DNA of 64,000 nt, taken from NCBI GenBank assembly GCA_963669175.1, contig OY769902.1, positions 2,432,001 to 2,496,000 of the forward strand. The letters run 5' to 3'. Source of the stretch: a bacterium (lineage in GTDB: Bacteria > Electryoneota > Electryoneia > Electryoneales > Electryoneaceae). Under the pieces are notes generated by a model. The model was not told the origin of the DNA and did not search any database. It saw nothing but the letters and a program-made list of their open reading frames with translations. This document shows positions 1 through 64,000 of the stretch, one piece after another; within the stretch, counting starts at the first letter, position 1; every line of letters begins with the position of its first letter. A program made the position numbers and the translations under genes.

Positions 1-319
1 CATCGGTATGCAGATGCGCCCCGGTCGGGAAACGCAACAGAGCAGGATCGGTTTCCGATTCACGTTCCAGCACGGCAAGTACGAAGTTCGGTTCACCTGT
101 GCTGATGAGTACCGTATCGCCCTCGGACGGTTGCAACAGGCAGCTTGCAGCGAGGTAACATTTGCCGATACCCGCATCGGTACGCACCAGGAAAAGTCCG
201 TTTTCATGCCCGATAACAGTACCGTGTTCCAGCCGTACGACTGTCTGTGCCGGAGTCGTGAGGATCGCATCCATGAGCGTGTCCTCCTTGTCTATCGAAA
301 GGTTGTTCTGGTCGTTCAT
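1..319 (-). CDS. DUF3540-family protein (T6SS TagC-like accessory), partial, runs off left edge
   Basis: Not in the ORF track. ATG at 319-317 overlaps the TGA of the upstream gene (ATGA). Translation MNDQNNLSIDKEDTLMDAILTTPAQTVVRLEHGTV...YLAASCLLQPSEGDTVLIS...VLAVLER carries the A-S-C-L-L-x-P-x-x-G-D-x-V-L motif typical of DUF3540. The position after two pentapeptide genes fits. Confidence 0.75.
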   Translation of the reverse strand, partial: MNDQNNLSIDKEDTLMDAILTTPAQTVVRLEHGTVIGHENGLFLVRTDAGIGKCYLAASCLLQPSEGDTVLISTGEPNFVLAVLERESETDPALLRFPTGAHLHTD

Positions 320-1371
320 GAGTTCACCTCAAAATCTTCTGCTTTCTGCAACTCTTTGTTGGTGCCCAGCGCCATGTTCTTGTTGGAACCATCCCAGATT
401 GTTTTGTCCTGCTTGATGCGGTGCAGGTTGGCACGGTTCAGCTTGGTTTTGCTCAGGTTTGCGCCGGACAGGTCCGAATGTGACATATCCGCGTATTCCA
501 TGTTACAGCCGCTGAAATTGGTGTTGCTGCACAGCGCAAGTTTTATCTGTGCCTGGTACAGGTTCGTACCGGAAAAATCAGCCGTAGTCAGGTCCGCTTC
601 GCCCAGGCTCACACTTGGCAGGTCAGCGTTTTTCAACGAAGCGCCTTTCATTTTGCATCCGTGAAAAACAACAGCTTTACCCTTGGCATCATCGAAGGTT
701 GCGCCTTCCAGATTACTCTCGATGAAATTCGCCTGTTGAATCGTTGCCCCGGTAAAAACAGCGCCTGAGAAGTTGGCTTTATGGGCCTGAACCATCCAGA
801 AACGGTTGTCGCTGAAATCATAACCGGACAGGTCCATTTTGTTCAGAACGGTACGGTCATAGGTACAATGATCCAACACCAGGCCGTCTGTCACAGCCTT
901 GTAAAAAACGGTACGTTTCAGATCGGCTTTCAGGAATTGCGTGTTGGTCAAAATGGTTTTAAAGAAAACGGCAAAGTACGCGTCGGTTTCCTCGAATATG
1001 GCATCAGTCAGATCCGCCTTGCCGAAATTGGTATGATGTGTTTTTGACTTGGTGAAGTTCGCGCCGACAAGGTTGGCCTTGACCAGGTTGGTCAGGCGCA
1101 GGTTCGAACGTCTGAAGCTGGCGCGTGGCGCGTTCATCTTGAACCAGTTTGCCTTCTCCAAATCAACATCTTCAATAATCGCTTCGGTCAGGTCGCATTT
1201 CCGGAAGGCTGCTCCTTTGATCTTTGATCCGGACAGGTTCGCACCGGTCAGGTTGCAGCTCATGAACGCCGCTCCGGTCAGGTCCATCCCGGATAAATCC
1301 ATCCCGGTCAAATCCTGCTTTTCGACAAAATCCCCTTCCCGGGTGATTTCCATGATCTCTTCGCGGGTCAT
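316..1371 (-). CDS. Pentapeptide repeat protein (TagB-like T6SS accessory), 351 aa
   Basis: Almost entirely A(D/N)(L/F)xx pentapeptide repeats; translationally coupled to both neighbours. Confidence 0.9.
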   Translation of the reverse strand: MTREEIMEITREGDFVEKQDLTGMDLSGMDLTGAAFMSCNLTGANLSGSKIKGAAFRKCDLTEAIIEDVDLEKANWFKMNAPRASFRRSNLRLTNLVKANLVGANFTKSKTHHTNFGKADLTDAIFEETDAYFAVFFKTILTNTQFLKADLKRTVFYKAVTDGLVLDHCTYDRTVLNKMDLSGYDFSDNRFWMVQAHKANFSGAVFTGATIQQANFIESNLEGATFDDAKGKAVVFHGCKMKGASLKNADLPSVSLGEADLTTADFSGTNLYQAQIKLALCSNTNFSGCNMEYADMSHSDLSGANLSKTKLNRANLHRIKQDKTIWDGSNKNMALGTNKELQKAEDFEVNS

Positions 1372-4300
1372 GATTTCTCCTCCCCGGATGGCAACAGATC
1401 CGTACGACCGTCCAACTTGGTCATTTTCAGGTTCGCCCCCTTGAAATTGGTATCGCCAACCTTGGCGCTCATAAACTCAGAACCGTACAGGTTGGCATTG
1501 GACAGATCCGCGTTGGTAAGTGTCGCTTTCCTGAACGAGCCCAGGTGGATATTCGCGCCTTTCAGATCTGCCCCGGTCAAATCGCTCTTGGGAAACTTGG
1601 TCGCCGGGGCCGGGATAGCGCCGAACTTTGCACCAGGCATGCGTACCGTATCAAAAGTCGTGTTCTTCATTTTCGAGCCGGTGAAATCCGCGTCGGGCAG
1701 ATCGCAATGACGCCAATGCGCCTTGTTCAGCGTGATGCCGGTAAAATCCGGTTTCTTCAGCTCGGATTCACCGCCGATACGGCTGTTGAACATATCCGCG
1801 CCCTTGAAAGACACCGTCTCGCCCTGGGTATTCCAGATCAGGGTTTTGTGCATGGTCGCCTTGTCAAAGACCACTTTATCCATCTTGCTCTGGAACAGTT
1901 TTGCACCGCTGATATCGCCCTCGCTGAAGTTGGATTCAGCGAAATCGGCGTTGGTCAGGAGCGCCTTGGGCACCTTTGCCTTGGTGAAGTTGACCTTTTT
2001 GCAGGTCGCGCCGTCAAAAATGGCTGACGTGGCATCGGCTTCTGAGAAATTGGCTTCAGTCAGGTCGGCATCCTTGAAGATGGCGCGTGTCGCCTTGGTC
2101 TTGGACAGGTTCGCGCCGGGCATTTTCGCTTTCATAAAGACAGCGCTTTCAATCGAGGCGCCTGCCAGGCTTGCCCCGGTCAAGTCCGCTTCCAGCGCTT
2201 TGGCCTTGGTCAGGTCAGCGCCATCCAGCTTGGTGTTCTGCAGGTTGGTATTCAGCAGTTTGCCGTTTTTCATGTCCGCGCCGGAAAGGTCCAGGTTAGA
2301 CAGATCCAGGTTGCTCATCTGGCGTCCGGCCAGGCTTTTACCATCCTTGTGCATCTGGATGACATCTTCACGGGTCAACGGGCCGCAATCATTCAAATCC
2401 TTGCCATGTTTGGCTGCAAGCGCCACAGCCCACTCCGGAAGCGGCAACTTCCCGCCGCCTTTTTCCTTCAAGGCTTTCATGTTGGCCAGCTTGGCCATGC
2501 CCTTGTCGTGACGATCTTTCGATTTCGCCAGCAGGGCGGCGTGTTTGTCAGCCTGGGCGTCTATTTTCGCTTCCAGATCAGGTGTCAGCTTGCCGTGTTT
2601 TTTCAACGAGGCTTTCACCTGCTTGACATTGTCTTCGCTTCCTTTCTTGAGTGCGGCGAAGGGATCATGATCCTTGGGCGGCGGTTGCTTTGCTGCTGCC
2701 AGCATTTTGTCCGCGTCCACTGCGCCGTGCTTCGATACCGCTTTCTTGATATGTTCATCGGTTTGATCACGTTTGGCGGCAAGGGCGGATTTCAGCGCAT
2801 CCCCCTGTTTCTTCATATCTGCTATCGTGTAATCCGCTACGGCTTTCGGTCCGGCAGCACGCACTTCTGGTGGGGGAGTGTTCAGCTTCAGGGTCACCGG
2901 GTTGACCGGCTTCTGCCCATGCGCCGCGATCAGCTTCTGTTTCAGTTGCGGGGGAACCTTGTCATTCTTGAGCATCTCTTCGAAGAAAGATTTCTTTTCA
3001 GCCTTGGCCGCAGCCTTCTTGGTAGCTGCCTTGGCCTGCAACGCCTGTCCTTTTGCCGCCACTTTGCTCATTTTATCGATGGATTTGCTCATCCGTGCGA
3101 ATGAAGCCCTGACCTTCTTCTTATTGACCGGCACATGCGGTGCAATTTCATCTTTCACTTTCATTGTGGTTTCAAAGGAGGCTGAAATTCCTGCCAGCAC
3201 TCCAGCCATTTTCGCTGCCAGCGCCTGGGGATCGAAATTGGGATCCGGTTTGGAAAAGTTGAGACTGAGCAATTGATCCTTTTTCGCTTCCAGTTTTGCT
3301 TTTACCTCAGCGACTTTGACTTTGATATCTTCCGCGTCCTTCTTCGCAGCTTCTATCTTTTCCATGTCGATATCAACCGCACGATCCAGCTTTTTACGCA
3401 AGGCCGCCAGGTATTCTTCCATGGGTTTGGCTGGATCGGCCTGGCTTTCACAGTTCATATGAATGACAGCCACATCCAGCGCTTCGCTGTCCATAACTTC
3501 GGCCATGCCACGGCTGATCAGGATGCCCCGCTCATGATGAGGGAACAGCCAGACCGTGTCCATGTCCATCTTGATTTCCTTATACAGGAAAGGCGCATCG
3601 GCCGGCACAGGATGCGGCGCTTCCGTCTGGTCCGGGGTCTGGAATACGAAAATGCGCGGACGGATGCGTGGGACATTACCACCAACCACCGGTTTGTCCG
3701 GGTGCATACGGATACATTCGAACGGTTCGCCACCTTTCAGATAACCGGGCAACCACTGATCCGTAGGGGCGGCATTGAAGAAGGTCCAGTCCATATCTTC
3801 CGGGTAATAGGGGAAGCGTGTCCTGAACCAGGTATTATCATAGGTACCCAGTTTTTTCTGACGATAGGGATGCATGAAATCAAGCGGGGTGAATAGCGCC
3901 GGATCGGGTTTGTCCGAGGGCGCGCCGATCAGACGTCCGGGCAATTCAACATTGGGCAATGGAAGCAGTTGTTTATCGTTGCCCACATCCACCGGGACAG
4001 TTCCCTTGCCCATCATGTTTCGGGCATCTTCCGGCCCACCAAAAGCATGGGCCGCATCAACCGGCATTTCCGTAAATGGTTCAGGGTCCGTGATTACTGT
4101 AACACCAGCCGTATCCTTCCAATAGCGATCACCGAAAACCTGGAGTTTCTTCTCTACCGGTCCGAACCGGAATTCGACTTCCGATGCCGGAACCGGGGTT
4201 CCGCCGGTTGCATAGCAGTTGCCCTTGACCAAGACTTCGGCGGTCGTTTTCGGCATGCCATGATCCAGGGGGGAATCCGGGATCTCAGCAGGGACCAGCT

Positions 4301-4442
4301 TCCACAAATCCTGTTCCTGTAGCAGAGTCTTGGGGTCATCAAAGGCAAAGAAAACCAGGTGGCTGATGACCATATAGTGCTTATCCTGAATACCGAAATA
4401 GTTCAACAGGATGGACTGATCGTTTTCTTTGATGACTTTCAT
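1368..4442 (-). CDS. DUF2169 + Lys/Ala-rich insert + pentapeptide repeat protein (TagAB-like T6SS adaptor), 1024 aa
   Basis: N-terminal DUF2169 motifs (LDHGMPKTTAEVLVKG, KKLQVFGDRYW, GTYDNTW..TRFPYYPEDMDWTFFNAAP.DQ, MDTVWLFP); ~330-aa C-terminal pentapeptide repeat region. Confidence 0.88.
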   Translation of the reverse strand: MKVIKENDQSILLNYFGIQDKHYMVISHLVFFAFDDPKTLLQEQDLWKLVPAEIPDSPLDHGMPKTTAEVLVKGNCYATGGTPVPASEVEFRFGPVEKKLQVFGDRYWKDTAGVTVITDPEPFTEMPVDAAHAFGGPEDARNMMGKGTVPVDVGNDKQLLPLPNVELPGRLIGAPSDKPDPALFTPLDFMHPYRQKKLGTYDNTWFRTRFPYYPEDMDWTFFNAAPTDQWLPGYLKGGEPFECIRMHPDKPVVGGNVPRIRPRIFVFQTPDQTEAPHPVPADAPFLYKEIKMDMDTVWLFPHHERGILISRGMAEVMDSEALDVAVIHMNCESQADPAKPMEEYLAALRKKLDRAVDIDMEKIEAAKKDAEDIKVKVAEVKAKLEAKKDQLLSLNFSKPDPNFDPQALAAKMAGVLAGISASFETTMKVKDEIAPHVPVNKKKVRASFARMSKSIDKMSKVAAKGQALQAKAATKKAAAKAEKKSFFEEMLKNDKVPPQLKQKLIAAHGQKPVNPVTLKLNTPPPEVRAAGPKAVADYTIADMKKQGDALKSALAAKRDQTDEHIKKAVSKHGAVDADKMLAAAKQPPPKDHDPFAALKKGSEDNVKQVKASLKKHGKLTPDLEAKIDAQADKHAALLAKSKDRHDKGMAKLANMKALKEKGGGKLPLPEWAVALAAKHGKDLNDCGPLTREDVIQMHKDGKSLAGRQMSNLDLSNLDLSGADMKNGKLLNTNLQNTKLDGADLTKAKALEADLTGASLAGASIESAVFMKAKMPGANLSKTKATRAIFKDADLTEANFSEADATSAIFDGATCKKVNFTKAKVPKALLTNADFAESNFSEGDISGAKLFQSKMDKVVFDKATMHKTLIWNTQGETVSFKGADMFNSRIGGESELKKPDFTGITLNKAHWRHCDLPDADFTGSKMKNTTFDTVRMPGAKFGAIPAPATKFPKSDLTGADLKGANIHLGSFRKATLTNADLSNANLYGSEFMSAKVGDTNFKGANLKMTKLDGRTDLLPSGEEKS

Positions 4443-4480
4443 GAAAATCCTCTATCAAGGTCCACTAGTGAATGGATCCA

Positions 4481-7270
4481 CTAGAGCTTGGCCGTTACGG
4501 TATCAACTGTTTTGAGACTTACTTCGGCTTCATGTGTAAGCAACGTCGCCACACGTTGTGTCAGCGCTTCCATCTCTTGCTGCATTTCGCTGGTTTGTTG
4601 CTTGATCAGGTCAACATCCTGCCGTAACGCATGGATTTCCTGACCGCTTTCCATGATTCTCTCAAAGATGGTAAAGGAATGCAGACGGGAAGCCTCTCCT
4701 TTCGAAACCTCTTGGTTTGCCTCGGTGACAATTGGGCTCAGGTCTGAGGCGGCGCCATTCATCTGGCTCTCTTCTTCGGTCAGCTCGTCAATGGCTCCGG
4801 CTACTGTATCCTTTTCACCATCGGCAGTCGTTGTGGCTTCGGCCAGCCTGGTGTTGAGTTCGTTGATTTCCTGCTGCATCTCATCAATCTTTTCGCTGGT
4901 TTCATGCATCTTTTCATGAGCAGCATGAACATCCTCTTTTTCAAACTTCATTTCCTTGAAGTCAAATTTGTATTCATTGGCAAAACCGCTTACCATTTTG
5001 AGAAAATGCCCGAGATTTACACGTTCTTCCAGCGCACCCACGAAAGCAAATTCATTAAGAATCACTATCTTTATATAGACACCGCAGTGTATGGTAAACT
5101 CACCTTTGGTGTTGATGATAACGCCACGTTTTTCGGCCTCTTCTTCTTCCTCATCTTCGTCTTCGTCTTCGTCTTCGTCTTCTTCCTCCTCGTCATCATC
5201 ATCGTCGTCGTCGTCATCATCATCATCATCATCGCCATCATCGCCACCGTCGTCATCACCACCGTCGTCATCGCCGCCGTCGTCGTCGCCACCGTCGTCA
5301 TCGCCACCGTCGTCATCGCCGCCGTCGTCATCGCCGCCGTCGTCATCGCCGCCGTCGTCATCGCCGCCGTCGTCATCGCCGCCGTCGTCATCGCCGCCGT
5401 CGTCATCACCGCCGTCGTCATCGCCGCCGTCGTCATCACCGCCGTCGTCACCTTCGTCGCCGCCACCGCCGTCATCGCCGCCGTCGTCATCGTCGCCGTC
5501 GTCATCGCCACCGTCGTCATCGCCACCGTCACCACCTTCGTCGCCGCCACCGCCGTCACCGTCTCCATCATCCCCGGGGTTATCCAAGCTCCCTTCATCG
5601 TCATCATCTTCCGGGGCTGTGGTATCCATGGCCGAGACACTTTGATTTGACGGTTTATCATAAGCTCCTTGTGCAGGTGAAGCATTATCTGGACTGGAGT
5701 CGGAATCGTCGTCATCTCCTCGCGGATCGAATTTGTAGCCGATGGTCATGAATGTCTTCTGGTTGGGGACATGGAGGTGCATATGTTGGGAGCCCTCTTT
5801 GTCCTCCATGTGCATTTCATTTCCCGATCCTGTTTTCATCTTGCCCTGGGTCTGGTTGTCACCGGTGACCATACTGGCTGTTTCCGGGTTGGGCACCGTG
5901 CCAAGGATTACTGGTTTATCGGGATTACCGTCGATAAATCCTATTGTTACTTCGGTATCTTTGTGGAGTGGGAAATGCCAGCCGTGATCTGATCCTGCGT
6001 ACGGTTGCATCATTCGTAAATAACAACTTGCTTTCCCGCCGCTGAGTCCTGACTGATCAAAGGGCATTTTTACCTTGTAGCGTCCCTGCTCATCCAGTTC
6101 CGCATATTTCCCGCTTCCGGCAGCATCAATCTTTGCCTGAATTGTTCCATATACCCTGGTTGCATCTGTTTTCTTTTCAGGACGAAACTGCACTTCTGCC
6201 GGGATTGCGGTAAAACGGCAACTGAAGCGCTGTTTCTGCTCGCCGTCGCCATCATTCACGCTGACTCCGTCCAGTAGGTGGATAGCATGGCTTCCTTCCA
6301 GATGGACATCAGTGACCATATAGCTCCGGTTCATGTCCTCCCGGAAGTGATCAAACAGGGTGAAGGTAAAACCGGTACGGATTCCTGTTGCTGTGCTTTC
6401 GCCATGATAGAGGTCGCGACGACACAACCATTCTTCACGTCGGATCCTGGCCAGACGATTGCCTTGATCAGGGGTCTTAAAATTCTCGCCATATGAGTAC
6501 ACCATCCCCATTCCGGCCGCATCAATAGCTGATTCGGCTGTCAGGTCCAGCAACGGGGTTTCGTAGTTATACCCCTTGAGCTGAACTTTGCCCGGGATGA
6601 GACGACGCTTGTGACGGAAATTGAGGATTACCTGCTCACGTTGGAGTGTGTCCATCCCTGAAGGGGGGGAGTAGCGCAGTTGAGGCGTCTGGGCAACCGG
6701 CTTGTGAGCAATGCGGGTGTCGGTGAAAACAACACGCTCAACCGGACCATCCTGCTCGAAGAAATAATAAATGCCTTCAAACTCAAGCCATCTGTGCAGG
6801 AAATGCAGGTGGCTTTCATTGTACTGGCAAACATATTCATACGTTGGATACTCATTTTGCAGTCGGATGTCGTAATCCTGACGGGTGAATTTTGCGTCTT
6901 TCAGGATATCTTCCAGAATCTGCTTGATGGATTTGTTGAGAAAGATCTGGTTGTGGCGTGTATTGGCCAACCACCAGAGACGTGGAACAAGCTGTACTTC
7001 ATAGAGGTATTTGTCCTTCAATTCCCTGAGATGTAACGCAGAAGCGGTGATGCCATGATAGTGAATATCTTCTGTCGCTGTCTTGATTGTGATCGTGGCA
7101 TGCTGATTTACCACCGAATCCAAGTCTATATCCGGATTGTCAGAGATCAATGTGAGCGTGAACTCGTACGGCACAGAGAGCGCTTCACGCCCTTTCAGGT
7201 CAACGACTGTAAACGTGTTGGCTGGCAGTTTCCCGACGGAAAAATCAAATATTTTATCAGTACTCAGCAC
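4481..7270 (-). CDS. vgrG: Type VI secretion spike protein VgrG/TssI (third in operon) with polyacidic insert
   Basis: gp27/gp5-like motifs (GREALSVPYEF, YVCQYNESHLHFLHRWLEFEGIYYFF, ELDEQGRYKVKMPFD, MQPYAG..HGWHFPL....EV...F.DG.PD.P); GTG start with GGAGG RBS. Confidence 0.92.
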   Translation of the reverse strand: MLSTDKIFDFSVGKLPANTFTVVDLKGREALSVPYEFTLTLISDNPDIDLDSVVNQHATITIKTATEDIHYHGITASALHLRELKDKYLYEVQLVPRLWWLANTRHNQIFLNKSIKQILEDILKDAKFTRQDYDIRLQNEYPTYEYVCQYNESHLHFLHRWLEFEGIYYFFEQDGPVERVVFTDTRIAHKPVAQTPQLRYSPPSGMDTLQREQVILNFRHKRRLIPGKVQLKGYNYETPLLDLTAESAIDAAGMGMVYSYGENFKTPDQGNRLARIRREEWLCRRDLYHGESTATGIRTGFTFTLFDHFREDMNRSYMVTDVHLEGSHAIHLLDGVSVNDGDGEQKQRFSCRFTAIPAEVQFRPEKKTDATRVYGTIQAKIDAAGSGKYAELDEQGRYKVKMPFDQSGLSGGKASCYLRMMQPYAGSDHGWHFPLHKDTEVTIGFIDGNPDKPVILGTVPNPETASMVTGDNQTQGKMKTGSGNEMHMEDKEGSQHMHLHVPNQKTFMTIGYKFDPRGDDDDSDSSPDNASPAQGAYDKPSNQSVSAMDTTAPEDDDDEGSLDNPGDDGDGDGGGGDEGGDGGDDDGGDDDGDDDDGGDDGGGGDEGDDGGDDDGGDDDGGDDDGGDDDGGDDDGGDDDGGDDDGGDDDGGDDDGGDDDGGDDDGGDDDGGDDDGGDDGDDDDDDDDDDDDDDEEEEDEDEDEDEDEEEEEAEKRGVIINTKGEFTIHCGVYIKIVILNEFAFVGALEERVNLGHFLKMVSGFANEYKFDFKEMKFEKEDVHAAHEKMHETSEKIDEMQQEINELNTRLAEATTTADGEKDTVAGAIDELTEEESQMNGAASDLSPIVTEANQEVSKGEASRLHSFTIFERIMESGQEIHALRQDVDLIKQQTSEMQQEMEALTQRVATLLTHEAEVSLKTVDTVTAKL
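5138..5720 (-). repeat. Low-complexity D/E/G coding tract within vgrG, including ~13 tandem 15-bp units encoding DDDGG (about 5243-5447)
   Basis: Plus-strand (gccgccgtcgtcatc)n with synonymous variants, bordered by (tca/tcg/tct)n trinucleotide runs encoding poly-Asp and poly-Glu. Confidence 0.95.
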
Positions 7271-7273
7271 TTT

Positions 7274-9592
7274 TTATCCCTCCTCGAGAATTTCTGCCGT
7301 AACCGAATGGAGTGCACTCATTGCGCTCTGCAATGTTGTCATCAATTGCTGCATCTCTGCCATTTGTGACTTGATCGTACTCACTGCTGTTTTCTGGCCG
7401 GCTACTTCTGTGTTCATTTCAGCCATTTCATCAACACAGGTTTTCATACCGGCCTCATTTATCCGGATTGTGTCCAGTGAGTCGGCTATCGTAGTCTTAA
7501 GATCATTCAGATATTCCTTTGTGCCATCGATTTTTTCCTTCGCTTGCGTCATCTTGGTTTCCGCGCCCGCAACCAGGGAACGTGAACCTTCCAGCCGTTC
7601 TTCCGTCTCAGCCACTGTCTGTTTGATCCCATCAATCTTGCTGGTTGATTCGGAAATCGTTTCTTTCGTTTCGCTGATATTTGTTTTTAATCCATTTACT
7701 TTATTATGAAGTTCATTCATGTCGGTGTGTACCCATTTATTGTCCGTATGGCTGGTGCATTCCAGCTCATCACGGCGTCCTCCAAGGAAACGCAGCATGA
7801 ACGGGGTGTTGATTTTTTCCTCAAAGCCACCGATAAAGACCATCTTTTCAATGAGGGCCAGGCTGTTTTTAGTAGCGGCTTCAATCTCCAGCTTGGCGCC
7901 CGCCCCAAGGGTGATGCCATGTTTTTTCAAGTCAGGCGCAAGGTCAAAATTCTTATGCAGGTTGTAGAACCACTTGGCAATGGTCTCTAGGGCTTCCCCT
8001 TGCGCCTGGGATGACTGTTGATCTGTATACATTCCCGGCGGAGGATCGTTGGGAGCGCCGATGCGTAAAAAAGAACTTGTCGCCGGGACATGGAACTGTA
8101 TGCGTTCTTCGCCCTGCTTATCTTCGAAATGCAGCTCGTTCCCTGAAGATGACCGTAGCCGTGAACGTGTCTGGTTGTCTGAATCAACCAGGCTGGGAGA
8201 TCGAGGATTTGGTGCGCTTCCGGCGATGATAGGCCGATCCGGGTCGCCATTGGTGAAAGCAATCAGGACTTCCGCGCCACGATGCAGCGGCATGTGCATG
8301 CCATGTCCGGAACCACCATAAGGTTGAATCCGTCGCAACCAGGTACTCGCTTTACCATCCTTACGGTCGGACAGATCGAATGGGAAAATGACTTTGTAAC
8401 GGCCCTGTTCATCCAGTTCCGCGTATTGACCGCTTCCGGCAGAATCGATCCAGCCCTGTATGGTGCCGTTGATCCTGGCTTTCGGGGTTTTTATCTCCGG
8501 ACGGAACTGAATATCGGATGGAATCGCCGTAAACGTATTCCTGTAATAAGGCGCCTTTTCAACTTCTGAAAGTTCGTTCTTCAGTCCGGCCACAAAGTAA
8601 GCGACCTGGTCACCTTCCATGTGGATGTCAGTTGTCAGGAAAGAACGATTCAAAGCATCACGATAGTGTCCGGTCATTTCAAAAACGAAACCGGGCAGGA
8701 TATAGGGGACAGAACTTTCCCCGTAGTACGTATCCTTTCTACAGGCCAGCTCTTCGGCACGGATCTTCGCCAAGCGAGTCCCTTCGTCCGGGGTTAGGAA
8801 GTACTCCCCGTAAGTAGTCATCTCGCCACGCCCGTTCTGATCCACATCGGCTTCCCCGATCATCGGGAGCGTCGGTTTTTCAAAGTTGTAGTCGCGGAGA
8901 GTTACTTTCTGAGGAATGAGTCGTTTTCGCTGACTGAAAACTCGAACGACCTCATCACGATGCAGGTTATCCAGGCCAGATGGGGTGGAGTATATAACCT
9001 TCGTGCCTTCTGATGCAGGCGCATGAGCTGTGCGTGTGTCGGTAAAGATGACCTTTTCGGTATCCTGACTGTGGTCGAAATAGTAGTAGATACCTTCACG
9101 TTCGCACCAGCGATTGATAAAATTGAAATGGCTTTCGCCATATTGACAGACAAACTTGTGACCGGGATGATCCTGCTGCAAGCGGAAATCATAGGCAGAT
9201 GATTCAATACGTGCGTCTTTCAGCACTCCGGACAACATTGTCTTCACATCCTGATCGAGGAATACCTGGTTGTGATGGGTATGGGACAACCACGAAAATC
9301 GCGGGGCCAGTTCCACGGTAAACTGGGCATATTCCTGGACAGTACGGTCATATTCCGCATGGGTTACGATCCCGTGGAAAGTCACATCCTGGTCGTCTCG
9401 ATGGATTATAAAACGAGCCGGACGATTGACCAGTTTTTCCGGGTCCATCGTGGCATCCGTAGTCAACAGGTGAATGGTGAAATGATACGGCTTGGATAAT
9501 GCCGCTTCTCCTGTGAAACGGACCACGAAAAAACTGTCATCTGTTCCGCTGCCTGAATAGAAGCTGAATTTTCTGTTGACAAGAATACTCAT
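7274..9592 (-). CDS. vgrG: Type VI secretion spike protein VgrG/TssI (second in operon)
   Basis: FVCQYGESHFNFINRWCEREGIYYYF, ELDEQGRYKVIFPFD, QPYGG..HGMHMPLHRGAEVL..F.NGDPDRP; heptad-periodic C-terminal tail. Confidence 0.92.
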   Translation of the reverse strand: MSILVNRKFSFYSGSGTDDSFFVVRFTGEAALSKPYHFTIHLLTTDATMDPEKLVNRPARFIIHRDDQDVTFHGIVTHAEYDRTVQEYAQFTVELAPRFSWLSHTHHNQVFLDQDVKTMLSGVLKDARIESSAYDFRLQQDHPGHKFVCQYGESHFNFINRWCEREGIYYYFDHSQDTEKVIFTDTRTAHAPASEGTKVIYSTPSGLDNLHRDEVVRVFSQRKRLIPQKVTLRDYNFEKPTLPMIGEADVDQNGRGEMTTYGEYFLTPDEGTRLAKIRAEELACRKDTYYGESSVPYILPGFVFEMTGHYRDALNRSFLTTDIHMEGDQVAYFVAGLKNELSEVEKAPYYRNTFTAIPSDIQFRPEIKTPKARINGTIQGWIDSAGSGQYAELDEQGRYKVIFPFDLSDRKDGKASTWLRRIQPYGGSGHGMHMPLHRGAEVLIAFTNGDPDRPIIAGSAPNPRSPSLVDSDNQTRSRLRSSSGNELHFEDKQGEERIQFHVPATSSFLRIGAPNDPPPGMYTDQQSSQAQGEALETIAKWFYNLHKNFDLAPDLKKHGITLGAGAKLEIEAATKNSLALIEKMVFIGGFEEKINTPFMLRFLGGRRDELECTSHTDNKWVHTDMNELHNKVNGLKTNISETKETISESTSKIDGIKQTVAETEERLEGSRSLVAGAETKMTQAKEKIDGTKEYLNDLKTTIADSLDTIRINEAGMKTCVDEMAEMNTEVAGQKTAVSTIKSQMAEMQQLMTTLQSAMSALHSVTAEILEEG

Positions 9593-9625
9593 GGGTGTTT
9601 CCTTGTATTCTAACAGTCCACCGGA

Positions 9626-11893
9626 TCAGTCGCGTTCAAACAGCGCTGCGGTTTCCATATTGGTAACGTAGTTGTCAAAACCACATTCAAATGTTTCCTG
9701 TTTGATCGCATCGGCCTGCACTCGCATTGTCTTTATCTGTTCCTTCATTTCAGCCGTGCTGTCTTTCAATCCCCTGGCCAGCGAAACATTTTCGATTACT
9801 TTTAATTCTTCATCTGAGATCTTGGACATAAGCTGTTGAATTTCTTCAACAGTTCCAGCCAGTGAATCCTTGGTCTCGGACATTTCCTGCTTTGCTGCGA
9901 CAATTTTGTCTCGCTGACCATTCACGAGTTCTTTGGTATCAGCAATCTTATCTTTCACACCTACGACACTCTGGCGTGCCGCGGCTACTTTTTCTTCTGT
10001 TTCGGCCACCTTTGTCTTCAAGTCATTGATTTTATTTTCCATCTGGGTGATGTGTTTTTCCACACCCTTCAGATTCATCGTGTGCGGACTCAGGTAACTG
10101 CTGGTAATGCCAAGCGAATACTTGCCGCCAATAAGAACGCCCAGTTCGCCATTGGTGATGATTTTCTGTTCGAATCCGACACACCCCATAAAATTGTTGC
10201 CCAGGATAATTTCGTTGGACAGACCGGCATAGACATTGAGGTTCAAACCAGCAGTCATCTTGAAGCCGTCTGTATCCACCAGCGTCCAGTAAGGGGCGGC
10301 AGTTTCCCCGCCTTCCGATGCCGGGGGGGGAGGATCGTTGGGAGCGCCCATGCGGACAAACGACTTTTTCGCCGGGACATGCATCTGGATACGTTCGCTG
10401 CCTTCCTTATCCTCGAAATGCATTTGCGTCTGGTTGCCGGTTTGAATCACCGATTTTGTCTGGTTTTCTCCCTTCACCTGGGAAGGAGTGGAGGGATTAT
10501 TCACCGCTCCGGCGATGATGGGACGGTCCGGATCACCATCGGTGAAGGTGACCAGCACCTCAGTGCCCTTATGCAAGGGGAAGTGCATGCCGTGGTTGCT
10601 GCCGGTATAAGGTTGCGCCATGCGGATATAACAACTGGCCTTACCATCAGAACGCCCGGACAGGTCAAACGGCATCACAATCTTGTACCGTCCCTGTTCA
10701 TCCAGCTCTGCATACTGTCCACTGCCAGCAGCATCAATCTTCGCCTCGATCACACCCTGAATCTTCGGCTTGGGAGTTTTGCACTCGGTACGGAACTGCA
10801 AGTCACTCTCAATCGCATGGAACACATTCTTGTAATAGGGATTCTTCTCGTGTTCACTCAATCCCTGCTTGATTCCTGCGATCAGGTATCCCGCCTGGTC
10901 GCCGGACATCTCCATGCGAATCGTCAGGTATTTCCGGTTCAGGTTATCACGATTATGCTTGGCAAGGGTGAAAGTGAATCCGGGACGGATGAACGGGACT
11001 GTGCTGGCCGCATGATAGGTGTTTTTCCTGCATTGATAGCATTCGGCGCGAATTTTTGCCAGACGTTTGCCTGAATCCGGTGTTTTGTAGTGTTCGCCAT
11101 AGGTGATAATCTCGCCCAGACCATGATCGTCTACCGACGCTTCCTGGATCAGGAGGTCATCCGGCTTTTCATAGTTGTATTCCACCAACTGCACCTTGGC
11201 GGGAGTCATGTCACGACGCCAGGTGAACTGCTTTACAACCTCATCACGATGCAAAGTGTCCAGACCTGAAGGGGGGAGATAGGTGATGGTGCCGCCCTGG
11301 GGCATGTCCACATGGGCTATCTTTGTATCGGTAAGGATCAGCTTCTCTTCGCTGTCACCCTGCTCGAAGTAATAGTATATCCCTTCTCGCTCGATCCAGC
11401 GATGGACAAAATTGAAATGAGTCTCGTTGTACTGGCAGATATACGGGAAGGTATCATGGTTGCCCTGCAAACGGATATCAAAATCCTTGCTGGTTAAACC
11501 GCCATCCTTCAGGACTTTTTCCAGTATCCCCTTTACATCCTTGTCCAGGAATACCTGGTTGTGATGGGTTAATTGCAGCCACCAGAACTTGGGAACCAGC
11601 ACAGCTTCGTAGAAATAATACCCATTAAACTCACGTTCGAGGGTAAACTCAATTACAATTCCATGATAGGGAACATCCTCGCCGTCTTTACGATGAACAG
11701 TGAAAGTCGCCTTGCGCTGAACAACGCTGTCCAGATCAATATCACCGTTGGTGGAAACGAGTTGGATGGTAAACTGGTACGGTTCCGATAATCCTTCACG
11801 ACCTGTGAAACTGACCACCGCAAAGGTGTCCTCAGTCAACGCAGGTGATTTGGATGAGAATGAGAAGCGCATTTGGGACGTGTTTTCCAGCAT
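9626..11893 (-). CDS. vgrG: Type VI secretion spike protein VgrG/TssI (first in operon)
   Basis: Same VgrG motifs. Start moved to ATG 11893 (MLENTSQMRFSF) with GGGGAG RBS; the ORF-track extension to 12280 overlaps the promoter and the tetR gene. Confidence 0.9.
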   Translation of the reverse strand: MLENTSQMRFSFSSKSPALTEDTFAVVSFTGREGLSEPYQFTIQLVSTNGDIDLDSVVQRKATFTVHRKDGEDVPYHGIVIEFTLEREFNGYYFYEAVLVPKFWWLQLTHHNQVFLDKDVKGILEKVLKDGGLTSKDFDIRLQGNHDTFPYICQYNETHFNFVHRWIEREGIYYYFEQGDSEEKLILTDTKIAHVDMPQGGTITYLPPSGLDTLHRDEVVKQFTWRRDMTPAKVQLVEYNYEKPDDLLIQEASVDDHGLGEIITYGEHYKTPDSGKRLAKIRAECYQCRKNTYHAASTVPFIRPGFTFTLAKHNRDNLNRKYLTIRMEMSGDQAGYLIAGIKQGLSEHEKNPYYKNVFHAIESDLQFRTECKTPKPKIQGVIEAKIDAAGSGQYAELDEQGRYKIVMPFDLSGRSDGKASCYIRMAQPYTGSNHGMHFPLHKGTEVLVTFTDGDPDRPIIAGAVNNPSTPSQVKGENQTKSVIQTGNQTQMHFEDKEGSERIQMHVPAKKSFVRMGAPNDPPPPASEGGETAAPYWTLVDTDGFKMTAGLNLNVYAGLSNEIILGNNFMGCVGFEQKIITNGELGVLIGGKYSLGITSSYLSPHTMNLKGVEKHITQMENKINDLKTKVAETEEKVAAARQSVVGVKDKIADTKELVNGQRDKIVAAKQEMSETKDSLAGTVEEIQQLMSKISDEELKVIENVSLARGLKDSTAEMKEQIKTMRVQADAIKQETFECGFDNYVTNMETAALFERD

Positions 11894-11963
11894 GTGCAAA
11901 CTCCCCGGTTGCAGGCTGAGCGATAGGTCCACAAAATTGGGCGAAGACCTCAAGAGATCATAC

Positions 11964-11992
11964 AGTATAATACACCCTCCCAACCTTTTCAA
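11964..11992 (-). promoter_or_regulatory. Sigma70-type promoter of the vgrG operon
   Basis: Minus strand TTGAAA-N17-TATACT, about 70 bp upstream of the vgrG start. Confidence 0.65.
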
Positions 11993-12082
11993 TGGATACC
12001 CGTCACACCAACCATGAACTTGGTGAACAGATAAAAAAATGCCTCTTGCCGTAAAGGTAACTATGGCATATATTTGAATCAA

Positions 12083-12105
12083 TGACCAAATTATTTTTAC
12101 AGTCA
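12083..12105. promoter_or_regulatory. Candidate TetR operator
   Basis: TGAC-N15(AT-rich)-GTCA dyad just upstream of the tetR start. Confidence 0.35.
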
Positions 12106-12143
12106 CAGAAACATAAGTTACAGGCAACAGGAGAACAGGAACG

Positions 12144-12755
12144 ATGCCCAAAGCGTTTTCGGAAGAAGAACAAAACCGGATCAGGGAAGCGTTGTTGGCA
12201 TCAGGGCGGGAACGGTTCACCCGGTTTGGGGTGCGTAAGACTACAGTCGATGAGCTGACCGCGGATGCCGGGATCGCCAAGGGGACGTTTTACCGTTTTT
12301 ACGAGTCCAAGGAACTGTTATACCTCGAGGTTCTCGAAGAAGCGGAAGAACGGATTCGTGGCGGCCTGATGCAGGGGATACGTGACGGAGCAGGGGTGGG
12401 TTATGTGTTGTCGGCATTTCTGCATGGTTTGGAGCAGGAACCGCTTTTCAGCCATATCGTGCAGCCGGGTGAGATGGAATACCTGGTCAGTCGAGTCGGC
12501 GCGGAACGGTTGCAGGTTCACATGAAACGCGACCGTGAAGAGCTGCTGGACATGGTCATAGAAATGCAGCATCGCGGCGCTGTCAGTGAGAACATCGAGG
12601 CGGAAGTGCTGGTCGAGTTGCTGCGCGCCCTGATCGCGATTCCCTTGCTGCAACCACGCATGAACCTCAGTAACAAAGCCGAAGTCTATCAACTGCTGAC
12701 GTCTGCCCTTGAGGCTGGACTGGGACCGGGAGGCGACCATGCTGACCGTGAATGA
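12144..12755 (+). CDS. TetR/AcrR family transcriptional regulator
   Basis: N-terminal HTH: F..FGVRKTTVDELTADAGIAKGTFYRFYESKE.L. Confidence 0.92.
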   Translation: MPKAFSEEEQNRIREALLASGRERFTRFGVRKTTVDELTADAGIAKGTFYRFYESKELLYLEVLEEAEERIRGGLMQGIRDGAGVGYVLSAFLHGLEQEPLFSHIVQPGEMEYLVSRVGAERLQVHMKRDREELLDMVIEMQHRGAVSENIEAEVLVELLRALIAIPLLQPRMNLSNKAEVYQLLTSALEAGLGPGGDHADRE

Positions 12756-13593
12756 CCTCAGCTATACCTATCCTGGGAACGACGCTGAAACCCTGCACGG
12801 GCTGAGTTTCGCCATCCCGAAAGGGGAGATTTTCGGCTTCCTGGGACCGTCCGGGGCCGGGAAGAGCACCACGCAGAACCTGTTGATCGGGCTGTTGAAG
12901 GGGTATCGTGGGCATGTCAATTTTGCCGGACGGGAACTCTCCGACTGGAAAAATGACCTCTACACACGTGTCGGCGTGGTCTTCGAGGTGCCCAACCTGT
13001 TCGGCAAGTTGACCGCGCTGGAGAACCTTCGTTTTTTCGGGGCGTTGTATGGAAGGATCTCCAACGATCCGCTTGAATTGCTCGAACTGGTTGGTCTGAA
13101 AGAGGACGCGGACAAGAAGGTGTCCAGCTTCTCCAAGGGCATGCGGATGCGGTTGAATTACTGCCGTGCATTTCTGCATGATCCGGAATTCCTCTTTCTG
13201 GATGAACCGACAGCCGGGTTGGACCCTGCCAATGCTCGCATTATCCGTGATCATATTCTCCGGCAGAAAGCTACGGGCAAGACCATTTTCCTGACTACTC
13301 ACAACATGCACGACGCTGATCAGTTGTGTGATCGGGTGGCGTTTATCGTGGATGGCAGGCTGGAGACCATCGCCTCGCCACGTGAGCTGAAGCTTTCCCA
13401 CGGCACCCGTCGAGTCCGGGTGGAACACCGTGTTAATGGAGGGACAGCCAGCAGGGAATTCGAGTTGGATAAACTTGCGGATAACGGCGGCTTCCTGGAC
13501 ATCCTGCGTGCGGGGAAAGTTGAGACCATTCATACCCTTGAGGCCACACTGGAAGACATTTTTATGGATGTCACCGGCAGGAGGCTGACATGA
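12739..13593 (+). CDS. ABC exporter ATP-binding protein (mycobacterial Rv2688c-like type)
   Basis: Walker A GPSGAGKST, signature FSKGMRMR, Walker B FLDEPT, TTHNM; start 12739 with GGAGG RBS. Confidence 0.9.
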   Translation: MLTVNDLSYTYPGNDAETLHGLSFAIPKGEIFGFLGPSGAGKSTTQNLLIGLLKGYRGHVNFAGRELSDWKNDLYTRVGVVFEVPNLFGKLTALENLRFFGALYGRISNDPLELLELVGLKEDADKKVSSFSKGMRMRLNYCRAFLHDPEFLFLDEPTAGLDPANARIIRDHILRQKATGKTIFLTTHNMHDADQLCDRVAFIVDGRLETIASPRELKLSHGTRRVRVEHRVNGGTASREFELDKLADNGGFLDILRAGKVETIHTLEATLEDIFMDVTGRRLT

Positions 13594-14318
13594 GGCTGCT
13601 ACACGCCATCCGTATGGATATGCTGCTCCAGTGGCGTCAAGGTTTCTACGCGGTATACGGCGGCCTGACTGTATTGTATATCCTGTCCATGCGGTTCCTG
13701 CCCGAGACCATCCGTATCGCCCTGTTTCCCATCATGCTGTTCTCCGATCCGGTGATGATCGGCTTTTACTTCATTGGCGGGATCGTGCTGCTGGAGAAAT
13801 CACAACGTGTGCATTCGGGTCTGTTCACCATGCCTTTACGTCTTCAGGAATACATTATTGCCAAGGTCGTCAGCCTGCTGGTGCTGGCCTTGGGCTCTAG
13901 TTTGCTGATCGCTGTGGGGACGTGGGGATTGGCGATCAACTGGTTGCCGTTGCTGACGGGCGTGATTCTGAGCAGCAGCCTGTTTACCCTGTTCGGACTG
14001 ATTTGTGTCGCTTACAGCCGCAGCCTGAACCACTACCTGATGTTATCTGCCGGGGTGATGGCGTTGACCTCGTCGCCCTTCCTGCATCATTTCGGGATCG
14101 TCAATTCCAACCTGTTCTATTTTCTGCCCACAAAGGCGTCGTTGGTGTTGCTGGACAGTGTGGTCCTGTCCACACATTGGGGCTACCTGCTGTACGCGGT
14201 CGGCTTCCTGGTTATCTGTATGGTGGTGGCGTGGTTCTGGGCGCTGCGGGTACTGAGAAATCATATCGTCTACCCTGTCCATGCGGATGCTGGGAAACAT
14301 GCTTCGGCTAAGGTGTGA
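13590..14318 (+). CDS. ABC-2 type exporter permease
   Basis: About 6 TM segments; motif D...GFYFIGGIVLLEK...L..MPL...EY...KV; coupled to the ATPase. Confidence 0.8.
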   Translation: MRLLHAIRMDMLLQWRQGFYAVYGGLTVLYILSMRFLPETIRIALFPIMLFSDPVMIGFYFIGGIVLLEKSQRVHSGLFTMPLRLQEYIIAKVVSLLVLALGSSLLIAVGTWGLAINWLPLLTGVILSSSLFTLFGLICVAYSRSLNHYLMLSAGVMALTSSPFLHHFGIVNSNLFYFLPTKASLVLLDSVVLSTHWGYLLYAVGFLVICMVVAWFWALRVLRNHIVYPVHADAGKHASAKV

Positions 14319-14328
14319 GGGGGCAACC

Positions 14329-15054
14329 ATGAAAACAACCCTGACACTGGCGTGGCTGGATCTGCGCAACATCTACCGTGAGAGCATGCTGCTGATCATC
14401 GCTATGGTGCCGCTGTTTGTCACGTTGTTGATGCGTTTCGGGATACCGCCGCTGACCACGTGGTCGCTGGAGAAGGGCTTCGACCTTTCCCCGCACGTCG
14501 GATTCATCCACGCCTACCTGCTGCTGTTTCCCGGGATGATGTTGGGCATGGCGGCAGGGTATGTGCTGCTGGACGAACGTGACGAGCAGGTGCTGGCCTG
14601 GTTCAGCGTCACCCCGTTGGGCAAAAACGGCTACCTGAAGTACCGCTTGCTCAGCCCGGTGGTCCTTAGTGTGGCCTACGCCCTGGCGCTGCCGTTGATC
14701 CTGGGGCTGGGCATCGGGACGGCGCTGGTCCTGATCCCGGCGGCGTTCCTGGGCGGATTGCAGGTCATGTTTTTCATCCTTGCGATGGGCGCCTTTGCCG
14801 GGAACAAGGTGGAGGGGCTGGCGTTGGCGAAGTTCCTGAGCGTGATCTATGTTCTCCCGGTCGCGGCCTATATCTTGGGCGAGCCCTGGAAGTGGGTGTT
14901 CCTGCTGGTCCCTTCCGTCAGCGTCACCGAAACGGCGCTGGCTGCAAAAGGTGGGGAATGGGGCATGGTCGCCCTCTACCTGCCCCTCGGCATGCTGGTC
15001 CTGGCCGGGTGGCTGTTCCTGTTGAAGAAACGGTTTGTCAAGAGGATGGGGTGA
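14329..15054 (+). CDS. ABC-2 type exporter permease (second subunit)
   Basis: Hydrophobic; LLDERDE..L....VTPL....YL.YRL and A.NKVEGLALAK motifs of the Rv2686c-like family. Confidence 0.8.
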   Translation: MKTTLTLAWLDLRNIYRESMLLIIAMVPLFVTLLMRFGIPPLTTWSLEKGFDLSPHVGFIHAYLLLFPGMMLGMAAGYVLLDERDEQVLAWFSVTPLGKNGYLKYRLLSPVVLSVAYALALPLILGLGIGTALVLIPAAFLGGLQVMFFILAMGAFAGNKVEGLALAKFLSVIYVLPVAAYILGEPWKWVFLLVPSVSVTETALAAKGGEWGMVALYLPLGMLVLAGWLFLLKKRFVKRMG

Positions 15055-15058
15055 GAAA

Positions 15059-15091
15059 AACCGGGATGTTCAACGAATGAACATCCCGGTT
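15059..15091. terminator. Likely bidirectional intrinsic terminator
   Basis: Perfect 14-bp stem AACCGGGATGTTCA / TGAACATCCCGGTT between convergent genes. Confidence 0.8.
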
Positions 15092-15126
15092 GTATTTCAC
15101 ATTTTCCTGAATGAAAACTTCAAGAA

Positions 15127-18100
15127 CTACTTCACCATCACTATTTTTTGTGTTTTGATATAGCTACCGGCCTCCATCGTTACAAAATAGACACCGGAAG
15201 CAACAGGCAAGCCAGCCTGAGAACGACCATCCCAGATAACCTGGTGATAACCGGCATTCATCTTCCTGTTGACAAGTTGTACAACTCTCTGTCCCAGGAC
15301 ATTGTACACAGTTAGTTGTACATCTGCAGTTTTCGGGAGCGCGTAGGGCACAGTCACACTCGGATTGAACGGATTCGGGTATGCCGGTTCCAAAGCGAAT
15401 TCGGTTGGAAGTGGGCGTTCAGCTCGTGTTCTAATCCCATTATAAAAATTGTACAATGCGGCCCGAAGTTCACCGATTCTATCCTCTACTGTAATACGGC
15501 GCGTGAGAGGTGTTCCTAATCCCTGTACATGCAAGCCAGCGTTGATGATTTCTTCTTCCGCCAACTCAAGCAAATCTGTATTCGCCAGTCCAAGCTCAGC
15601 TCGAATAGAATCAGGAACTTCAATATCTTCGAGAAGCATATTTTCGTAAGTATTACGGGCGCTGGGGAAGTCAGCAAACATCAAGTATGAGGAGGCCTTT
15701 GCAAACTCGATTTCCATGTTAAAAGCAGTATCAACCGTATCACAAGGTATTCCATCCAAATAGGACGCGATATCGCCTGCATCCTCATTCATTTCTCTTT
15801 TCAGGCAACACATTGCACGTAATGCCGGTGCAAATCTGAGTTCGATAAGTTCATCCAGAATATCCTCAACTTCGGCTTGTGCTTCAGCGGAATCCATCAG
15901 CGAATACGCAAGGTCGAGCATACTCTGTGGACTGTCGTCAACTTCAAAAATCTGCCAATAGACTGAATCAGTATTTGAAGTATTTGTGTTGGCCTGGTTG
16001 CATACAATATATGTTGGAGGACTACTTGTAACGGTGAAGAAATAGTAATTATTAGGAATTTCAGTATAGTCAAAGTTACCATCAGCATTGCCGAAGTAGT
16101 TGCCGGACACATCATGTGTACCCGACTCAAGCATGGCTATCATATAGGTCGCATCTGTGGGAGTGGCATCAGTGGAGTATTTATCTATAAAATCATAATT
16201 TCTATTGTAGAAATTCCAGCTACACCCGTTGTTTACCAAGACTTGTGAATTATAAATATTAGGTAGCATGCCACGTTCCAACTCTAAAGCATTATTGGCA
16301 AGTATCAACTCATTTGAATAAGATCCATTGTTATTAACACTTGTCTGACTTTCTAATAATATTCCGGTGCCAAGATTTTCATAAATATGAGTATATAACA
16401 AATTATTAAAATAACAATCTGATGCATTAATGCCTCTATATGTATTGGGATCATCATATCCATTATATCTTATTATATTTGGATTATTACCAAAATAACC
16501 AGCACGCATATTTACTTGATTTATATTATCTAATTCAATACCATCGTAACCACAATATTGAATCGTATTTCCGTAAAGTAATGCATTGACACCATCACGA
16601 ATATCAACGCCTGTTCGTTCTATATTATACACAATACAGTCTCGAATCCATGAATTGTCACTGCTATAATAGTCGACTATACCATAGTCACAGTCTGCGA
16701 TTTTAGATTCTTGAAATTTTGTGTAATATGAGTACATTTTATATATACCATATGTGCATTGTTTAATTGTGGAATACTTTATATGAAGATCTTCATTTTG
16801 CTGCATGCATGCAACGCCAATATTCGCATCTCGGATATCGCAGTACTCAAGTGTGCTAATTTCGTCCTTTATTCCGCCCTGGAAAATAATTCCATTCCAT
16901 GAAATTCCAGAAGGATTCTCTTCAACAGGATAAAACGAAATTCGCTGACTGGATGTGCCAACAGCCACCATGCGACCAAACACCTTAATCATATATTTGC
17001 CATCAAACAGTACTCGTGTTCCTGGAAGAATTGTCAGCGTGACACCATTAGAAACAGTCACATTCCCTGTTATTCGAACCGTGCCGCTCCAGGTCGTATC
17101 CGAGGCAATTGTACCTGATAATCCAGCAATTTTAGGACGAGCACAGATGATCCGTCCTTCACCAGCTTCTAATTCAATAAAATCCATGGTATCAATACCG
17201 CAGTCATATTCAAATGAGTCTATTACCTCTTCACTAATAACATCAACTATTTCCCATGTTGTACCGTTCAACGGATCGTTAAGACCACTACTTTCAGACA
17301 AAAACACAAGCTGAATATTCTGATCACCGGCAGCAATGAAATCATCGCCCGAAGGTTGATGTGTCTTTGTGTTCACAAGATAATAATACTCTTCATTTAC
17401 ATTCTTTTCCGGCCATTTGTAGAAACCTACATATATTGTCGAATTATAGCAAAAGATAAAATCTTGATGGTAGTTGTGCCCATCCGGTCCATTATAAACA
17501 TATTCTTGATCGCCGATAATATCGTACAATTGAAATCGATAATCACGGTGACCAATACAATAGTCTATTGGAGGATATGTAGCGTTATCGCCATTTATGT
17601 CAGTGCAATGAACCCTATTTGTTGCTTCATCGTAATAACTATTATTGTCAAATAGATCCTGATAATATGTTTCAGGATACAAAGCTCTTTTCATAATTTG
17701 TTCGTGTGAATTACATGCTGTAATCCATGACAAGTTCCGAATATAGGCCAATTCTTGCCTAATACTATAACGAGAATAATTGCCGTTCGGGCTATAAAGA
17801 TGTGATATATAATCATATGGTGCTTTAGAAATTTCATAAACTGCATCTTCTCCCACATTAGTGTCGTAATAAGGATAATGTAGTATATTCTCTGGATTAC
17901 TTTCTGTCCATGGTTTTCTTAAGTTAGTTAGACTATTTGTGATATAATCAGTGCCATCCAAAGCTCCGTACCACAACATATTATCTCTAGCTTCATTATT
18001 ACAAACACTATCAATAATTGATCGCGTATAGCCATCAGGCTCACCAATAGCGTTTAAGGTGCCATAATAATAGGTTGAGGCTGGCGAATACATCATTAAT

Positions 18101-19305
18101 CCCTTGGCGCCATAGGCAAGGGCCAGGTTAGCCTCCGCACGGAATTCCGGTTCTGTTTTTCGTCGGTAACTTTTTTGAAGAAGGTCATCCATTATGTTGT
18201 AGTCATGGTAAATTCGATCTGGCATCATCATATACCAGTATTCTTTATTGCGCCCACCATCCCCTTGAACAGCATCGTTATAGATTTTGGAGGCCACCCA
18301 TTGAATGCCATACATATACTGATGAATGTCTTTTTGATACGAACCACCGTCATATGTGGAGCCATAAGTTCGAGAAGAATCAGGCGATGAAGTATCAATA
18401 TTCCAATCTTTCATTGGCGTGCTATAGGTATAAAATACATCCCATCCGTTACACTCGTCAAAAAAATCTGATCCAATCCATGGAATCATCTTTCCGTATA
18501 CTTCCAGGGAGAAGAAAGGATCATTATCGTCAAGCTCAGTTCCTGCAATTTCATTGTAATACTCAATATCTTCGTAGTGATATACACCTTCACCAGTCGA
18601 TGAAATATCTGGGGATGGCCTGGATACACCTTCAAAGGTCAAAAAATTTGCAGGATTATTACCCGTTACAATTGGTGCATTGGGATTATCGCCCCGATAA
18701 GAACGAATATCGTCGATTATTTCATTCAGGAAAGGATAAACAACTGAAACATCTAATCTTGTGAATGGAGGATCCGCCCATCGCCTGAACGGTTCCTCAC
18801 CAAGCCAGAAACCACCAAAATATGGATCATACATGGCTTGTTTGGCAATGTTTCTATATCCAACTTTAATTAAATTCATATTAGAATATGATCTGGCACT
18901 AGTAGTAATTTTGTTACCCATTTGTTTGTACATATACATTTGAGTAGCGTAATTATATAATCCATCGGGATTAATATCACAGATAATAGCATGGTTGTTG
19001 CTACCATCAAGATCTAATTCTTTCCAGAAATGAAAGGGAAGTTTAGAATTGATGATAAATGTGCTATTAAAATATTCATAGATTTCTTGCTCGTTTCTCC
19101 TAACTTCCTGTTGATTTAAATAATCTTTATCAACAATAAGCATATAAAATTCATTTTTACTTGCAGGATAATTAACCATATCATGCATATCATACGGATG
19201 AAACAATCCCAAAGGAATATCCAGCGGTCTTTCCGCATTGGATAACTGCGTTAAAGCCAGTGATAAGAATGTAATCAGCCCAATGTACCTGATCAGACAC
19301 CTCAT
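15127..19305 (-). CDS. Large secreted protein (1392 aa): putative GH-like TIM barrel, parallel beta-helix, helical repeats, C-terminal T9SS/FlgD-like sorting domain
   Basis: Signal peptide; WLGEEP and R..ANLALAYGAKGLMMY; GTIASDTTWSGTVRITGNVTVSNGVTLTILPGT followed by beta-helix repeats; C-terminal PTEFALEPAYPNPFNP...SGVYF...KIVMVK; visibly AT-rich. Confidence 0.8.
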   Translation of the reverse strand: MRCLIRYIGLITFLSLALTQLSNAERPLDIPLGLFHPYDMHDMVNYPASKNEFYMLIVDKDYLNQQEVRRNEQEIYEYFNSTFIINSKLPFHFWKELDLDGSNNHAIICDINPDGLYNYATQMYMYKQMGNKITTSARSYSNMNLIKVGYRNIAKQAMYDPYFGGFWLGEEPFRRWADPPFTRLDVSVVYPFLNEIIDDIRSYRGDNPNAPIVTGNNPANFLTFEGVSRPSPDISSTGEGVYHYEDIEYYNEIAGTELDDNDPFFSLEVYGKMIPWIGSDFFDECNGWDVFYTYSTPMKDWNIDTSSPDSSRTYGSTYDGGSYQKDIHQYMYGIQWVASKIYNDAVQGDGGRNKEYWYMMMPDRIYHDYNIMDDLLQKSYRRKTEPEFRAEANLALAYGAKGLMMYSPASTYYYGTLNAIGEPDGYTRSIIDSVCNNEARDNMLWYGALDGTDYITNSLTNLRKPWTESNPENILHYPYYDTNVGEDAVYEISKAPYDYISHLYSPNGNYSRYSIRQELAYIRNLSWITACNSHEQIMKRALYPETYYQDLFDNNSYYDEATNRVHCTDINGDNATYPPIDYCIGHRDYRFQLYDIIGDQEYVYNGPDGHNYHQDFIFCYNSTIYVGFYKWPEKNVNEEYYYLVNTKTHQPSGDDFIAAGDQNIQLVFLSESSGLNDPLNGTTWEIVDVISEEVIDSFEYDCGIDTMDFIELEAGEGRIICARPKIAGLSGTIASDTTWSGTVRITGNVTVSNGVTLTILPGTRVLFDGKYMIKVFGRMVAVGTSSQRISFYPVEENPSGISWNGIIFQGGIKDEISTLEYCDIRDANIGVACMQQNEDLHIKYSTIKQCTYGIYKMYSYYTKFQESKIADCDYGIVDYYSSDNSWIRDCIVYNIERTGVDIRDGVNALLYGNTIQYCGYDGIELDNINQVNMRAGYFGNNPNIIRYNGYDDPNTYRGINASDCYFNNLLYTHIYENLGTGILLESQTSVNNNGSYSNELILANNALELERGMLPNIYNSQVLVNNGCSWNFYNRNYDFIDKYSTDATPTDATYMIAMLESGTHDVSGNYFGNADGNFDYTEIPNNYYFFTVTSSPPTYIVCNQANTNTSNTDSVYWQIFEVDDSPQSMLDLAYSLMDSAEAQAEVEDILDELIELRFAPALRAMCCLKREMNEDAGDIASYLDGIPCDTVDTAFNMEIEFAKASSYLMFADFPSARNTYENMLLEDIEVPDSIRAELGLANTDLLELAEEEIINAGLHVQGLGTPLTRRITVEDRIGELRAALYNFYNGIRTRAERPLPTEFALEPAYPNPFNPSVTVPYALPKTADVQLTVYNVLGQRVVQLVNRKMNAGYHQVIWDGRSQAGLPVASGVYFVTMEAGSYIKTQKIVMVK

Positions 19306-19340
19306 AACCCCCCCTTTTGTACACTGAAAATTGTTTTCTT

Positions 19341-21119
19341 TTATCGAACCAGCGTTACTTTTCTTGCTACGGTTGCATTGGTCGCAAGGCTGCGAAGTTG
19401 AACCAGGTACACACCAGAAGCATACTCGTTCGCCTGCCAGCGCCAGTTTCCCCGGCCGGATTGGGATACCTGTATCGTGTCTTTATGCACACTTTCACCG
19501 AGAAGATTGAACACGGTGAATTCATACCGGCCCGGCGCATCAATGTCATACTGTACGGTTACCGAAGAGTTGAAGGGATCAGGGTAGGCATTTACAATCG
19601 AAAAAGCCCTGGGAGAGTTAACTATGTTTGGAGACTCTTGTACCGGGTAGTCTTCTTCGGAAACCACCGTTTGTGTCATCAGGAATGCGCCGAAATAGCT
19701 ACCATCAGATTGATAGGCACAATACCAAGCCGTCAGAAATGTATCCGGAGCGCTTTTTATTGTACATAATCGGTCTGCTGGATAGATAGCGGGATTACAT
19801 AAAGAATCCGCTTCAATACCCCAGGGAAGTTCTCCCTCCCGGGATACCATCTGCGCATATGGGAATATTTGACCACGCTGGTCCCTGAAAGTGAACAACT
19901 GATAATAAGGTTCGGCAAACATTTGTGTTGCATGAGCATAAGTAACTTCACCTACATCCCATGGGGACGGGTATAACGGTTGACCATCGTAGGAACATAT
20001 ATATAGATGATTTAAATATGTTATTTCAGGATTAAATGTCAAACATACGATATATACAAAAAAACCATCTGTTGCGATATCAGCATTGCCTGTAAAACAC
20101 TGCACATCGAATGACGGATCATCAGACAACTGTCCGCCGAGAAGGAGGGTTCCGTGGGGACCATTCCGGACCAGTCCGTCCGGCCCAATATAAAAGTAAC
20201 GAAGCTCATCCACGCTTCCATTGCCGATACAATACCCGCCATTGGGAAAAGCCACTACATTGTAAGAATGGCAACTGTAATAATGTTCATTCTCTTCATC
20301 ATACGTGCTTCTGTGAATGATCGTCGGATTGTCTTCCCAGAAAACCTGCCCGTTAAGATTGACATATCGCGCCATCAGGCTGTCATGAATTTCCGTAAAA
20401 AAAGCCACACCATTGAAGGGCGATGTTACCGCGCGGCAGGTTCCCACCATGGCATCCAGATCAGGAGATACCCGGACATTGCGCCAGACCACTTCGCCAT
20501 CCGAAGTGACTCGATGCGCCATCATATACGCTATATCCTGACCATTTTCCACAGTTCCATAGTAATGCCCAACAATGATACCACCAACTCCATCAGAGGT
20601 TGTAGCCCGCCACCATTGGGTCTGCATAAAATTGGAATCTGTAGAATCATTCAGTGTGAGTTGAATGCCACGGGGACCGAAGAGACGTTCCCCTTCAGGG
20701 GAGAACCGTTGCACCCAGATGGCGTTGTTTCTTGCTTCGGTGCGTTTGCCCTCAAACACCACATAGACCTCCCCGCCCGGTGCGGGAACACAGGCGCCGA
20801 AATAGAACGCATACATCGAATCGGGATCTGCGACGAAGATGCCCTCTTCCGGCCACAACACTTCGCCGTTCCGGTTGATGTGCTGCACCTTGCATCGGGG
20901 TTCACCTGTTGCATCAGGATCATAACTGGTAAAATATACCAGGTAACACCCGCCGCTACTGTCCGGGACAAGGCCAAAGCGACTGTATATCGCGCTGTTG
21001 TAAGGAGTTACCTGCGTTCCGGAAGGCAGCCACTCGGCAAGCGCTGACAGGGAAATGGTAACAAGAAGGAATGCCACCGAAATGGCGATTCCTGGTTTGT
21101 TGTGAGAAAGATACATCAT
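19341..21119 (-). CDS. Secreted beta-propeller-like protein with T9SS-type C-terminal sorting domain
   Basis: Signal peptide; repeated PDxxGG / VQxxxxxGxxxW motifs; C-terminal AYPDPFNS...ASGVYLV...KVTLVR. Confidence 0.78.
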   Translation of the reverse strand: MMYLSHNKPGIAISVAFLLVTISLSALAEWLPSGTQVTPYNSAIYSRFGLVPDSSGGCYLVYFTSYDPDATGEPRCKVQHINRNGEVLWPEEGIFVADPDSMYAFYFGACVPAPGGEVYVVFEGKRTEARNNAIWVQRFSPEGERLFGPRGIQLTLNDSTDSNFMQTQWWRATTSDGVGGIIVGHYYGTVENGQDIAYMMAHRVTSDGEVVWRNVRVSPDLDAMVGTCRAVTSPFNGVAFFTEIHDSLMARYVNLNGQVFWEDNPTIIHRSTYDEENEHYYSCHSYNVVAFPNGGYCIGNGSVDELRYFYIGPDGLVRNGPHGTLLLGGQLSDDPSFDVQCFTGNADIATDGFFVYIVCLTFNPEITYLNHLYICSYDGQPLYPSPWDVGEVTYAHATQMFAEPYYQLFTFRDQRGQIFPYAQMVSREGELPWGIEADSLCNPAIYPADRLCTIKSAPDTFLTAWYCAYQSDGSYFGAFLMTQTVVSEEDYPVQESPNIVNSPRAFSIVNAYPDPFNSSVTVQYDIDAPGRYEFTVFNLLGESVHKDTIQVSQSGRGNWRWQANEYASGVYLVQLRSLATNATVARKVTLVR

Positions 21120-21288
21120 TATAAATCCTCGATTTCAGGCTATTAATCTAAACTGGGAAAGATGAAATCATCGTATCCTGTATTAAACTATACTCTGAAA
21201 ACTGTTGATAGCAACGATGACAACGGAGAAAACTTGAAAAGTTTATGGCGCTGGCTATCTCATAGAGCAAAGTACGGGATAGAGTTTT

Positions 21289-21326
21289 AAAAAGACTGCC
21301 ACCCCTGGATAACAGAAGTGGCAGTT
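21289..21326 (-). terminator. Intrinsic terminator downstream of aspA
   Basis: Minus strand ACTGCCAC...GTGGCAGT stem followed by CTTTTT. Confidence 0.6.
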
Positions 21327-21467
21327 CTAAATGTACAATCTATCAAAACTTCAACACAATCAAAACTATAGGTAAACACGAGCGAAACGGTTTTTTTGAA
21401 GTGTCTGAAAAGCAATTGCCCAAGAATGAAGAAAAAAATACTAACAGACGCTACAGGTTAAACTAGA

Positions 21468-23336
21468 TCACGTCAACTTATGTGGCTTGATCATGTTTTC
21501 CGGTTTCAGCATCTCGTCGAGTTCTTCCTTGCTGAGCAGGTTCCGTTCCAGTACCAGTTCGTAGACACCACGTCCGGTTTCGAGGGCTTCCTTGGCGATT
21601 TCGCTGGAGGTCTCGTAGCCGAGCACCGGGTTCAGCGCGGTAACCAGTCCGATGGAGTGTTCCACCTGGGCGCGGCAGACGTCTTCGTTGGCGGTGATGC
21701 CGTTGATGCAACGGTGGATCAGGGTCGTGATGCCGTTTTTCAACATTTCCTGGGATTCGAACAGGCTCTGTACGATCACCGGTTCCATCACATTCAGCTC
21801 GAGCTGGCCCGCTTCAGCCGCCATAGTTACCGTCAGGTCGTTGCCGATCACCTTGAAAGCGATCTGGTTGACCACTTCCGGGATGACCGGGTTGACCTTG
21901 CCGGGCATGATGGAGGAGCCGGGCTGCATCTTGGGCAGGTTGATCTCGTTGATCCCGGCGCGTGGGCCGCTGGAAAGCAGGCGCAGGTCATTGCTGATCT
22001 TGGACAGCTTGACCGCGAGACGTTTGATCGCGGAGCTATACATGACAAATGCGCCGGTGTCCTGCGTCGCTTCGACCAGGTTCTTGGCAAGGTTGACTTC
22101 CAGCCCGGTAATGTCACGTAAATGCTCAATCACCTTCTGCGGATACTCCGGGTCGGCGTTCAGGCCGGTGCCGATGGCCGTACCACCCATATTCAGCTCG
22201 AGGAACAGGTCGGCGATCTGGGTGAGACGATGAATTTCTTCTTCAATCGTCTCCGCATACGCCTCGAAGGTCTGGCCCAGTGTCATGGGCACGGCATCCT
22301 GCAACTGCGTGCGTCCCATTTTCAGGATATGGGCGAACTCTTCCGCCTTCTTCCGCAACGCTACCTCGAACTGACGCAACACCTTGACCAGCGCATGGTT
22401 GGCGTTGATCAACGCGACTTTCATCGCGGAAGGATAAGCGTCGTTGGTAGATTGCGACAGGTTGACATGGTTGTTCGGGTGGCAGTTCTGGTAATCGCCC
22501 TTTTCGTAGCCGAGGATTTCCAGCGCACGGTTAGCAATGACTTCGTTGGCGTTCATGTTAGTCGAGGTACCCGCGCCGCCTTGAATCATGTCCACGACAA
22601 AATGAGTGTGGAATTTCCCCTGCATGATCTCGCCGCAAGCCTGCACGATGGCGTCGTTGATCGGCTTGGACAACAGGCCCAGGTCATGGTTGGCGCGTGA
22701 CGCCGCCATCTTGATCGCCGCCAGGGCTTCAATGATGTTCGGGTAATGAGTCAGCGAGATGCCGCTGATGGGGAAGTTTTCCAGGGCGCGCAGGGTCTGG
22801 ATACCGTAGTAGAACTCAAAGGGCACATCACGGTAGCCCAGCAGGTCGTGCTCTTTGCGGGTACGTCCGGAGACATACTGCGCTCCAGCATCGGCAACAC
22901 GTGTGGAAGTGTGGCGCATGCGACGGCTGATCACTCGAGCCGCGCGGGACAGCACTTTGTGTCCGATTCCCGGTTCTGTGATGACAAGCTCGTTGAATTT
23001 TTCACGGTTCAGCGATAAAAGCGTCGATTTCAACATGGCGCGGCAGGAGGTGGAATGGGGATAATCATCCATCAAGGCGCCTTCACCCAGGAAATCGAAC
23101 TTGCGGAAAAATGACAACCGTTTTTCTTCACCAAAAGGTGTGCGTTTGAACAACTCTACTTCACCGTTATAGATGACATGCACATAGACGCGAGGAGCAT
23201 TTTCGGTAAAAATTACATCACCCGTATCGTATTCTAAGGTATCAACCATGGAAAGCAGACTGGAGAGTTCACGTTCGTCCAAGTCCTGGAACAGCTCAAC
23301 CTGACCAAGAAAATCTAGTTTACGCTTGGTTTCCAT
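21468..23336 (-). CDS. aspA: Aspartate ammonia-lyase with N-terminal cyclic-nucleotide-binding domain
   Basis: Fumarase/aspartase motifs (YYGIQTLRALENF, GGAGTSTNMNANEV, KMGRTQLQDAVP, GSSIMPGKVNPVIPE, GQLELNVMEP); first ~145 aa are Crp-type cNMP fold (LF.DL, GDVIF.E, G.V, FLGE.AL). Confidence 0.92.
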   Translation of the reverse strand: METKRKLDFLGQVELFQDLDERELSSLLSMVDTLEYDTGDVIFTENAPRVYVHVIYNGEVELFKRTPFGEEKRLSFFRKFDFLGEGALMDDYPHSTSCRAMLKSTLLSLNREKFNELVITEPGIGHKVLSRAARVISRRMRHTSTRVADAGAQYVSGRTRKEHDLLGYRDVPFEFYYGIQTLRALENFPISGISLTHYPNIIEALAAIKMAASRANHDLGLLSKPINDAIVQACGEIMQGKFHTHFVVDMIQGGAGTSTNMNANEVIANRALEILGYEKGDYQNCHPNNHVNLSQSTNDAYPSAMKVALINANHALVKVLRQFEVALRKKAEEFAHILKMGRTQLQDAVPMTLGQTFEAYAETIEEEIHRLTQIADLFLELNMGGTAIGTGLNADPEYPQKVIEHLRDITGLEVNLAKNLVEATQDTGAFVMYSSAIKRLAVKLSKISNDLRLLSSGPRAGINEINLPKMQPGSSIMPGKVNPVIPEVVNQIAFKVIGNDLTVTMAAEAGQLELNVMEPVIVQSLFESQEMLKNGITTLIHRCINGITANEDVCRAQVEHSIGLVTALNPVLGYETSSEIAKEALETGRGVYELVLERNLLSKEELDEMLKPENMIKPHKLT

Positions 23337-23441
23337 CCTTTACTCCCGTCCGTTAAATGAAGAATCAACATGCATCGAAAATACGAGTAGCTATCGTCGA
23401 TTGAAAGCAGAGCAGGAGAACCCGTTCTCCCCAACTTCGAT

Positions 23442-23470
23442 TTGCACCTCACCACCCCTCAGCTTATCTT
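23442..23470 (+). promoter_or_regulatory. Sigma70-type promoter of the pyr operon
   Basis: TTGCAC-N17-TATCTT, ~145 bp upstream of pyrR. Confidence 0.5.
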
Positions 23471-23615
23471 CACACTAATTTGGACGTTAGAAGGTGCTTT
23501 GGTGCAAGCGACTGAAAATGCAGTATTTATATTTTCTTAGAGAATTTACCCCGCCGAGTACAGAATAAACCGGGGAATCGAACGGAACTGGTGAACATCA
23601 AGCCTTGGGTGAACC

Positions 23616-24170
23616 ATGAGTGAGAAAAAGAACGTGGTCATGGACGCAACCGCGATGAAGCGTAGTATTCGCCGGTTGGCCAGTGAGATCGTTGAACGGA
23701 ACCAGGGTATAGAAAACATCGGCCTGCTTGGGGTACGGACACGGGGTGTGTATGTCGCCCGTCGTATTGCCAAGGAAATTGAAAAGATCGAAGACACCAA
23801 TCTCCCGATCGGGGTGCTTGATATTACCCTGTACCGGGATGATTTCCGGATTCGGAAGGTAGGCCCGGGTGTGCAGGTCACGGACATTCCTTTTGACCCG
23901 GATGGCAAGACAGTGATTCTGATTGACGATGTTCTTTATACGGGACGCACCAGCCGTGCCGCGCTGGATGCCTTGATGGATTACGGTCGTCCGGGACGTG
24001 TGCAGCTTGCGGTTCTGGTAGACCGTGGACATCGTGAATTGCCGATAAAAGCTGATTTTGTTGGGATGAACATTCCGACAACATCAGGTGAAAACGTAAA
24101 AGTGCTCATGAAAGAGCAGGATGGGGAAGATGCTGTAATCCTGCTCGCAAAAGATACTTCGGAGAGCTAA
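23616..24170 (+). CDS. pyrR: Bifunctional pyr operon regulator / uracil phosphoribosyltransferase
   Basis: LDITLYRDD, VILIDDVLYTGRT.RAALDAL, LAVLVDRGHRELPI.ADFVG. Confidence 0.95.
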   Translation: MSEKKNVVMDATAMKRSIRRLASEIVERNQGIENIGLLGVRTRGVYVARRIAKEIEKIEDTNLPIGVLDITLYRDDFRIRKVGPGVQVTDIPFDPDGKTVILIDDVLYTGRTSRAALDALMDYGRPGRVQLAVLVDRGHRELPIKADFVGMNIPTTSGENVKVLMKEQDGEDAVILLAKDTSES

Positions 24171-24171
24171 G

Positions 24172-25107
24172 ATGCCGCTTTCCACCCGTCACCTCCTTGG
24201 CCTGGAGGGGATGAGCGCGGAGGACATCCAGAAGATCCTGGATGCAGCGGTGACGTTCAAAGAGATTCTGGAACGTCCCATTCCCAAAGTGCCCACCCTT
24301 CGCCACGTGACCGTGGTCAACCTGTTTTTCGAAAATTCCACTCGTACTCGTGTCAGTTTTGAACTCGCTCAAAAGCGGCTCAGTGCGGATGTCGTGAATT
24401 TTTCCGCGTCAACCTCGTCTGTGAGTAAAGGCGAATCGCTCATCGATACGGTGAAAAATATCGAAGCGATGAAGATCGACATGGTGGTGATGCGTCACCC
24501 CATGCCCGGTGCGCCTTTGCTGCTGACGCGCCATTGTACCTCGAAAGTGGTCAATGCCGGTGACGGTACCCATGAACATCCCACCCAGGCGCTCCTGGAC
24601 ATGATGACCATGCGGGAAACCTTCGGCAGCTTCGAAGGCTTGCGGGTTACTATCGTGGGCGATATCGCGCACAGTCGTGTGGCGTTGTCCAACATTCATG
24701 GCCTCAAGGCCATGGGCGCAGAAGTAGCCGTATGCGGACCGCCGACACTTATGCCGCGTCACCTGCAACGGCTCGGGGTCAAGATGTATACCGACCTCGA
24801 TGAAGCGATCGCCAATTCCGACTGCCTCAACGTGTTGCGTATTCAGCTCGAACGGCAGAAGACCGGCCTGTTCCCTTCAATCCGGGAATATCGCGCCAAC
24901 TTCGGGATTACACGCGAGCGTCTGGACAAGGCGAGGCGAGACCTGGTAATTATGCACCCCGGCCCGATGAACCGTGGGGTGGAAATCGATACGGATGTAG
25001 CGGACAGCCCGCAGAGCGTGATCCTGCAACAGGTCACCAACGGTGTGGCGGTTCGGATGGCAGTGTTGTTCCTGCTGGCAGGAGGTGAACGTGAGCTGGT
25101 CGACTAG
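24172..25107 (+). CDS. pyrB: Aspartate carbamoyltransferase catalytic subunit
   Basis: FFENSTRTR, NAGDG.HEHPTQALLD, HPGPMNRG. Confidence 0.97.
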   Translation: MPLSTRHLLGLEGMSAEDIQKILDAAVTFKEILERPIPKVPTLRHVTVVNLFFENSTRTRVSFELAQKRLSADVVNFSASTSSVSKGESLIDTVKNIEAMKIDMVVMRHPMPGAPLLLTRHCTSKVVNAGDGTHEHPTQALLDMMTMRETFGSFEGLRVTIVGDIAHSRVALSNIHGLKAMGAEVAVCGPPTLMPRHLQRLGVKMYTDLDEAIANSDCLNVLRIQLERQKTGLFPSIREYRANFGITRERLDKARRDLVIMHPGPMNRGVEIDTDVADSPQSVILQQVTNGVAVRMAVLFLLAGGERELVD

Positions 25108-26446
25108 ACAAGTAGCGGATCTGATGAGCGAACGCGGCTGGTATGCTGCCAAGTCCGCCCTGGTCGCGTTACAGGGCGCACGTGTCATCGACCCGGCTTC
25201 GGACCTTGACACGGTTACTGACCTGCTCATCGATAAAGGTAAAATCGTCAAAATCGGATCGTTGACCAAGAGCGATCTGAAAGACGCGAAAGTGATCGAC
25301 CTTGAGGGGAAGATTGTTGCCCCGGGGTTCTTCGATATGCACGTTCACCTGCGTGAACCGGGCCGTGAAGACAAGGAAACCATCTTCACCGGCACCACCG
25401 CCGCTGCGGCGGGCGGCTTCACCGGGCTTTGCTGCATGCCCAACACAAACCCGACGCTGGACAATACCGGTGTGGTTCGCTGGGTGTTTGACCTGGCTTC
25501 CGGATCTCCGGTTTCGGTGTATCCTGTCGCGGCGATTACCAAGGGACGTGAAGGCAAAGAGCTGACCGAGATCAGCGACCTGTACCACGCCGGGGTACGC
25601 ATGCTGTCTGATGACGGCGACCCCGTGCTGGATGCCGGAGTTATGCGTCGCGCGCTGGAGTACAGCTCCATGCATGATATGGTCATCTCGACCCATTCAG
25701 AAGACCCGAACCTGGCCGGTGATGGTGTGATGCGTGAAGGCGAAATGTCCACACGTCTTGGCCTGAAACCCTGGCCGTCCCTGGCGGAATCGGTCATGGT
25801 CGCGCGTGATGTGCAGCTCGCCGGGTTTACCGGGGGACGTCTGCACGTGGGCCACATCTCCAGCAAAGAGTCCATCGATATGGTCCGTTGGGCCAAGAAG
25901 CAGGGCTACAAGGTTACCGCTGAGGCCACGCCGCATCATATCGCGCTGACCGATGAAGCGTGCGCGACTTACGATCCCAACTTCAAGATGAACCCGCCGC
26001 TCGGAACCGATGAGGACCGTCTGGCGGTGCTGCAAGGCTTGAAAGACGGGACCATTGACTGTATCTCGACTGATCATGCACCGCATACCATCGAAGACAA
26101 GCTGCACGAGTTCGACCGTGCGCCCAACGGCATCATCGGGCTGGAAACCTCGGTCGGTATTATCGCAAAAGAGCTGGTGCGTAAGGATATGTGGGACTGG
26201 GTGGATGTGGTCAAACACATGGCGATCAACCCGCGCAAGATCCTGCGTCTGAAACCGGCCTACATCAAGGAAGGCGCCCCGGCGGAACTGACCCTGATCG
26301 ACCCGAACCATACTTGGACCGTGGAACCGAAGAAGTTCTTCAGCAAAGCACGCAACACACCGTTCGGCGGTTGGGAACTCCCGGCCATGCCCATCGGGAT
26401 CCTGAATCGGGGGTGGATGCTAATTGCACCCCATGTGGTGGAGTAG
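25091..26446 (+). CDS. pyrC: Dihydroorotase
   Basis: DMHVHLREPG, MPNTNP, KMNPPL, TDHAPH; GTG start 25091 after GGAGG. Confidence 0.95.
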   Translation: MSWSTRQVADLMSERGWYAAKSALVALQGARVIDPASDLDTVTDLLIDKGKIVKIGSLTKSDLKDAKVIDLEGKIVAPGFFDMHVHLREPGREDKETIFTGTTAAAAGGFTGLCCMPNTNPTLDNTGVVRWVFDLASGSPVSVYPVAAITKGREGKELTEISDLYHAGVRMLSDDGDPVLDAGVMRRALEYSSMHDMVISTHSEDPNLAGDGVMREGEMSTRLGLKPWPSLAESVMVARDVQLAGFTGGRLHVGHISSKESIDMVRWAKKQGYKVTAEATPHHIALTDEACATYDPNFKMNPPLGTDEDRLAVLQGLKDGTIDCISTDHAPHTIEDKLHEFDRAPNGIIGLETSVGIIAKELVRKDMWDWVDVVKHMAINPRKILRLKPAYIKEGAPAELTLIDPNHTWTVEPKKFFSKARNTPFGGWELPAMPIGILNRGWMLIAPHVVE

Positions 26447-26548
26447 AAGTGATTCTCTTTCGAAATATGGCCCGGCTTTAATAGTCGGGTTTTATATTTG
26501 TGCTGTGTATACAAGGCGGAAGGATGGATAGAGTTTGATTGAAAAGAG

Positions 26549-26565
26549 TTAACCTTAGAGGTTAA
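26549..26565. promoter_or_regulatory. Palindromic operator upstream of the toxin-antitoxin pair
   Basis: TTAACCT-TAG-AGGTTAA, between a TTGAAA -35-like box and an AT-rich -10 region. Confidence 0.65.
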
Positions 26566-26591
26566 TAAAATATTTGCATAGTGGACTTAAT

Positions 26592-26933
26592 ATGGATATC
26601 TTATACAAGAGCCAGAAACTCAGGAAAACCTGCAATAGCATCAAAGACCTGACGAAAACTTATGGTCCTGATCAGGCGAAGGTGATCAGGCGGCGACAGG
26701 ATCAGCTACGTGCAGCTACATGCCTTGCAGACATACGAAATCTGCCGGGACATTGGCATGAGTTGACAGGGGATCGGGCTGGGACACTTGCCGTAAATCT
26801 GCGAGGTCTTACACGAATGATTTTCGAAGTGGCTGATGAACCGGTTCCGTTACTGGATGATGGTGGTTTAGACTGGAAAAGTGTGACTTCAATACGCATT
26901 CTTGAAGTGGGGGTTGACTATCATGGTGACTGA
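26592..26933 (+). CDS. HigB/RelE-like toxin (plasmid maintenance killer type)
   Basis: ~113 aa; L.AA..L.D, HELTGDRAG..AVNL....RMIFE, C-terminal DYH; toxin-first gene order. Confidence 0.8.
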   Translation: MDILYKSQKLRKTCNSIKDLTKTYGPDQAKVIRRRQDQLRAATCLADIRNLPGHWHELTGDRAGTLAVNLRGLTRMIFEVADEPVPLLDDGGLDWKSVTSIRILEVGVDYHGD

Positions 26934-28026
26934 AAACATAAATGAATACCTGCCAGATTCCGTAAGCTCACCCGGTGAGACCTTGTTGGAGGTTCTTGAG
27001 GAACGGGAGATGACGCAGGCAGAACTTTCCAGCCGTACAGGGCTTGCACGGAAAACGATCAACGAAATCATTAAGGGCAAGAATGCCCTTACCCCTGAAA
27101 CTGCTCTTCAGTTGGAACGCGTTTTCAATATATCAGCACGTTTCTGGAACAATCTTGAACAAAACTACCGTGAATATCTTGCTTACGCCAATGAACAGGC
27201 TGAACTGGCAAATTGCGTTGAATGGGTGAAGAAGTTTCCATTATCAGAGATGGTGCGGAAGAAGTACTTAGGCGTTTTACCGAAAGATCCAATTGTAAAA
27301 GTACGAACACTGCTTCAATTTTTCGGTGTGAGTAGTGTTGAACAATGGCGTGAAACCTACAGCAAACCACAATTTGCCTACAGAAGATCAAAGGCGTTTG
27401 AGGCTAAACCAGAACCTCTATCTGCCTGGTTGCGCATGGGTGAGATTGAATCCCAAAAGATGAATCTGAGAGCATTTGATAAGCAGCGTTTTGAAATTGC
27501 ATTGCTATCCATTCGTGATCTGACAAACGAGCCCCCTGCACGCTTTGTCACCCAGATCCAAAAGCTTTGCGCTGAGGCTGGAGTTGCGGTTGTATTTGTG
27601 CCGGAACTGAGGAACAGTACAGCCAGCGGCGCGACACGGTGGCTTTCGCCAAAACACGCATGCATCCAACTCAGCCTGCGTTATAAAACCAATGATCACC
27701 TGTGGTTTACCTTCTTCCACGAAGCGGCTCATATTCTGAAACATGGGAAAAAAGAAGTGTTCCTCGAAGTCGCTTCCGGATCTCCCGAAGGGGAAAAAGA
27801 GATGGAAGCGAACTCGTGGGCCGGAGATTTCCTAATTCCACGTGCCGCCTATAGCCAGTTTGCCAGTGCAGGGAAAAGGCGCTATACCAAAACCGAAATC
27901 AGGCATTTTGCGGCGTCTGTAGGAATCGCGCCTGGTATTGTCGTAGGACGGTTGCAGCATGACAAGTATCTTGATTTTAAGTACTGTAATGATTTGAAGG
28001 AAAAGTACAGGTGGGAGTATAGTTAG
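26923..28026 (+). CDS. HigA-type HTH antitoxin fused to ImmA/IrrE-like metallopeptidase
   Basis: SPGETL.E.LEEREMTQAEL..R.G...KTINEIIKGK..LTPETALQLE.VF...A.FW.NL; C-terminal WFTFFHEAAH (HExxH) and E.EAN.WA..FLIP. Confidence 0.88.
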   Translation: MVTENINEYLPDSVSSPGETLLEVLEEREMTQAELSSRTGLARKTINEIIKGKNALTPETALQLERVFNISARFWNNLEQNYREYLAYANEQAELANCVEWVKKFPLSEMVRKKYLGVLPKDPIVKVRTLLQFFGVSSVEQWRETYSKPQFAYRRSKAFEAKPEPLSAWLRMGEIESQKMNLRAFDKQRFEIALLSIRDLTNEPPARFVTQIQKLCAEAGVAVVFVPELRNSTASGATRWLSPKHACIQLSLRYKTNDHLWFTFFHEAAHILKHGKKEVFLEVASGSPEGEKEMEANSWAGDFLIPRAAYSQFASAGKRRYTKTEIRHFAASVGIAPGIVVGRLQHDKYLDFKYCNDLKEKYRWEYS

Positions 28027-28185
28027 ATTCCAATATGGGCAGAGTCTAAATGAGAAGATTCATATTCGGCAAGGTTCTTCAACAATGTCTGAAGCGCCCT
28101 TATAGGATGCTAAGAATTCCAAATATCTTGAAAAAATAGCAGTTTATTGCGATTCGGTTCGATAGAAAAACGATGCGAGGTTAAA

Positions 28186-28848
28186 ATGGATAGTTGGTGG
28201 CAACTTGGTGAATGGTCTGGCATTAGTGGAAACGAGCTAGCAGTCTATCAAATAACATGTCCATTTTGTATGGAAAGAGGTAGCTTTACAACCGTCTATC
28301 ATGGAGAAAAGAAAAAAACAAACTCTCAGAAGAAGCTGAACTTCGATACACTTAAATGCGAAAATTGTGCGGGTTATGTGTTAGTTCTTTGGTCGGCAAG
28401 CAGTTTTAGTGGCAGTCAAGGCATGCATGGATATAAGGTTCTACCATGGCCGTTGAAATATGAAAGTTTTCCAAATCATTGGCCTGAACCTGTAGGAAGA
28501 TACTGGCTTCAAGCAAAAAGCAACATTATTGAAGAAAACTGGGATGCTGCTACCCTTATGGCAAGAAGTGCAATGCAAATTGCGCTTAGAGAAAAAGGAG
28601 CAGAAGGTAAAAATCTGAAACAGGAAATTGAAAATCTCGCTAACAAAGGTGTTTTACCACCAACAATGAAAGAATGGTCAGATCATGTTCGTGAAATAGG
28701 TAATGAATCAGCACATCCTATGCCTGACGCGGAAGCAAAGGATCAAAAGGATGCACAAGATATTATAAAATTTCTTGATTTCTTACTTGAATATCTATAT
28801 GATTTACCATTTAAGATCGGAAAATATAGATCAAGACATGAAAAATAA
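28186..28848 (+). CDS. DUF4145 (HEPN-like) protein with N-terminal Zn-ribbon
   Basis: CPFC...CENC; A...M.RSA.Q..L, L...IE.L...G.L, R..GN.SAH; AT-rich. Confidence 0.75.
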   Translation: MDSWWQLGEWSGISGNELAVYQITCPFCMERGSFTTVYHGEKKKTNSQKKLNFDTLKCENCAGYVLVLWSASSFSGSQGMHGYKVLPWPLKYESFPNHWPEPVGRYWLQAKSNIIEENWDAATLMARSAMQIALREKGAEGKNLKQEIENLANKGVLPPTMKEWSDHVREIGNESAHPMPDAEAKDQKDAQDIIKFLDFLLEYLYDLPFKIGKYRSRHEK

Positions 28849-29063
28849 TGATATTGAAAAGTATATTCATTATTTTATTCATTATAATCATTTCGTGGAC
28901 GACTTTGAGATCGCAGAATTTGTATATCGTGTGGTAAAGTCTTAAAAAGAACAGAAAGGGATCTACTGGAAAATCTTCAATTTATTGAATCACACAGTTT
29001 ACAGCACTCTAACACTTGTCTATATTCCCCTTGACCAAGGGATAGCCGAGTGGGAGGGGGACC

Positions 29064-29300
29064 ATGCGATTTCCTCGAATTGTACTGCTGTCATTGTGTG
29101 CCGCACTGTTTGTTGTGTCCTGTTCGGAAAATGATGAAGATGAAGCTGAGGATCTGGCGCCTGACGTGGGTGTGATCAGTCAGATCCAGACGGCCTCGTT
29201 TGCCATGGATGCCTGCGCACGTGGAACAGAGCTGTATGTCGCAGAAAACAGCGACTGGGTGAACGTGTATGATATCAGCGATCCTGCCAATCCTTTCTAA
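29064..29300 (+). pseudogene. Truncated lipoprotein with a single LVIVD-type repeat
   Basis: Lipobox (FVVSC), GGAGG RBS, LYVA....V.VYDISDPANP then a stop; LVIVD proteins normally carry several repeats. Confidence 0.55.
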
Positions 29301-29437
29301 CTTCAGACTCAAGTCACACCGCACTTAAAGGGGAGGAATGCTCATCCCTTATCCCCCTTCGCTTTTTCCGAAAAAACATCGTATACTAGTATGCTCTGGC
29401 AGTATCGTTAGCAAAGACAGGAAATGGAGTACGAGTA

Positions 29438-29905
29438 GTGCCGGCAACAACACCAGAAATCAGGAACCGCAAGGCGTACCACGATTACTCGATCGTGGAA
29501 AAGCTCGAGGCAGGGATCTCGCTGCGGGGTACCGAAGTGAAATCAGTCCGTGAGGGCAAGGTTTCGCTACGGGACAGTTATGTCATTTTCGAAAAAGGTG
29601 AGGCCATGCTGGTCGGCATGTCTATATCCGCGTATATCAACCGTGGTTATGCCGATCATCATATTCACCGTCCACGGAAGCTTCTGCTCAAAAGACGCGA
29701 GCTGAAACGGCTGGAACGGCTGAAGCTGGAAAAGGGTATGACCATTATCCCGTTACGGATGTATTTCAATTCTCGTGGGTATGCGAAGGTTGAGATTGCC
29801 CTTGCGACAGGGAAGCGGATGTACGACAAACGCCAGACGATTGCCCAGAAAGATGCCAAGCGCGAATTACAGCGTGCCATGAAGGAGACAAACCGGTGGA
29901 AATAA
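29438..29905 (+). CDS. smpB: SsrA-binding protein
   Basis: NRKAYHDY, EAGISLRGTEVKSVR, RKLLL, GKRMYDKR. Confidence 0.97.
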   Translation: MPATTPEIRNRKAYHDYSIVEKLEAGISLRGTEVKSVREGKVSLRDSYVIFEKGEAMLVGMSISAYINRGYADHHIHRPRKLLLKRRELKRLERLKLEKGMTIIPLRMYFNSRGYAKVEIALATGKRMYDKRQTIAQKDAKRELQRAMKETNRWK

Positions 29906-30939
29906 TCCGCACGGATGAAGGGGGCCAGATCGAACCACGGGTTCGTTTGAACGAGATCCGCAACCTCGTCGCGAAGGATATGCGTGCCTATCGGAAGCAT
30001 TACCGGCACAGTTTCCGTTCCGGAGTGTTGATCATCGATGAGATCGCGGCGTACCTGCTTGCTTCACGCGGTAAGGGCATGCGTCCCATGCTGACCCTGC
30101 TATGCGCACGTGCCTGCGGTGCGCCGGAAGAACTGCCGGACAAGACACTGACCGCCGCAATGGTGGTCGAAATGCTGCATACCGCGTCCCTGGTCCACGA
30201 TGATGTGGTGGACAGTGCGGATGAACGTCGCGGCAGAAGAACGCTGAATGTCGTATATAACAATAAGGTTGCTGTTCTGTTCGGCGATTTCATGCTGTCA
30301 CGCTCGCTGGCGGGCATGTTCGAACAACGCCGGATGGAAGTGCTGGATCTGTTCAGCGATTGCGCTTTCCGCCTGGCCAAGGGTGAACTGGTTGAGGCGA
30401 TGCGAACCCGCAACCTGGATATTGACAAGCAGACCTATTTCGAGATGGTGTCGGACAAAACGGCTTCGCTGATCAGCGCGGCCTGTCAAATGGCGCCGCT
30501 ATCACTAGGTTTGAGCGATGATTTCCGGGAACCGTTACGTCGCTATGGCGAACTGCTAGGCGTCGCGTTCCAGATTCGAGATGACCTCATTGATCTTGGC
30601 GAGGGCGGCCCGAAAGTCGGCAAACCGCTGGGGCTGGATCTGAGCCAGGCAAAAATCACTCTTCCCCTGATTCATACACTGGAACAGCTTTCCAAGGCAG
30701 AACGCAAGCGTGTGCTGATGAAACTGAAGCGCGCGAAAAAACTTGGTAAGCAGGGTAAAGTTGTTGACTTGATGGATGTAATTGAGTTGATTCGTCAGAA
30801 GAATGGGATCGAGTATTCGCAGAATGTGGCGTTGGATTATGCACGTAAGGCAGGTGAGGCGCTGGCGCCTTTACCCAACAACAAGTACGTGGAAGGTTTG
30901 ATTCGGCTGGCGAGATATGTTGCGGAGCGAAAACGATGA
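29896..30939 (+). CDS. Polyprenyl diphosphate synthase (IspB/HepT-like)
   Basis: GKGMRP, EMLHTASLVHDDVVD...RRG, KTASL, AFQIRDD. Confidence 0.93.
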   Translation: MEIIRTDEGGQIEPRVRLNEIRNLVAKDMRAYRKHYRHSFRSGVLIIDEIAAYLLASRGKGMRPMLTLLCARACGAPEELPDKTLTAAMVVEMLHTASLVHDDVVDSADERRGRRTLNVVYNNKVAVLFGDFMLSRSLAGMFEQRRMEVLDLFSDCAFRLAKGELVEAMRTRNLDIDKQTYFEMVSDKTASLISAACQMAPLSLGLSDDFREPLRRYGELLGVAFQIRDDLIDLGEGGPKVGKPLGLDLSQAKITLPLIHTLEQLSKAERKRVLMKLKRAKKLGKQGKVVDLMDVIELIRQKNGIEYSQNVALDYARKAGEALAPLPNNKYVEGLIRLARYVAERKR

Positions 30940-31958
30940 AGAAACTACTCCTGGTCTCGATGGTAGTGGCGCTGGCGTTTACGCTGAGCGGGTGTGATCT
31001 TGGATTCCTGCCTGCCAGCCAGACACGGACTGCCATGGGCACACAGGTTACCATTACGGCTTACGAAAAATCGCCCACGCTATCGTTCAAATTTATCGAT
31101 GCGGTGATTGATTCGGCTTTTCAGGAGATTTTCCGGATCGAGAAGCTGACACGTTACGAGCAGCTCTATGACCTGAACAGCGCCGCCGGATATGAGGAAA
31201 ATGTCGTCACCGGTAAAGAGTTAAACAAGTTGATCATCCGGGCTTACGGTCTGAACGAAGCAAGTGAAGGACGCTATTGCCCTTACCTGGAACCAGCAAT
31301 CCGTTTGTGGGGATTTGATTCGGATCGCGCGGTAAAACGTGTTCCTGAATTATGGGAAGTTGACAGTGTCCTGGCAATTATGGACAGCACCTATTTCACC
31401 CAAGTGAATGATACACTGGCACGTCTCACCCCACAGGGCGCGGGATTGGATTTGTCCGGTTTTGCAAAGGGATACGCGGTAGACCGGGCTTGTTACGTGC
31501 TGCAATCGCTGGGTATCACAGCGGGAATCGTGGAAGCCGGTGGTGATTTGCGCTGTTTCGGCACCAAACCGAATGGCAAACCCTGGCAGATCGGAGTGCG
31601 TCATCCTCGTAATCTTGACAGCCTGTTTACCACGATAGAGCTGGACAGTGGCGCGGTAGCCACTTCAGGCGATTACGAGAATTATTTCGAGGTGGATGGA
31701 CGATACTATCATCATTTGCTTGACCCGATAACCGGTCAACCTTCGTATCGTTCCGCGTCAGCTACTGTGGTAGCGGCATCATGCGCCGACGCGGATGCCT
31801 GGGCAACAGCCTTCTTTGTACTCGGCCCTGAGAATGGGGTTACCATGGCGCAAAGATACAATCTGGATGCACTTATAATACGAGATATCGGTGGTGATAT
31901 TACTTCGAACGAGACCAGGGGTATGAAGCGGATGCGTTTGGATGAAGACGAGGAATAG
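30936..31958 (+). CDS. apbE: FAD:protein FMN transferase, lipoprotein
   Basis: Lipobox LSGC; AMGT, DLSGFAKGYAVD, VATSGDYE, YHHLLDP.TG, ADAWATA. Confidence 0.93.
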   Translation: MKKLLLVSMVVALAFTLSGCDLGFLPASQTRTAMGTQVTITAYEKSPTLSFKFIDAVIDSAFQEIFRIEKLTRYEQLYDLNSAAGYEENVVTGKELNKLIIRAYGLNEASEGRYCPYLEPAIRLWGFDSDRAVKRVPELWEVDSVLAIMDSTYFTQVNDTLARLTPQGAGLDLSGFAKGYAVDRACYVLQSLGITAGIVEAGGDLRCFGTKPNGKPWQIGVRHPRNLDSLFTTIELDSGAVATSGDYENYFEVDGRYYHHLLDPITGQPSYRSASATVVAASCADADAWATAFFVLGPENGVTMAQRYNLDALIIRDIGGDITSNETRGMKRMRLDEDEE

Positions 31959-31961
31959 CGT

Positions 31962-32957
31962 ATGCGCATTGGTATAGTTCGGTTGAGTTCACTGGGGGAC
32001 ATTGTTTTAACCGGCCCGGCAGTACGTGGCCTGCGACATCGTTTCCCTGATGCTGAGCTGGTTTATATCACAACCAAACCGTTTGAACCACTGGCGAAGA
32101 TGTTACCCGGCGTTGACCGGGTGGAAGCAATAGAACGGCGTGGGCAGGGATTTGAGGAAGGTGTTACAAGGTTAGCCGCCTACGACTGGGATCGTATTGC
32201 TGACTTGCAGGGGTCGGACCGTGGGCAGCGTATCCGGGCTGCCTGCAAACCGTTTGAAGCAGTCATTGACAAACCGCCACGTTTTCGTCGCAGTATCCTC
32301 ATTGCGACCAAAATTCCCCTGGGAAGATTCTGGCCGGTGCCGATGCGGCAGATTCGGGTGATGTCACCCTGGGGAGTTCAAGATGACACCCTTGGACTGG
32401 AACTGAATTCAGACCCGGATGTACAGGCGGCATTGGTTGAGAAGTACCCTTTCCTCGAGCAGAAGCCTTTCGTTATAGCCCCGGGGGCCGCGCACCCAAC
32501 CAAACGCTGGCGTAGAAAACACTGGGTTGCTGCTACACGCGCCCTGTTGGAACGTGGTCCGGTAGTCGTTATCGGGGGAGGAGATGCGACTCCTGATGAG
32601 CTGAAGGAAGTGGCTGCCGGCGCGAAGAACATGTATCTCCTTGACGGAAGAACCACAATCCCCGAGACCTACGAACTGCTGAGGCTTTCTCGTGGTGTCC
32701 TGGCAGTGGATACGGGGCCGATGCATATGGCGGTCGCGGCGGGAACGCCACTGGTTGCGATGTATGGACCCACGGTAAAAGAATTCGGATTCTTCCCGTT
32801 CCGGGCGAAACGGACAGTTGTCATTCAAAAGCGCATGTGGTGCCGTCCCTGTACGGCACATGGCGGGAAATCCTGTCCGCTGCTGCATCACAGGTGCATG
32901 CGCACGATTGAACCGGCCCATGTTATCGAAGCGATGGACCGTGTGATTGGATCATAG
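31962..32957 (+). CDS. Glycosyltransferase family 9 (LPS heptosyltransferase-like)
   Basis: RLSSLGDIVL..P, PGA..PTKRW, DTGPMHMA.A.GTP. Confidence 0.9.
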   Translation: MRIGIVRLSSLGDIVLTGPAVRGLRHRFPDAELVYITTKPFEPLAKMLPGVDRVEAIERRGQGFEEGVTRLAAYDWDRIADLQGSDRGQRIRAACKPFEAVIDKPPRFRRSILIATKIPLGRFWPVPMRQIRVMSPWGVQDDTLGLELNSDPDVQAALVEKYPFLEQKPFVIAPGAAHPTKRWRRKHWVAATRALLERGPVVVIGGGDATPDELKEVAAGAKNMYLLDGRTTIPETYELLRLSRGVLAVDTGPMHMAVAAGTPLVAMYGPTVKEFGFFPFRAKRTVVIQKRMWCRPCTAHGGKSCPLLHHRCMRTIEPAHVIEAMDRVIGS

Positions 32958-32959
32958 TC

Positions 32960-34240
32960 ATGTGGCGTTTTTTATACAATACTGCAGGTGTACATACAGC
33001 AGGGTTTGCACTACGGCTGGCATCTCTGTGGAAACCGAAAATCCGTGAGGGGATTGAAGATCGTCACGGTGAGAAAAAACGGCTCAGCAAAATCCGATCT
33101 CAATGCAGACCGGATAAACACAGGGTGCTGGTTCACTGTTCCTCGGCCGGGGAACTGGAAAGCGCTATTCCGCTGATGCAGGCATTAACAGCGGCGTCCG
33201 ATCCTGATATCATTCTCAGCATCTTTTCGCCCTCTGCCAAGAGTCGAGCCGTCTCTGTAAAAGGAGTTGCCGGTAAGCTTTACCTGCCTTTCGACACGTC
33301 CTTCAGGATGAACAGGATGCTGAACATCCTAGAACCCACCCTGGTGGTTATCGTCAAACATGATGTATGGCCGAATCTGGTCTGGCTCTGTCGCGAACGT
33401 GGTATTAAAACAGCGTTGGTCAATGGCAATTTTCGCCCTGATTCCAGCCGTCTATGCCCGGTGCTGAAAAACGCAAGCCGTGCAGTATTCCGTGATCTGG
33501 ATGCGATTTATGCCGTGGCTGAAGATGACGCCGAACGCTTTCGCAGGGTATCCGGTGAAGGACCAATGATTGAAGTCGCCGGGGATACACGCTTTGACCG
33601 GGTTCAGCAGCGTGCGCTTGAGAGTCGCGATGATCAGGGCAAGCTGGCTGAGATGCTGAAGGGACGCAAGGTGGCGATGGCCGGAAGCTCATGGCCGGAA
33701 GGGGAGCAAAGAATCCTGGAAGCCTGGGCCGGATTACATGCGGATCACCCGGATGCCGTACTGATCCTGGTGCCCCATGAACCCAGACCTGAACGTATCA
33801 GTCAGATCACAACAGATGTGACTGGCAAGGGACTGCAATGCGCTACCCTGACCGAAGCTGAGCAGAGTGTTTCCATTCCGCACGTTTTGATCGTAGACCG
33901 TGTGGGCGTTCTGGCCGGTCTCTACGGCCTTGCTGATATTGCCTATGTGGGCGGTGGATTCGGCGATGGAGTCCATTCAGTGATCGAACCTGCCGTATTC
34001 GGGATTCCCGTTCTGTTCGGACCGAAACACCTGATGAGCCATGAAGCACGTGACCTCCTGGATAAGGGAGCTGCTGTGGTCATTCGCACGGCTGCGGATA
34101 TCGAGCATGTTTTCCGGGATGCGCTTTCAGCAGGGATTGACAGCCGGTTGCGTGGTGAGGCGGCTCGGGCGTATGTGGATGAGAAGGCGGGAGTATCCGG
34201 TCCGCTGGCGGCAAAGCTGACAAAGCTTGCAGGCTTGTGA
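32960..34240 (+). CDS. waaA: 3-deoxy-D-manno-octulosonic acid (Kdo) transferase
   Basis: HCSSAGE, YLPFD, WPNL, GDTRFD, AGSSW, VPHE, YVGGGF...HSVIEPA..G.PV.FGP. Confidence 0.9.
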   Translation: MWRFLYNTAGVHTAGFALRLASLWKPKIREGIEDRHGEKKRLSKIRSQCRPDKHRVLVHCSSAGELESAIPLMQALTAASDPDIILSIFSPSAKSRAVSVKGVAGKLYLPFDTSFRMNRMLNILEPTLVVIVKHDVWPNLVWLCRERGIKTALVNGNFRPDSSRLCPVLKNASRAVFRDLDAIYAVAEDDAERFRRVSGEGPMIEVAGDTRFDRVQQRALESRDDQGKLAEMLKGRKVAMAGSSWPEGEQRILEAWAGLHADHPDAVLILVPHEPRPERISQITTDVTGKGLQCATLTEAEQSVSIPHVLIVDRVGVLAGLYGLADIAYVGGGFGDGVHSVIEPAVFGIPVLFGPKHLMSHEARDLLDKGAAVVIRTAADIEHVFRDALSAGIDSRLRGEAARAYVDEKAGVSGPLAAKLTKLAGL

Positions 34241-34241
34241 T

Positions 34242-35699
34242 ATGCTTTCCGCGAGGAAGCTTGGCTATCGTTATCCTGAATCCCGCGACCAGGCGCTCGC
34301 AGGTATTGATCTCGACCTGAAAGCAGGTGACAGGATACTACTCCAGGGAAGAAACGGAAGCGGTAAAACGACACTGCTCCGTATTCTGAGCGGTTTGATT
34401 GATCCCACCGACGGTACGTTATCCTTCCAATACTCCGATGATCAACCGGCAGTGGGATTTGTGCCCCAGAATCCTGAAGCCTGGATGCTGGCCTCAACAG
34501 TGGAAGAAGAGATTGCCTTTGCGCTTGAAAACCAGGGACTGCTCTCTGCCATGATTGCGGAACGTGTGGAGATAGCCCTCGAAGCGGTAGGTATACAACA
34601 TCTGCGGAAGCGGAATCCAGCGCATTTATCCGGCGGAGAGATGCAACGGACGCTGATTGCCTGCCTCCATGCGCTACAGCCCTCGGTCTGGTTGCTGGAT
34701 GAGCCAACCGCCTTTCTTGATCCTTATGCAAAACAGCAGGTTATGGAGCTGTTGACTGGTATTCCCCGTGAGGCGGCAGTCGTAATGGCGGCCTCTTCAT
34801 CGGATCAACTGCCCGGTCAGACCGAGTGCTACGGGATAGTGAACGGTTGCCTGGAGCGCAGTAGTGAGATAGATGTATTTGAGAAATCACCTCTCGAAGA
34901 GGCTCCCCCCGAGTCAATTTCAGGCATAGCCGGTATGAAAGCTTTATATTCCGGGCTGTTTGAAACGCAAGTCCGTATGCAGGCGGAAGTTTCGCATGCT
35001 ACCGCATTACGTAAAGAGTTGTTCGGTGAATCACGCAAAGTTATTGATCAATTGGACCTTACCCTGGAGGGGGGAGAGATCACTGCGCTGCTGGGAAGAA
35101 GTGGCGCCGGGAAGTCTACTCTCCTGGAGACACTTGCAGGGACACTGAAACCGGAGTCCGGAAAGGTTGCCTGGAACGGGAATACGCCAGGTACCATGCG
35201 AGGTAAGCTGGGTTTTGCTTTCCAGTTTCCGGAACGGACATTTTTTTCGGAAACCGTGCTTGAAGAGGTGGCATGGGGGCCAATAAACCTTGGTTTAAGC
35301 AAGCCAGATGCGTATAATCAGGCGCGGAAGGCTCTTCGTGTTGTGGGACTCGATCCCGACGTATTTGAATCACGGAGTCCATTCGCTTTAAGTCGCGGTG
35401 AAGCACGCCGTGTCGCGCTGGCGGCGGTGTGGTCATTGCGTCCCGTTGCATGGCTTGTCGATGAACCGACTTCCGGGCTGGACCCGGAAGGCTGTGTACA
35501 GATAGGTGCGATGCTCAGGGCCGAAGCAGACCGTGGGTGTGTTGTGCTTATTGCGGGTCATGATACAGAACATTTAGCGGTCTGGGCGGACCGTTTACTG
35601 CTGCTGGATAACGGTAGAGTGACGGCAGACGGTACATCGCAATCGTGGTGGGGTGATCAGGGTAATGATCCCTGGCCCAGGCCCGGAACGTGCAAATAG
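34242..35699 (+). CDS. Duplicated ECF-type ABC ATPase (EcfA1-EcfA2 fusion-like)
   Basis: Two Walker A motifs (GRNGSGKT, GRSGAGKS); QNPE...TVEEEIAF.LEN and FQFPE..FF.ETV.EEV..GP.N Q-helix motifs. Confidence 0.82.
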   Translation: MLSARKLGYRYPESRDQALAGIDLDLKAGDRILLQGRNGSGKTTLLRILSGLIDPTDGTLSFQYSDDQPAVGFVPQNPEAWMLASTVEEEIAFALENQGLLSAMIAERVEIALEAVGIQHLRKRNPAHLSGGEMQRTLIACLHALQPSVWLLDEPTAFLDPYAKQQVMELLTGIPREAAVVMAASSSDQLPGQTECYGIVNGCLERSSEIDVFEKSPLEEAPPESISGIAGMKALYSGLFETQVRMQAEVSHATALRKELFGESRKVIDQLDLTLEGGEITALLGRSGAGKSTLLETLAGTLKPESGKVAWNGNTPGTMRGKLGFAFQFPERTFFSETVLEEVAWGPINLGLSKPDAYNQARKALRVVGLDPDVFESRSPFALSRGEARRVALAAVWSLRPVAWLVDEPTSGLDPEGCVQIGAMLRAEADRGCVVLIAGHDTEHLAVWADRLLLLDNGRVTADGTSQSWWGDQGNDPWPRPGTCK

Positions 35700-35755
35700 A
35701 CTGGCATTCAGAACGATCCAACCACCCGATGGGTGAGAACATTTGGGGTAGTAGC

Positions 35756-36961
35756 ATGAAAATTCTGGTCTTGAACAGCGGAAGCTCATCGATCAAGTAT
35801 CAGTTGATCGATACCGATGCCGATCCTCAGCTTCGTGCCAAAGGGCTTGTTGAGCGAATCGGGATGCGCGGCGCTATTTTGAACCATAACCGCGCCGATG
35901 GCGACAAGGTGAAGATTGCCGGTGAAATCGTTGATCACCAGGCTGCCATTGAATACATCGTAGCGATTCTGTTGTCCAAGAATCATGGTGTATTAACGGA
36001 TCGTGGTGAAATCGACGCAGTCGGACACCGTGTTGTCCACGGTGGTGAAGCATTCACCGGCAGTGTCAAGGTTACCCCGGAAGTCATGGAAGGGTTGCAG
36101 GAGTGCATTGACTTGGCGCCGCTGCATAACCCCGCCAATATCAAAGGTATCACCGCCTGCCAGCGTCTGCTGAAGGACGTGCCCATGGTGGGTGTGTTTG
36201 ATACGGCTTTCCATCACAAGATTCCGGATTACGCGTATATCTACGGTATTCCTTATCTGCTGTACAAGCGTCATGGCGTTCGCCGTTATGGTTTCCATGG
36301 CACCAGCCACTATTACGTGTCACAGCGTGCGGCTGAAATGACTGGAAAGCCGCTTGAAGAATTGAAGATGATCACCACGCACCTGGGCAACGGTTGCAGC
36401 ATGGCGGCAGTGGATGGTGGTATTTCCGTCGATACGACAATGGGCTTCACGCCGTTGGAAGGTTTGCTGATGGGAACACGTTCCGGTGATATCGATGCCG
36501 GCGCCGTGTTGCACATCATGGGACGAGAAGAGTTGTCGCTGGGCGAGATCAACACCCTGCTGAACAAGCATTCCGGACTCATCGGAATCTCCGGCGCCTC
36601 CAGCGATATGCGTGAGATCGTGGAAGAGATGAAGGGTGGCAATGATCGCGCACGTCTCGCTTTTCAGGTATTCGCGTACCGTGTTCGCAAGTACATCGGT
36701 TCCTATGCGGCAGCGATGGGCGGTCTGAATACAATCGTCTTCACCGGCGGTATTGGCGAGAATTCAACCGATATCCGCAAAGAGACTTTGAAGAACCTGG
36801 AGTTCCTCGGTGTGGAGCTGGATGAGAATGCGAACGAGTCCGGCAAGGGCGAGCGCAAGATCAGCAAGGATTCCTCGCCAGTCGATGTTTTTGTAATCCC
36901 GACCAACGAAGAGTTGGTGATTGCGCTTGAAACAAAGCGCATTGTTGAAGAGGGTGAATAG
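35756..36961 (+). CDS. ackA: Acetate kinase
   Basis: MKILVLNSGSSSIKY, GHRVVHGG, LAPLHNP, RRYGFHGTSH, HLGNG, FTGGIGEN, PTNEE. Confidence 0.97.
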   Translation: MKILVLNSGSSSIKYQLIDTDADPQLRAKGLVERIGMRGAILNHNRADGDKVKIAGEIVDHQAAIEYIVAILLSKNHGVLTDRGEIDAVGHRVVHGGEAFTGSVKVTPEVMEGLQECIDLAPLHNPANIKGITACQRLLKDVPMVGVFDTAFHHKIPDYAYIYGIPYLLYKRHGVRRYGFHGTSHYYVSQRAAEMTGKPLEELKMITTHLGNGCSMAAVDGGISVDTTMGFTPLEGLLMGTRSGDIDAGAVLHIMGREELSLGEINTLLNKHSGLIGISGASSDMREIVEEMKGGNDRARLAFQVFAYRVRKYIGSYAAAMGGLNTIVFTGGIGENSTDIRKETLKNLEFLGVELDENANESGKGERKISKDSSPVDVFVIPTNEELVIALETKRIVEEGE

Positions 36962-37025
36962 CGCTCGCGGATTTAATCCCAGTTATAAGGGGGATTTATT
37001 CGGGGGAGCTAAAAAGGATTGGGCC

Positions 37026-37054
37026 TTGAAGCCCAAGAAATAGGTTTCTATATT
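37026..37054 (+). promoter_or_regulatory. Sigma70-type promoter of the yceD-rpmF-fab operon (possibly leaderless)
   Basis: TTGAAG-N17-TATATT ending 9 bp before ATG 37064; no RBS. Confidence 0.55.
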
Positions 37055-37063
37055 CTTGTTTCT

Positions 37064-37531
37064 ATGCTGATTCGACTAGCATCTTTACATGATGGTGAAA
37101 ATCCGGTAGCGGAAGAGCTGGATGCCGAGTCCCTGGGGCTTGATCCGGCGATGTATTCTGCGCCGGTCAAAGTCACCGGTCAGATTGACAACCTCGGCTC
37201 CATGCTGAATGTTGATGTACACATTTCAGCGGTAGCGAAGGCTGTATGTGATCGGTGTGCGATAGAGTTTGAACGTCCCTGTGAAACCGAAATGCGTGTT
37301 CACATCCTGTTCCGAAAAGCAGAGGATGAAGAAGAGGCAGAGGCGGAGGGGCTGGTATTTGCCGGAAAAAATCCGGCTGAAGTTGATCTCAGCCAGGAAG
37401 TGCTGGATGCAATCCTCCTTGAATGGCCCATGCTGGTCTATTGCAAGGAAGATTGCAAAGGGCTTTGTTTCCGTTGCGGGGCGGACCTGAACGAAGGTCC
37501 GTGTACCTGCAATACGGAAGAAGTTCACTAA
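37064..37531 (+). CDS. yceD: DUF177/YceD family protein
   Basis: CDRC and C.EDCKGLC.RCG.DLN motifs; upstream of rpmF. Confidence 0.88.
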   Translation: MLIRLASLHDGENPVAEELDAESLGLDPAMYSAPVKVTGQIDNLGSMLNVDVHISAVAKAVCDRCAIEFERPCETEMRVHILFRKAEDEEEAEAEGLVFAGKNPAEVDLSQEVLDAILLEWPMLVYCKEDCKGLCFRCGADLNEGPCTCNTEEVH

Positions 37532-37596
37532 AGATTGACGAGAACGCATTAACAGAATAACAACCGTCCGCAAGGACGGTCGGAAGGACGGGTAAC

Positions 37597-37779
37597 GTGG
37601 CAGTACCGAAGAAACGCACCAGCTCGACACGGCGTGACAAGCGGCGTAGTCATCACGCTCTTACACCGAGCCAGTTGATTGCATGTGAAAACTGTGGTGC
37701 AATGCGCAAGCCTCATCGTGTATGTCCGGAATGCGGATATTACAAGGGGCGCGAAGTAAACCCAGTCAAGAGCAAGTAG
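37597..37779 (+). CDS. rpmF: 50S ribosomal protein L32 (Zn-binding form)
   Basis: MAVPKKRTS..RRDKRRSH, CENCG, HRVCPECGYY. Confidence 0.97.
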   Translation: MAVPKKRTSSTRRDKRRSHHALTPSQLIACENCGAMRKPHRVCPECGYYKGREVNPVKSK

Positions 37780-37812
37780 TAGCTTGACCCGGCCAGGCCA
37801 GAGGAAAGCGCC

Positions 37813-38835
37813 ATGAGGATAGCGATAGACGCCGCGGGACCGGAACCGGACGCGGGCGTTGTCGTTGATGGCGCTTTGGCGGCACTCCATCGTGCCCAAC
37901 AGCACGGTAGATCGCTGGAAATGGTCCTCTATGGACTGGCCGAACAGCTCCGTGAACGCATCCCGCAGGATGTGACTGATCGAATCACGATTGTTGATGC
38001 TCCGGATATAATCACTCAGGAAGACAAACCGAGCGATATCCTGTTTTCCAAAACTGCCAGCTCCATCATCATGGGGGTGAAGGATATGGCGGCGGAAAAT
38101 GTGGATGCGTTTGTCAGCATGGGACATACCGGGGCTGTCGTCGCTGCCTGCCGTACATATGCAGGCAGGATTCGCTGGATCAGTAAACCCGCCATGGGAA
38201 TTCCATTTCCAAACGAAAACGGGATGGGATTCATGCTGGACGTTGGCGCTTCCATGGATACCAAGGCGAACCACCTGGTTCAATTTGCGGCCATGGGCTC
38301 TACCTTCGTTCAGCGGGTGTACAGGGTTAAAAATCCGCGGGTTGGACTCCTCAATATCGGCACGGAAAGCACCAAGGGCGATGAATTGGCGAAAGATGCC
38401 TATCGCCTGTTTGGCCGTAGCCTGCTGAACTTCGTAGGCAATATTGAGGGTAGTGATATTCCGCTTGGGAAAGCGGATGTGATCGTGACCAGTGGGTTTG
38501 TCGGCAACATCCTGTTGAAGTTTGCTGAGATGTTCCCGACAGTTCTGGTTCGTCGGATCGATGATAAAACGATGCGTCGGGCTCTGCTGGAAAAGATCCG
38601 CGAGTTCGATGCCAGCCGTTATGGTGGCGCGACTCTCCTGGGGGTGAATGGGACAGTCGTAGTGGGGCATGGCCGCAGCGATTCAAAGGCAGTGGCCAAA
38701 GCAATCCAGTGGGCGGGCGTAATGGTTCAGAACAAGCTGACTTCTGCACTAAAGGAATCAGTATTTCGGACCAGGCGCGCACTGTGGCTATCTAATCCAT
38801 TTTCCAAGGGCGATTCAAGTGAAGTTGAAAGCTGA
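37813..38835 (+). CDS. plsX: Phosphate acyltransferase
   Basis: LDVGA, L.QFA.MG, VGLLNIGTE..KG, FVGNIEG, GFVGN..LK..E, YGGA.LLGV; canonical position. Confidence 0.9.
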   Translation: MRIAIDAAGPEPDAGVVVDGALAALHRAQQHGRSLEMVLYGLAEQLRERIPQDVTDRITIVDAPDIITQEDKPSDILFSKTASSIIMGVKDMAAENVDAFVSMGHTGAVVAACRTYAGRIRWISKPAMGIPFPNENGMGFMLDVGASMDTKANHLVQFAAMGSTFVQRVYRVKNPRVGLLNIGTESTKGDELAKDAYRLFGRSLLNFVGNIEGSDIPLGKADVIVTSGFVGNILLKFAEMFPTVLVRRIDDKTMRRALLEKIREFDASRYGGATLLGVNGTVVVGHGRSDSKAVAKAIQWAGVMVQNKLTSALKESVFRTRRALWLSNPFSKGDSSEVES

Positions 38836-39826
38836 TGGAAGGCCGGCGTCCAGAATCGTCGGTATGGGCAGTTCAGTTCCGGAACAGATACTTACCAATG
38901 CCGACCTTGAAAAGATGGTCGATACGTCCGACGAGTGGATCACTGCTCGAACCGGCATAAAAGAACGACATGTTTCACCTGTTGGTGTGCCAAGTTCGGA
39001 TTACTCTGCCAAGGCCGCGCAACAGGCGCTCGACGAGGCAGGTGTTACTGCTGATAAGCTAGACTTGTTGCTGGTCGGGACGGTTACCGGTGATTCGCTT
39101 TTCCCGGCAAGCGCTGTCAACGTGCAATCAAAGATAGGTGCGAAAAACGCTACCTGTCTTGATCTTAGCGCAGCTTGCAGCGGTTTCCTGTATTCGTTGC
39201 ATTTTGCCGACATGGCTATCCGGACCGGTCAGGCAAAATACGTTCTTGCCATTGGTGTGGAAATTCTAACCTGCATGACAGACTGGTCAGATCGCGCCAC
39301 ATGCGTTCTGTTCGGTGATGGCGCTGGCGCAGCGCTGGTAACTGCTACGGATGAACAATCGGGTGACCGTGGTATACTGTCCAGCTATATTGGTACCAAC
39401 GGCGACCTGATGGAACTGTTGTATTGTCCTGGCGGTGGCTCGATTATTCCACCCAAACAGCGTAACCCGGTGCAGGATTACACAGTAAAAATGGCCGGAA
39501 ACGAAGTATTTAAGCATGCAGTGAAGACCATGCACAGGGCTTCGAATACAGCGCTGGAATTGGCCGGAATGCAATCGTCTGAGCTGGATATGGTTGTGCC
39601 GCATCAGGCTAATATCAGAATTATTGATGGTCTTGCTAAAAAACTGCAAATGCCGAAAGAAAAGGTGTTTGTCAATATCCATAAGTACGGTAACACTTCA
39701 GCGGCATCTATTCCGATTGCCCTGGTGGAAGCACGACAGGAAGGCAAAATCCGCGAAGGGTCAAATGTACTTTGTGTTGCATTTGGCGGCGGGTTCACCT
39801 GGGGATCGGCGATTGTCCGTTTCTGA
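38819..39826 (+). CDS. fabH: 3-oxoacyl-ACP synthase III
   Basis: DTSDEWI..RTGI, AACSGF, LFGDGAGA, PHQAN, YGNTSAAS, FGGGFTWG. Confidence 0.96.
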   Translation: MKLKADGRPASRIVGMGSSVPEQILTNADLEKMVDTSDEWITARTGIKERHVSPVGVPSSDYSAKAAQQALDEAGVTADKLDLLLVGTVTGDSLFPASAVNVQSKIGAKNATCLDLSAACSGFLYSLHFADMAIRTGQAKYVLAIGVEILTCMTDWSDRATCVLFGDGAGAALVTATDEQSGDRGILSSYIGTNGDLMELLYCPGGGSIIPPKQRNPVQDYTVKMAGNEVFKHAVKTMHRASNTALELAGMQSSELDMVVPHQANIRIIDGLAKKLQMPKEKVFVNIHKYGNTSAASIPIALVEARQEGKIREGSNVLCVAFGGGFTWGSAIVRF

Positions 39827-39892
39827 TAACTGCGGCGTTGTTGATTCATTCTGATTGTAACTTTTTTCAGGTTGACCGGTAACGAGGTTGAC

Positions 39893-40816
39893 ATGCATAC
39901 GGCATTTCTTTTTCCCGGACAGGGATCACAATATGTAGGGATGGGCAAGGATCTGTATGATGCGGACCCGATGGCGAAAGCATTGTACGACCTGGCCGAT
40001 TCCAAACTTCCGTTCGATTTCAAGGCGATTTGCTTCGAAGGCCCGGAAGAGGAGCTGAAGCAGACTCGTGTCACTCAGCCTGCGTTGTTCGTGCATTCTG
40101 TGGTTATCGCGCAGTTGCTTCAACGCAAGGGAATTCGTGGCGACACCTTTGCCGGTCACAGCCTGGGGGAATATTCGGCCCTGGCCGCTGCCGGCGTTCT
40201 GGACTTCACAACCGGGTTGGATTTAGTTGCGCTGCGTGGGCAACTGATGCAGAATGCTGGCGATGATCGTCCCGGGACCATGGCCGCGATTCTCGGCATG
40301 AGCCTGGAACAGGTTGAGAATGTCTGCCTGTTTTCTTCCATTGACGATGATGTTGTGGTGCCTGCCAATATGAACGCCCCGGAACAGATTGTAGTCTCCG
40401 GCGATGTGATTGCTGTTGAACGTGCGATGGAAATGGCGAAAGAGCAGGGCGCGAAGCGAGTGATTCAGCTTGTCGTTTCTGGCGCTTTCCATTCACCGTT
40501 GATGGAACCAGCCGCGCGTAAACTGGGTGAAAAGCTGCAACAAAGCAATATCAAACCGGCAAACATGCCCGTCTATTTGAATGTTACCGGGGACGCGGAA
40601 ACGCAACCGGAAGAAATCAGGAAACGTCTTGTGCAGCAATTGACTAATCCTGTACAATGGGAAAAAATTATGCGGAACATGTTCTCGAAACAGGTTACGC
40701 GCATTGTTGAGATTGGCGCCGGGAAAGTGCTCCAGGGATTGGCCAAACGTGTGGAGCGCCGGATAGAAGCGCATGGCGTGGACACGTGGGAGCAGTTGGA
40801 GTCTTTTTCACTGTAG
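39893..40816 (+). CDS. fabD: Malonyl-CoA:ACP transacylase
   Basis: FPGQGSQ, TQPA, GHSLGE, VSGAFHS. Confidence 0.96.
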   Translation: MHTAFLFPGQGSQYVGMGKDLYDADPMAKALYDLADSKLPFDFKAICFEGPEEELKQTRVTQPALFVHSVVIAQLLQRKGIRGDTFAGHSLGEYSALAAAGVLDFTTGLDLVALRGQLMQNAGDDRPGTMAAILGMSLEQVENVCLFSSIDDDVVVPANMNAPEQIVVSGDVIAVERAMEMAKEQGAKRVIQLVVSGAFHSPLMEPAARKLGEKLQQSNIKPANMPVYLNVTGDAETQPEEIRKRLVQQLTNPVQWEKIMRNMFSKQVTRIVEIGAGKVLQGLAKRVERRIEAHGVDTWEQLESFSL

Positions 40817-40837
40817 ACAGATGGGGAGAGGTTGGAA

Positions 40838-41581
40838 ATGGGACAACTGGACGGTAAAATTGTCTGGATAACCGGGAGTGCCCGGGGTATCGGCAAGTCG
40901 ATTGCCGAGGTGCTGGGAAGCGAAGGCGCAAAGCTCGTCATTCAGGATATTGACGAAGCCAGCACCTTGCAAACCGCACAGGAACTTGCAGCGAAGGGGA
41001 TGGACACCTTTGCCCAGGTATGTGATGTTTCCGATTCAGAAGCGGTAGAAAATACGGTTCAGGCTATTGTGGACCACTATGGTCGTATCGATATTCTGGT
41101 CAATAATGCGGGGATAACCCGTGATGGTCTTCTGATTCGCATGAAGGACAAGGATTGGGAAGATATTCTTCGTGTGAACCTGACGGGCGCGTTTATCTGC
41201 ACCCGGGGCGTTGCCAAGCGAATGATGAAACAGCGCAGCGGCGCAATTGTAAACATGTCCAGTGTGGTTGGGGTAATGGGCAATTCTGGACAGGCAAACT
41301 ACGCGGCATCCAAAGCAGGTTTGATTGGTTTGACGAAATCCACAGCCAAGGAACTGGCTTCCCGTGGGATTACCGTCAACGCTATAGCACCGGGTTACAT
41401 TGAAACAGAGATGACCAAAGTGTTGCCGGAAGCAGCGCGTGAGATGTTCCTGACGAACACACCGCTGGGCCGTCCGGGTACACCGGATGATGTTGCACGA
41501 GCAGTACAGTTTCTTGTGTCGGATCAAGCCGCATTCATCACGGGGCAGGTGCTCCATGTGGATGGCGGCATGGTGATGTAG
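40838..41581 (+). CDS. fabG: 3-oxoacyl-ACP reductase
   Basis: TGSARGIG, NNAGITRD, NYAASK, VDGG. Confidence 0.96.
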   Translation: MGQLDGKIVWITGSARGIGKSIAEVLGSEGAKLVIQDIDEASTLQTAQELAAKGMDTFAQVCDVSDSEAVENTVQAIVDHYGRIDILVNNAGITRDGLLIRMKDKDWEDILRVNLTGAFICTRGVAKRMMKQRSGAIVNMSSVVGVMGNSGQANYAASKAGLIGLTKSTAKELASRGITVNAIAPGYIETEMTKVLPEAAREMFLTNTPLGRPGTPDDVARAVQFLVSDQAAFITGQVLHVDGGMVM

Positions 41582-41638
41582 AGAAACGTTACAGATACAA
41601 CAGTTAAAAGACAAACCAAGGATCGGAGGAAAACTCCC

Positions 41639-41884
41639 ATGGCGTCTGAAGAGCAAGTGCAGAAAGTAAAAGAAATCATCGTCGAGCAGCTCGGCGTTGA
41701 CATGAACGAAGTAACCCTGGAAGCTTCATTTATTGATGATCTCGGCGCAGACTCGCTGGATACAGTAGAGTTGGTGATGGCGTTTGAAGATGCGTTTGGT
41801 GTGGAAATTCCGGATGAGGATGCTGATCAGCTCGCGACTGTTGGCGCAGCGATTGACTATCTTGAAAAGAAACTGAACGGGTGA
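41639..41884 (+). CDS. acpP: Acyl carrier protein
   Basis: [14 protein letters not shown]. Confidence 0.97.
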
Positions 41885-41907
41885 CATCCCGTCAGTACGG
41901 GAGGTTT

Positions 41908-43152
41908 ATGTCGAGACCCAAGATTGTTATCACGGGAATGGGTGTTGTTTGCCCTGTCGGTATCGGTCGGGATGCAGCTTGGGAAGGCATGGTGTCAGGG
42001 AAAAGCGGCGCCGTACCTATTTCCCGTTTCGATACAGAAGGGTATAAAACCACCTTTGCGTGTGAAGTAACGGATTTTGATCCCGGTACCTATATTGACC
42101 GGAAGCTTGTCAAGCGCATGGACCTGTTCTGCCAGCTTGGTTTTGCTGCGGCAGCACAGGCGATTGAGCAGAGCAAGCTGATGGAGGAATCACTGGACCG
42201 GAACCGGATTGGAGTAGTCTCCGGCAGCGGTATCGGCGGTATGTACTCCTACGAATCCCAGATGATGCGGCTGGTGGAGATGGGGCCGGGTAAAGTCAGT
42301 CCGTTCTTTATTCCGATGATGATCGGGGATATTCTGGCTGGACACATCTCCATCGAGCACAAGCTGAAAGGCCCGAACTACGGTGTCGTGTCCGCTTGTG
42401 CCACAGCATCCCATGCAATTGGCGTTGCCATGATGCACCTTCTCGCCGGCGATGCGGATGTTATGGTATGCGGAGGCGCAGAAGCGCCATTGACCCAGAT
42501 GGGTGTGGCCGGATTCAATTCGCTGAATGCAATTTCTACACGCAACGACGCCCCGGAAAAGGCGTCACGTCCCTTCGACAAGGATCGTGATGGCTTTGTA
42601 ATGGCTGAGGGTGGCGGTTTCTTCGTGATAGAGACCGAAGCACACGCCAGGAAACGTGGTGTTGAAATCCTGGCGGAGCTGGGTGGATACGGTTTTTCTG
42701 CGGATGCTTATCATTTGACTGCGCCGGAACCCTCGGGTGACGGCACTATCAGGGCGATGAAAGCAGCCTTGGAAAGCGCCGGATGCGAGCCCGAAGAAGT
42801 TGATTATATCAACGCGCATGGAACGTCGACTCCCTACAATGATCCCATCGAAACTCTTGCTATCAAGAGCGCTTTGGGGGATCATGCGAAGAAGATACCG
42901 GTGAGTTCAACGAAATCCATGACCGGGCACATGCTGGGCGCAACAGGAGCGGTTGAGTTGTTCGCTTCTGTCCAGGCGATTCGCACAGGAATTGTGCCGC
43001 CAACGATTAATTTGGATAACCAGGATCCTGAGTGTGATCTGTACTATGTTCCGAACAAGGCTGAGAAGCATGATGTTCGGATTGCCATGTCGAACACACT
43101 TGGTTTTGGTGGTCATAATGCCACTTTGCTGGTAAAGAAGTGGCAAGAGTAA
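41908..43152 (+). CDS. fabF: 3-oxoacyl-ACP synthase II
   Basis: SACAT, SRPFD.DRDGFV, NAHGTST, KSMTGH.LGA, GFGGHN. Confidence 0.96.
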   Translation: MSRPKIVITGMGVVCPVGIGRDAAWEGMVSGKSGAVPISRFDTEGYKTTFACEVTDFDPGTYIDRKLVKRMDLFCQLGFAAAAQAIEQSKLMEESLDRNRIGVVSGSGIGGMYSYESQMMRLVEMGPGKVSPFFIPMMIGDILAGHISIEHKLKGPNYGVVSACATASHAIGVAMMHLLAGDADVMVCGGAEAPLTQMGVAGFNSLNAISTRNDAPEKASRPFDKDRDGFVMAEGGGFFVIETEAHARKRGVEILAELGGYGFSADAYHLTAPEPSGDGTIRAMKAALESAGCEPEEVDYINAHGTSTPYNDPIETLAIKSALGDHAKKIPVSSTKSMTGHMLGATGAVELFASVQAIRTGIVPPTINLDNQDPECDLYYVPNKAEKHDVRIAMSNTLGFGGHNATLLVKKWQE

Positions 43153-43162
43153 GGTGAGGTAA

Positions 43163-43939
43163 TTGCCGATGGGCGGCCTTTTGCGACGGTATCGTCTATG
43201 GCGCCATCGTCGCTTGAGGAATCAGCAGCGACCCGGTGCAGAGCAGACACTGCACGATTTCGAAAAACTGATCGGGTATCAGTTTGAAAATCCGCGGTTG
43301 TTGCTCAATGCATTGCGACATCGCAGCATTCTGGCTGAAATTCATGCACCACGCAGCGAGGTGAATGAACGCTTGGAGTTTCTTGGAGATGCGGCGCTTG
43401 ATCTGATTGTCAGCGAGCATTTGTTCAAGAAATATCCGAATGCAAGGGAAGGCTACCTGGCGAGGATGAAAAGCCTTGCGGTCAGTGGTCGTCAGCTTGC
43501 ATCCAAGGCAAAAAAGCTGGAACTCGGTCAATATCTTCAGCTCTCGATCAGTGAGCAGAAGACAGGTGGACGAAGCAGACGAAGTATTCTGGAAGATGCA
43601 CTGGAAGCAGTGATCGGCGCTTTGTACCTTGATGGAGGGTTAAAGGTGGCAAAGCGTTTCATCCGGAAGTTCGTCATTTACGATCTTGACGGGCGCCTGG
43701 TGCGCGAGAAGGAGGGTAACTATAAGAGCCTTCTCCTTGAATATGCCCAGGGCAATGCCATGGGGCATCCTCACTATCGTGTGATCGGTGAGGATGGACC
43801 GGATCACGCCAAGGTTTTCAGTGTTGAAGTGGCCATTGGTGGCGATGCGGTAGGGAAAGGCATCGGCAAGAGTAAAAAACAAGCTGAACAGGAAGCGGCG
43901 CGTGCCGCAGCAGAAATGTTCGATCTTCACATCGAATAG
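43163..43939 (+). CDS. rnc: Ribonuclease III
   Basis: NERLEFLGDA, EA.IGALYLD, dsRBD (YKS.L.E..Q, GPDH...F, G.SKKQAEQ.AA). Confidence 0.96.
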   Translation: MPMGGLLRRYRLWRHRRLRNQQRPGAEQTLHDFEKLIGYQFENPRLLLNALRHRSILAEIHAPRSEVNERLEFLGDAALDLIVSEHLFKKYPNAREGYLARMKSLAVSGRQLASKAKKLELGQYLQLSISEQKTGGRSRRSILEDALEAVIGALYLDGGLKVAKRFIRKFVIYDLDGRLVREKEGNYKSLLLEYAQGNAMGHPHYRVIGEDGPDHAKVFSVEVAIGGDAVGKGIGKSKKQAEQEAARAAAEMFDLHIE

Positions 43940-43954
43940 GAAAGCGAGGGAGAG

Positions 43955-45109
43955 ATGGATTACCTGCTGGATGATTTTCAGAAAGAGTTGGTAGCACAAG
44001 CCCGGCGGATTGGTAAAGAGAAGATTTGGCCGGTAGCAGCCAAATACGATCGTGAAGGCACGTTCCCGCACGATATCGTGAAAATCATGGCCGATTCCGG
44101 TTTCTACCAGGTGTTTGTACCTGAAGAATACGGCGGCATTGGACGCGGTGTAATGGACCTCGTTCTGGTCGTTGAAGAATTGAGCAGGTTCTGCGGTGGG
44201 ATCAGCCTGTCTCTTGCAGCGTCTGCGCTTGGTACTTTCCCGATCGTTCTGGATGGTACCGAAGAGCAGAAGCAGAAGTACCTTCCGAAGCTGGCCAATG
44301 GTGAAATGCTGGCAGCTTTCGGTTTGACCGAAGCCTCCGCCGGCAGCGACGCCGGCAGCATCAAGACCCGTGCCGAGAAGAAGGGTGACAAGTACGTCCT
44401 GAACGGTTCCAAGGTGTTTATCACCAACGGTGGCGTTGCGGGCGTGTACACCATCATTGCTTCCACGGACCCGGAAAAGGGAACCCGTGGCGCAACCGCA
44501 TTCATCGTCGATGCGGACACCCCCGGCTTCAAGATCGGCAAGCACGAAGACAAGATGGGTATTCGTGCATCGACCACAACCGAGTTGATTTTCGAAGATT
44601 GCGAAATTCCGGAAGCCAACCGGATTGGCAAGGAAGGCGAAGGCTTCAAGGTTGCGATGAAGACTCTCGACCGCAGCCGTCCTGGTGTTGCCGCACAGGC
44701 GTTGGGTATTGCCCAGGGCGCGTTGGACCTGGCTGTTGACTATGCCAAAACCCGTGAACAGTTCGGTCAAAGCATCATCAAGTTCCAGTCGATCCAGTTC
44801 CAGCTTGCGGATATGGCAATCCAGGTTGAAGCTGCGCGTGCCATCGTTTACGCTACAGCCCGCATGATTGATGCCGGTGTTGGCAATGTTGCCAAGGATT
44901 CCGCCATTTCCAAGGTTTTTGCTTCTGATGTTGCGATGAAAGTTGCCACGGAAGCGGTGCAGGTCTTTGGTGGCTATGGTTACATGCGTGACTATCCGAT
45001 TGAGAAGTTCATGCGTGATGCCAAGATCACCCAGATCTATGAAGGCACCAACCAGATTCAACGTGTTGTTATCTCACGTGCTTTGATTCGTGAGAGCTCA
45101 AAGCGCTAA
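43955..45109 (+). CDS. Acyl-CoA dehydrogenase (butyryl-CoA DH-like)
   Basis: FGLTE..AGSD, LNGSK.FITNG, KMGIRAS, REQFG, GGYGY..DYP.E..MRDAKITQIYEGTNQIQR. Confidence 0.95.
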   Translation: MDYLLDDFQKELVAQARRIGKEKIWPVAAKYDREGTFPHDIVKIMADSGFYQVFVPEEYGGIGRGVMDLVLVVEELSRFCGGISLSLAASALGTFPIVLDGTEEQKQKYLPKLANGEMLAAFGLTEASAGSDAGSIKTRAEKKGDKYVLNGSKVFITNGGVAGVYTIIASTDPEKGTRGATAFIVDADTPGFKIGKHEDKMGIRASTTTELIFEDCEIPEANRIGKEGEGFKVAMKTLDRSRPGVAAQALGIAQGALDLAVDYAKTREQFGQSIIKFQSIQFQLADMAIQVEAARAIVYATARMIDAGVGNVAKDSAISKVFASDVAMKVATEAVQVFGGYGYMRDYPIEKFMRDAKITQIYEGTNQIQRVVISRALIRESSKR

Positions 45110-45134
45110 CGAGAGGCATTTTGCTTGAAACTTC

Positions 45135-45164
45135 AACGGGGCTTTGCAAAGAGCCCCGTTTTTT
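45135..45164 (+). terminator. Intrinsic terminator after acyl-CoA dehydrogenase
   Basis: AACGGGGCT-loop-AGCCCCGTT followed by a T run. Confidence 0.8.
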
Positions 45165-45212
45165 CGTATAAAGGGTCGAGCTTTTCTTTACGTATTCCTG
45201 AGGTTCTACGAT

Positions 45213-47900
45213 ATGTTGATACCGGAGCAGCGTTCGACGACCCTGGGGCAAGCCCGTATAATGTATCGCTATGTCTGGTTTGTGGGAATTATTTGGGTAT
45301 TCATTCTGATCGCTGGACCATGGAGAATCGACAAAGCCTCGCATAAAGCTGTGCGACAACTGGCGACCAACCAGGCAAGGGCATCCATAGCAAAAGATGT
45401 GTTGTATCGTACCTGGATGGGACACATGGGTGGCTTATATTCACCTGTCACGGAATATATCAAACCTAATAGCTATTTTCCTGAAGAGAACCGCGATTTA
45501 CTTACTTCCCAGGGTGATTCCCTCACCATTATCAATCCTACCTACATGTCTCGAATGGTGTACAAACTGTCTGTTGACAGCGGTTATGTGCAGGGCGGGC
45601 ATGTTGCAAGCTTGAAACCGGTTCATCCCGGCAATGTTGCCACAGACTGGGAGAAACGCGCTCTAGCCAAACTTTCTGATGGAAGAAATGAGTACTCTGA
45701 GATTGTTGAAGACGAAAATGGCGCAGTGCTGCGCTTTATGCGTCCGATCAGTTTTATTAATCCAGGTTGTTTGGATTGTCATCAAGGGTACGAGTTAGGG
45801 GACGTGGAGGGGGGAATCAGCGTAGCTGTTGATCTTGTTCCGATCAATGAGACTGCGCGAATCCACAGAAACGGTGAATTAACGGTCTTTTTCATCATTT
45901 GGTTTGTCGGACTGGGGCTGCTCTGTTTCGGAGCGTTCCAGCTACGTAAAAATATCAAGCAGATAGAAACAAGCCAGCAAGAACTCCACGAACAGCGCAC
46001 TTTCCTTCAAAATATTATTGACCAGAGTCCGGTTCTTCTATTTATCAAGGATCTTGAGGGCAGAATTGTCATGTGCAACAAGGCATTTGCTGCTGCATAT
46101 GGCGCCGATCCTGTCGATTTGTACGGGAAAACAGATTCAGAACTGCTAAATGATTCTGCATCCGTTGAACGCTACCAGAATGAAGATTGGGAGGTTATCC
46201 AGAGCCGAAAGGAAAAGCTGATTCCGGAAGGCCCCTTCATGCCGGGAGATGAACCGCAACGGTTTGTGCAGACAATCAAGAGTCCACTTTTTGATGCTGA
46301 TGGCAATGTGTGTAACCTGTTGTGTGTGTCCATGGAGATCACAGAACGGAAGCAGGCGGAAACAGCGCTGCGGAGAAGTGAAAACCATTTGCGTGTTATT
46401 ATTGAATCGACCAATGACGGCATTCTTGTCATGACGATCAATGATTTCAAAAAGGTATTTGCCAATCCTCGTTTCAGGGAGATGTTCCAGTATACGGAAG
46501 AAGAGCTGGATGATCCGGAATTCAATTACTGCCAGCTCATTGACGAAGATGACCAGGGCAAGCAGAAACCGAAATGTGAAGCCTTCCTGGGTAGTGATCG
46601 TGAACGCATGACGATCAAGTTAGGTGCGTGGCGAAAGAACAAGACTCGCCTTCACGTTGAAATAACTCTATCCAAAATCGTATGGGAAGGTCAACCGGCT
46701 TTGCTGGCAGTACACAGGGATATTACCGAGAAAGAGACCCTGGAAGCCGAATTGCGCCGTCAGCAGAAAATTGATGCCATTGGCGCCCTTGCTGGAGGCA
46801 TTGCACACGATTTTAACAATATCATCACCGGGATTATTGCACATGCTGAAATCGCTTCACTCAGGTATCAACCGGACGATAACATTCAGAAAGAGCTGGA
46901 TGGTATCCTGCGATCCGCAGACCGGGCGGCCGAACTGACACGCAAGCTTCTTGCCTTCAGTAGAAAACAGTTCCTCCAGTTTGAATCCATATCTTTGAAC
47001 AGTATGATACTGGAGATATCCCAGTTGCTGCGAAGGATTATCCGTGAAAACATCCAGTTAGACACGCAGCTCGATGAGAATCACTGGCCGGTATACGCGG
47101 ACAAAAGCCAGATGGAACAGGTGGTGCTGAACCTTGTCGTAAATGCTCGTGATGCGATTCAGGAATCCGGGATGCTCACCATTCGTACCATGAATACCAC
47201 CTTATCTGAAGAGGAATGTCAACGGTTCACAGAACTTCAACCGGGTGACTATGCCGTGCTGGAAGTGGAGGACTCTGGGCATGGGATGAGTGAAGAGGTT
47301 ATTGAGCATATTTTCGAACCCTTCTTCACAACGAAAGAGACCGGTAAGGGATCAGGATTGGGATTGTCTACTGTTTACGGTATAGTAAAACAGTGTAAGG
47401 GCGATATCGTTGTTACCAGCAAACCGGGAAAAGGAACCTGTTTCAGGCTGCATTTCCCACGTGCTGAAACAGAACCGGTAAATCACCAGGCAAAAATGAA
47501 AAAGGGCGATTTTCATGGGAAGGGTGAACTGATCCTTGTCGTTGAAGATGAGGAAAGCGTACGTTTGCATCTTGTTCGCACACTACAGGCGCTGAATTAT
47601 GTGGTGGTGGAAGCCGAGAACGGATTGGCTGCACTGGAACTCGTTAAATCACTGGACCAGGCGCCGGAGCTTGTCGTGGCTGATGTAGTCATGCCCGGGA
47701 TGGGTGGGATTCAGATGGTACAAATTCTTAGCGGGATGTATCCTTCCCTGAAAGTGCTGTTTATATCCGGATATGCTGGCGATAATCTGATCTCTTCACG
47801 CGAAATGGAAACTCCGTTTGTATATTTGCAGAAACCATTTCATGCCAGTGAACTGGCGCGGCAAGTATTCTTACTGATAACAGGTGAGCAGAATGGCTGA
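45213..47900 (+). CDS. Hybrid sensor histidine kinase: periplasmic DUF3365/Tll0287-like heme-c domain, 2 PAS, HisKA, HATPase, REC
   Basis: TM-flanked domain with NP.YM.R, SLKP.HP.N...DWE, CLDCH, GGISV; LAGGIAHDFNN, NL..NARDA, D.G.GM, FEPFFTTK..G.G.GLGL; receiver LVVEDE, D.VMP, KPF. Confidence 0.9.
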   Translation: MLIPEQRSTTLGQARIMYRYVWFVGIIWVFILIAGPWRIDKASHKAVRQLATNQARASIAKDVLYRTWMGHMGGLYSPVTEYIKPNSYFPEENRDLLTSQGDSLTIINPTYMSRMVYKLSVDSGYVQGGHVASLKPVHPGNVATDWEKRALAKLSDGRNEYSEIVEDENGAVLRFMRPISFINPGCLDCHQGYELGDVEGGISVAVDLVPINETARIHRNGELTVFFIIWFVGLGLLCFGAFQLRKNIKQIETSQQELHEQRTFLQNIIDQSPVLLFIKDLEGRIVMCNKAFAAAYGADPVDLYGKTDSELLNDSASVERYQNEDWEVIQSRKEKLIPEGPFMPGDEPQRFVQTIKSPLFDADGNVCNLLCVSMEITERKQAETALRRSENHLRVIIESTNDGILVMTINDFKKVFANPRFREMFQYTEEELDDPEFNYCQLIDEDDQGKQKPKCEAFLGSDRERMTIKLGAWRKNKTRLHVEITLSKIVWEGQPALLAVHRDITEKETLEAELRRQQKIDAIGALAGGIAHDFNNIITGIIAHAEIASLRYQPDDNIQKELDGILRSADRAAELTRKLLAFSRKQFLQFESISLNSMILEISQLLRRIIRENIQLDTQLDENHWPVYADKSQMEQVVLNLVVNARDAIQESGMLTIRTMNTTLSEEECQRFTELQPGDYAVLEVEDSGHGMSEEVIEHIFEPFFTTKETGKGSGLGLSTVYGIVKQCKGDIVVTSKPGKGTCFRLHFPRAETEPVNHQAKMKKGDFHGKGELILVVEDEESVRLHLVRTLQALNYVVVEAENGLAALELVKSLDQAPELVVADVVMPGMGGIQMVQILSGMYPSLKVLFISGYAGDNLISSREMETPFVYLQKPFHASELARQVFLLITGEQNG

Positions 47901-48885
47901 AAAGCTACGCATTGCCCTGGTTGGAGCCACGGGACTGGTAGGGCTGACAGCGCTGAAAGTACTGGATGAACAGCAACTTCCTCCTTTCGAGCTGTTTCCC
48001 TTTGCATCAGAGCAACGGGCGGGATCAGAAGTCACCTGTAATGGGAAGTCATGGACTGTCCAGGCTGTCCCGCATACGCCACCTGAAGTAGACTATGCGC
48101 TTTTCACTGCGCCTGGAAATCTCGCCCGGAATCTTGTCCCGGATTGGTTGAAAGCCGGAATTCGCATTATCGATAACGCTTCTGTGTTCAGGATGGCCTA
48201 TGGTGTGCCGCTCATCGTTCCGGAGGTAAATGCTTTCAGGATCCAGGATGCAAATGGGTTAATCGCAAATCCAAATTGCAGCACCATTCAGCTTGCAGTA
48301 GCGCTAGCGCCCCTGCACCGGAAGTGGGGCTTGCGGCGGGTCTCTGTGGCGACATACCAGGCGGTGGCCGGTGCGGGACGTGATGCTGTGGAGGACTGGA
48401 AGGCCGAAGTGGAAGGAAAATCCCCGGTACATGGTAAATTCCCTGCCCACATTCATGCGAATGTGCTGCCCCAGATCGGTGAAATGGATGAAAATGGTTA
48501 CAATGTGGAAGAGGTAAAACTTTCCCAGGAAATGACCAAGATTCTCGAGTTGACGAATGTTCCCATTGCCGCCACGTGTGTGCGTGTCCCGGTTGAGATC
48601 GGGCATGCGGAGGCGGTGGAAGTGCAACTTGCTGACGCACCTGCTATTGAGGATGTGTTGGGAACGCTCGAAAGAGGCAGCGGAATAATACTGCATCGTA
48701 AGAATGAGAGTTTTCCCATGCCGATTGACATTGCCGGACAGGATCCGGTACATGTCGGACGTGTCAGGCGCCATCCCATGCTGGATGATACTTATCTGCT
48801 ATGGGTTGTAGCGGATAATCTGCGCAAGGGAGCAGCTACAAATGCGGTGCAGATTCTCCAGCGCTGGATAACCCAGACAATATAG
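47893..48885 (+). CDS. asd: Aspartate-semialdehyde dehydrogenase
   Basis: GATGLVG, VPEVN, IANPNCSTIQ, TCVRVPV..GH, DNLRKGAATNAVQI. Confidence 0.95.
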   Translation: MAEKLRIALVGATGLVGLTALKVLDEQQLPPFELFPFASEQRAGSEVTCNGKSWTVQAVPHTPPEVDYALFTAPGNLARNLVPDWLKAGIRIIDNASVFRMAYGVPLIVPEVNAFRIQDANGLIANPNCSTIQLAVALAPLHRKWGLRRVSVATYQAVAGAGRDAVEDWKAEVEGKSPVHGKFPAHIHANVLPQIGEMDENGYNVEEVKLSQEMTKILELTNVPIAATCVRVPVEIGHAEAVEVQLADAPAIEDVLGTLERGSGIILHRKNESFPMPIDIAGQDPVHVGRVRRHPMLDDTYLLWVVADNLRKGAATNAVQILQRWITQTI

Positions 48886-48965
48886 ATTAAGTGTATTTTT
48901 CTCTTGAGCGAATGTTAATTATAAGCTACTTTGTATTGACGCTAAGAACAGCTTCGGGTGCAGCC

Positions 48966-50672
48966 ATGAGAAATCCAGATTTTAACACCTTGGCACGATT
49001 GTATTCTCGTCATTCGCTTTCCTCGATTCTTCGTTACGTTTCATCGCCGCTGAAACTCTGTCTACTACTCTTGTTGCTTGTTCCGGCTGTCGTTCTGGCC
49101 GGCGCATGGGGCAATAGTGGTATTCTGTTGCGTGGCACCGGCGAGTCCGATCCTGATGGCCAGGTTCAGTGCGCCAAACTGGTTCCGGCAAATGAATCCT
49201 TATGGGTCGCATGGCTGGACAACCGGGATGATCCCAACAGGTATGGTGGCCGAATCTATGTGCAGGCGGTGTCTGAGGAAGGGATCGTAGCGAACCCGGA
49301 TGGTGGAATTCTGCTGGAAGGATTGGGGTGGTGTCCCGATGAACAGGCTTTTGATGTGATTCCCGATGGGGATGGCGGCCTGATGGTATGTACCACGGAC
49401 GAAGATACGCCCGGTGAGCCGAAACTGATCCAGCGGTACAACGTCAACAGTCAGCCGGTCTGGGATGAGCCGGTCTGCATTCCGGAAGTACTGTGGACCC
49501 AGCGAGTGCTATCCCTTGGCACTAATGGTATGCTGATGGCTGTTGGAATGGCGACTGAGCCGTCCATGCTGCTGGCGGCAATTTCCACGGAAGGTGAGGT
49601 TTCCTCGTGGACCATATTCTCCGAACCTTCTGCACGTTCCACACTTCCCATTGGCCTGTTTCCACGAACCGGAGGGTATCTGGCGCTTGGCCGGATTATT
49701 CGAACTGCCAATACCAGCGATTGCCGGCGTTTGCTCCTAAGTTACGGTGGTGAGCCCAACGGTTCCACGGCTGGCGTGGTTTTCTACTGGGGGCGTGTTT
49801 ATGATCTGGACGCCTATCCGTTAGAATCGAACCAGGCCGTGTTCCTCGTCTCCGGTCTGGAATATAATCTCCTGGCCCAGTATTTCTCATCGACGGGATA
49901 TGCCCACTACGATTACCTGGGACGCCAGGTTTTTCCCGGCGAAGCAACCTCTTTCAGTGCATGCGCGGCTGAAAACGGGTTCTGGGCGCTGGTGAACCAG
50001 TACAGCGACGGAATTCGCAGTATATACCTGAATCGTTTTAATAACGGCCCTAATCCACAACTGACCAATATTGCCGTTTCAAACCATGCCGCTTCGGACC
50101 CGGTCGCACCGATTATCCCGGATGGTGCGGGAGGTGTTTTTGGTGTGTTCAGGCACGATTCGGAGACGACTCCCTATGTAAGCCTGTGGGATTCCGATGG
50201 GGAACGCAGGGAAGGGTACGAGGCAAATATCAGGCTGGACCCACTTTCTCTCGAAGCAGAAATCGAAGATATAAAGTCCGTGTGGCGTTCTTTCATTGTG
50301 ACCTACCGTCAGGATCGAAGCGAAAATAACCGTAAGGGGCTGATCGTACAATCCTTCCCGAATACGGCGCCGGATGATGTTCCCGAAGCTGGCATCAGCG
50401 GTTTGCCCGAGACATTCAGCATCAACACGGTCTATCCCAATCCTTTCAACAGCCAGACGAGGGTCAGTCTGACCGTGCCTCTACGTGAGCAAGTACAGCT
50501 TACCTTGTACGATGTGCTGGGACGTTCTGTTCAGCAGTGGAGCCTGATACCTGAAGCAAACGGTATTCTTGAGCAGACCATTGATCTCAAAGCGCAAGCC
50601 GGTGGGGTCTACTTCCTGCGAGCCATGCAAGGGGATCAAACCGCTACTGCAAGATTATTATTGGTGAAGTGA
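48966..50672 (+). CDS. Secreted beta-propeller-like protein with T9SS-type C-terminal sorting domain
   Basis: Signal peptide ending VVLA; W.D.R, IYVQ, PDGDGG, PDGAGG motifs; C-terminal VYPNPFNS...GGVYFLR...RLLLVK; exact start uncertain. Confidence 0.75.
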   Translation: MRNPDFNTLARLYSRHSLSSILRYVSSPLKLCLLLLLLVPAVVLAGAWGNSGILLRGTGESDPDGQVQCAKLVPANESLWVAWLDNRDDPNRYGGRIYVQAVSEEGIVANPDGGILLEGLGWCPDEQAFDVIPDGDGGLMVCTTDEDTPGEPKLIQRYNVNSQPVWDEPVCIPEVLWTQRVLSLGTNGMLMAVGMATEPSMLLAAISTEGEVSSWTIFSEPSARSTLPIGLFPRTGGYLALGRIIRTANTSDCRRLLLSYGGEPNGSTAGVVFYWGRVYDLDAYPLESNQAVFLVSGLEYNLLAQYFSSTGYAHYDYLGRQVFPGEATSFSACAAENGFWALVNQYSDGIRSIYLNRFNNGPNPQLTNIAVSNHAASDPVAPIIPDGAGGVFGVFRHDSETTPYVSLWDSDGERREGYEANIRLDPLSLEAEIEDIKSVWRSFIVTYRQDRSENNRKGLIVQSFPNTAPDDVPEAGISGLPETFSINTVYPNPFNSQTRVSLTVPLREQVQLTLYDVLGRSVQQWSLIPEANGILEQTIDLKAQAGGVYFLRAMQGDQTATARLLLVK

Positions 50673-50678
50673 GGAAAC

Positions 50679-51062
50679 ATGCCTTTTTCCATACGCATCA
50701 TGGTGGACAGCCTGATCCTGGATGCAGAACTGAACGATAGTCCCACTTCGAAAAGTATCATCAAGAAGCTTCCCTTGAAATTTGGCGGAGATTATTGGGG
50801 CGACGAACTGTATGGCAGCATCGGCGTCTCGGATGATGAGGCAGAGGATGCGGTTGAGGTCATCGAACAACCGGGCACATTGGGTTACTGGCCGGTAGGG
50901 GATGCGTTCTGCATTTTCTGGGGACCGACTCCCCTTTCCCAAGGGGATGAAATCCGGCCGGCCAGCGCAATCAATGTAATCGGGCTGGTAACCCGAGGCT
51001 TGGAAGACCTGATCGAACAGCGCCCCAATCCTTTGCACATCCTGATCGAAGCTGCGAAATAA
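50679..51062 (+). CDS. Cyclophilin-like fold protein (DUF369 type)
   Basis: AEL.D..T...I...LP, WGDELY, G.LGYWP.G.AFCIFWGPTP.S...EIRPAS..NVIG. Confidence 0.8.
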   Translation: MPFSIRIMVDSLILDAELNDSPTSKSIIKKLPLKFGGDYWGDELYGSIGVSDDEAEDAVEVIEQPGTLGYWPVGDAFCIFWGPTPLSQGDEIRPASAINVIGLVTRGLEDLIEQRPNPLHILIEAAK

Positions 51063-51179
51063 ATCCTACTGGATACTTGTTGTCCGACTGCAAGCAGTTG
51101 TCGTATCCTGTCATCCCCAGCGAAGAGCCTGCTCCGAATGGTGTTGTCGAGGATGAACACACCTGATGTGAAGGGTAGC

Positions 51180-51319
51180 GGCGAAAAATGGGACTGTTAC
51201 CTTTTCTTGTTTCTAATGCAGGATACTATAGACCATGTTGATGAAAAGGTAACTGTACCAAATTTTTCGCCAGTTTGTTGTTCCAGATCAGTCGAAAATC
51301 CTGGGACAGCTACCTTTTC
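51180..51319. repeat. Three copies of a ~27-29 bp REP-like element in alternating orientation
   Basis: ggcgaaaaatgggactgttaccttttc (51180-51206), inverted gaaaaggtaactgtaccaaatttttcgcc (51243-51271), cgaaaatcctgggacagctaccttttc (51293-51319). Confidence 0.7.
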
Positions 51320-51656
51320 TGTTATTAGATTGCGTATAAAGGCCAGTATTCATTTATACAACCTATCAGTAACCTTGTGCTCAGGTAATGTCTCTTGCAG
51401 AAAAGAGTAGCAGTCCCGATTTTCCATCAGATTCCATCACGTATTGTTGTGCGATCACTTCGAAAGCGTCGAAGAGACGTTGTTAATAGTCTGGCGCCCC
51501 CTCGGCTTGGCTGAACAGCGAAGAAGCGAGAAAGAAGTAGCAGCAAGCAGAAGGGGCACACTCTCCCGGTCAAACCTTTACACTCAGTCCCACCTTGTAA
51601 TCCCCTCGTGAAAAACCTATGTTTCCCGCAGTAACAAACCAGGAAGGATAGATGCA

Positions 51657-52319
51657 ATGAGTAAATCCGCTTTTCGCTGGTATATTTTTGATATGGATGG
51701 AACCCTGATGGATTCCAGCTACGCCATTGGTATGGGCGTAATTCATTCGCTGGCGTCTATCGGTATTGATGGAATCGAGGTGGATGATATTCGTCGCTGG
51801 ATCGGACGTCCCCTGCTTGAGATTTACGACTGGTATATCAAGGATCGAGATTCGGACTTTCAGCTTACCGAACAAAGCCTGTCTGATCTGGTAGAAGTGT
51901 ACCGTGAAGGCCATGATGCACATTTCCCTTCCGGAGTGAAAATCTATCCTGGTTCACTGGAAAAGCTTGCTGCTTTACGTGCGGCCGGGTGTGGTCTGGC
52001 TATCGCTACAACGAAATATGAAGAAGCTGCGAAATTTGTGATCGAAGGTATGGGTATGGGGGATGCTCTCGATTCAATCTGTGGGACTGATCCCGGGAAA
52101 CCGGTCAAACCAGATCCATTTGTCATCAACCTGGCGCTGGAACGGTTGGGGGCTGATCCTGCGGAGACGCTGGTGGTAGGAGATACGCAGGCGGATATTC
52201 TTGCCGGGCGTGCGGCTGGATGCAAGGTTGCCGGAGTTACCTATGGATTCGGGAAGCGGGAAGATCTGCTTCAACTGAAGCCCGACTTTCTGTTGGATTC
52301 TGTGACACAAGTGCCATAA
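51657..52319 (+). CDS. HAD-superfamily hydrolase (phosphoglycolate phosphatase-like)
   Basis: FDMDGTL.DS, ATTK, KPDP, VGDT..DI.AG. Confidence 0.9.
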   Translation: MSKSAFRWYIFDMDGTLMDSSYAIGMGVIHSLASIGIDGIEVDDIRRWIGRPLLEIYDWYIKDRDSDFQLTEQSLSDLVEVYREGHDAHFPSGVKIYPGSLEKLAALRAAGCGLAIATTKYEEAAKFVIEGMGMGDALDSICGTDPGKPVKPDPFVINLALERLGADPAETLVVGDTQADILAGRAAGCKVAGVTYGFGKREDLLQLKPDFLLDSVTQVP

Positions 52320-52614
52320 ACATCTAGATTTACTTGCGAGTTGGGCGACAATCTTCAAGCCTGCTCTCTAACAGTACTGTAGCATGAGTATCTCTACTAT
52401 ACTCAACGGTCTACTTTCGATAAATTCTCTGTCACACTTGCGATACAGGTGATTAGCCTCTACTTTCGGACCGGGGGATCAGACCGTAGTAATCTCGCAC
52501 TTGCCTTTCTAATTTCCGGTTTCTTGTTTTCATTCCCCTCATCATCGTGAAACATGCGATGAGTATTCCTTTTGAAACCTTGTCAGTGCGCTGATTTTAC
52601 AAGGATGCTGTCAC

Positions 52615-55071
52615 ATGAGAATCCGTCTTGGTTCAGTCCTGTTCCTGCTATTCCTGGCTGGAAATGTTCTTGCGCAACAGGTTGGTTCCCTTCGGATAGG
52701 AATCGTCACGGATGGTCCGCATCCGTTTTCTGATCTGGCTCGCAGGTATATTCAGGAAGAAATTACATCCCTGCTGGATGGAGAATACGAGGTCGAGTTT
52801 CCGGCACGCATGCAGGTGACCTGTGACTGGTCAGCAAATGGGGTGCGAAAAGCGATCATGACGCAGATGGTAGATCCCGAATGTGATATCGTGATTGCTT
52901 CCGGGCCGGTTGCATCGTATATCGGCGCAACTCTCGAAATGTATCCCAAACTGCTTATCGCTCCCTTTGTTTTTAATCCAAACCTGCCTGCCATTCCTTA
53001 TTCAGAAGGAACTTCCGGCAAAGAAAACCTGACCTATATGACCGTTCCCGGCCTGTGGCAGGAAGACTTGCAGGTATTCCACGGTATCACACCATTCACA
53101 AAACTGGCGGTATTGGCGCCCGAAACCATGACGGAAGAGATTCCGCAATGTGGCGAAAATTTTCGTGCGGTTGCGCTTCAGCATGGTATTGAGTTGACAG
53201 CAATCCCGGTTGGTTCGGACCCAAACAGTGTCCTGGAGCAGATCGGCCCGGATATTGAAGCGGTTTATATCGGCTCCCTGTTACCCCTGGATGATGAAGA
53301 CACCCGGTGGTTGATACAGAAACTGATCGAACGTGATCTGCCGACATTTTCGTTGCTTGGCTGGTTTGATGTGCAGCGTGGAGTGCTTGCCGGACGAACC
53401 ACGGATGAATTCCTGGTGCAACGTGCTCGTCGGGTGGCGCTGGATATCATGCGTGTAATGAATGGAGAGAAAGCAGAAGATTTGCCGGTTATTACCAGCA
53501 GTAGCAGTAAACTGGTTATCAACAAAACGACGATGCGAAAGCTGGGTGTTTCACCGGCCTGGGATATTATCGCCGCCGCTGAAATGATCGTGACGGAAAA
53601 GGAAAGCATCGAAAGAAAGTTGTCACTGGCCGATGCCATGCGTGAGGCAGTGGAAGTCAATCCTGATCTCCTGGCGGAACGGCTTGCGGTTGAGAGTGGC
53701 AAGCAGGATGTACGCTTGGCGTGGTCCAACTGGTTGCCGTCGGTAGATCTGTCTGCAACAGGCGCATTTATCGATGAGGATCGAGCTGAGGCCAGCATGG
53801 GACAGGCTGCCGAACGGACATTCAGCGGGGAAGGGCAGGTGAACCAGTTGCTTTTCTCTGAACCGGCCATGGCGAATGTATCCATCCAGAAAAAATTGCA
53901 GGCACAACGGGAATACCATCTGAAACAAGTGAAGCTTGATATCGCCCTGGATGCTGCGGAAGCGTATTTAACACTGCTCCAGACTAAGGCGATGGAACGA
54001 ATCAGCCGTGAGAATCTGCGGGTAAGTCGTGAAAACCTCGAATTGGCGCGTGTGCGTGAAGCCATCGGTTCAGCCAGCGCATCGGAGGTCTATCGTTGGG
54101 AAGCGGAGATCGCCAGCAATACCATTGACGCCATCAATGCCAACAGCCGTAGAAACCTGGCCGAAATGCAACTGAATCGTGTGTTGCGCAGACCGACAGA
54201 AGAAGCCTTTGAAACACTGGAAAAGGACATCAACGACACCATGCTGATCGAAGCAAACAGTCGAGTCCTGAAATATTTTGATGATCCGCTCAGCTTCAAA
54301 TTGCTGAGATCCTACCTCGTGGAAGCCGGGTTGGCGAACTCGCCGGAAATAGCCCAGCTTGACCAGGCCATAGCAGCCCAGAAGAGGCAGCTTAGGTCCA
54401 CAAAGTTCTCGCATTTTGCACCGACGGTCGGCGTGATGCTTTCCGTGGAAAACGTATTTGATCGTTCAGGCGCCGGGACCGGTTCTTCCGCTTCGGGGGA
54501 ATCGTTTGGCAGCATTATGTACGGTCTGAATGAAGTACGAGTGGTAAATGGATTGACACCGGTGATGATGTCCAGCTTCCCGGAAGCGGACGATGTCAAC
54601 ATGACCATCGGCATCAATGTATCCTTGCCCCTGTTTGAGGGTGGGGCCAAGTTCGCTCGCAGGCAGCAGGCTTCTGTGGAAGTGAGCAAACTGGAAATGC
54701 AGCGTCGTTCACTGGCTGACAAGCTGGAGCAGAATATCCGGTCAACACTTCATACTGTTGGCGCTTCCTACGCCAGTATCCGACTCAGCCGTCAGGCTGC
54801 CGAAGCAGCGGATAAATCCTATGCAGTCGTAAGTGATTATTACGCGCAGGGAATGGTTGGGATCATAGAGTTGCTGGATGCGCAGAACATGGCGCTGCAA
54901 GCGGATCTGGCCGCAGCGAACGCTCTTTACCAGTTCCTGCTGGATTTTATGAATATGCAGCGCGCTCTTGGGCAGTTTGAAATCTTCGAAGAACCGGATG
55001 ACATAGATGCCGCATATAATGACATGGATGCCTTTATCGAGAACACCAAGGCCAGCCTTGGCGTACACTAA
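52615..55071 (+). CDS. TolC-family outer-membrane efflux protein with N-terminal ABC substrate-binding-like domain (818 aa)
   Basis: Signal peptide; ~300-aa N-terminal alpha/beta domain (IGIVTDG, LPTFS..G..DV..GVLAG, LVINK); two OEP halves (LSLADA...A...NPDL, AEAYL.LL, SLPLFEGG, Y.QG.....ELLDAQ). Confidence 0.85.
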   Translation: MRIRLGSVLFLLFLAGNVLAQQVGSLRIGIVTDGPHPFSDLARRYIQEEITSLLDGEYEVEFPARMQVTCDWSANGVRKAIMTQMVDPECDIVIASGPVASYIGATLEMYPKLLIAPFVFNPNLPAIPYSEGTSGKENLTYMTVPGLWQEDLQVFHGITPFTKLAVLAPETMTEEIPQCGENFRAVALQHGIELTAIPVGSDPNSVLEQIGPDIEAVYIGSLLPLDDEDTRWLIQKLIERDLPTFSLLGWFDVQRGVLAGRTTDEFLVQRARRVALDIMRVMNGEKAEDLPVITSSSSKLVINKTTMRKLGVSPAWDIIAAAEMIVTEKESIERKLSLADAMREAVEVNPDLLAERLAVESGKQDVRLAWSNWLPSVDLSATGAFIDEDRAEASMGQAAERTFSGEGQVNQLLFSEPAMANVSIQKKLQAQREYHLKQVKLDIALDAAEAYLTLLQTKAMERISRENLRVSRENLELARVREAIGSASASEVYRWEAEIASNTIDAINANSRRNLAEMQLNRVLRRPTEEAFETLEKDINDTMLIEANSRVLKYFDDPLSFKLLRSYLVEAGLANSPEIAQLDQAIAAQKRQLRSTKFSHFAPTVGVMLSVENVFDRSGAGTGSSASGESFGSIMYGLNEVRVVNGLTPVMMSSFPEADDVNMTIGINVSLPLFEGGAKFARRQQASVEVSKLEMQRRSLADKLEQNIRSTLHTVGASYASIRLSRQAAEAADKSYAVVSDYYAQGMVGIIELLDAQNMALQADLAAANALYQFLLDFMNMQRALGQFEIFEEPDDIDAAYNDMDAFIENTKASLGVH

Positions 55072-55112
55072 TGATTGATTTTCAAACACCAACGATTCGG
55101 GGGAGAATAGCC

Positions 55113-56207
55113 GTGAAACGGATATCGTCAGCTTGGATAGCAGGTGCATTGGCAGGAGTGATATTCTTTTCCTCTTGCTCGAAGGAAGAGGTTGAGACTG
55201 AGCCGTTAATCCGTCCCGTTCGCTATACGGAAGTGATGGTGACCGGCGGCTCACGGCTTCGCACGTTTTCCGGAGTGGCGCATGCCGGTGTTGAGTCGCA
55301 ATTGAGTTTCAAGGTAGCGGGACAAGTCGCCAGGGTAAACGCGCGGGTTGGCGACCAGGTCAAGCGTGGGCAAACCCTGGTCACTCTCGACACCAAGGAC
55401 TACCGTTTGCAGGTACAGGAAGCGGAAGCGGCGCTGGCCCAGGCGCAGGCGCAGTTGCGCAACGCGAAATCGGCTTTCGACCGTACCATGAGCCTGTATG
55501 AAGTGAATAATGCGTCCAAATCGCAGCTTGACCAGGCGCGTGCCGGGTATGAATCGGCCCTGCACCAGGTGGAAAGCATTGAGAAAAGGCTCGAGCTGGC
55601 ACGATTGCAGGTAAACTACTGTACCCTGGAAGCGCCCTCGGATGGTTCGATCAAGGCTGTCAATGTAGAAGCGGACGAGAATCTCAGCCCGGGACAGCCC
55701 GTGGTGATTCTTACTTCCAGTGGACGGCCTGAAGTGAAGGTGACTGTTCCGGAAATGCTGATCAGCCAGGTAAAGCGTGGTAGCTCAGCAAAAGTGAAGT
55801 TTGATGCTGTATCCGGAACAGAGTTTGACGCGACAGTGACCGAAGTCGGCGCGGCCTCAACCGGGTTCGCATCTACATTTCCGGTGACGGTACGTTTAAA
55901 CGCCAACTCAGACAAAATCCGTCCCGGTATGGCCGCGGAAGTATCCTTCCGGTTTGAAACTGCCGGGACACAGGAACGCTTGCTTGTACCGGCTGTGTCG
56001 GTGGGTGAAGATCAGAATGGCCGCTTTGTATACGTACTGGTTCCGGCAGAAGAGGACGGATTCGGCATTTGCAAACGTACAGCGGTGAGTGTCGGGGAGC
56101 TGACGTCTGAAGGGTTGGAAATCACCAGTGGCCTGAAGGAAAATGACCTGGTGGTGACTGCCGGAGTTTCTAAAATCGACGATGGACAAAAGGTCAAGCT
56201 ACTATAA
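55113..56207 (+). CDS. RND efflux periplasmic adaptor (MFP), lipoprotein
   Basis: Lipobox FSSC; LSFKVAG, VGDQVK.GQ.L..LD, L.APSDG, PGM.AEV, GL..ND.VV.AG; GTG start after GGAGA. Confidence 0.9.
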   Translation: MKRISSAWIAGALAGVIFFSSCSKEEVETEPLIRPVRYTEVMVTGGSRLRTFSGVAHAGVESQLSFKVAGQVARVNARVGDQVKRGQTLVTLDTKDYRLQVQEAEAALAQAQAQLRNAKSAFDRTMSLYEVNNASKSQLDQARAGYESALHQVESIEKRLELARLQVNYCTLEAPSDGSIKAVNVEADENLSPGQPVVILTSSGRPEVKVTVPEMLISQVKRGSSAKVKFDAVSGTEFDATVTEVGAASTGFASTFPVTVRLNANSDKIRPGMAAEVSFRFETAGTQERLLVPAVSVGEDQNGRFVYVLVPAEEDGFGICKRTAVSVGELTSEGLEITSGLKENDLVVTAGVSKIDDGQKVKLL

Positions 56208-56220
56208 GGAGGGCAGGACC

Positions 56221-59200
56221 ATGTCCATCACACGTGCTGCTATAGAAAAAAGCAGGGTAAGTATCGTAGCGCTGCTGATTGTCCTGTTCGGTGGTGTGAT
56301 CTCTTATATTAGAATGCCACAACGTGAAGACCCCGGCTTTACGATCCGAGTTGCCGTGGTAACCACACGCCTTCCCGGCGCCAGCCCGGAACGAATGGAA
56401 GAATTAGTTACCGATCCCATCGAAGCGGTAGTGCAACAGATCCCCGAGTTGGATTTTGTCTCTTCCACTTCCATGACCGGCATTTCATTCGTCTATGTCA
56501 ACATTAAGGAAAGCTATTCCAACATGCGTCCCATCTGGGACAATCTCCGCCGCAAAATTGATGGCATGAGGGAGGAACTACCTTCCGGGGTAATCGGGCC
56601 GGATGTGGACGATGAATTCGGGGATGTTTTTGGCATCCAGATCGCCATGACCGGGGAAGGGTATTCCTATAGCGAACTGGATGAAGTGGCCAAAGATGTT
56701 CGCGATGAACTGCTGAAGTTGCGAGATGTTGCCAAGGTCGATATTTATGGAGTTCAGGCGGAAAGAGTTTTCATCGAGTATAACAATGCTCGCCTGGCCC
56801 AACTGGGAATCTCGCCCGGACAACTTCAGAACATGCTGGCCAGCCAGAATATCATCAGCCCGGGTGGCAAGGTTACTACTGGTCGCGAACGTATCATCCT
56901 GGAACCAACCGGTAACTTCGAGACCATTGAAGAAATTCAGCGGATGGTGATTGCGTTACCGCAAACCGGGGATATGGTCTACCTGGGTGATATTGCCAAT
57001 GTATATCGTGGCTATATCGATCCTCCTGAATCAAAAATGCGCGCCGGTGGGCATCAGTGTCTTGGACTGGGCGTTTGCCTTCGTGACGGTGGCAGTATCA
57101 TTCGGCTCGGTGAAGAAGTCAAGGCGACATTGCGATTCCTGGAAACTCAATATCCTATCGGGATCGAGTTTGATATTTTCTATTTTGAGCCGAAGGAAGT
57201 AGAAAACAGTGTAAACGATTTTCTCAGCAACCTGATCCAGGCCATTGTACTGGTGATCCTGGTGATGCTGCTGTTCCTTGGGTGGCGGACCGGGCTGGTT
57301 GTCGCTTCGTTGATCCCCATGGCCATGTTGCTTTCCTTTATGATTATGAACATGGTTGGGATCACACTGAACATGATCTCCCTGGCGGCCTTGATCATCG
57401 CCCTGGGATTGCTGGTCGATAACGCCATCGTGGTCAGTGAATCCATTATGGTCAAGATGGAGCAGGGGATACCGGCTGTTGAAGCGGCTGTGGATAGCGC
57501 CAAAGAGTTACGTATACCCTTGCTGACATCATCCCTGACAACGGCAGTAGCCTTCTTGCCGATTTATCTCGCAGATTCACAGGTCGGTGAATACACTGCC
57601 GACTTGTTCAAGGTTGTCACCATTGCCCTGCTGTCTTCGTGGATCCTGGCCATGACCATGATTCCGTTATTTGCAGTGGCCATGATCCGTGTAAACAAGA
57701 AGAAGAAAGACAGGTCACAGGAAGATGTTTTTGATACTCGATTCTATCGTGGGTATCGTGGCATGATCATGTTCATGCTGAAGCACCGTGCGCTTAGTCT
57801 TATTGGAATTATCATCATCTTCTTCGCTTCAACGCAGTTGACTCGCGTTATCCCGGCCATGTTTTTTCCTTCGACGGACAAGGGCTTTATTCGAGCTACG
57901 CTGGAGATGCCGGTTGGGACTCCCATTGAGATCACCGAGCAGATTGCAACAGATCTGGAACAGTACATGGTCGACAGCCTGTTAGTCAACGACGATCGTG
58001 AAGAAGGATTAATCAACTGGGCCTGCTGGATCGGTGATAAGGGGCCACGCTATACCCTGGGTGCAGATGCCGGTGGCAGGATGGAGCATGTTGCCAAGTT
58101 TATCATCAACACGACCACTCGTGAGTCTGCGGACAATGCGATAGAGCGAATGGAAGCTTATTTATGGGACAGGTATCCCGATCTGAAAGCAAAGGTCAAG
58201 CCGCTAGATTATGGGCCGCCAGTTGATTCACCCATTGAGATTCGCTTGTACGGAAAGGACTATGATGATCTTTTCCAGATCGTAGCCCGGATCAAGCATC
58301 ATTTGAAGGGCATGTCCGGAACCCGTAATGTTGAGGATAACTGGGGACCGCAGGTAAAGAAACTCATGGTTCATATTGACCAGCCTCGGGCCAAACGCGC
58401 CGGTGTATCCAGCCAGGATATCGCGCTTAGCCTGAACACATATCTCAGTGGTTTCCAGGTCAGTGAATTTCGTGAGGATGAAGACGCTCTGCCGGTAATC
58501 ATGCGTGCGGAACAGACAGATCGTGAAGATATCAGCAAACTGGAAACGCTGGATGTATTCGCGCAGGCATCCGGCAGGACAGTACCGCTTAAACAGGTGG
58601 CTGATATACAAGTGACCTGGCAACCTTCACAGATTTTACGGCGTGATCGCAACCTGGCAGTAAGTGTTACCTCGGATGTATTGCCCGGTGTTTCGGAAAT
58701 GGACCTGGTGACAACGGAGATTCTGCCCTGGCTTGAAGAAGAGTCGAAAAATTGGCCTTTGGGGTACACGTATGAACTGGGTGGCGCGAACGAGGCCAGT
58801 GATGAAGCGAATGCGTCTATCGCGGCTCAATTGCCCTTGGCATTTGGACTCATGGTGTTATTGCTGGTGGCGCAGTTTAACAGTTTCCGGAAACCGTTGA
58901 TCATCCTGCTAACCATACCGCTTGCCCTGATCGGTGTTTTTATCGGCTTGGCGATCATGCGTGGTATCCTGGGGTTCATGACCTTCCTTGGGATCATTTC
59001 GCTGGCTGGAATTGTTATTAATAACGCTATTGTGCTGATTGACCGGATAGATATTGAGCGGGATGAGAACAAGCTGGAAGCGGCACGGGCTGTGATTGAG
59101 GCGGCGCAGCAACGGTTGCGTCCGATTCTGCTGACAACTGCGACAACAATCTGCGGTTTGATACCCCTGTATCTGTTTGGCGGGCCGATGTGGGAATCCA

Positions 59201-59313
59201 TGGCTATCGCGATCATGTGGGGATTGATCTTCGCCACATTCCTGACGCTGGGCGTTGTGCCGATCCTGTATTCGCTGTTCTATAAAGTCAGCTTCAAGAA
59301 GTTCCAGTATTGA
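56221..59313 (+). CDS. RND efflux permease (AcrB/AcrD/AcrF family)
   Basis: EDP.F, PGASPE, GLLVDNAIVV.E, TT..AF.P, GIVINNAIVLID, RLRPILLTT.TT..GL.PL. Confidence 0.95.
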   Translation: MSITRAAIEKSRVSIVALLIVLFGGVISYIRMPQREDPGFTIRVAVVTTRLPGASPERMEELVTDPIEAVVQQIPELDFVSSTSMTGISFVYVNIKESYSNMRPIWDNLRRKIDGMREELPSGVIGPDVDDEFGDVFGIQIAMTGEGYSYSELDEVAKDVRDELLKLRDVAKVDIYGVQAERVFIEYNNARLAQLGISPGQLQNMLASQNIISPGGKVTTGRERIILEPTGNFETIEEIQRMVIALPQTGDMVYLGDIANVYRGYIDPPESKMRAGGHQCLGLGVCLRDGGSIIRLGEEVKATLRFLETQYPIGIEFDIFYFEPKEVENSVNDFLSNLIQAIVLVILVMLLFLGWRTGLVVASLIPMAMLLSFMIMNMVGITLNMISLAALIIALGLLVDNAIVVSESIMVKMEQGIPAVEAAVDSAKELRIPLLTSSLTTAVAFLPIYLADSQVGEYTADLFKVVTIALLSSWILAMTMIPLFAVAMIRVNKKKKDRSQEDVFDTRFYRGYRGMIMFMLKHRALSLIGIIIIFFASTQLTRVIPAMFFPSTDKGFIRATLEMPVGTPIEITEQIATDLEQYMVDSLLVNDDREEGLINWACWIGDKGPRYTLGADAGGRMEHVAKFIINTTTRESADNAIERMEAYLWDRYPDLKAKVKPLDYGPPVDSPIEIRLYGKDYDDLFQIVARIKHHLKGMSGTRNVEDNWGPQVKKLMVHIDQPRAKRAGVSSQDIALSLNTYLSGFQVSEFREDEDALPVIMRAEQTDREDISKLETLDVFAQASGRTVPLKQVADIQVTWQPSQILRRDRNLAVSVTSDVLPGVSEMDLVTTEILPWLEEESKNWPLGYTYELGGANEASDEANASIAAQLPLAFGLMVLLLVAQFNSFRKPLIILLTIPLALIGVFIGLAIMRGILGFMTFLGIISLAGIVINNAIVLIDRIDIERDENKLEAARAVIEAAQQRLRPILLTTATTICGLIPLYLFGGPMWESMAIAIMWGLIFATFLTLGVVPILYSLFYKVSFKKFQY

Positions 59314-59337
59314 GCACCATGGAAGGTTTAGTATAAA

Positions 59338-59360
59338 CCCTGTTTGGCAAGCAAACAGGG
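59338..59360 (+). terminator. Hairpin downstream of the RND operon
   Basis: CCCTGTTTG-GCAAG-CAAACAGGG; no clear T tail on the plus strand. Confidence 0.4.
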
Positions 59361-59644
59361 GCAAATTGCATACAGGGATAAACTGCAAATTGCATACAGG
59401 GATAAATTGCTCTCATCCCAGCGAAGCAAGGTGTCGCAGAATCACTGATGATCTCATCCCAGCGAAGCAAGGTGTCGCAGAATCACTGATGATCTCATCC
59501 CAGCGAAGGCTGGGATCCAGTCATATTGCGACATTACAAGAGGTTAAGTTTTCTCAAGAGGCGCGGCACATTGAGAACCGTCAAAGCGTCCAACTTGTTA
59601 TCTTGTCGATACTTGCCTGGATCCCAGCCTTCGCTGGGATGAGA
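59361..59644. repeat. Composite REP-like locus: 24-bp direct duplication, 41-bp direct duplication, 28-bp perfect inverted repeat pair
   Basis: gcaaattgcatacagggataaa x2 (59361, 59385); tctcatcccagcgaagcaaggtgtcgcagaatcactgatga x2 (59411, 59452); tctcatcccagcgaaggctgggatccag (59493-59520) / ctggatcccagccttcgctgggatgaga (59617-59644). Confidence 0.85.
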
Positions 59645-59833
59645 GTGTTGTCAATGAGAGTGTTGTCAATGAGAGTGTTGTCAATGAGAGTGTTGTCAAT
59701 GAGAGTGTTGTCAATGAGAGTGTTGTCAATGAGAGTGTTGTCAATGAGAGTGTTGTCAATGAGAGTGTTGTCTATGAGAGTGTTGTCTATGAGAGTGTTG
59801 TCTATGAGAGTGTTGTCTATGAGAGTGTTGTCT
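59639..59833. repeat. 15-bp tandem repeat, 13 copies (8 x ATGAGAGTGTTGTCA then 5 x ATGAGAGTGTTGTCT)
   Basis: Counted directly; intergenic; no spacers. Confidence 0.95.
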
Positions 59834-59913
59834 ATTCTGATACAGACTGCTGTGCTGGGGATGACAGAATAGGACATTATTTTCGAAACTCACCATATCT
59901 TGCATAAGTACAT

Positions 59914-59948
59914 AAAAACGGGGACTGGCCATCAGGCTAGTCCCCGTT
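59914..59948 (-). terminator. Intrinsic terminator of the rubrerythrin-like gene
   Basis: Minus strand AACGGGGACTAGCC-TGAT-GGCCAGTCCCCG followed by TTTTT. Confidence 0.8.
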
Positions 59949-59979
59949 CGCTTGTCTACAACTATCGTATCACGAAGGA

Positions 59980-60462
59980 TCAATACTCAACGATGTGACG
60001 CCATTCGGCATCTTCGACCCAGCGATCCGGGTGCTCAATCAGTTCAACCATATTTTCGAGAATCTGGAAATGCTTGTGCTCTTCCGCGGCAATACGCAGC
60101 ATCACTTCCTGTTGCTGCTTGCCCTTCACCTGCTCAGCGCTTTCACGATAGAACTTTTCGCTTTCTTCTTCCAGTTTCATGGCTTTCTTGTACTGGTCAA
60201 CGGTCTGTTCACCAAAATCAACCTTGCCGCCTTCGTCACGGAATTTCTCGAACACATTCTTCATGTCTTTCAGGAAAAGGGTGTCCGGAAGTTCAGCCCG
60301 GCCTTCTTTCATGCCTTCAAAGGTTTTGTAATGCTTTACTTCTTCATCCGCCATCGCGTTAAAAATGGTTTTCACGCCGGAATCGGAAGTCTTTTCGGCC
60401 AATTCACGATAAAAAGCTTCCCCGTCCTTTTCCATCTTCATGGCAAAATCAAAAACATTCAT
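59980..60462 (-). CDS. Rubrerythrin/ferritin-like di-iron protein
   Basis: Twice-repeated A..(M/L)E.....FY ... EExxH pattern. Confidence 0.9.
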   Translation of the reverse strand: MNVFDFAMKMEKDGEAFYRELAEKTSDSGVKTIFNAMADEEVKHYKTFEGMKEGRAELPDTLFLKDMKNVFEKFRDEGGKVDFGEQTVDQYKKAMKLEEESEKFYRESAEQVKGKQQQEVMLRIAAEEHKHFQILENMVELIEHPDRWVEDAEWRHIVEY

Positions 60463-60512
60463 CAGTTTTTCTCCTCGAATTGTCGGGTTAAAAGTATACT
60501 GTTCGATGATCG

Positions 60513-60541
60513 AATGTAGGCGAGGGGAAAAAAGGAGTCAA
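60513..60541 (-). promoter_or_regulatory. Sigma70-type promoter of the rubrerythrin-like gene
   Basis: Minus strand TTGACT-N17-TACATT. Confidence 0.55.
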
Positions 60542-60714
60542 GTGAAGCTTTTTACTGTGTGGCTAAAACGAAGTCTCCTCCATTGTTGACGCGGGTCACG
60601 ATGCAGTTGTTATCATCTGGGCATATTCAGCTTACATTTAGTCGTTTTTGGTTACCTGTTCCAGTACGGTTTCTCTTTGACCTGCTTCGTCAACTAAAGA
60701 GGGATACTGGTAAA

Positions 60715-60984
60715 ATGCACGATCGCAGGATATCTACGGCAATTACTTCAGGTGTAGTACTTCTGTTCATTGTGCTTTCTGGTGGCGCCCTTTCATTGTG
60801 CTACCTGCGACATTTCCGAACGACAGGTCTGATAATCGGTTCAATTGTGATCCTGATTGTTGGATTGGCATTTTTTGTAAGGGTAGCTAACTTTTTCCGC
60901 AGAGACTATGAACCTCCTCTTCTCGATGATGAAGAAGAGGAGGAGCGTATAATGCGAGCGCTTCGTGATGAAGAAGAGTGGTAA
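60715..60984 (+). CDS. Small two-TM membrane protein, hypothetical
   Basis: GAGGG RBS, two hydrophobic helices, acidic C-terminal tail. Confidence 0.55.
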   Translation: MHDRRISTAITSGVVLLFIVLSGGALSLCYLRHFRTTGLIIGSIVILIVGLAFFVRVANFFRRDYEPPLLDDEEEEERIMRALRDEEEW

Positions 60985-61014
60985 AAGCACCTCTGTCATT
61001 CAGAAAGACTTCAC

Positions 61015-62193
61015 TTATAAACCTTCGATAAACGCCAACCTAGAGTATCGATCCGAAGCAAAGTCCATCAGGAAGGGTCTTTCCAGCCGTTTCAGGTTTT
61101 TGTCGTACAGCAACAGGATTTCCGGACGATGCAGGTTCTCCGGGTTTACACGCGCAACAACTCCCCGATACCCTACAATATCCATGTTAGTCGCCTGTTC
61201 GACCATGACATTGGTGCCCACAGGGAACACGTTAATGATCGAAATAGCTTCCTTCACAACTGCGGGATGGAACCAGGTTCCGCTCAGCTTTATTAAGCGT
61301 CCCACGGCTTCGATAGGTGAAACCGGTTCCCGTTCAATACGGGCATTCACGAGATTATCGAAGTAGTTGGCTACAGCAATGATATCCGCATAGCGGAAGA
61401 TTGTACCGTGACTTTTTCTATTCTCATGAGGCGCTTCCGGGTCACCCACAAGCCCATCGGGAAAGCCGCTGCCATCATAGCGTTCATGATGCTGCTGAAT
61501 ACCGACGATGGTTGCGGGATCGATCTGACGGTCGTCCATGAGAATGTCGCCGCCAAGAATAGGATGCTGGCGATACTCTTTCTCCTGCTCCTCGGTCCGG
61601 TCGGCAGGATGGATCTTGTCGATATCATCTTCAAGAAGGCTTTTTCCGATGTCGTGAAGCATTGCAGCCTGGGATAATTTATTCAGTTCTGAAACACTGT
61701 AATAAAGACGCTGGCCGATCATGGAACTGAGCATGGCGACATCAAACGAGTGGTTAAACCCCGAACCAGTCGTCTGCATGGAAGTCGGATAGTAAAATCG
61801 CACACTATTGTTGGTCAGGCTGGATAATAACTTCTCCGAAGCTCTGCGCATCAGCATGGTCTGGCCACTGCTTTTGCGAAGCGAACGCATCATGGTGCTG
61901 GATTTCTGCTTGCCATGTGCACCTTTATCGCGTGCAACCGCCTCTGCAGTGTACTCATCGAACGCTTCGTATACTGATTTCTTATCCTTAATATCGACGA
62001 TTTCTTCAGGGACAATGTTTTCTGTCCCGTTTTCATTGATATAAACATACTTGTAATCCATAGCCTTGAGTTTTTCGATAAAGGCTACGGAGAGTTCAAC
62101 ACTTTGCCCAAGAAGCAGTCTGAAATGGCGATCATAAACGGGGCGGGCGAGAACCATACCTGGTCGTAACATGTGAATAGCACACTGACGCAC
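61015..62193 (-). CDS. HD-GYP domain protein (putative cyclic dinucleotide phosphodiesterase)
   Basis: N-terminal L.PGMVLAR motif; HS..VA, LHDIGK, HP..G, QHHERYDGSGFPDGL, IIAVA..FD. Confidence 0.9.
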   Translation of the reverse strand: MRQCAIHMLRPGMVLARPVYDRHFRLLLGQSVELSVAFIEKLKAMDYKYVYINENGTENIVPEEIVDIKDKKSVYEAFDEYTAEAVARDKGAHGKQKSSTMMRSLRKSSGQTMLMRRASEKLLSSLTNNSVRFYYPTSMQTTGSGFNHSFDVAMLSSMIGQRLYYSVSELNKLSQAAMLHDIGKSLLEDDIDKIHPADRTEEQEKEYRQHPILGGDILMDDRQIDPATIVGIQQHHERYDGSGFPDGLVGDPEAPHENRKSHGTIFRYADIIAVANYFDNLVNARIEREPVSPIEAVGRLIKLSGTWFHPAVVKEAISIINVFPVGTNVMVEQATNMDIVGYRGVVARVNPENLHRPEILLLYDKNLKRLERPFLMDFASDRYSRLAFIEGL

Positions 62194-62334
62194 GTACAGA
62201 CTCCACTGTTTTGGGTGGTTTTTTTGTTTTTTGGCTTTTTGGAATTTTAACGATACGAAGTTCTTTCAGATTTTCAAAACAAAAATTCTCGGAGAGTACT
62301 GCTTAGTCTGAAATAATAAAGAAATCCTTGTGAA

Positions 62335-63222
62335 CTAATCAACGTCTGTTGCAGTTGAATCCAGTCTCTCTGCATTACCGGTCTCTACAGATGTATCGGC
62401 TGACTGTTCAATAGCGTCAATCTCCTCGTACTTCAATTCGGAACCACGCATGCTGTGGGGAATCAAGTACACTGCAAACATAATAATACCGGCAAAAAGT
62501 AACCACCAGCGTGCTCGTTTTTTTCCGTTTTCTTTGTGCATAAACCACAATGCGGGCAACCAAACCAGGAAAGCAACCAGGGTTTTGTTGTCAGTCAAAT
62601 CCTCCCCGAATGGCCAGCCGGTCCAATAGGCGCCGAACGCGTATTTCTGAACAATCGGTCCAAGGATCAGACCGCCAACGAAAAGGAATGCCACCGTCAG
62701 GTACACTTTCCATTTCATTGGTTCAGCAATGACAGCTCCCAGCATCACCCTGCTGGCCATGAACATGGCGATAAACATGAAAAGGATGTGTGGGAGCAGG
62801 ACGCCTCCCGGAACGGCGCCTTTGTAACGCATGACAGCGGGTTCGTCCGGTATGATCACATGCTCTTCTCCGTACTCCAGGAGTACCTGGTACTCCAGTT
62901 TCCCAGCCGGTGGTTGTGTCGGGAGAACGGCATAGAGCTGGTCATTCTTGTATTCCATCGGCGTAGCTGTTACCGGATCATTGGTTTTATAACGTTTCCA
63001 TAACACCTTGCCCTCGATTTGTTCCGAGGGTACTTTAATGCTGATCGGCATGTTTTCGCCGGAGTTGTAGGATCTTAGTAATGAATAGCTTATACTGTTT
63101 TCATGCAGACTAATTTGTCCTGAGGCCGGGTGAGTAGGACCAGTGGCCCGCTGATAGACTACAGAAGACAGCGTAATGACTGCCGTTACTACCCAGAGAA
63201 GGATGGTTTTCCATCGATTCAT
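62335..63222 (-). CDS. Conserved hypothetical membrane protein
   Basis: N-terminal TM, YQR.TGPT.P, LP.QPPAGKLEY, then 4 TM with GP.VQKYAFG.YWTG.PFG.DLTDNKTL. Confidence 0.75.
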   Translation of the reverse strand: MNRWKTILLWVVTAVITLSSVVYQRATGPTHPASGQISLHENSISYSLLRSYNSGENMPISIKVPSEQIEGKVLWKRYKTNDPVTATPMEYKNDQLYAVLPTQPPAGKLEYQVLLEYGEEHVIIPDEPAVMRYKGAVPGGVLLPHILFMFIAMFMASRVMLGAVIAEPMKWKVYLTVAFLFVGGLILGPIVQKYAFGAYWTGWPFGEDLTDNKTLVAFLVWLPALWFMHKENGKKRARWWLLFAGIIMFAVYLIPHSMRGSELKYEEIDAIEQSADTSVETGNAERLDSTATDVD

Positions 63223-63410
63223 GTATTACCTCTTGTTTTGCGGTATAGGATAGTTCAGAAACCCTTTCCGGGCAATATTTAGAATCGAAATGTTGGTCAA
63301 TTCTGAGAACATTTACAACTGAGTCATTCTGATCGAAAAACTTCACGGCGAGTGTAAAAAGTATAACAGGTTAGGACGATAGTTTAAGGCTCAAAATTTC
63401 GCTGCGCCTA

Positions 63411-63439
63411 TTGCAACGGGAGGCAGTGAGTTCTATATT
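63411..63439 (+). promoter_or_regulatory. Sigma70-type promoter
   Basis: TTGCAA-N17-TATATT upstream of ATG 63504. Confidence 0.55.
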
Positions 63440-63503
63440 CTCTGCTTACTCAAAGTAAGTTTAGAACAGCAAAACACACGTACGACACGAGGGTATCCCA
63501 GTC

Positions 63504-64000
63504 ATGGCCGTCATGGCAGAAATGCGCAGAAGAATGACCATTATCATGATCATTCTGGTCGTCGCGTTCTTGATTACGATTGTATTCAGTTGGGGCATGG
63601 GCGGGTTCAAAGGAAAGTTTGAGCCCGGCGTGATTGGCAAGGTTAACGGTGTCAAGATTACCCAGGAAGAATATCAGAACGCTCGTGAAAACCGGATGGC
63701 TTATGAGCAGCAGCAGGCCGGTGAGAAAGAGCTGACTCCGAACCAGATTACCCAGATTTATAATGAAGTCTGGGATGGTCTGGTGAACAATATCCTGTTT
63801 GAACAGTACCGGAAAAACGCCGGCATTGAAATGTCGCCTGGCGAATTGAGCTACGCGGTGATTCATTATCCGCTTCCGCAAATCCGTAACATGTTCATCA
63901 ATGAAGATACCGGCCAGTTCGACTCGACACGCTACCGTGCGTTCCTGTCTGATCCGATGTATGAACAGCAGGTCATCTATATCGAGAGTGAAATGCGCAA
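63504..64000 (+). CDS. PpiD/SurA N-terminal domain chaperone, partial (runs off right edge)
   Basis: Not in the ORF track: MAVMAEMRRRMTIIMIILVVAFLITIVFSWGMGG...VIGKVNGVKIT..EY...VWDGLV...TGQFD...Y..FL. Confidence 0.8.
   Translation, partial: MAVMAEMRRRMTIIMIILVVAFLITIVFSWGMGGFKGKFEPGVIGKVNGVKITQEEYQNARENRMAYEQQQAGEKELTPNQITQIYNEVWDGLVNNILFEQYRKNAGIEMSPGELSYAVIHYPLPQIRNMFINEDTGQFDSTRYRAFLSDPMYEQQVIYIESEMR

Follow-up and report, generated by a model that had tools for sequence, protein, structure and literature searches.

Three vgrG paralogs lie in tandem near the left edge of a 64-kb stretch of bacterial chromosome (the window, meaning the whole stretch of DNA analysed), followed by a set of spike accessory genes. 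The locus raises two questions: which machine do these spike proteins serve, and why are there three of them? An earlier sequence-only reading, which rightly placed the locus in a non-proteobacterial host of the FCB group, had raised two possibilities: a VgrG-based apparatus working without a canonical T6SS, should the genome lack the core parts, and a spike built from one copy of each paralog.

Organization of the spike operon

The operon lies on the minus strand, a qualification to the sequence-only reading, and runs leftwards from about position 11993 to beyond base 1 of the window. Three tandem vgrG genes come first, encoding proteins of 755 aa (vgrG-A, 9626..11893), 772 aa (vgrG-B, 7274..9592) and 929 aa (vgrG-C, 4481..7270). 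Their products match Phage_GPD at 246.5, 229.8 and 266.1 bits and TIGR03361 at 363, 351 and 340 bits, respectively, and VgrG-A also matches Phage_base_V. The accessory genes follow on the same strand under names taken from PMC13373197. These are tvpAB (tagA/B-like; 1368..4442, 1024 aa), with a DUF2169 domain (258.2 bits) and pentapeptide repeats (140.1 bits); tvpB (tagB-like; 316..1371, 351 aa), encoding a free pentapeptide-repeat protein (172 bits); and tvpC (tagC-like), a DUF3540 gene whose 5′ part occupies 1..319 and whose remainder lies beyond the window edge. The complete DUF3540 gene encodes 230 aa (genome 2431627..2432319). Next in order, just outside the left edge, is a DUF4150 PAAR-like gene (genome 2430686-2431090; Tox-PAAR-like, 101.8 bits), which had been predicted there. 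Pfam matches in the operon genes far exceed their cut-offs (Phage_GPD 230-266 bits, DUF2169 258 bits). All the genes originally named are present and closely spaced or overlapping, with spacings of 33, 3 and 38 nt followed by two overlaps of 4 nt. The vgrG intergenic stretches contain no separate ORF of at least 40 aa. The vgrG-A start, an ATG at 11893, agrees with the ortholog in a congener; a longer TTG-start frame to 12280 runs into tetR and was rejected as an artefact.

A sigma-70-like promoter, TTGAAA-N17-TATACT, is predicted at 11992..11964 on the minus strand, 71 nt upstream of the vgrG-A ATG, and matches at 10/12 positions. The sequence proposed earlier is present and ranks best among 13 promoter-like sites, but that count shows no excess over chance (11.0 +/- 3.6 in shuffles). 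The divergent gene upstream, as first described, belongs to the tetR family (12144..12755, plus strand; TetR_N, 37 bits). It heads an ABC-transporter operon, with ABC_tran and permease genes downstream, and the congener has the same tetR/ABC neighbours beside its vgrG operon. We treat tetR as a neighbour only and claim no regulatory tie to the vgrG operon. A scan of 54 ORFs from the window and its flanks turned up no member of a tss or hcp family, in agreement with the sequence-only reading.

The T6SS core cluster and its detached spike

The host, whose genome is a single contig of 5.45 Mb, also carries numerous substrates of type IX secretion. In this genome, Pfam and NCBIfam profiles recognize one complete T6SS-i core cluster on the minus strand at 4778303-4797010, about 2.33 Mb from the window. 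It contains tssJ-K-L-M, tagF, tssA-B-C, hcp, tssE-F-G and clpV, and no vgrG. Hcp, VipB/TssC and TssF each have a single match genome-wide, at 4.78 Mb and outside the window, and Phage_GPD has exactly three, all within it. Among PAAR profiles, PAAR_motif has no genome match and Tox-PAAR-like has one, adjoining tvpC. The membrane complex is recognized by Pfam as TssJ (T6SS-SciN, 42.2 bits against a cut-off of 27), DotU (133.4 bits) and IcmF-related_N (188.5 bits). The NCBIfam equivalogs for TssJ (29.9 vs 31.6 bits) and TssM (323.9 vs 388 bits) are significant, though under their stricter cut-offs. All 13 T6SS-i core components, TssA to TssM, are encoded in the genome, with VgrG (three copies) only in the window.

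These findings bear directly on the idea of an apparatus that needs no Hcp, sheath or membrane complex. Its appeal lay in the absence of tss and hcp genes from the 64-kb window and the 20 kb to its left. The same chromosome nevertheless carries a full core cluster from which only vgrG is missing, and in related loci the Tvp module usually comes after vgrG, which commonly lies right behind clpV or tssM where upstream sequence is present. A complete T6SS-i cluster in the genome is also what the sequence-only reading had itself named as counting against the idea, and we regard such an apparatus as refuted here. An eCIS alternative, checked genome-wide, fared no better: Phage_sheath_1 has no match in the genome, so there is no eCIS-type sheath, and no phage-type sheath or tube genes lie beside the island.

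The host system and the T6SS-iii of Bacteroidota both occur in FCB-group hosts and both have a contractile sheath, Hcp and VgrG, those of the host being known from its genes. T6SS-iii, however, is described in PMC10781749 as lacking TssJ, TssL and TssM and as using TssN, Q, O, P and R. With TssJ, L, M and A encoded and a single sheath gene in the host genome, its system is a T6SS-i rather than a T6SS-iii. The TssN profile had no match in the genome; its control likewise gave none, which makes this blank uninformative.

We are confident in reading the region as an entire spike-and-loading module that belongs to a canonical T6SS-i and has been parted from its core cluster. Apart from the three VgrGs of the window and the PAAR-like protein at its left edge, the genome has no protein of either kind, and one Class III Tvp set lies with them. 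Relatives have the module directly behind clpV, and we therefore regard the T6SS cluster as split in this genome. Detachment from the core cluster, together with a repeat element that interrupts the run from tvpC to the PAAR-like gene, could also be taken as the mark of a decaying orphan island that is out of use. Against this, all seven island frames are intact, the six that are visible on the congener contig are conserved, the PAAR-like gene is intact there too, and the core cluster would be spikeless without the island. Decay is thus a very improbable explanation. As for the origin of the module, DUF3540 occurs in 2/79 genomes of the host's small phylum and TssC in 5/79, and the host TssC nests among Thermodesulfobacteriota sequences. 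Given this rarity and this placement, lateral acquisition of the T6SS module, suggested at the outset, is plausible.

The accessory set and its counterparts

Domain content and gene order identify the accessory genes as the Class III Tvp chaperone system already described in the literature, the counterpart of tagA/B-5 through tagD-5 in Burkholderia T6SS-5. In TvpAB, DUF2169 spans residues 21-311 and the pentapeptide matches are C-terminal, at about 668-1005. The DUF3540 match of TvpC scores 52 bits in the window part and 91.6 bits in the remainder, covering profile positions 2-199, and 159 bits in the genome search. [quoted passage not shown] The PAAR-like protein is about 134 aa long from its likely start and has no extra domain. 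A repeat-rich gap of about 536 nt, in which a strong hairpin is predicted (z -6.4), lies between its gene and tvpC. This insert, absent from the congener, might uncouple expression of the tip.

In T6SS-5 of Burkholderia pseudomallei and B. thailandensis, the order is vgrG-5, tagA/B-5, tagB-5, tagC-5, tagD-5 (PMC6335564). The window has the same order and domain families, as the sequence-only reading had recognized. The T6SS-5 module differs in lying between clpV-5 and tssJ-5, whereas that of the window and its core cluster are far apart (2.43 vs 4.78 Mb), and in having one VgrG-5 with a C-terminal domain of its own where the window has three VgrGs (PMC6335564). The core order tssA-B-C-hcp-E-F-G-clpV is common to the host cluster and related Caballeronia loci.

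In Serratia marcescens Db10, the Class III Tvp system comprises VgrG1, TvpAB, TvpB, TvpC and Paar1 (Monlezun et al. 2026, PMC13373197). It shares with the window the four accessory domains, their order after vgrG and a DUF4150 tip that carries no effector domain (PMC13373197). Unlike the Serratia system, the window has three VgrGs ahead of one Tvp set, its module lies apart from the core cluster, and a vai1-like gene is missing behind vgrG. Neither the island nor the surroundings of the core cluster yielded a recognizable effector or immunity gene. The FCB-group phylum of the host is not among the phyla named in the main text of PMC13373197.

Experiments in Serratia established a two-step assembly, in which a pre-complex forms and VgrG then replaces TvpC (PMC13373197). 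By analogy, TvpAB, TvpB, a TvpC trimer and the DUF4150 tip would first form a pre-complex here, and TvpC would then be displaced by a VgrG trimer. The capped spike would dock on the TssEFGK baseplate, and sheath contraction would fire the spike and the Hcp tube. One chaperone and tip set would be common to all three VgrGs.

The VgrG paralogs and the composition of the spike

The three VgrGs are 41-47% identical overall (B vs A 47%, C vs A 41%). VgrG-A has a gp27/gp5-like core to about residue 520, a short linker, a beta segment and a heptad coiled coil, and its residues 19-511 match solved VgrG1 chains. VgrG-B has the same architecture, as does VgrG-C with the addition of an acidic insert. The C-terminal modules lie on the minus strand at 9629..10288 (A, placed by periodicity and alignment), 7277..7939 (B) and 4484..5146 (C, like B by heptad pattern). 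The VgrG-A module opens with a segment of about 55 aa that has beta-type periodicity, its hydrophobicity period peaking at 180 degrees, and goes on to a helical part of about 19 uninterrupted heptads, where the pattern is strictly 7-periodic. A single heptad position carries a hydrophobic residue in 20/21 heptads of VgrG-B and in 16/20 of VgrG-C. Identity in the C-terminal region is 28% between B and A and 19-22% between C and the other two. The helical parts align without gaps in a single heptad register, and all three have a Gly two residues past the main core position. The Asp/Gly-rich insert of VgrG-C (residues 521-708; 5147..5710, minus strand) lies between core and C-terminal module, contains 92 Asp and 52 Gly in 188 residues, and is coded by a 15-nt tandem repeat (5238-5530, 19.9 copies). 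The C-terminal region of the congener's VgrG-C is 36 aa shorter.

The paralogs thus appear to differ chiefly in a C-terminal module made up of a beta segment and a coiled coil of about 20 heptads. Profile matches of this module are to generic coiled coils; weak PDB matches of the VgrG-A module include the trimeric coiled coils of EibD, SadA, reovirus sigma-1 and P22 gp26 as well as dimeric tropomyosin chains. Comparison with Caballeronia and Polaromonas relatives, a set outside the B. pseudomallei group, found no similarity in this region (E 0.14-250). Serratia VgrG1 was modelled with a long beta-prism (PMC13373197), whereas the C-terminus in the window reads as a heptad coiled coil. It is difficult to see how an axial coiled coil beyond the beta-prism could go together with a PAAR-like protein capping the tip of that prism. 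Because the paralogs share one chaperone and tip set but differ chiefly in this module, and in the insert of VgrG-C, they most likely equip a single machine with spike tips that differ or are mixed.

Related loci show how such arrays vary. Among 110 complete vgrG arrays, 99 have one copy, five have two and six have three, and TvpAB comes after the array in 99/110. In each of the genomes G080 and G081 the VgrGs number exactly three, all in tandem, and in G082 exactly five. The congener (G033) carries three orthologous VgrGs in identical order, with 71% identity in the VgrG-A core. Between the congeners, dN is 0.22-0.27 in the VgrG cores and 0.35-0.48 in the C-terminal modules; synonymous sites are at or near saturation, and dS was computable only for the A core (2.4). 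VgrG copies group by genome, which indicates independent amplifications rather than one conserved trio.

An obligate 1:1:1 heterotrimer would place A, B and C in one asymmetric spike, with their C-terminal helices zipped into a heterotrimeric coiled coil and the single Tvp/PAAR set loading it. The tight gene spacing and the single chaperone set and tip protein fit this proposal, as do the lack of any further VgrG in the genome, the shared register and Gly position, the trio kept in the congener and the exact triples in other lineages. The prevalence of single-vgrG arrays, however, makes the homotrimer the lineage default, arrays of two and five occur, and the amplifications are independent. 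C-terminal length and heptad pattern are also family-wide rather than specific to the trio (median length 246 aa in 181 VgrGs). The vgrG genes of Vibrio cholerae and Aeromonas dhakensis each have their own effector and chaperone genes and, to our knowledge, do not form a tandem array, unlike those of the window, which lie in one operon with one shared chaperone set. Both species likewise have three VgrG paralogs and one T6SS, and the differing tails of these VgrGs decide what is loaded (PMC8668125). Heterotrimeric spikes were reported as required in V. cholerae and tested in A. dhakensis, where the apparent need was traced to effector loading (PMC8668125). Serratia Class III VgrG1 forms no heterotrimer with VgrG2 under native conditions (PMC4924876). 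We consider an obligate heterotrimer unlikely, and comparisons of sequence do not favour it over alternative spikes.

Alternatively, each VgrG, alone or randomly mixed, may put a different C-terminal tip on the same machine, the array being a cassette set for diversification of payload or target. We give this explanation about an even chance. It is consistent with array L030, where cores are 98-100% identical and C-terminal regions 26-34%, with one pair in L015 (100% vs 44%) and with L026 (93% vs 57%). The C-terminal regions of L015 are also 58-63% identical to one on another contig and 42-47% to those of their array-mates. Array sizes of two, three and five fit as well, and in other genomes it is the entire vgrG-tvp-paar module that is duplicated. 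The explanation is weakened by the lack of an immunity or cargo gene beside any copy in the island, by the need for three diverged tips to share one chaperone set, and by the generic nature of the C-terminal profile matches.

A more daring extension of the heterotrimer, which we think improbable, is an asymmetric A:B:C spike with a heterotrimeric coiled-coil needle of about 20 nm, one chain bearing a long polyacidic loop. The T6SS lineage concerned is widespread among bacteria of anaerobic sediments, and its payload, contacting the target or acting on membranes, would then be the hypervariable needle and not a separate toxin. If so, core homogenization and C-terminal diversification would reflect selection on needle specificity.

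For this organism, the analysis removes a false lead, since its genome holds no T6SS-independent VgrG weapon. For the family, it adds an FCB-group candidate phylum to the known range of the Class III Tvp spike-loading system, which was defined only recently. It also provides two modest comparative leads in this T6SS lineage, namely tandem arrays of vgrG alone with one shared chaperone set, and conserved VgrG cores joined to fast-diverging C-terminal coiled-coil modules. If the C-terminal module is the functional tip, this would explain the mode of action of effector-poor clusters.

An island of spike genes and a distant T6SS-i core cluster

The host genome is a single contig of 5,447,365 bases. 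Six minus-strand genes lie close-packed at the left end of the window, as the sequence-only reading had described: vgrG-A (9626..11893, 755 aa), vgrG-B (7274..9592, 772 aa), vgrG-C (4481..7270, 929 aa), a DUF2169 plus pentapeptide gene (tvpAB, 1368..4442, 1024 aa), a pentapeptide gene (tvpB, 316..1371, 351 aa) and a DUF3540 gene (tvpC, 230 aa) that starts at 319 and crosses the window edge (whole gene at genome 2431627..2432319). Pairwise identity among the VgrGs is 41-47% overall, and in a profile scan each far exceeded the cut-off for Phage_GPD, Phage_base_V and TIGR03361. Solved VgrG1 chains match VgrG-A, the paralog searched, to approximately residue 511. A longer TTG frame of vgrG-A, extending to 12280, overlaps the divergent tetR gene (12144..12755) and was dismissed as an artefact because the alignment with the congener (genome G033, locus L011) begins at the ATG at 11893. 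The best among 13 promoter-like sites is TTGAAA-N17-TATACT at 11992..11964, which is a plausible though unproven vgrG promoter; the number of such sites shows no excess over shuffled sequence (11.0 +/- 3.6).

The PAAR-like gene anticipated to the left of the window is present, as a DUF4150 (Tox-PAAR-like) gene at genome 2430686..2431090 (101.8 bits; approximately 134 aa from its likely start) with no effector domain in its product. Past it, convergent genes encode type IX secretion substrates (Por_Secre_tail); this flank contains no tss genes. The PAAR-like gene is parted from tvpC by a MITE-like, repeat-rich insert of about 536 nt (G000:C1:2431090-2431626; L007 19090-19626); the corresponding distance in the congener is only 10 nt. 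Within the insert are four direct repeats, about 41-44 nt each, and inverted arms of 31 nt; a second copy of it lies at window 59496-59621. Across the genome the 21-nt motif of the arms is present at 40 sites, often paired 125 nt apart. The insert's RNA is predicted to fold as a hairpin whose stem spans about 28 bp (-82 kcal/mol, z -6.4), and both strands match Rfam WsnRNA46 weakly (44.6 bits, below the gathering score of 65.3).

In whole-genome profile searches Hcp, TssC (VipB) and TssF each had exactly one match, and all three matches lie at approximately 4.785 Mb. An ORF scan of this region delineated a minus-strand core cluster at genome 4778303-4797010 encoding TssJ, K, L, M, TagF, TssA, B, C, Hcp, TssE, F, G, a 105-aa ORF and ClpV, with an OmpA-type peptidoglycan-binding protein directly upstream. 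The core cluster contains no vgrG and the only three Phage_GPD matches in the genome all fall within the window, so the window region holds the sole spike genes of this machine. DUF4150 has one match in the whole genome, the canonical PAAR_motif has none, and no phage-type sheath was found genome-wide. An otherwise complete T6SS-i about 2.33 Mb distant thus has its sole genes for spike, tip and tip chaperones in the window region. A VgrG apparatus working without a canonical T6SS, as the sequence-only reading had proposed, is rejected because the genome-wide searches for Hcp, TssC and TssF, together with the ORF scan, located a full T6SS-i core cluster in the same chromosome. The system is assigned to T6SS-i since TssJ, L and M are present; these proteins are missing from T6SS-iii, which is described as confined to Bacteroidota (PMC10781749).

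Neither Pfam nor NCBIfam has a match for a pair of large ORFs of 551 and 748 aa (G000:C1:4800074-4803972) that immediately precede the OmpA-like gene and tssJ; both may be members of the T6SS cluster. Candidate anti-phage defence genes occur at G000:C1:2414821-2420781, window 26902-28848 and G000:C1:4776592-4777710. They include a 1986-aa protein with DUF4011, helicase and MTES_1575 nuclease domains that matches PADLOC PDC-S37 (1405 bits) and also Hhe, and two HTH plus M78-peptidase proteins that match PD-Lambda-2_B (about 119 bits), one adjoining clpV and the other a DUF4145 protein matching PD-T7-4. The window also encodes a 622-aa fusion of a cyclic-nucleotide-binding domain to a class II fumarase/aspartase (Lyase_1 and FumaraseC_C; 21468-23336, minus strand).

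The Class III Tvp set, its relatives and its origin

The likeness of the accessory genes to those of Burkholderia T6SS-5 held up. The published T6SS-5 order is clpV-5, vgrG-5, tagA/B-5, tagB-5, tagC-5 (DUF3540), tagD-5 (PAAR-like) and tssJ-K-L-M (PMC6335564), and the genes here match its stretch from vgrG-5 to tagD-5. The Class III Tvp system, defined by Monlezun et al. 2026, consists of TvpAB (DUF2169 and pentapeptide repeats), the pentapeptide-repeat protein TvpB, TvpC (a DUF3540 trimer that mimics the VgrG OB fold and beta-prism) and a DUF4150 PAAR-like protein as the tip (PMC13373197). The set encoded here has exactly the same four components. In Serratia the Tvp proteins make a pre-complex from which VgrG1 then displaces TvpC (PMC13373197); judging from family membership, a pre-complex of Tvp proteins and tip would most likely form here too, with VgrG then displacing TvpC. 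By sequence alone, TvpC has no similarity to the alignment of VgrGs (hhalign probability 0.2).

Scans recovered 75 related loci from genome contigs and 78 from metagenome contigs, which we annotated by phmmer using the host genome's own proteins as queries. In these relatives, vgrG, TvpAB, TvpB, TvpC and the PAAR-like gene normally continue a tssA-B-C-hcp-E-F-G-clpV or tssJ-K-L-M run, and the host arrangement is therefore a split cluster. The embedded form is seen in Thermodesulfobacteriota, Syntrophales, Acidobacteriota, Deferribacter and Latescibacterota, and also in Caballeronia, Paraburkholderia, Bordetella and Polaromonas. The congener has exactly three VgrGs, orthologs of A, B and C in unchanged order, and the same tetR and ABC-transporter upstream neighbours; this matching trio, order and neighbourhood indicate that the split is old.

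Next to the vgrG/PAAR module, many relatives have an additional sheath-like gene that is divergent and about 525 aa long (for example L121:8278-9852, L027:13372-14955, L030:1275-2843, and about a dozen further loci). It matches VipB at 100-117 bits, one copy has a VipA-like N-terminus, and the host genome has no such gene. The lengths of VgrG and TvpAB are inversely related (Spearman -0.56 over 79 adjacent pairs from loci L011-L172, which are related sequences and not independent). Median TvpAB length is 1264 aa beside VgrGs of up to 830 aa and 932 aa beside longer ones, with the window intermediate (VgrG 755-929 aa, TvpAB 1024 aa). A contig filed under a Synechococcus MAG and Polaromonas sp. 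YR568 have nearly identical T6SS clusters (L073 and L074; branch lengths 0.003-0.03), which looks like a binning error.

A non-proteobacterial, FCB-group host is borne out by two lines of evidence. The nearest named relative of its FabF is Candidatus Electryonea clarkiae of the FCB group (66% identity), followed by Bacteroidota, Ignavibacteria and Calditrichota (56-60%), and type IX sorting domains are present on many proteins neighbouring the island and the core cluster. Large secreted proteins of this kind flank both loci, at window 15127-19305, 19341-21119 and 48891-50672 and at G000:C1:2422695-2430434 and 4765201-4775906, and include FG-GAP, subtilase, beta-helix and NosD types.

Among the 79 species genomes of the host GTDB phylum, DUF3540 occurs in two, the host and the congener, and TssC in five, across 3 of the 55 genera. 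In an unrooted TssC tree of 24 rows, host and congener group together (SH-aLRT 99) within a 13-row clade (97) otherwise made up of Thermodesulfobacteriota-type sequences and one long-branched genome of the same phylum; two other same-phylum genomes have distant TssCs (48-50% identity). It is plausible that the system was acquired laterally, at the latest when the genus arose, because it is sparse in the phylum and its TssC is nested among Thermodesulfobacteriota-type sequences, and the earlier suggestion of such an event is supported to that extent, the tree being unrooted. DUF3540 rates do not point to a donor, since 7 of 201 sampled Thermodesulfobacteriota genomes is as sparse as 2 of 79 in the host phylum. 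GC content carries no signal of origin (island 51.6%, core cluster 51.0%, genome 50.1%). With rates so alike and GC unremarkable, no donor can be named. A megablast search with window 1-12000 gave no plasmid match.

Copy number and stoichiometry of the VgrGs

The co-transcribed paralogs had been suggested to build a 1:1:1 heterotrimeric spike. After duplicate removal we collected 168 vgrG arrays, 110 of them complete within their locus; 99 of these have one copy, five have two and six, including the congener, have three. A further 18 multi-copy rows are cut by contig ends or fragmented. Whole-genome checks showed the triples at L015 and L058 to be the sole VgrGs in the respective genomes, and counted exactly five VgrGs, in tandem, for L040. 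VgrGs were also counted in six of the seven DUF3540-positive genomes from the evenly drawn Thermodesulfobacteriota sample: G079 has one, and the other five have 5, 1, 1, 2 and 1, with no vgrG-only tandem array among these five. Extra VgrGs in these genomes carry their own Tvp sets, as in several related loci.

A VgrG core tree of 105 rows groups tandem copies by genome at L015, L028, L030, L040 and L058 (support 99-100) and partly at L029, so amplification arose several times. Each window VgrG pairs with its congener ortholog in a six-row clade (99). Since a single copy is the rule and arrays of 2, 3 and 5 are all found, array sizes do not single out a 1:1:1 spike. Two other possible signs of a heterotrimer were rejected. 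A comparison of independent triple arrays for a shared set of three C-terminal classes gave only a partial positional match (L029/L154/L165) and no general pattern. A complementarity of small with large residues in the core layers of the coiled coil, judged by eye from the alignment, is not retained in the congener.

Published precedent is mixed. A VgrG heterotrimer is reported as necessary in V. cholerae, and a seeming need for one in A. dhakensis is explained by effector loading (PMC8668125). The Class III VgrG1 of Serratia does not form heterotrimers with VgrG2 (PMC4924876), and the question was left undecided for P. aeruginosa (PMC3069435).

Fast-diverging C-terminal modules

The cores of VgrG-A, B and C (approximately 520 aa) are 45-55% identical, whereas their C-terminal regions are 19-28% identical. 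The contrast is sharper at L030 (cores 98-100%, C-terminal regions 26-34%), in one pair at L015 (100% and 44%) and at L026 (93% and 57%), and each L015 C-terminal region has a nearer counterpart on another contig (58-63%) than among its array-mates. These identities point to the C-terminal module as the diversifying part, with cores that would be recent copies or homogenised. Compared with the congener, the cores have a dN of 0.22-0.27 and the C-terminal modules one of 0.35-0.48; synonymous sites are at or near saturation (dS computable for the A core only, at 2.4), leaving dN alone usable. As all VgrG frames are also intact relative to the congener, all three genes appear to be kept by selection.

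Each module consists of a variable linker, a segment of about 55 residues with strictly alternating (beta-type) hydrophobicity, and about 19-21 unbroken, proline-free heptads. The linker of VgrG-C is an insert of 188 residues, of which 92 are Asp and 52 are Gly; it is encoded by a 15-nt in-frame tandem repeat at 5238-5530 (19.9 copies, 89% matches). The length of this tract probably varies, because the congener's VgrG-C C-terminal region is 36 aa shorter. The main heptad position is hydrophobic in 16/19 (A), 20/21 (B) and 16/20 (C) heptads, with a second, weaker hydrophobic position three or four residues away and a recurring Gly two residues past the main position in all three VgrGs. In two Syntrophaceae-type loci (L034:10004-12969 and L039:2992-5985), a VgrG core (517-521 aa) and a window-like C-terminal module (225-230 aa; E 1e-6 to 2e-7 to the window) are separate ORFs about 0.7 kb apart.

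Searched against 1.84 billion proteins, the C-terminal profile gave 713 matches at E <= 0.001. The 14 non-VgrG proteins scanned among the 150 matches listed belong almost all to generic coiled-coil families, with one carrying Phage-tail_3, one Phage_Tail_Tip and three weak, sub-threshold gp58-like matches; homology to them was rejected and the resemblance taken as compositional. The modules match models of SMC, Rad50 and tropomyosin. In the PDB, a profile search gave weak coiled-coil matches only: EibD (best, 1.3e-5), a SadA fragment, reovirus sigma-1, the P22 gp26 tail needle and dimeric tropomyosin. These matches support a coiled coil only compositionally, and it is from the VgrG trimer that we infer three strands. 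A tblastn search with the VgrG-A module found no phage match. An axial coiled coil does not combine easily with a PAAR-like protein capping the prism tip. Among the papers listed on VgrG extensions and on DUF3540/DUF2169, titles and abstract openings contain no description of a coiled-coil VgrG tip; comparable VgrGs or taxa of the FCB group may already appear in the appendix of PMC13373197 (figures S11 and S12, table S5).

Neither the island nor the surroundings of the core cluster showed any Rhs, PAAR-toxin or recognisable effector-immunity pair. Since no effector was recognised and no ORF of at least 40 aa lies between the vgrG genes, the C-terminal modules would be the best candidates for the functional tip. 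The region holds the spike genes and Class III Tvp module of an ordinary T6SS-i, detached from its core cluster. Its novelty is mild, and lies in a triple vgrG array sharing one chaperone set and in the fast-diverging C-terminal modules, which are probably coiled coils.
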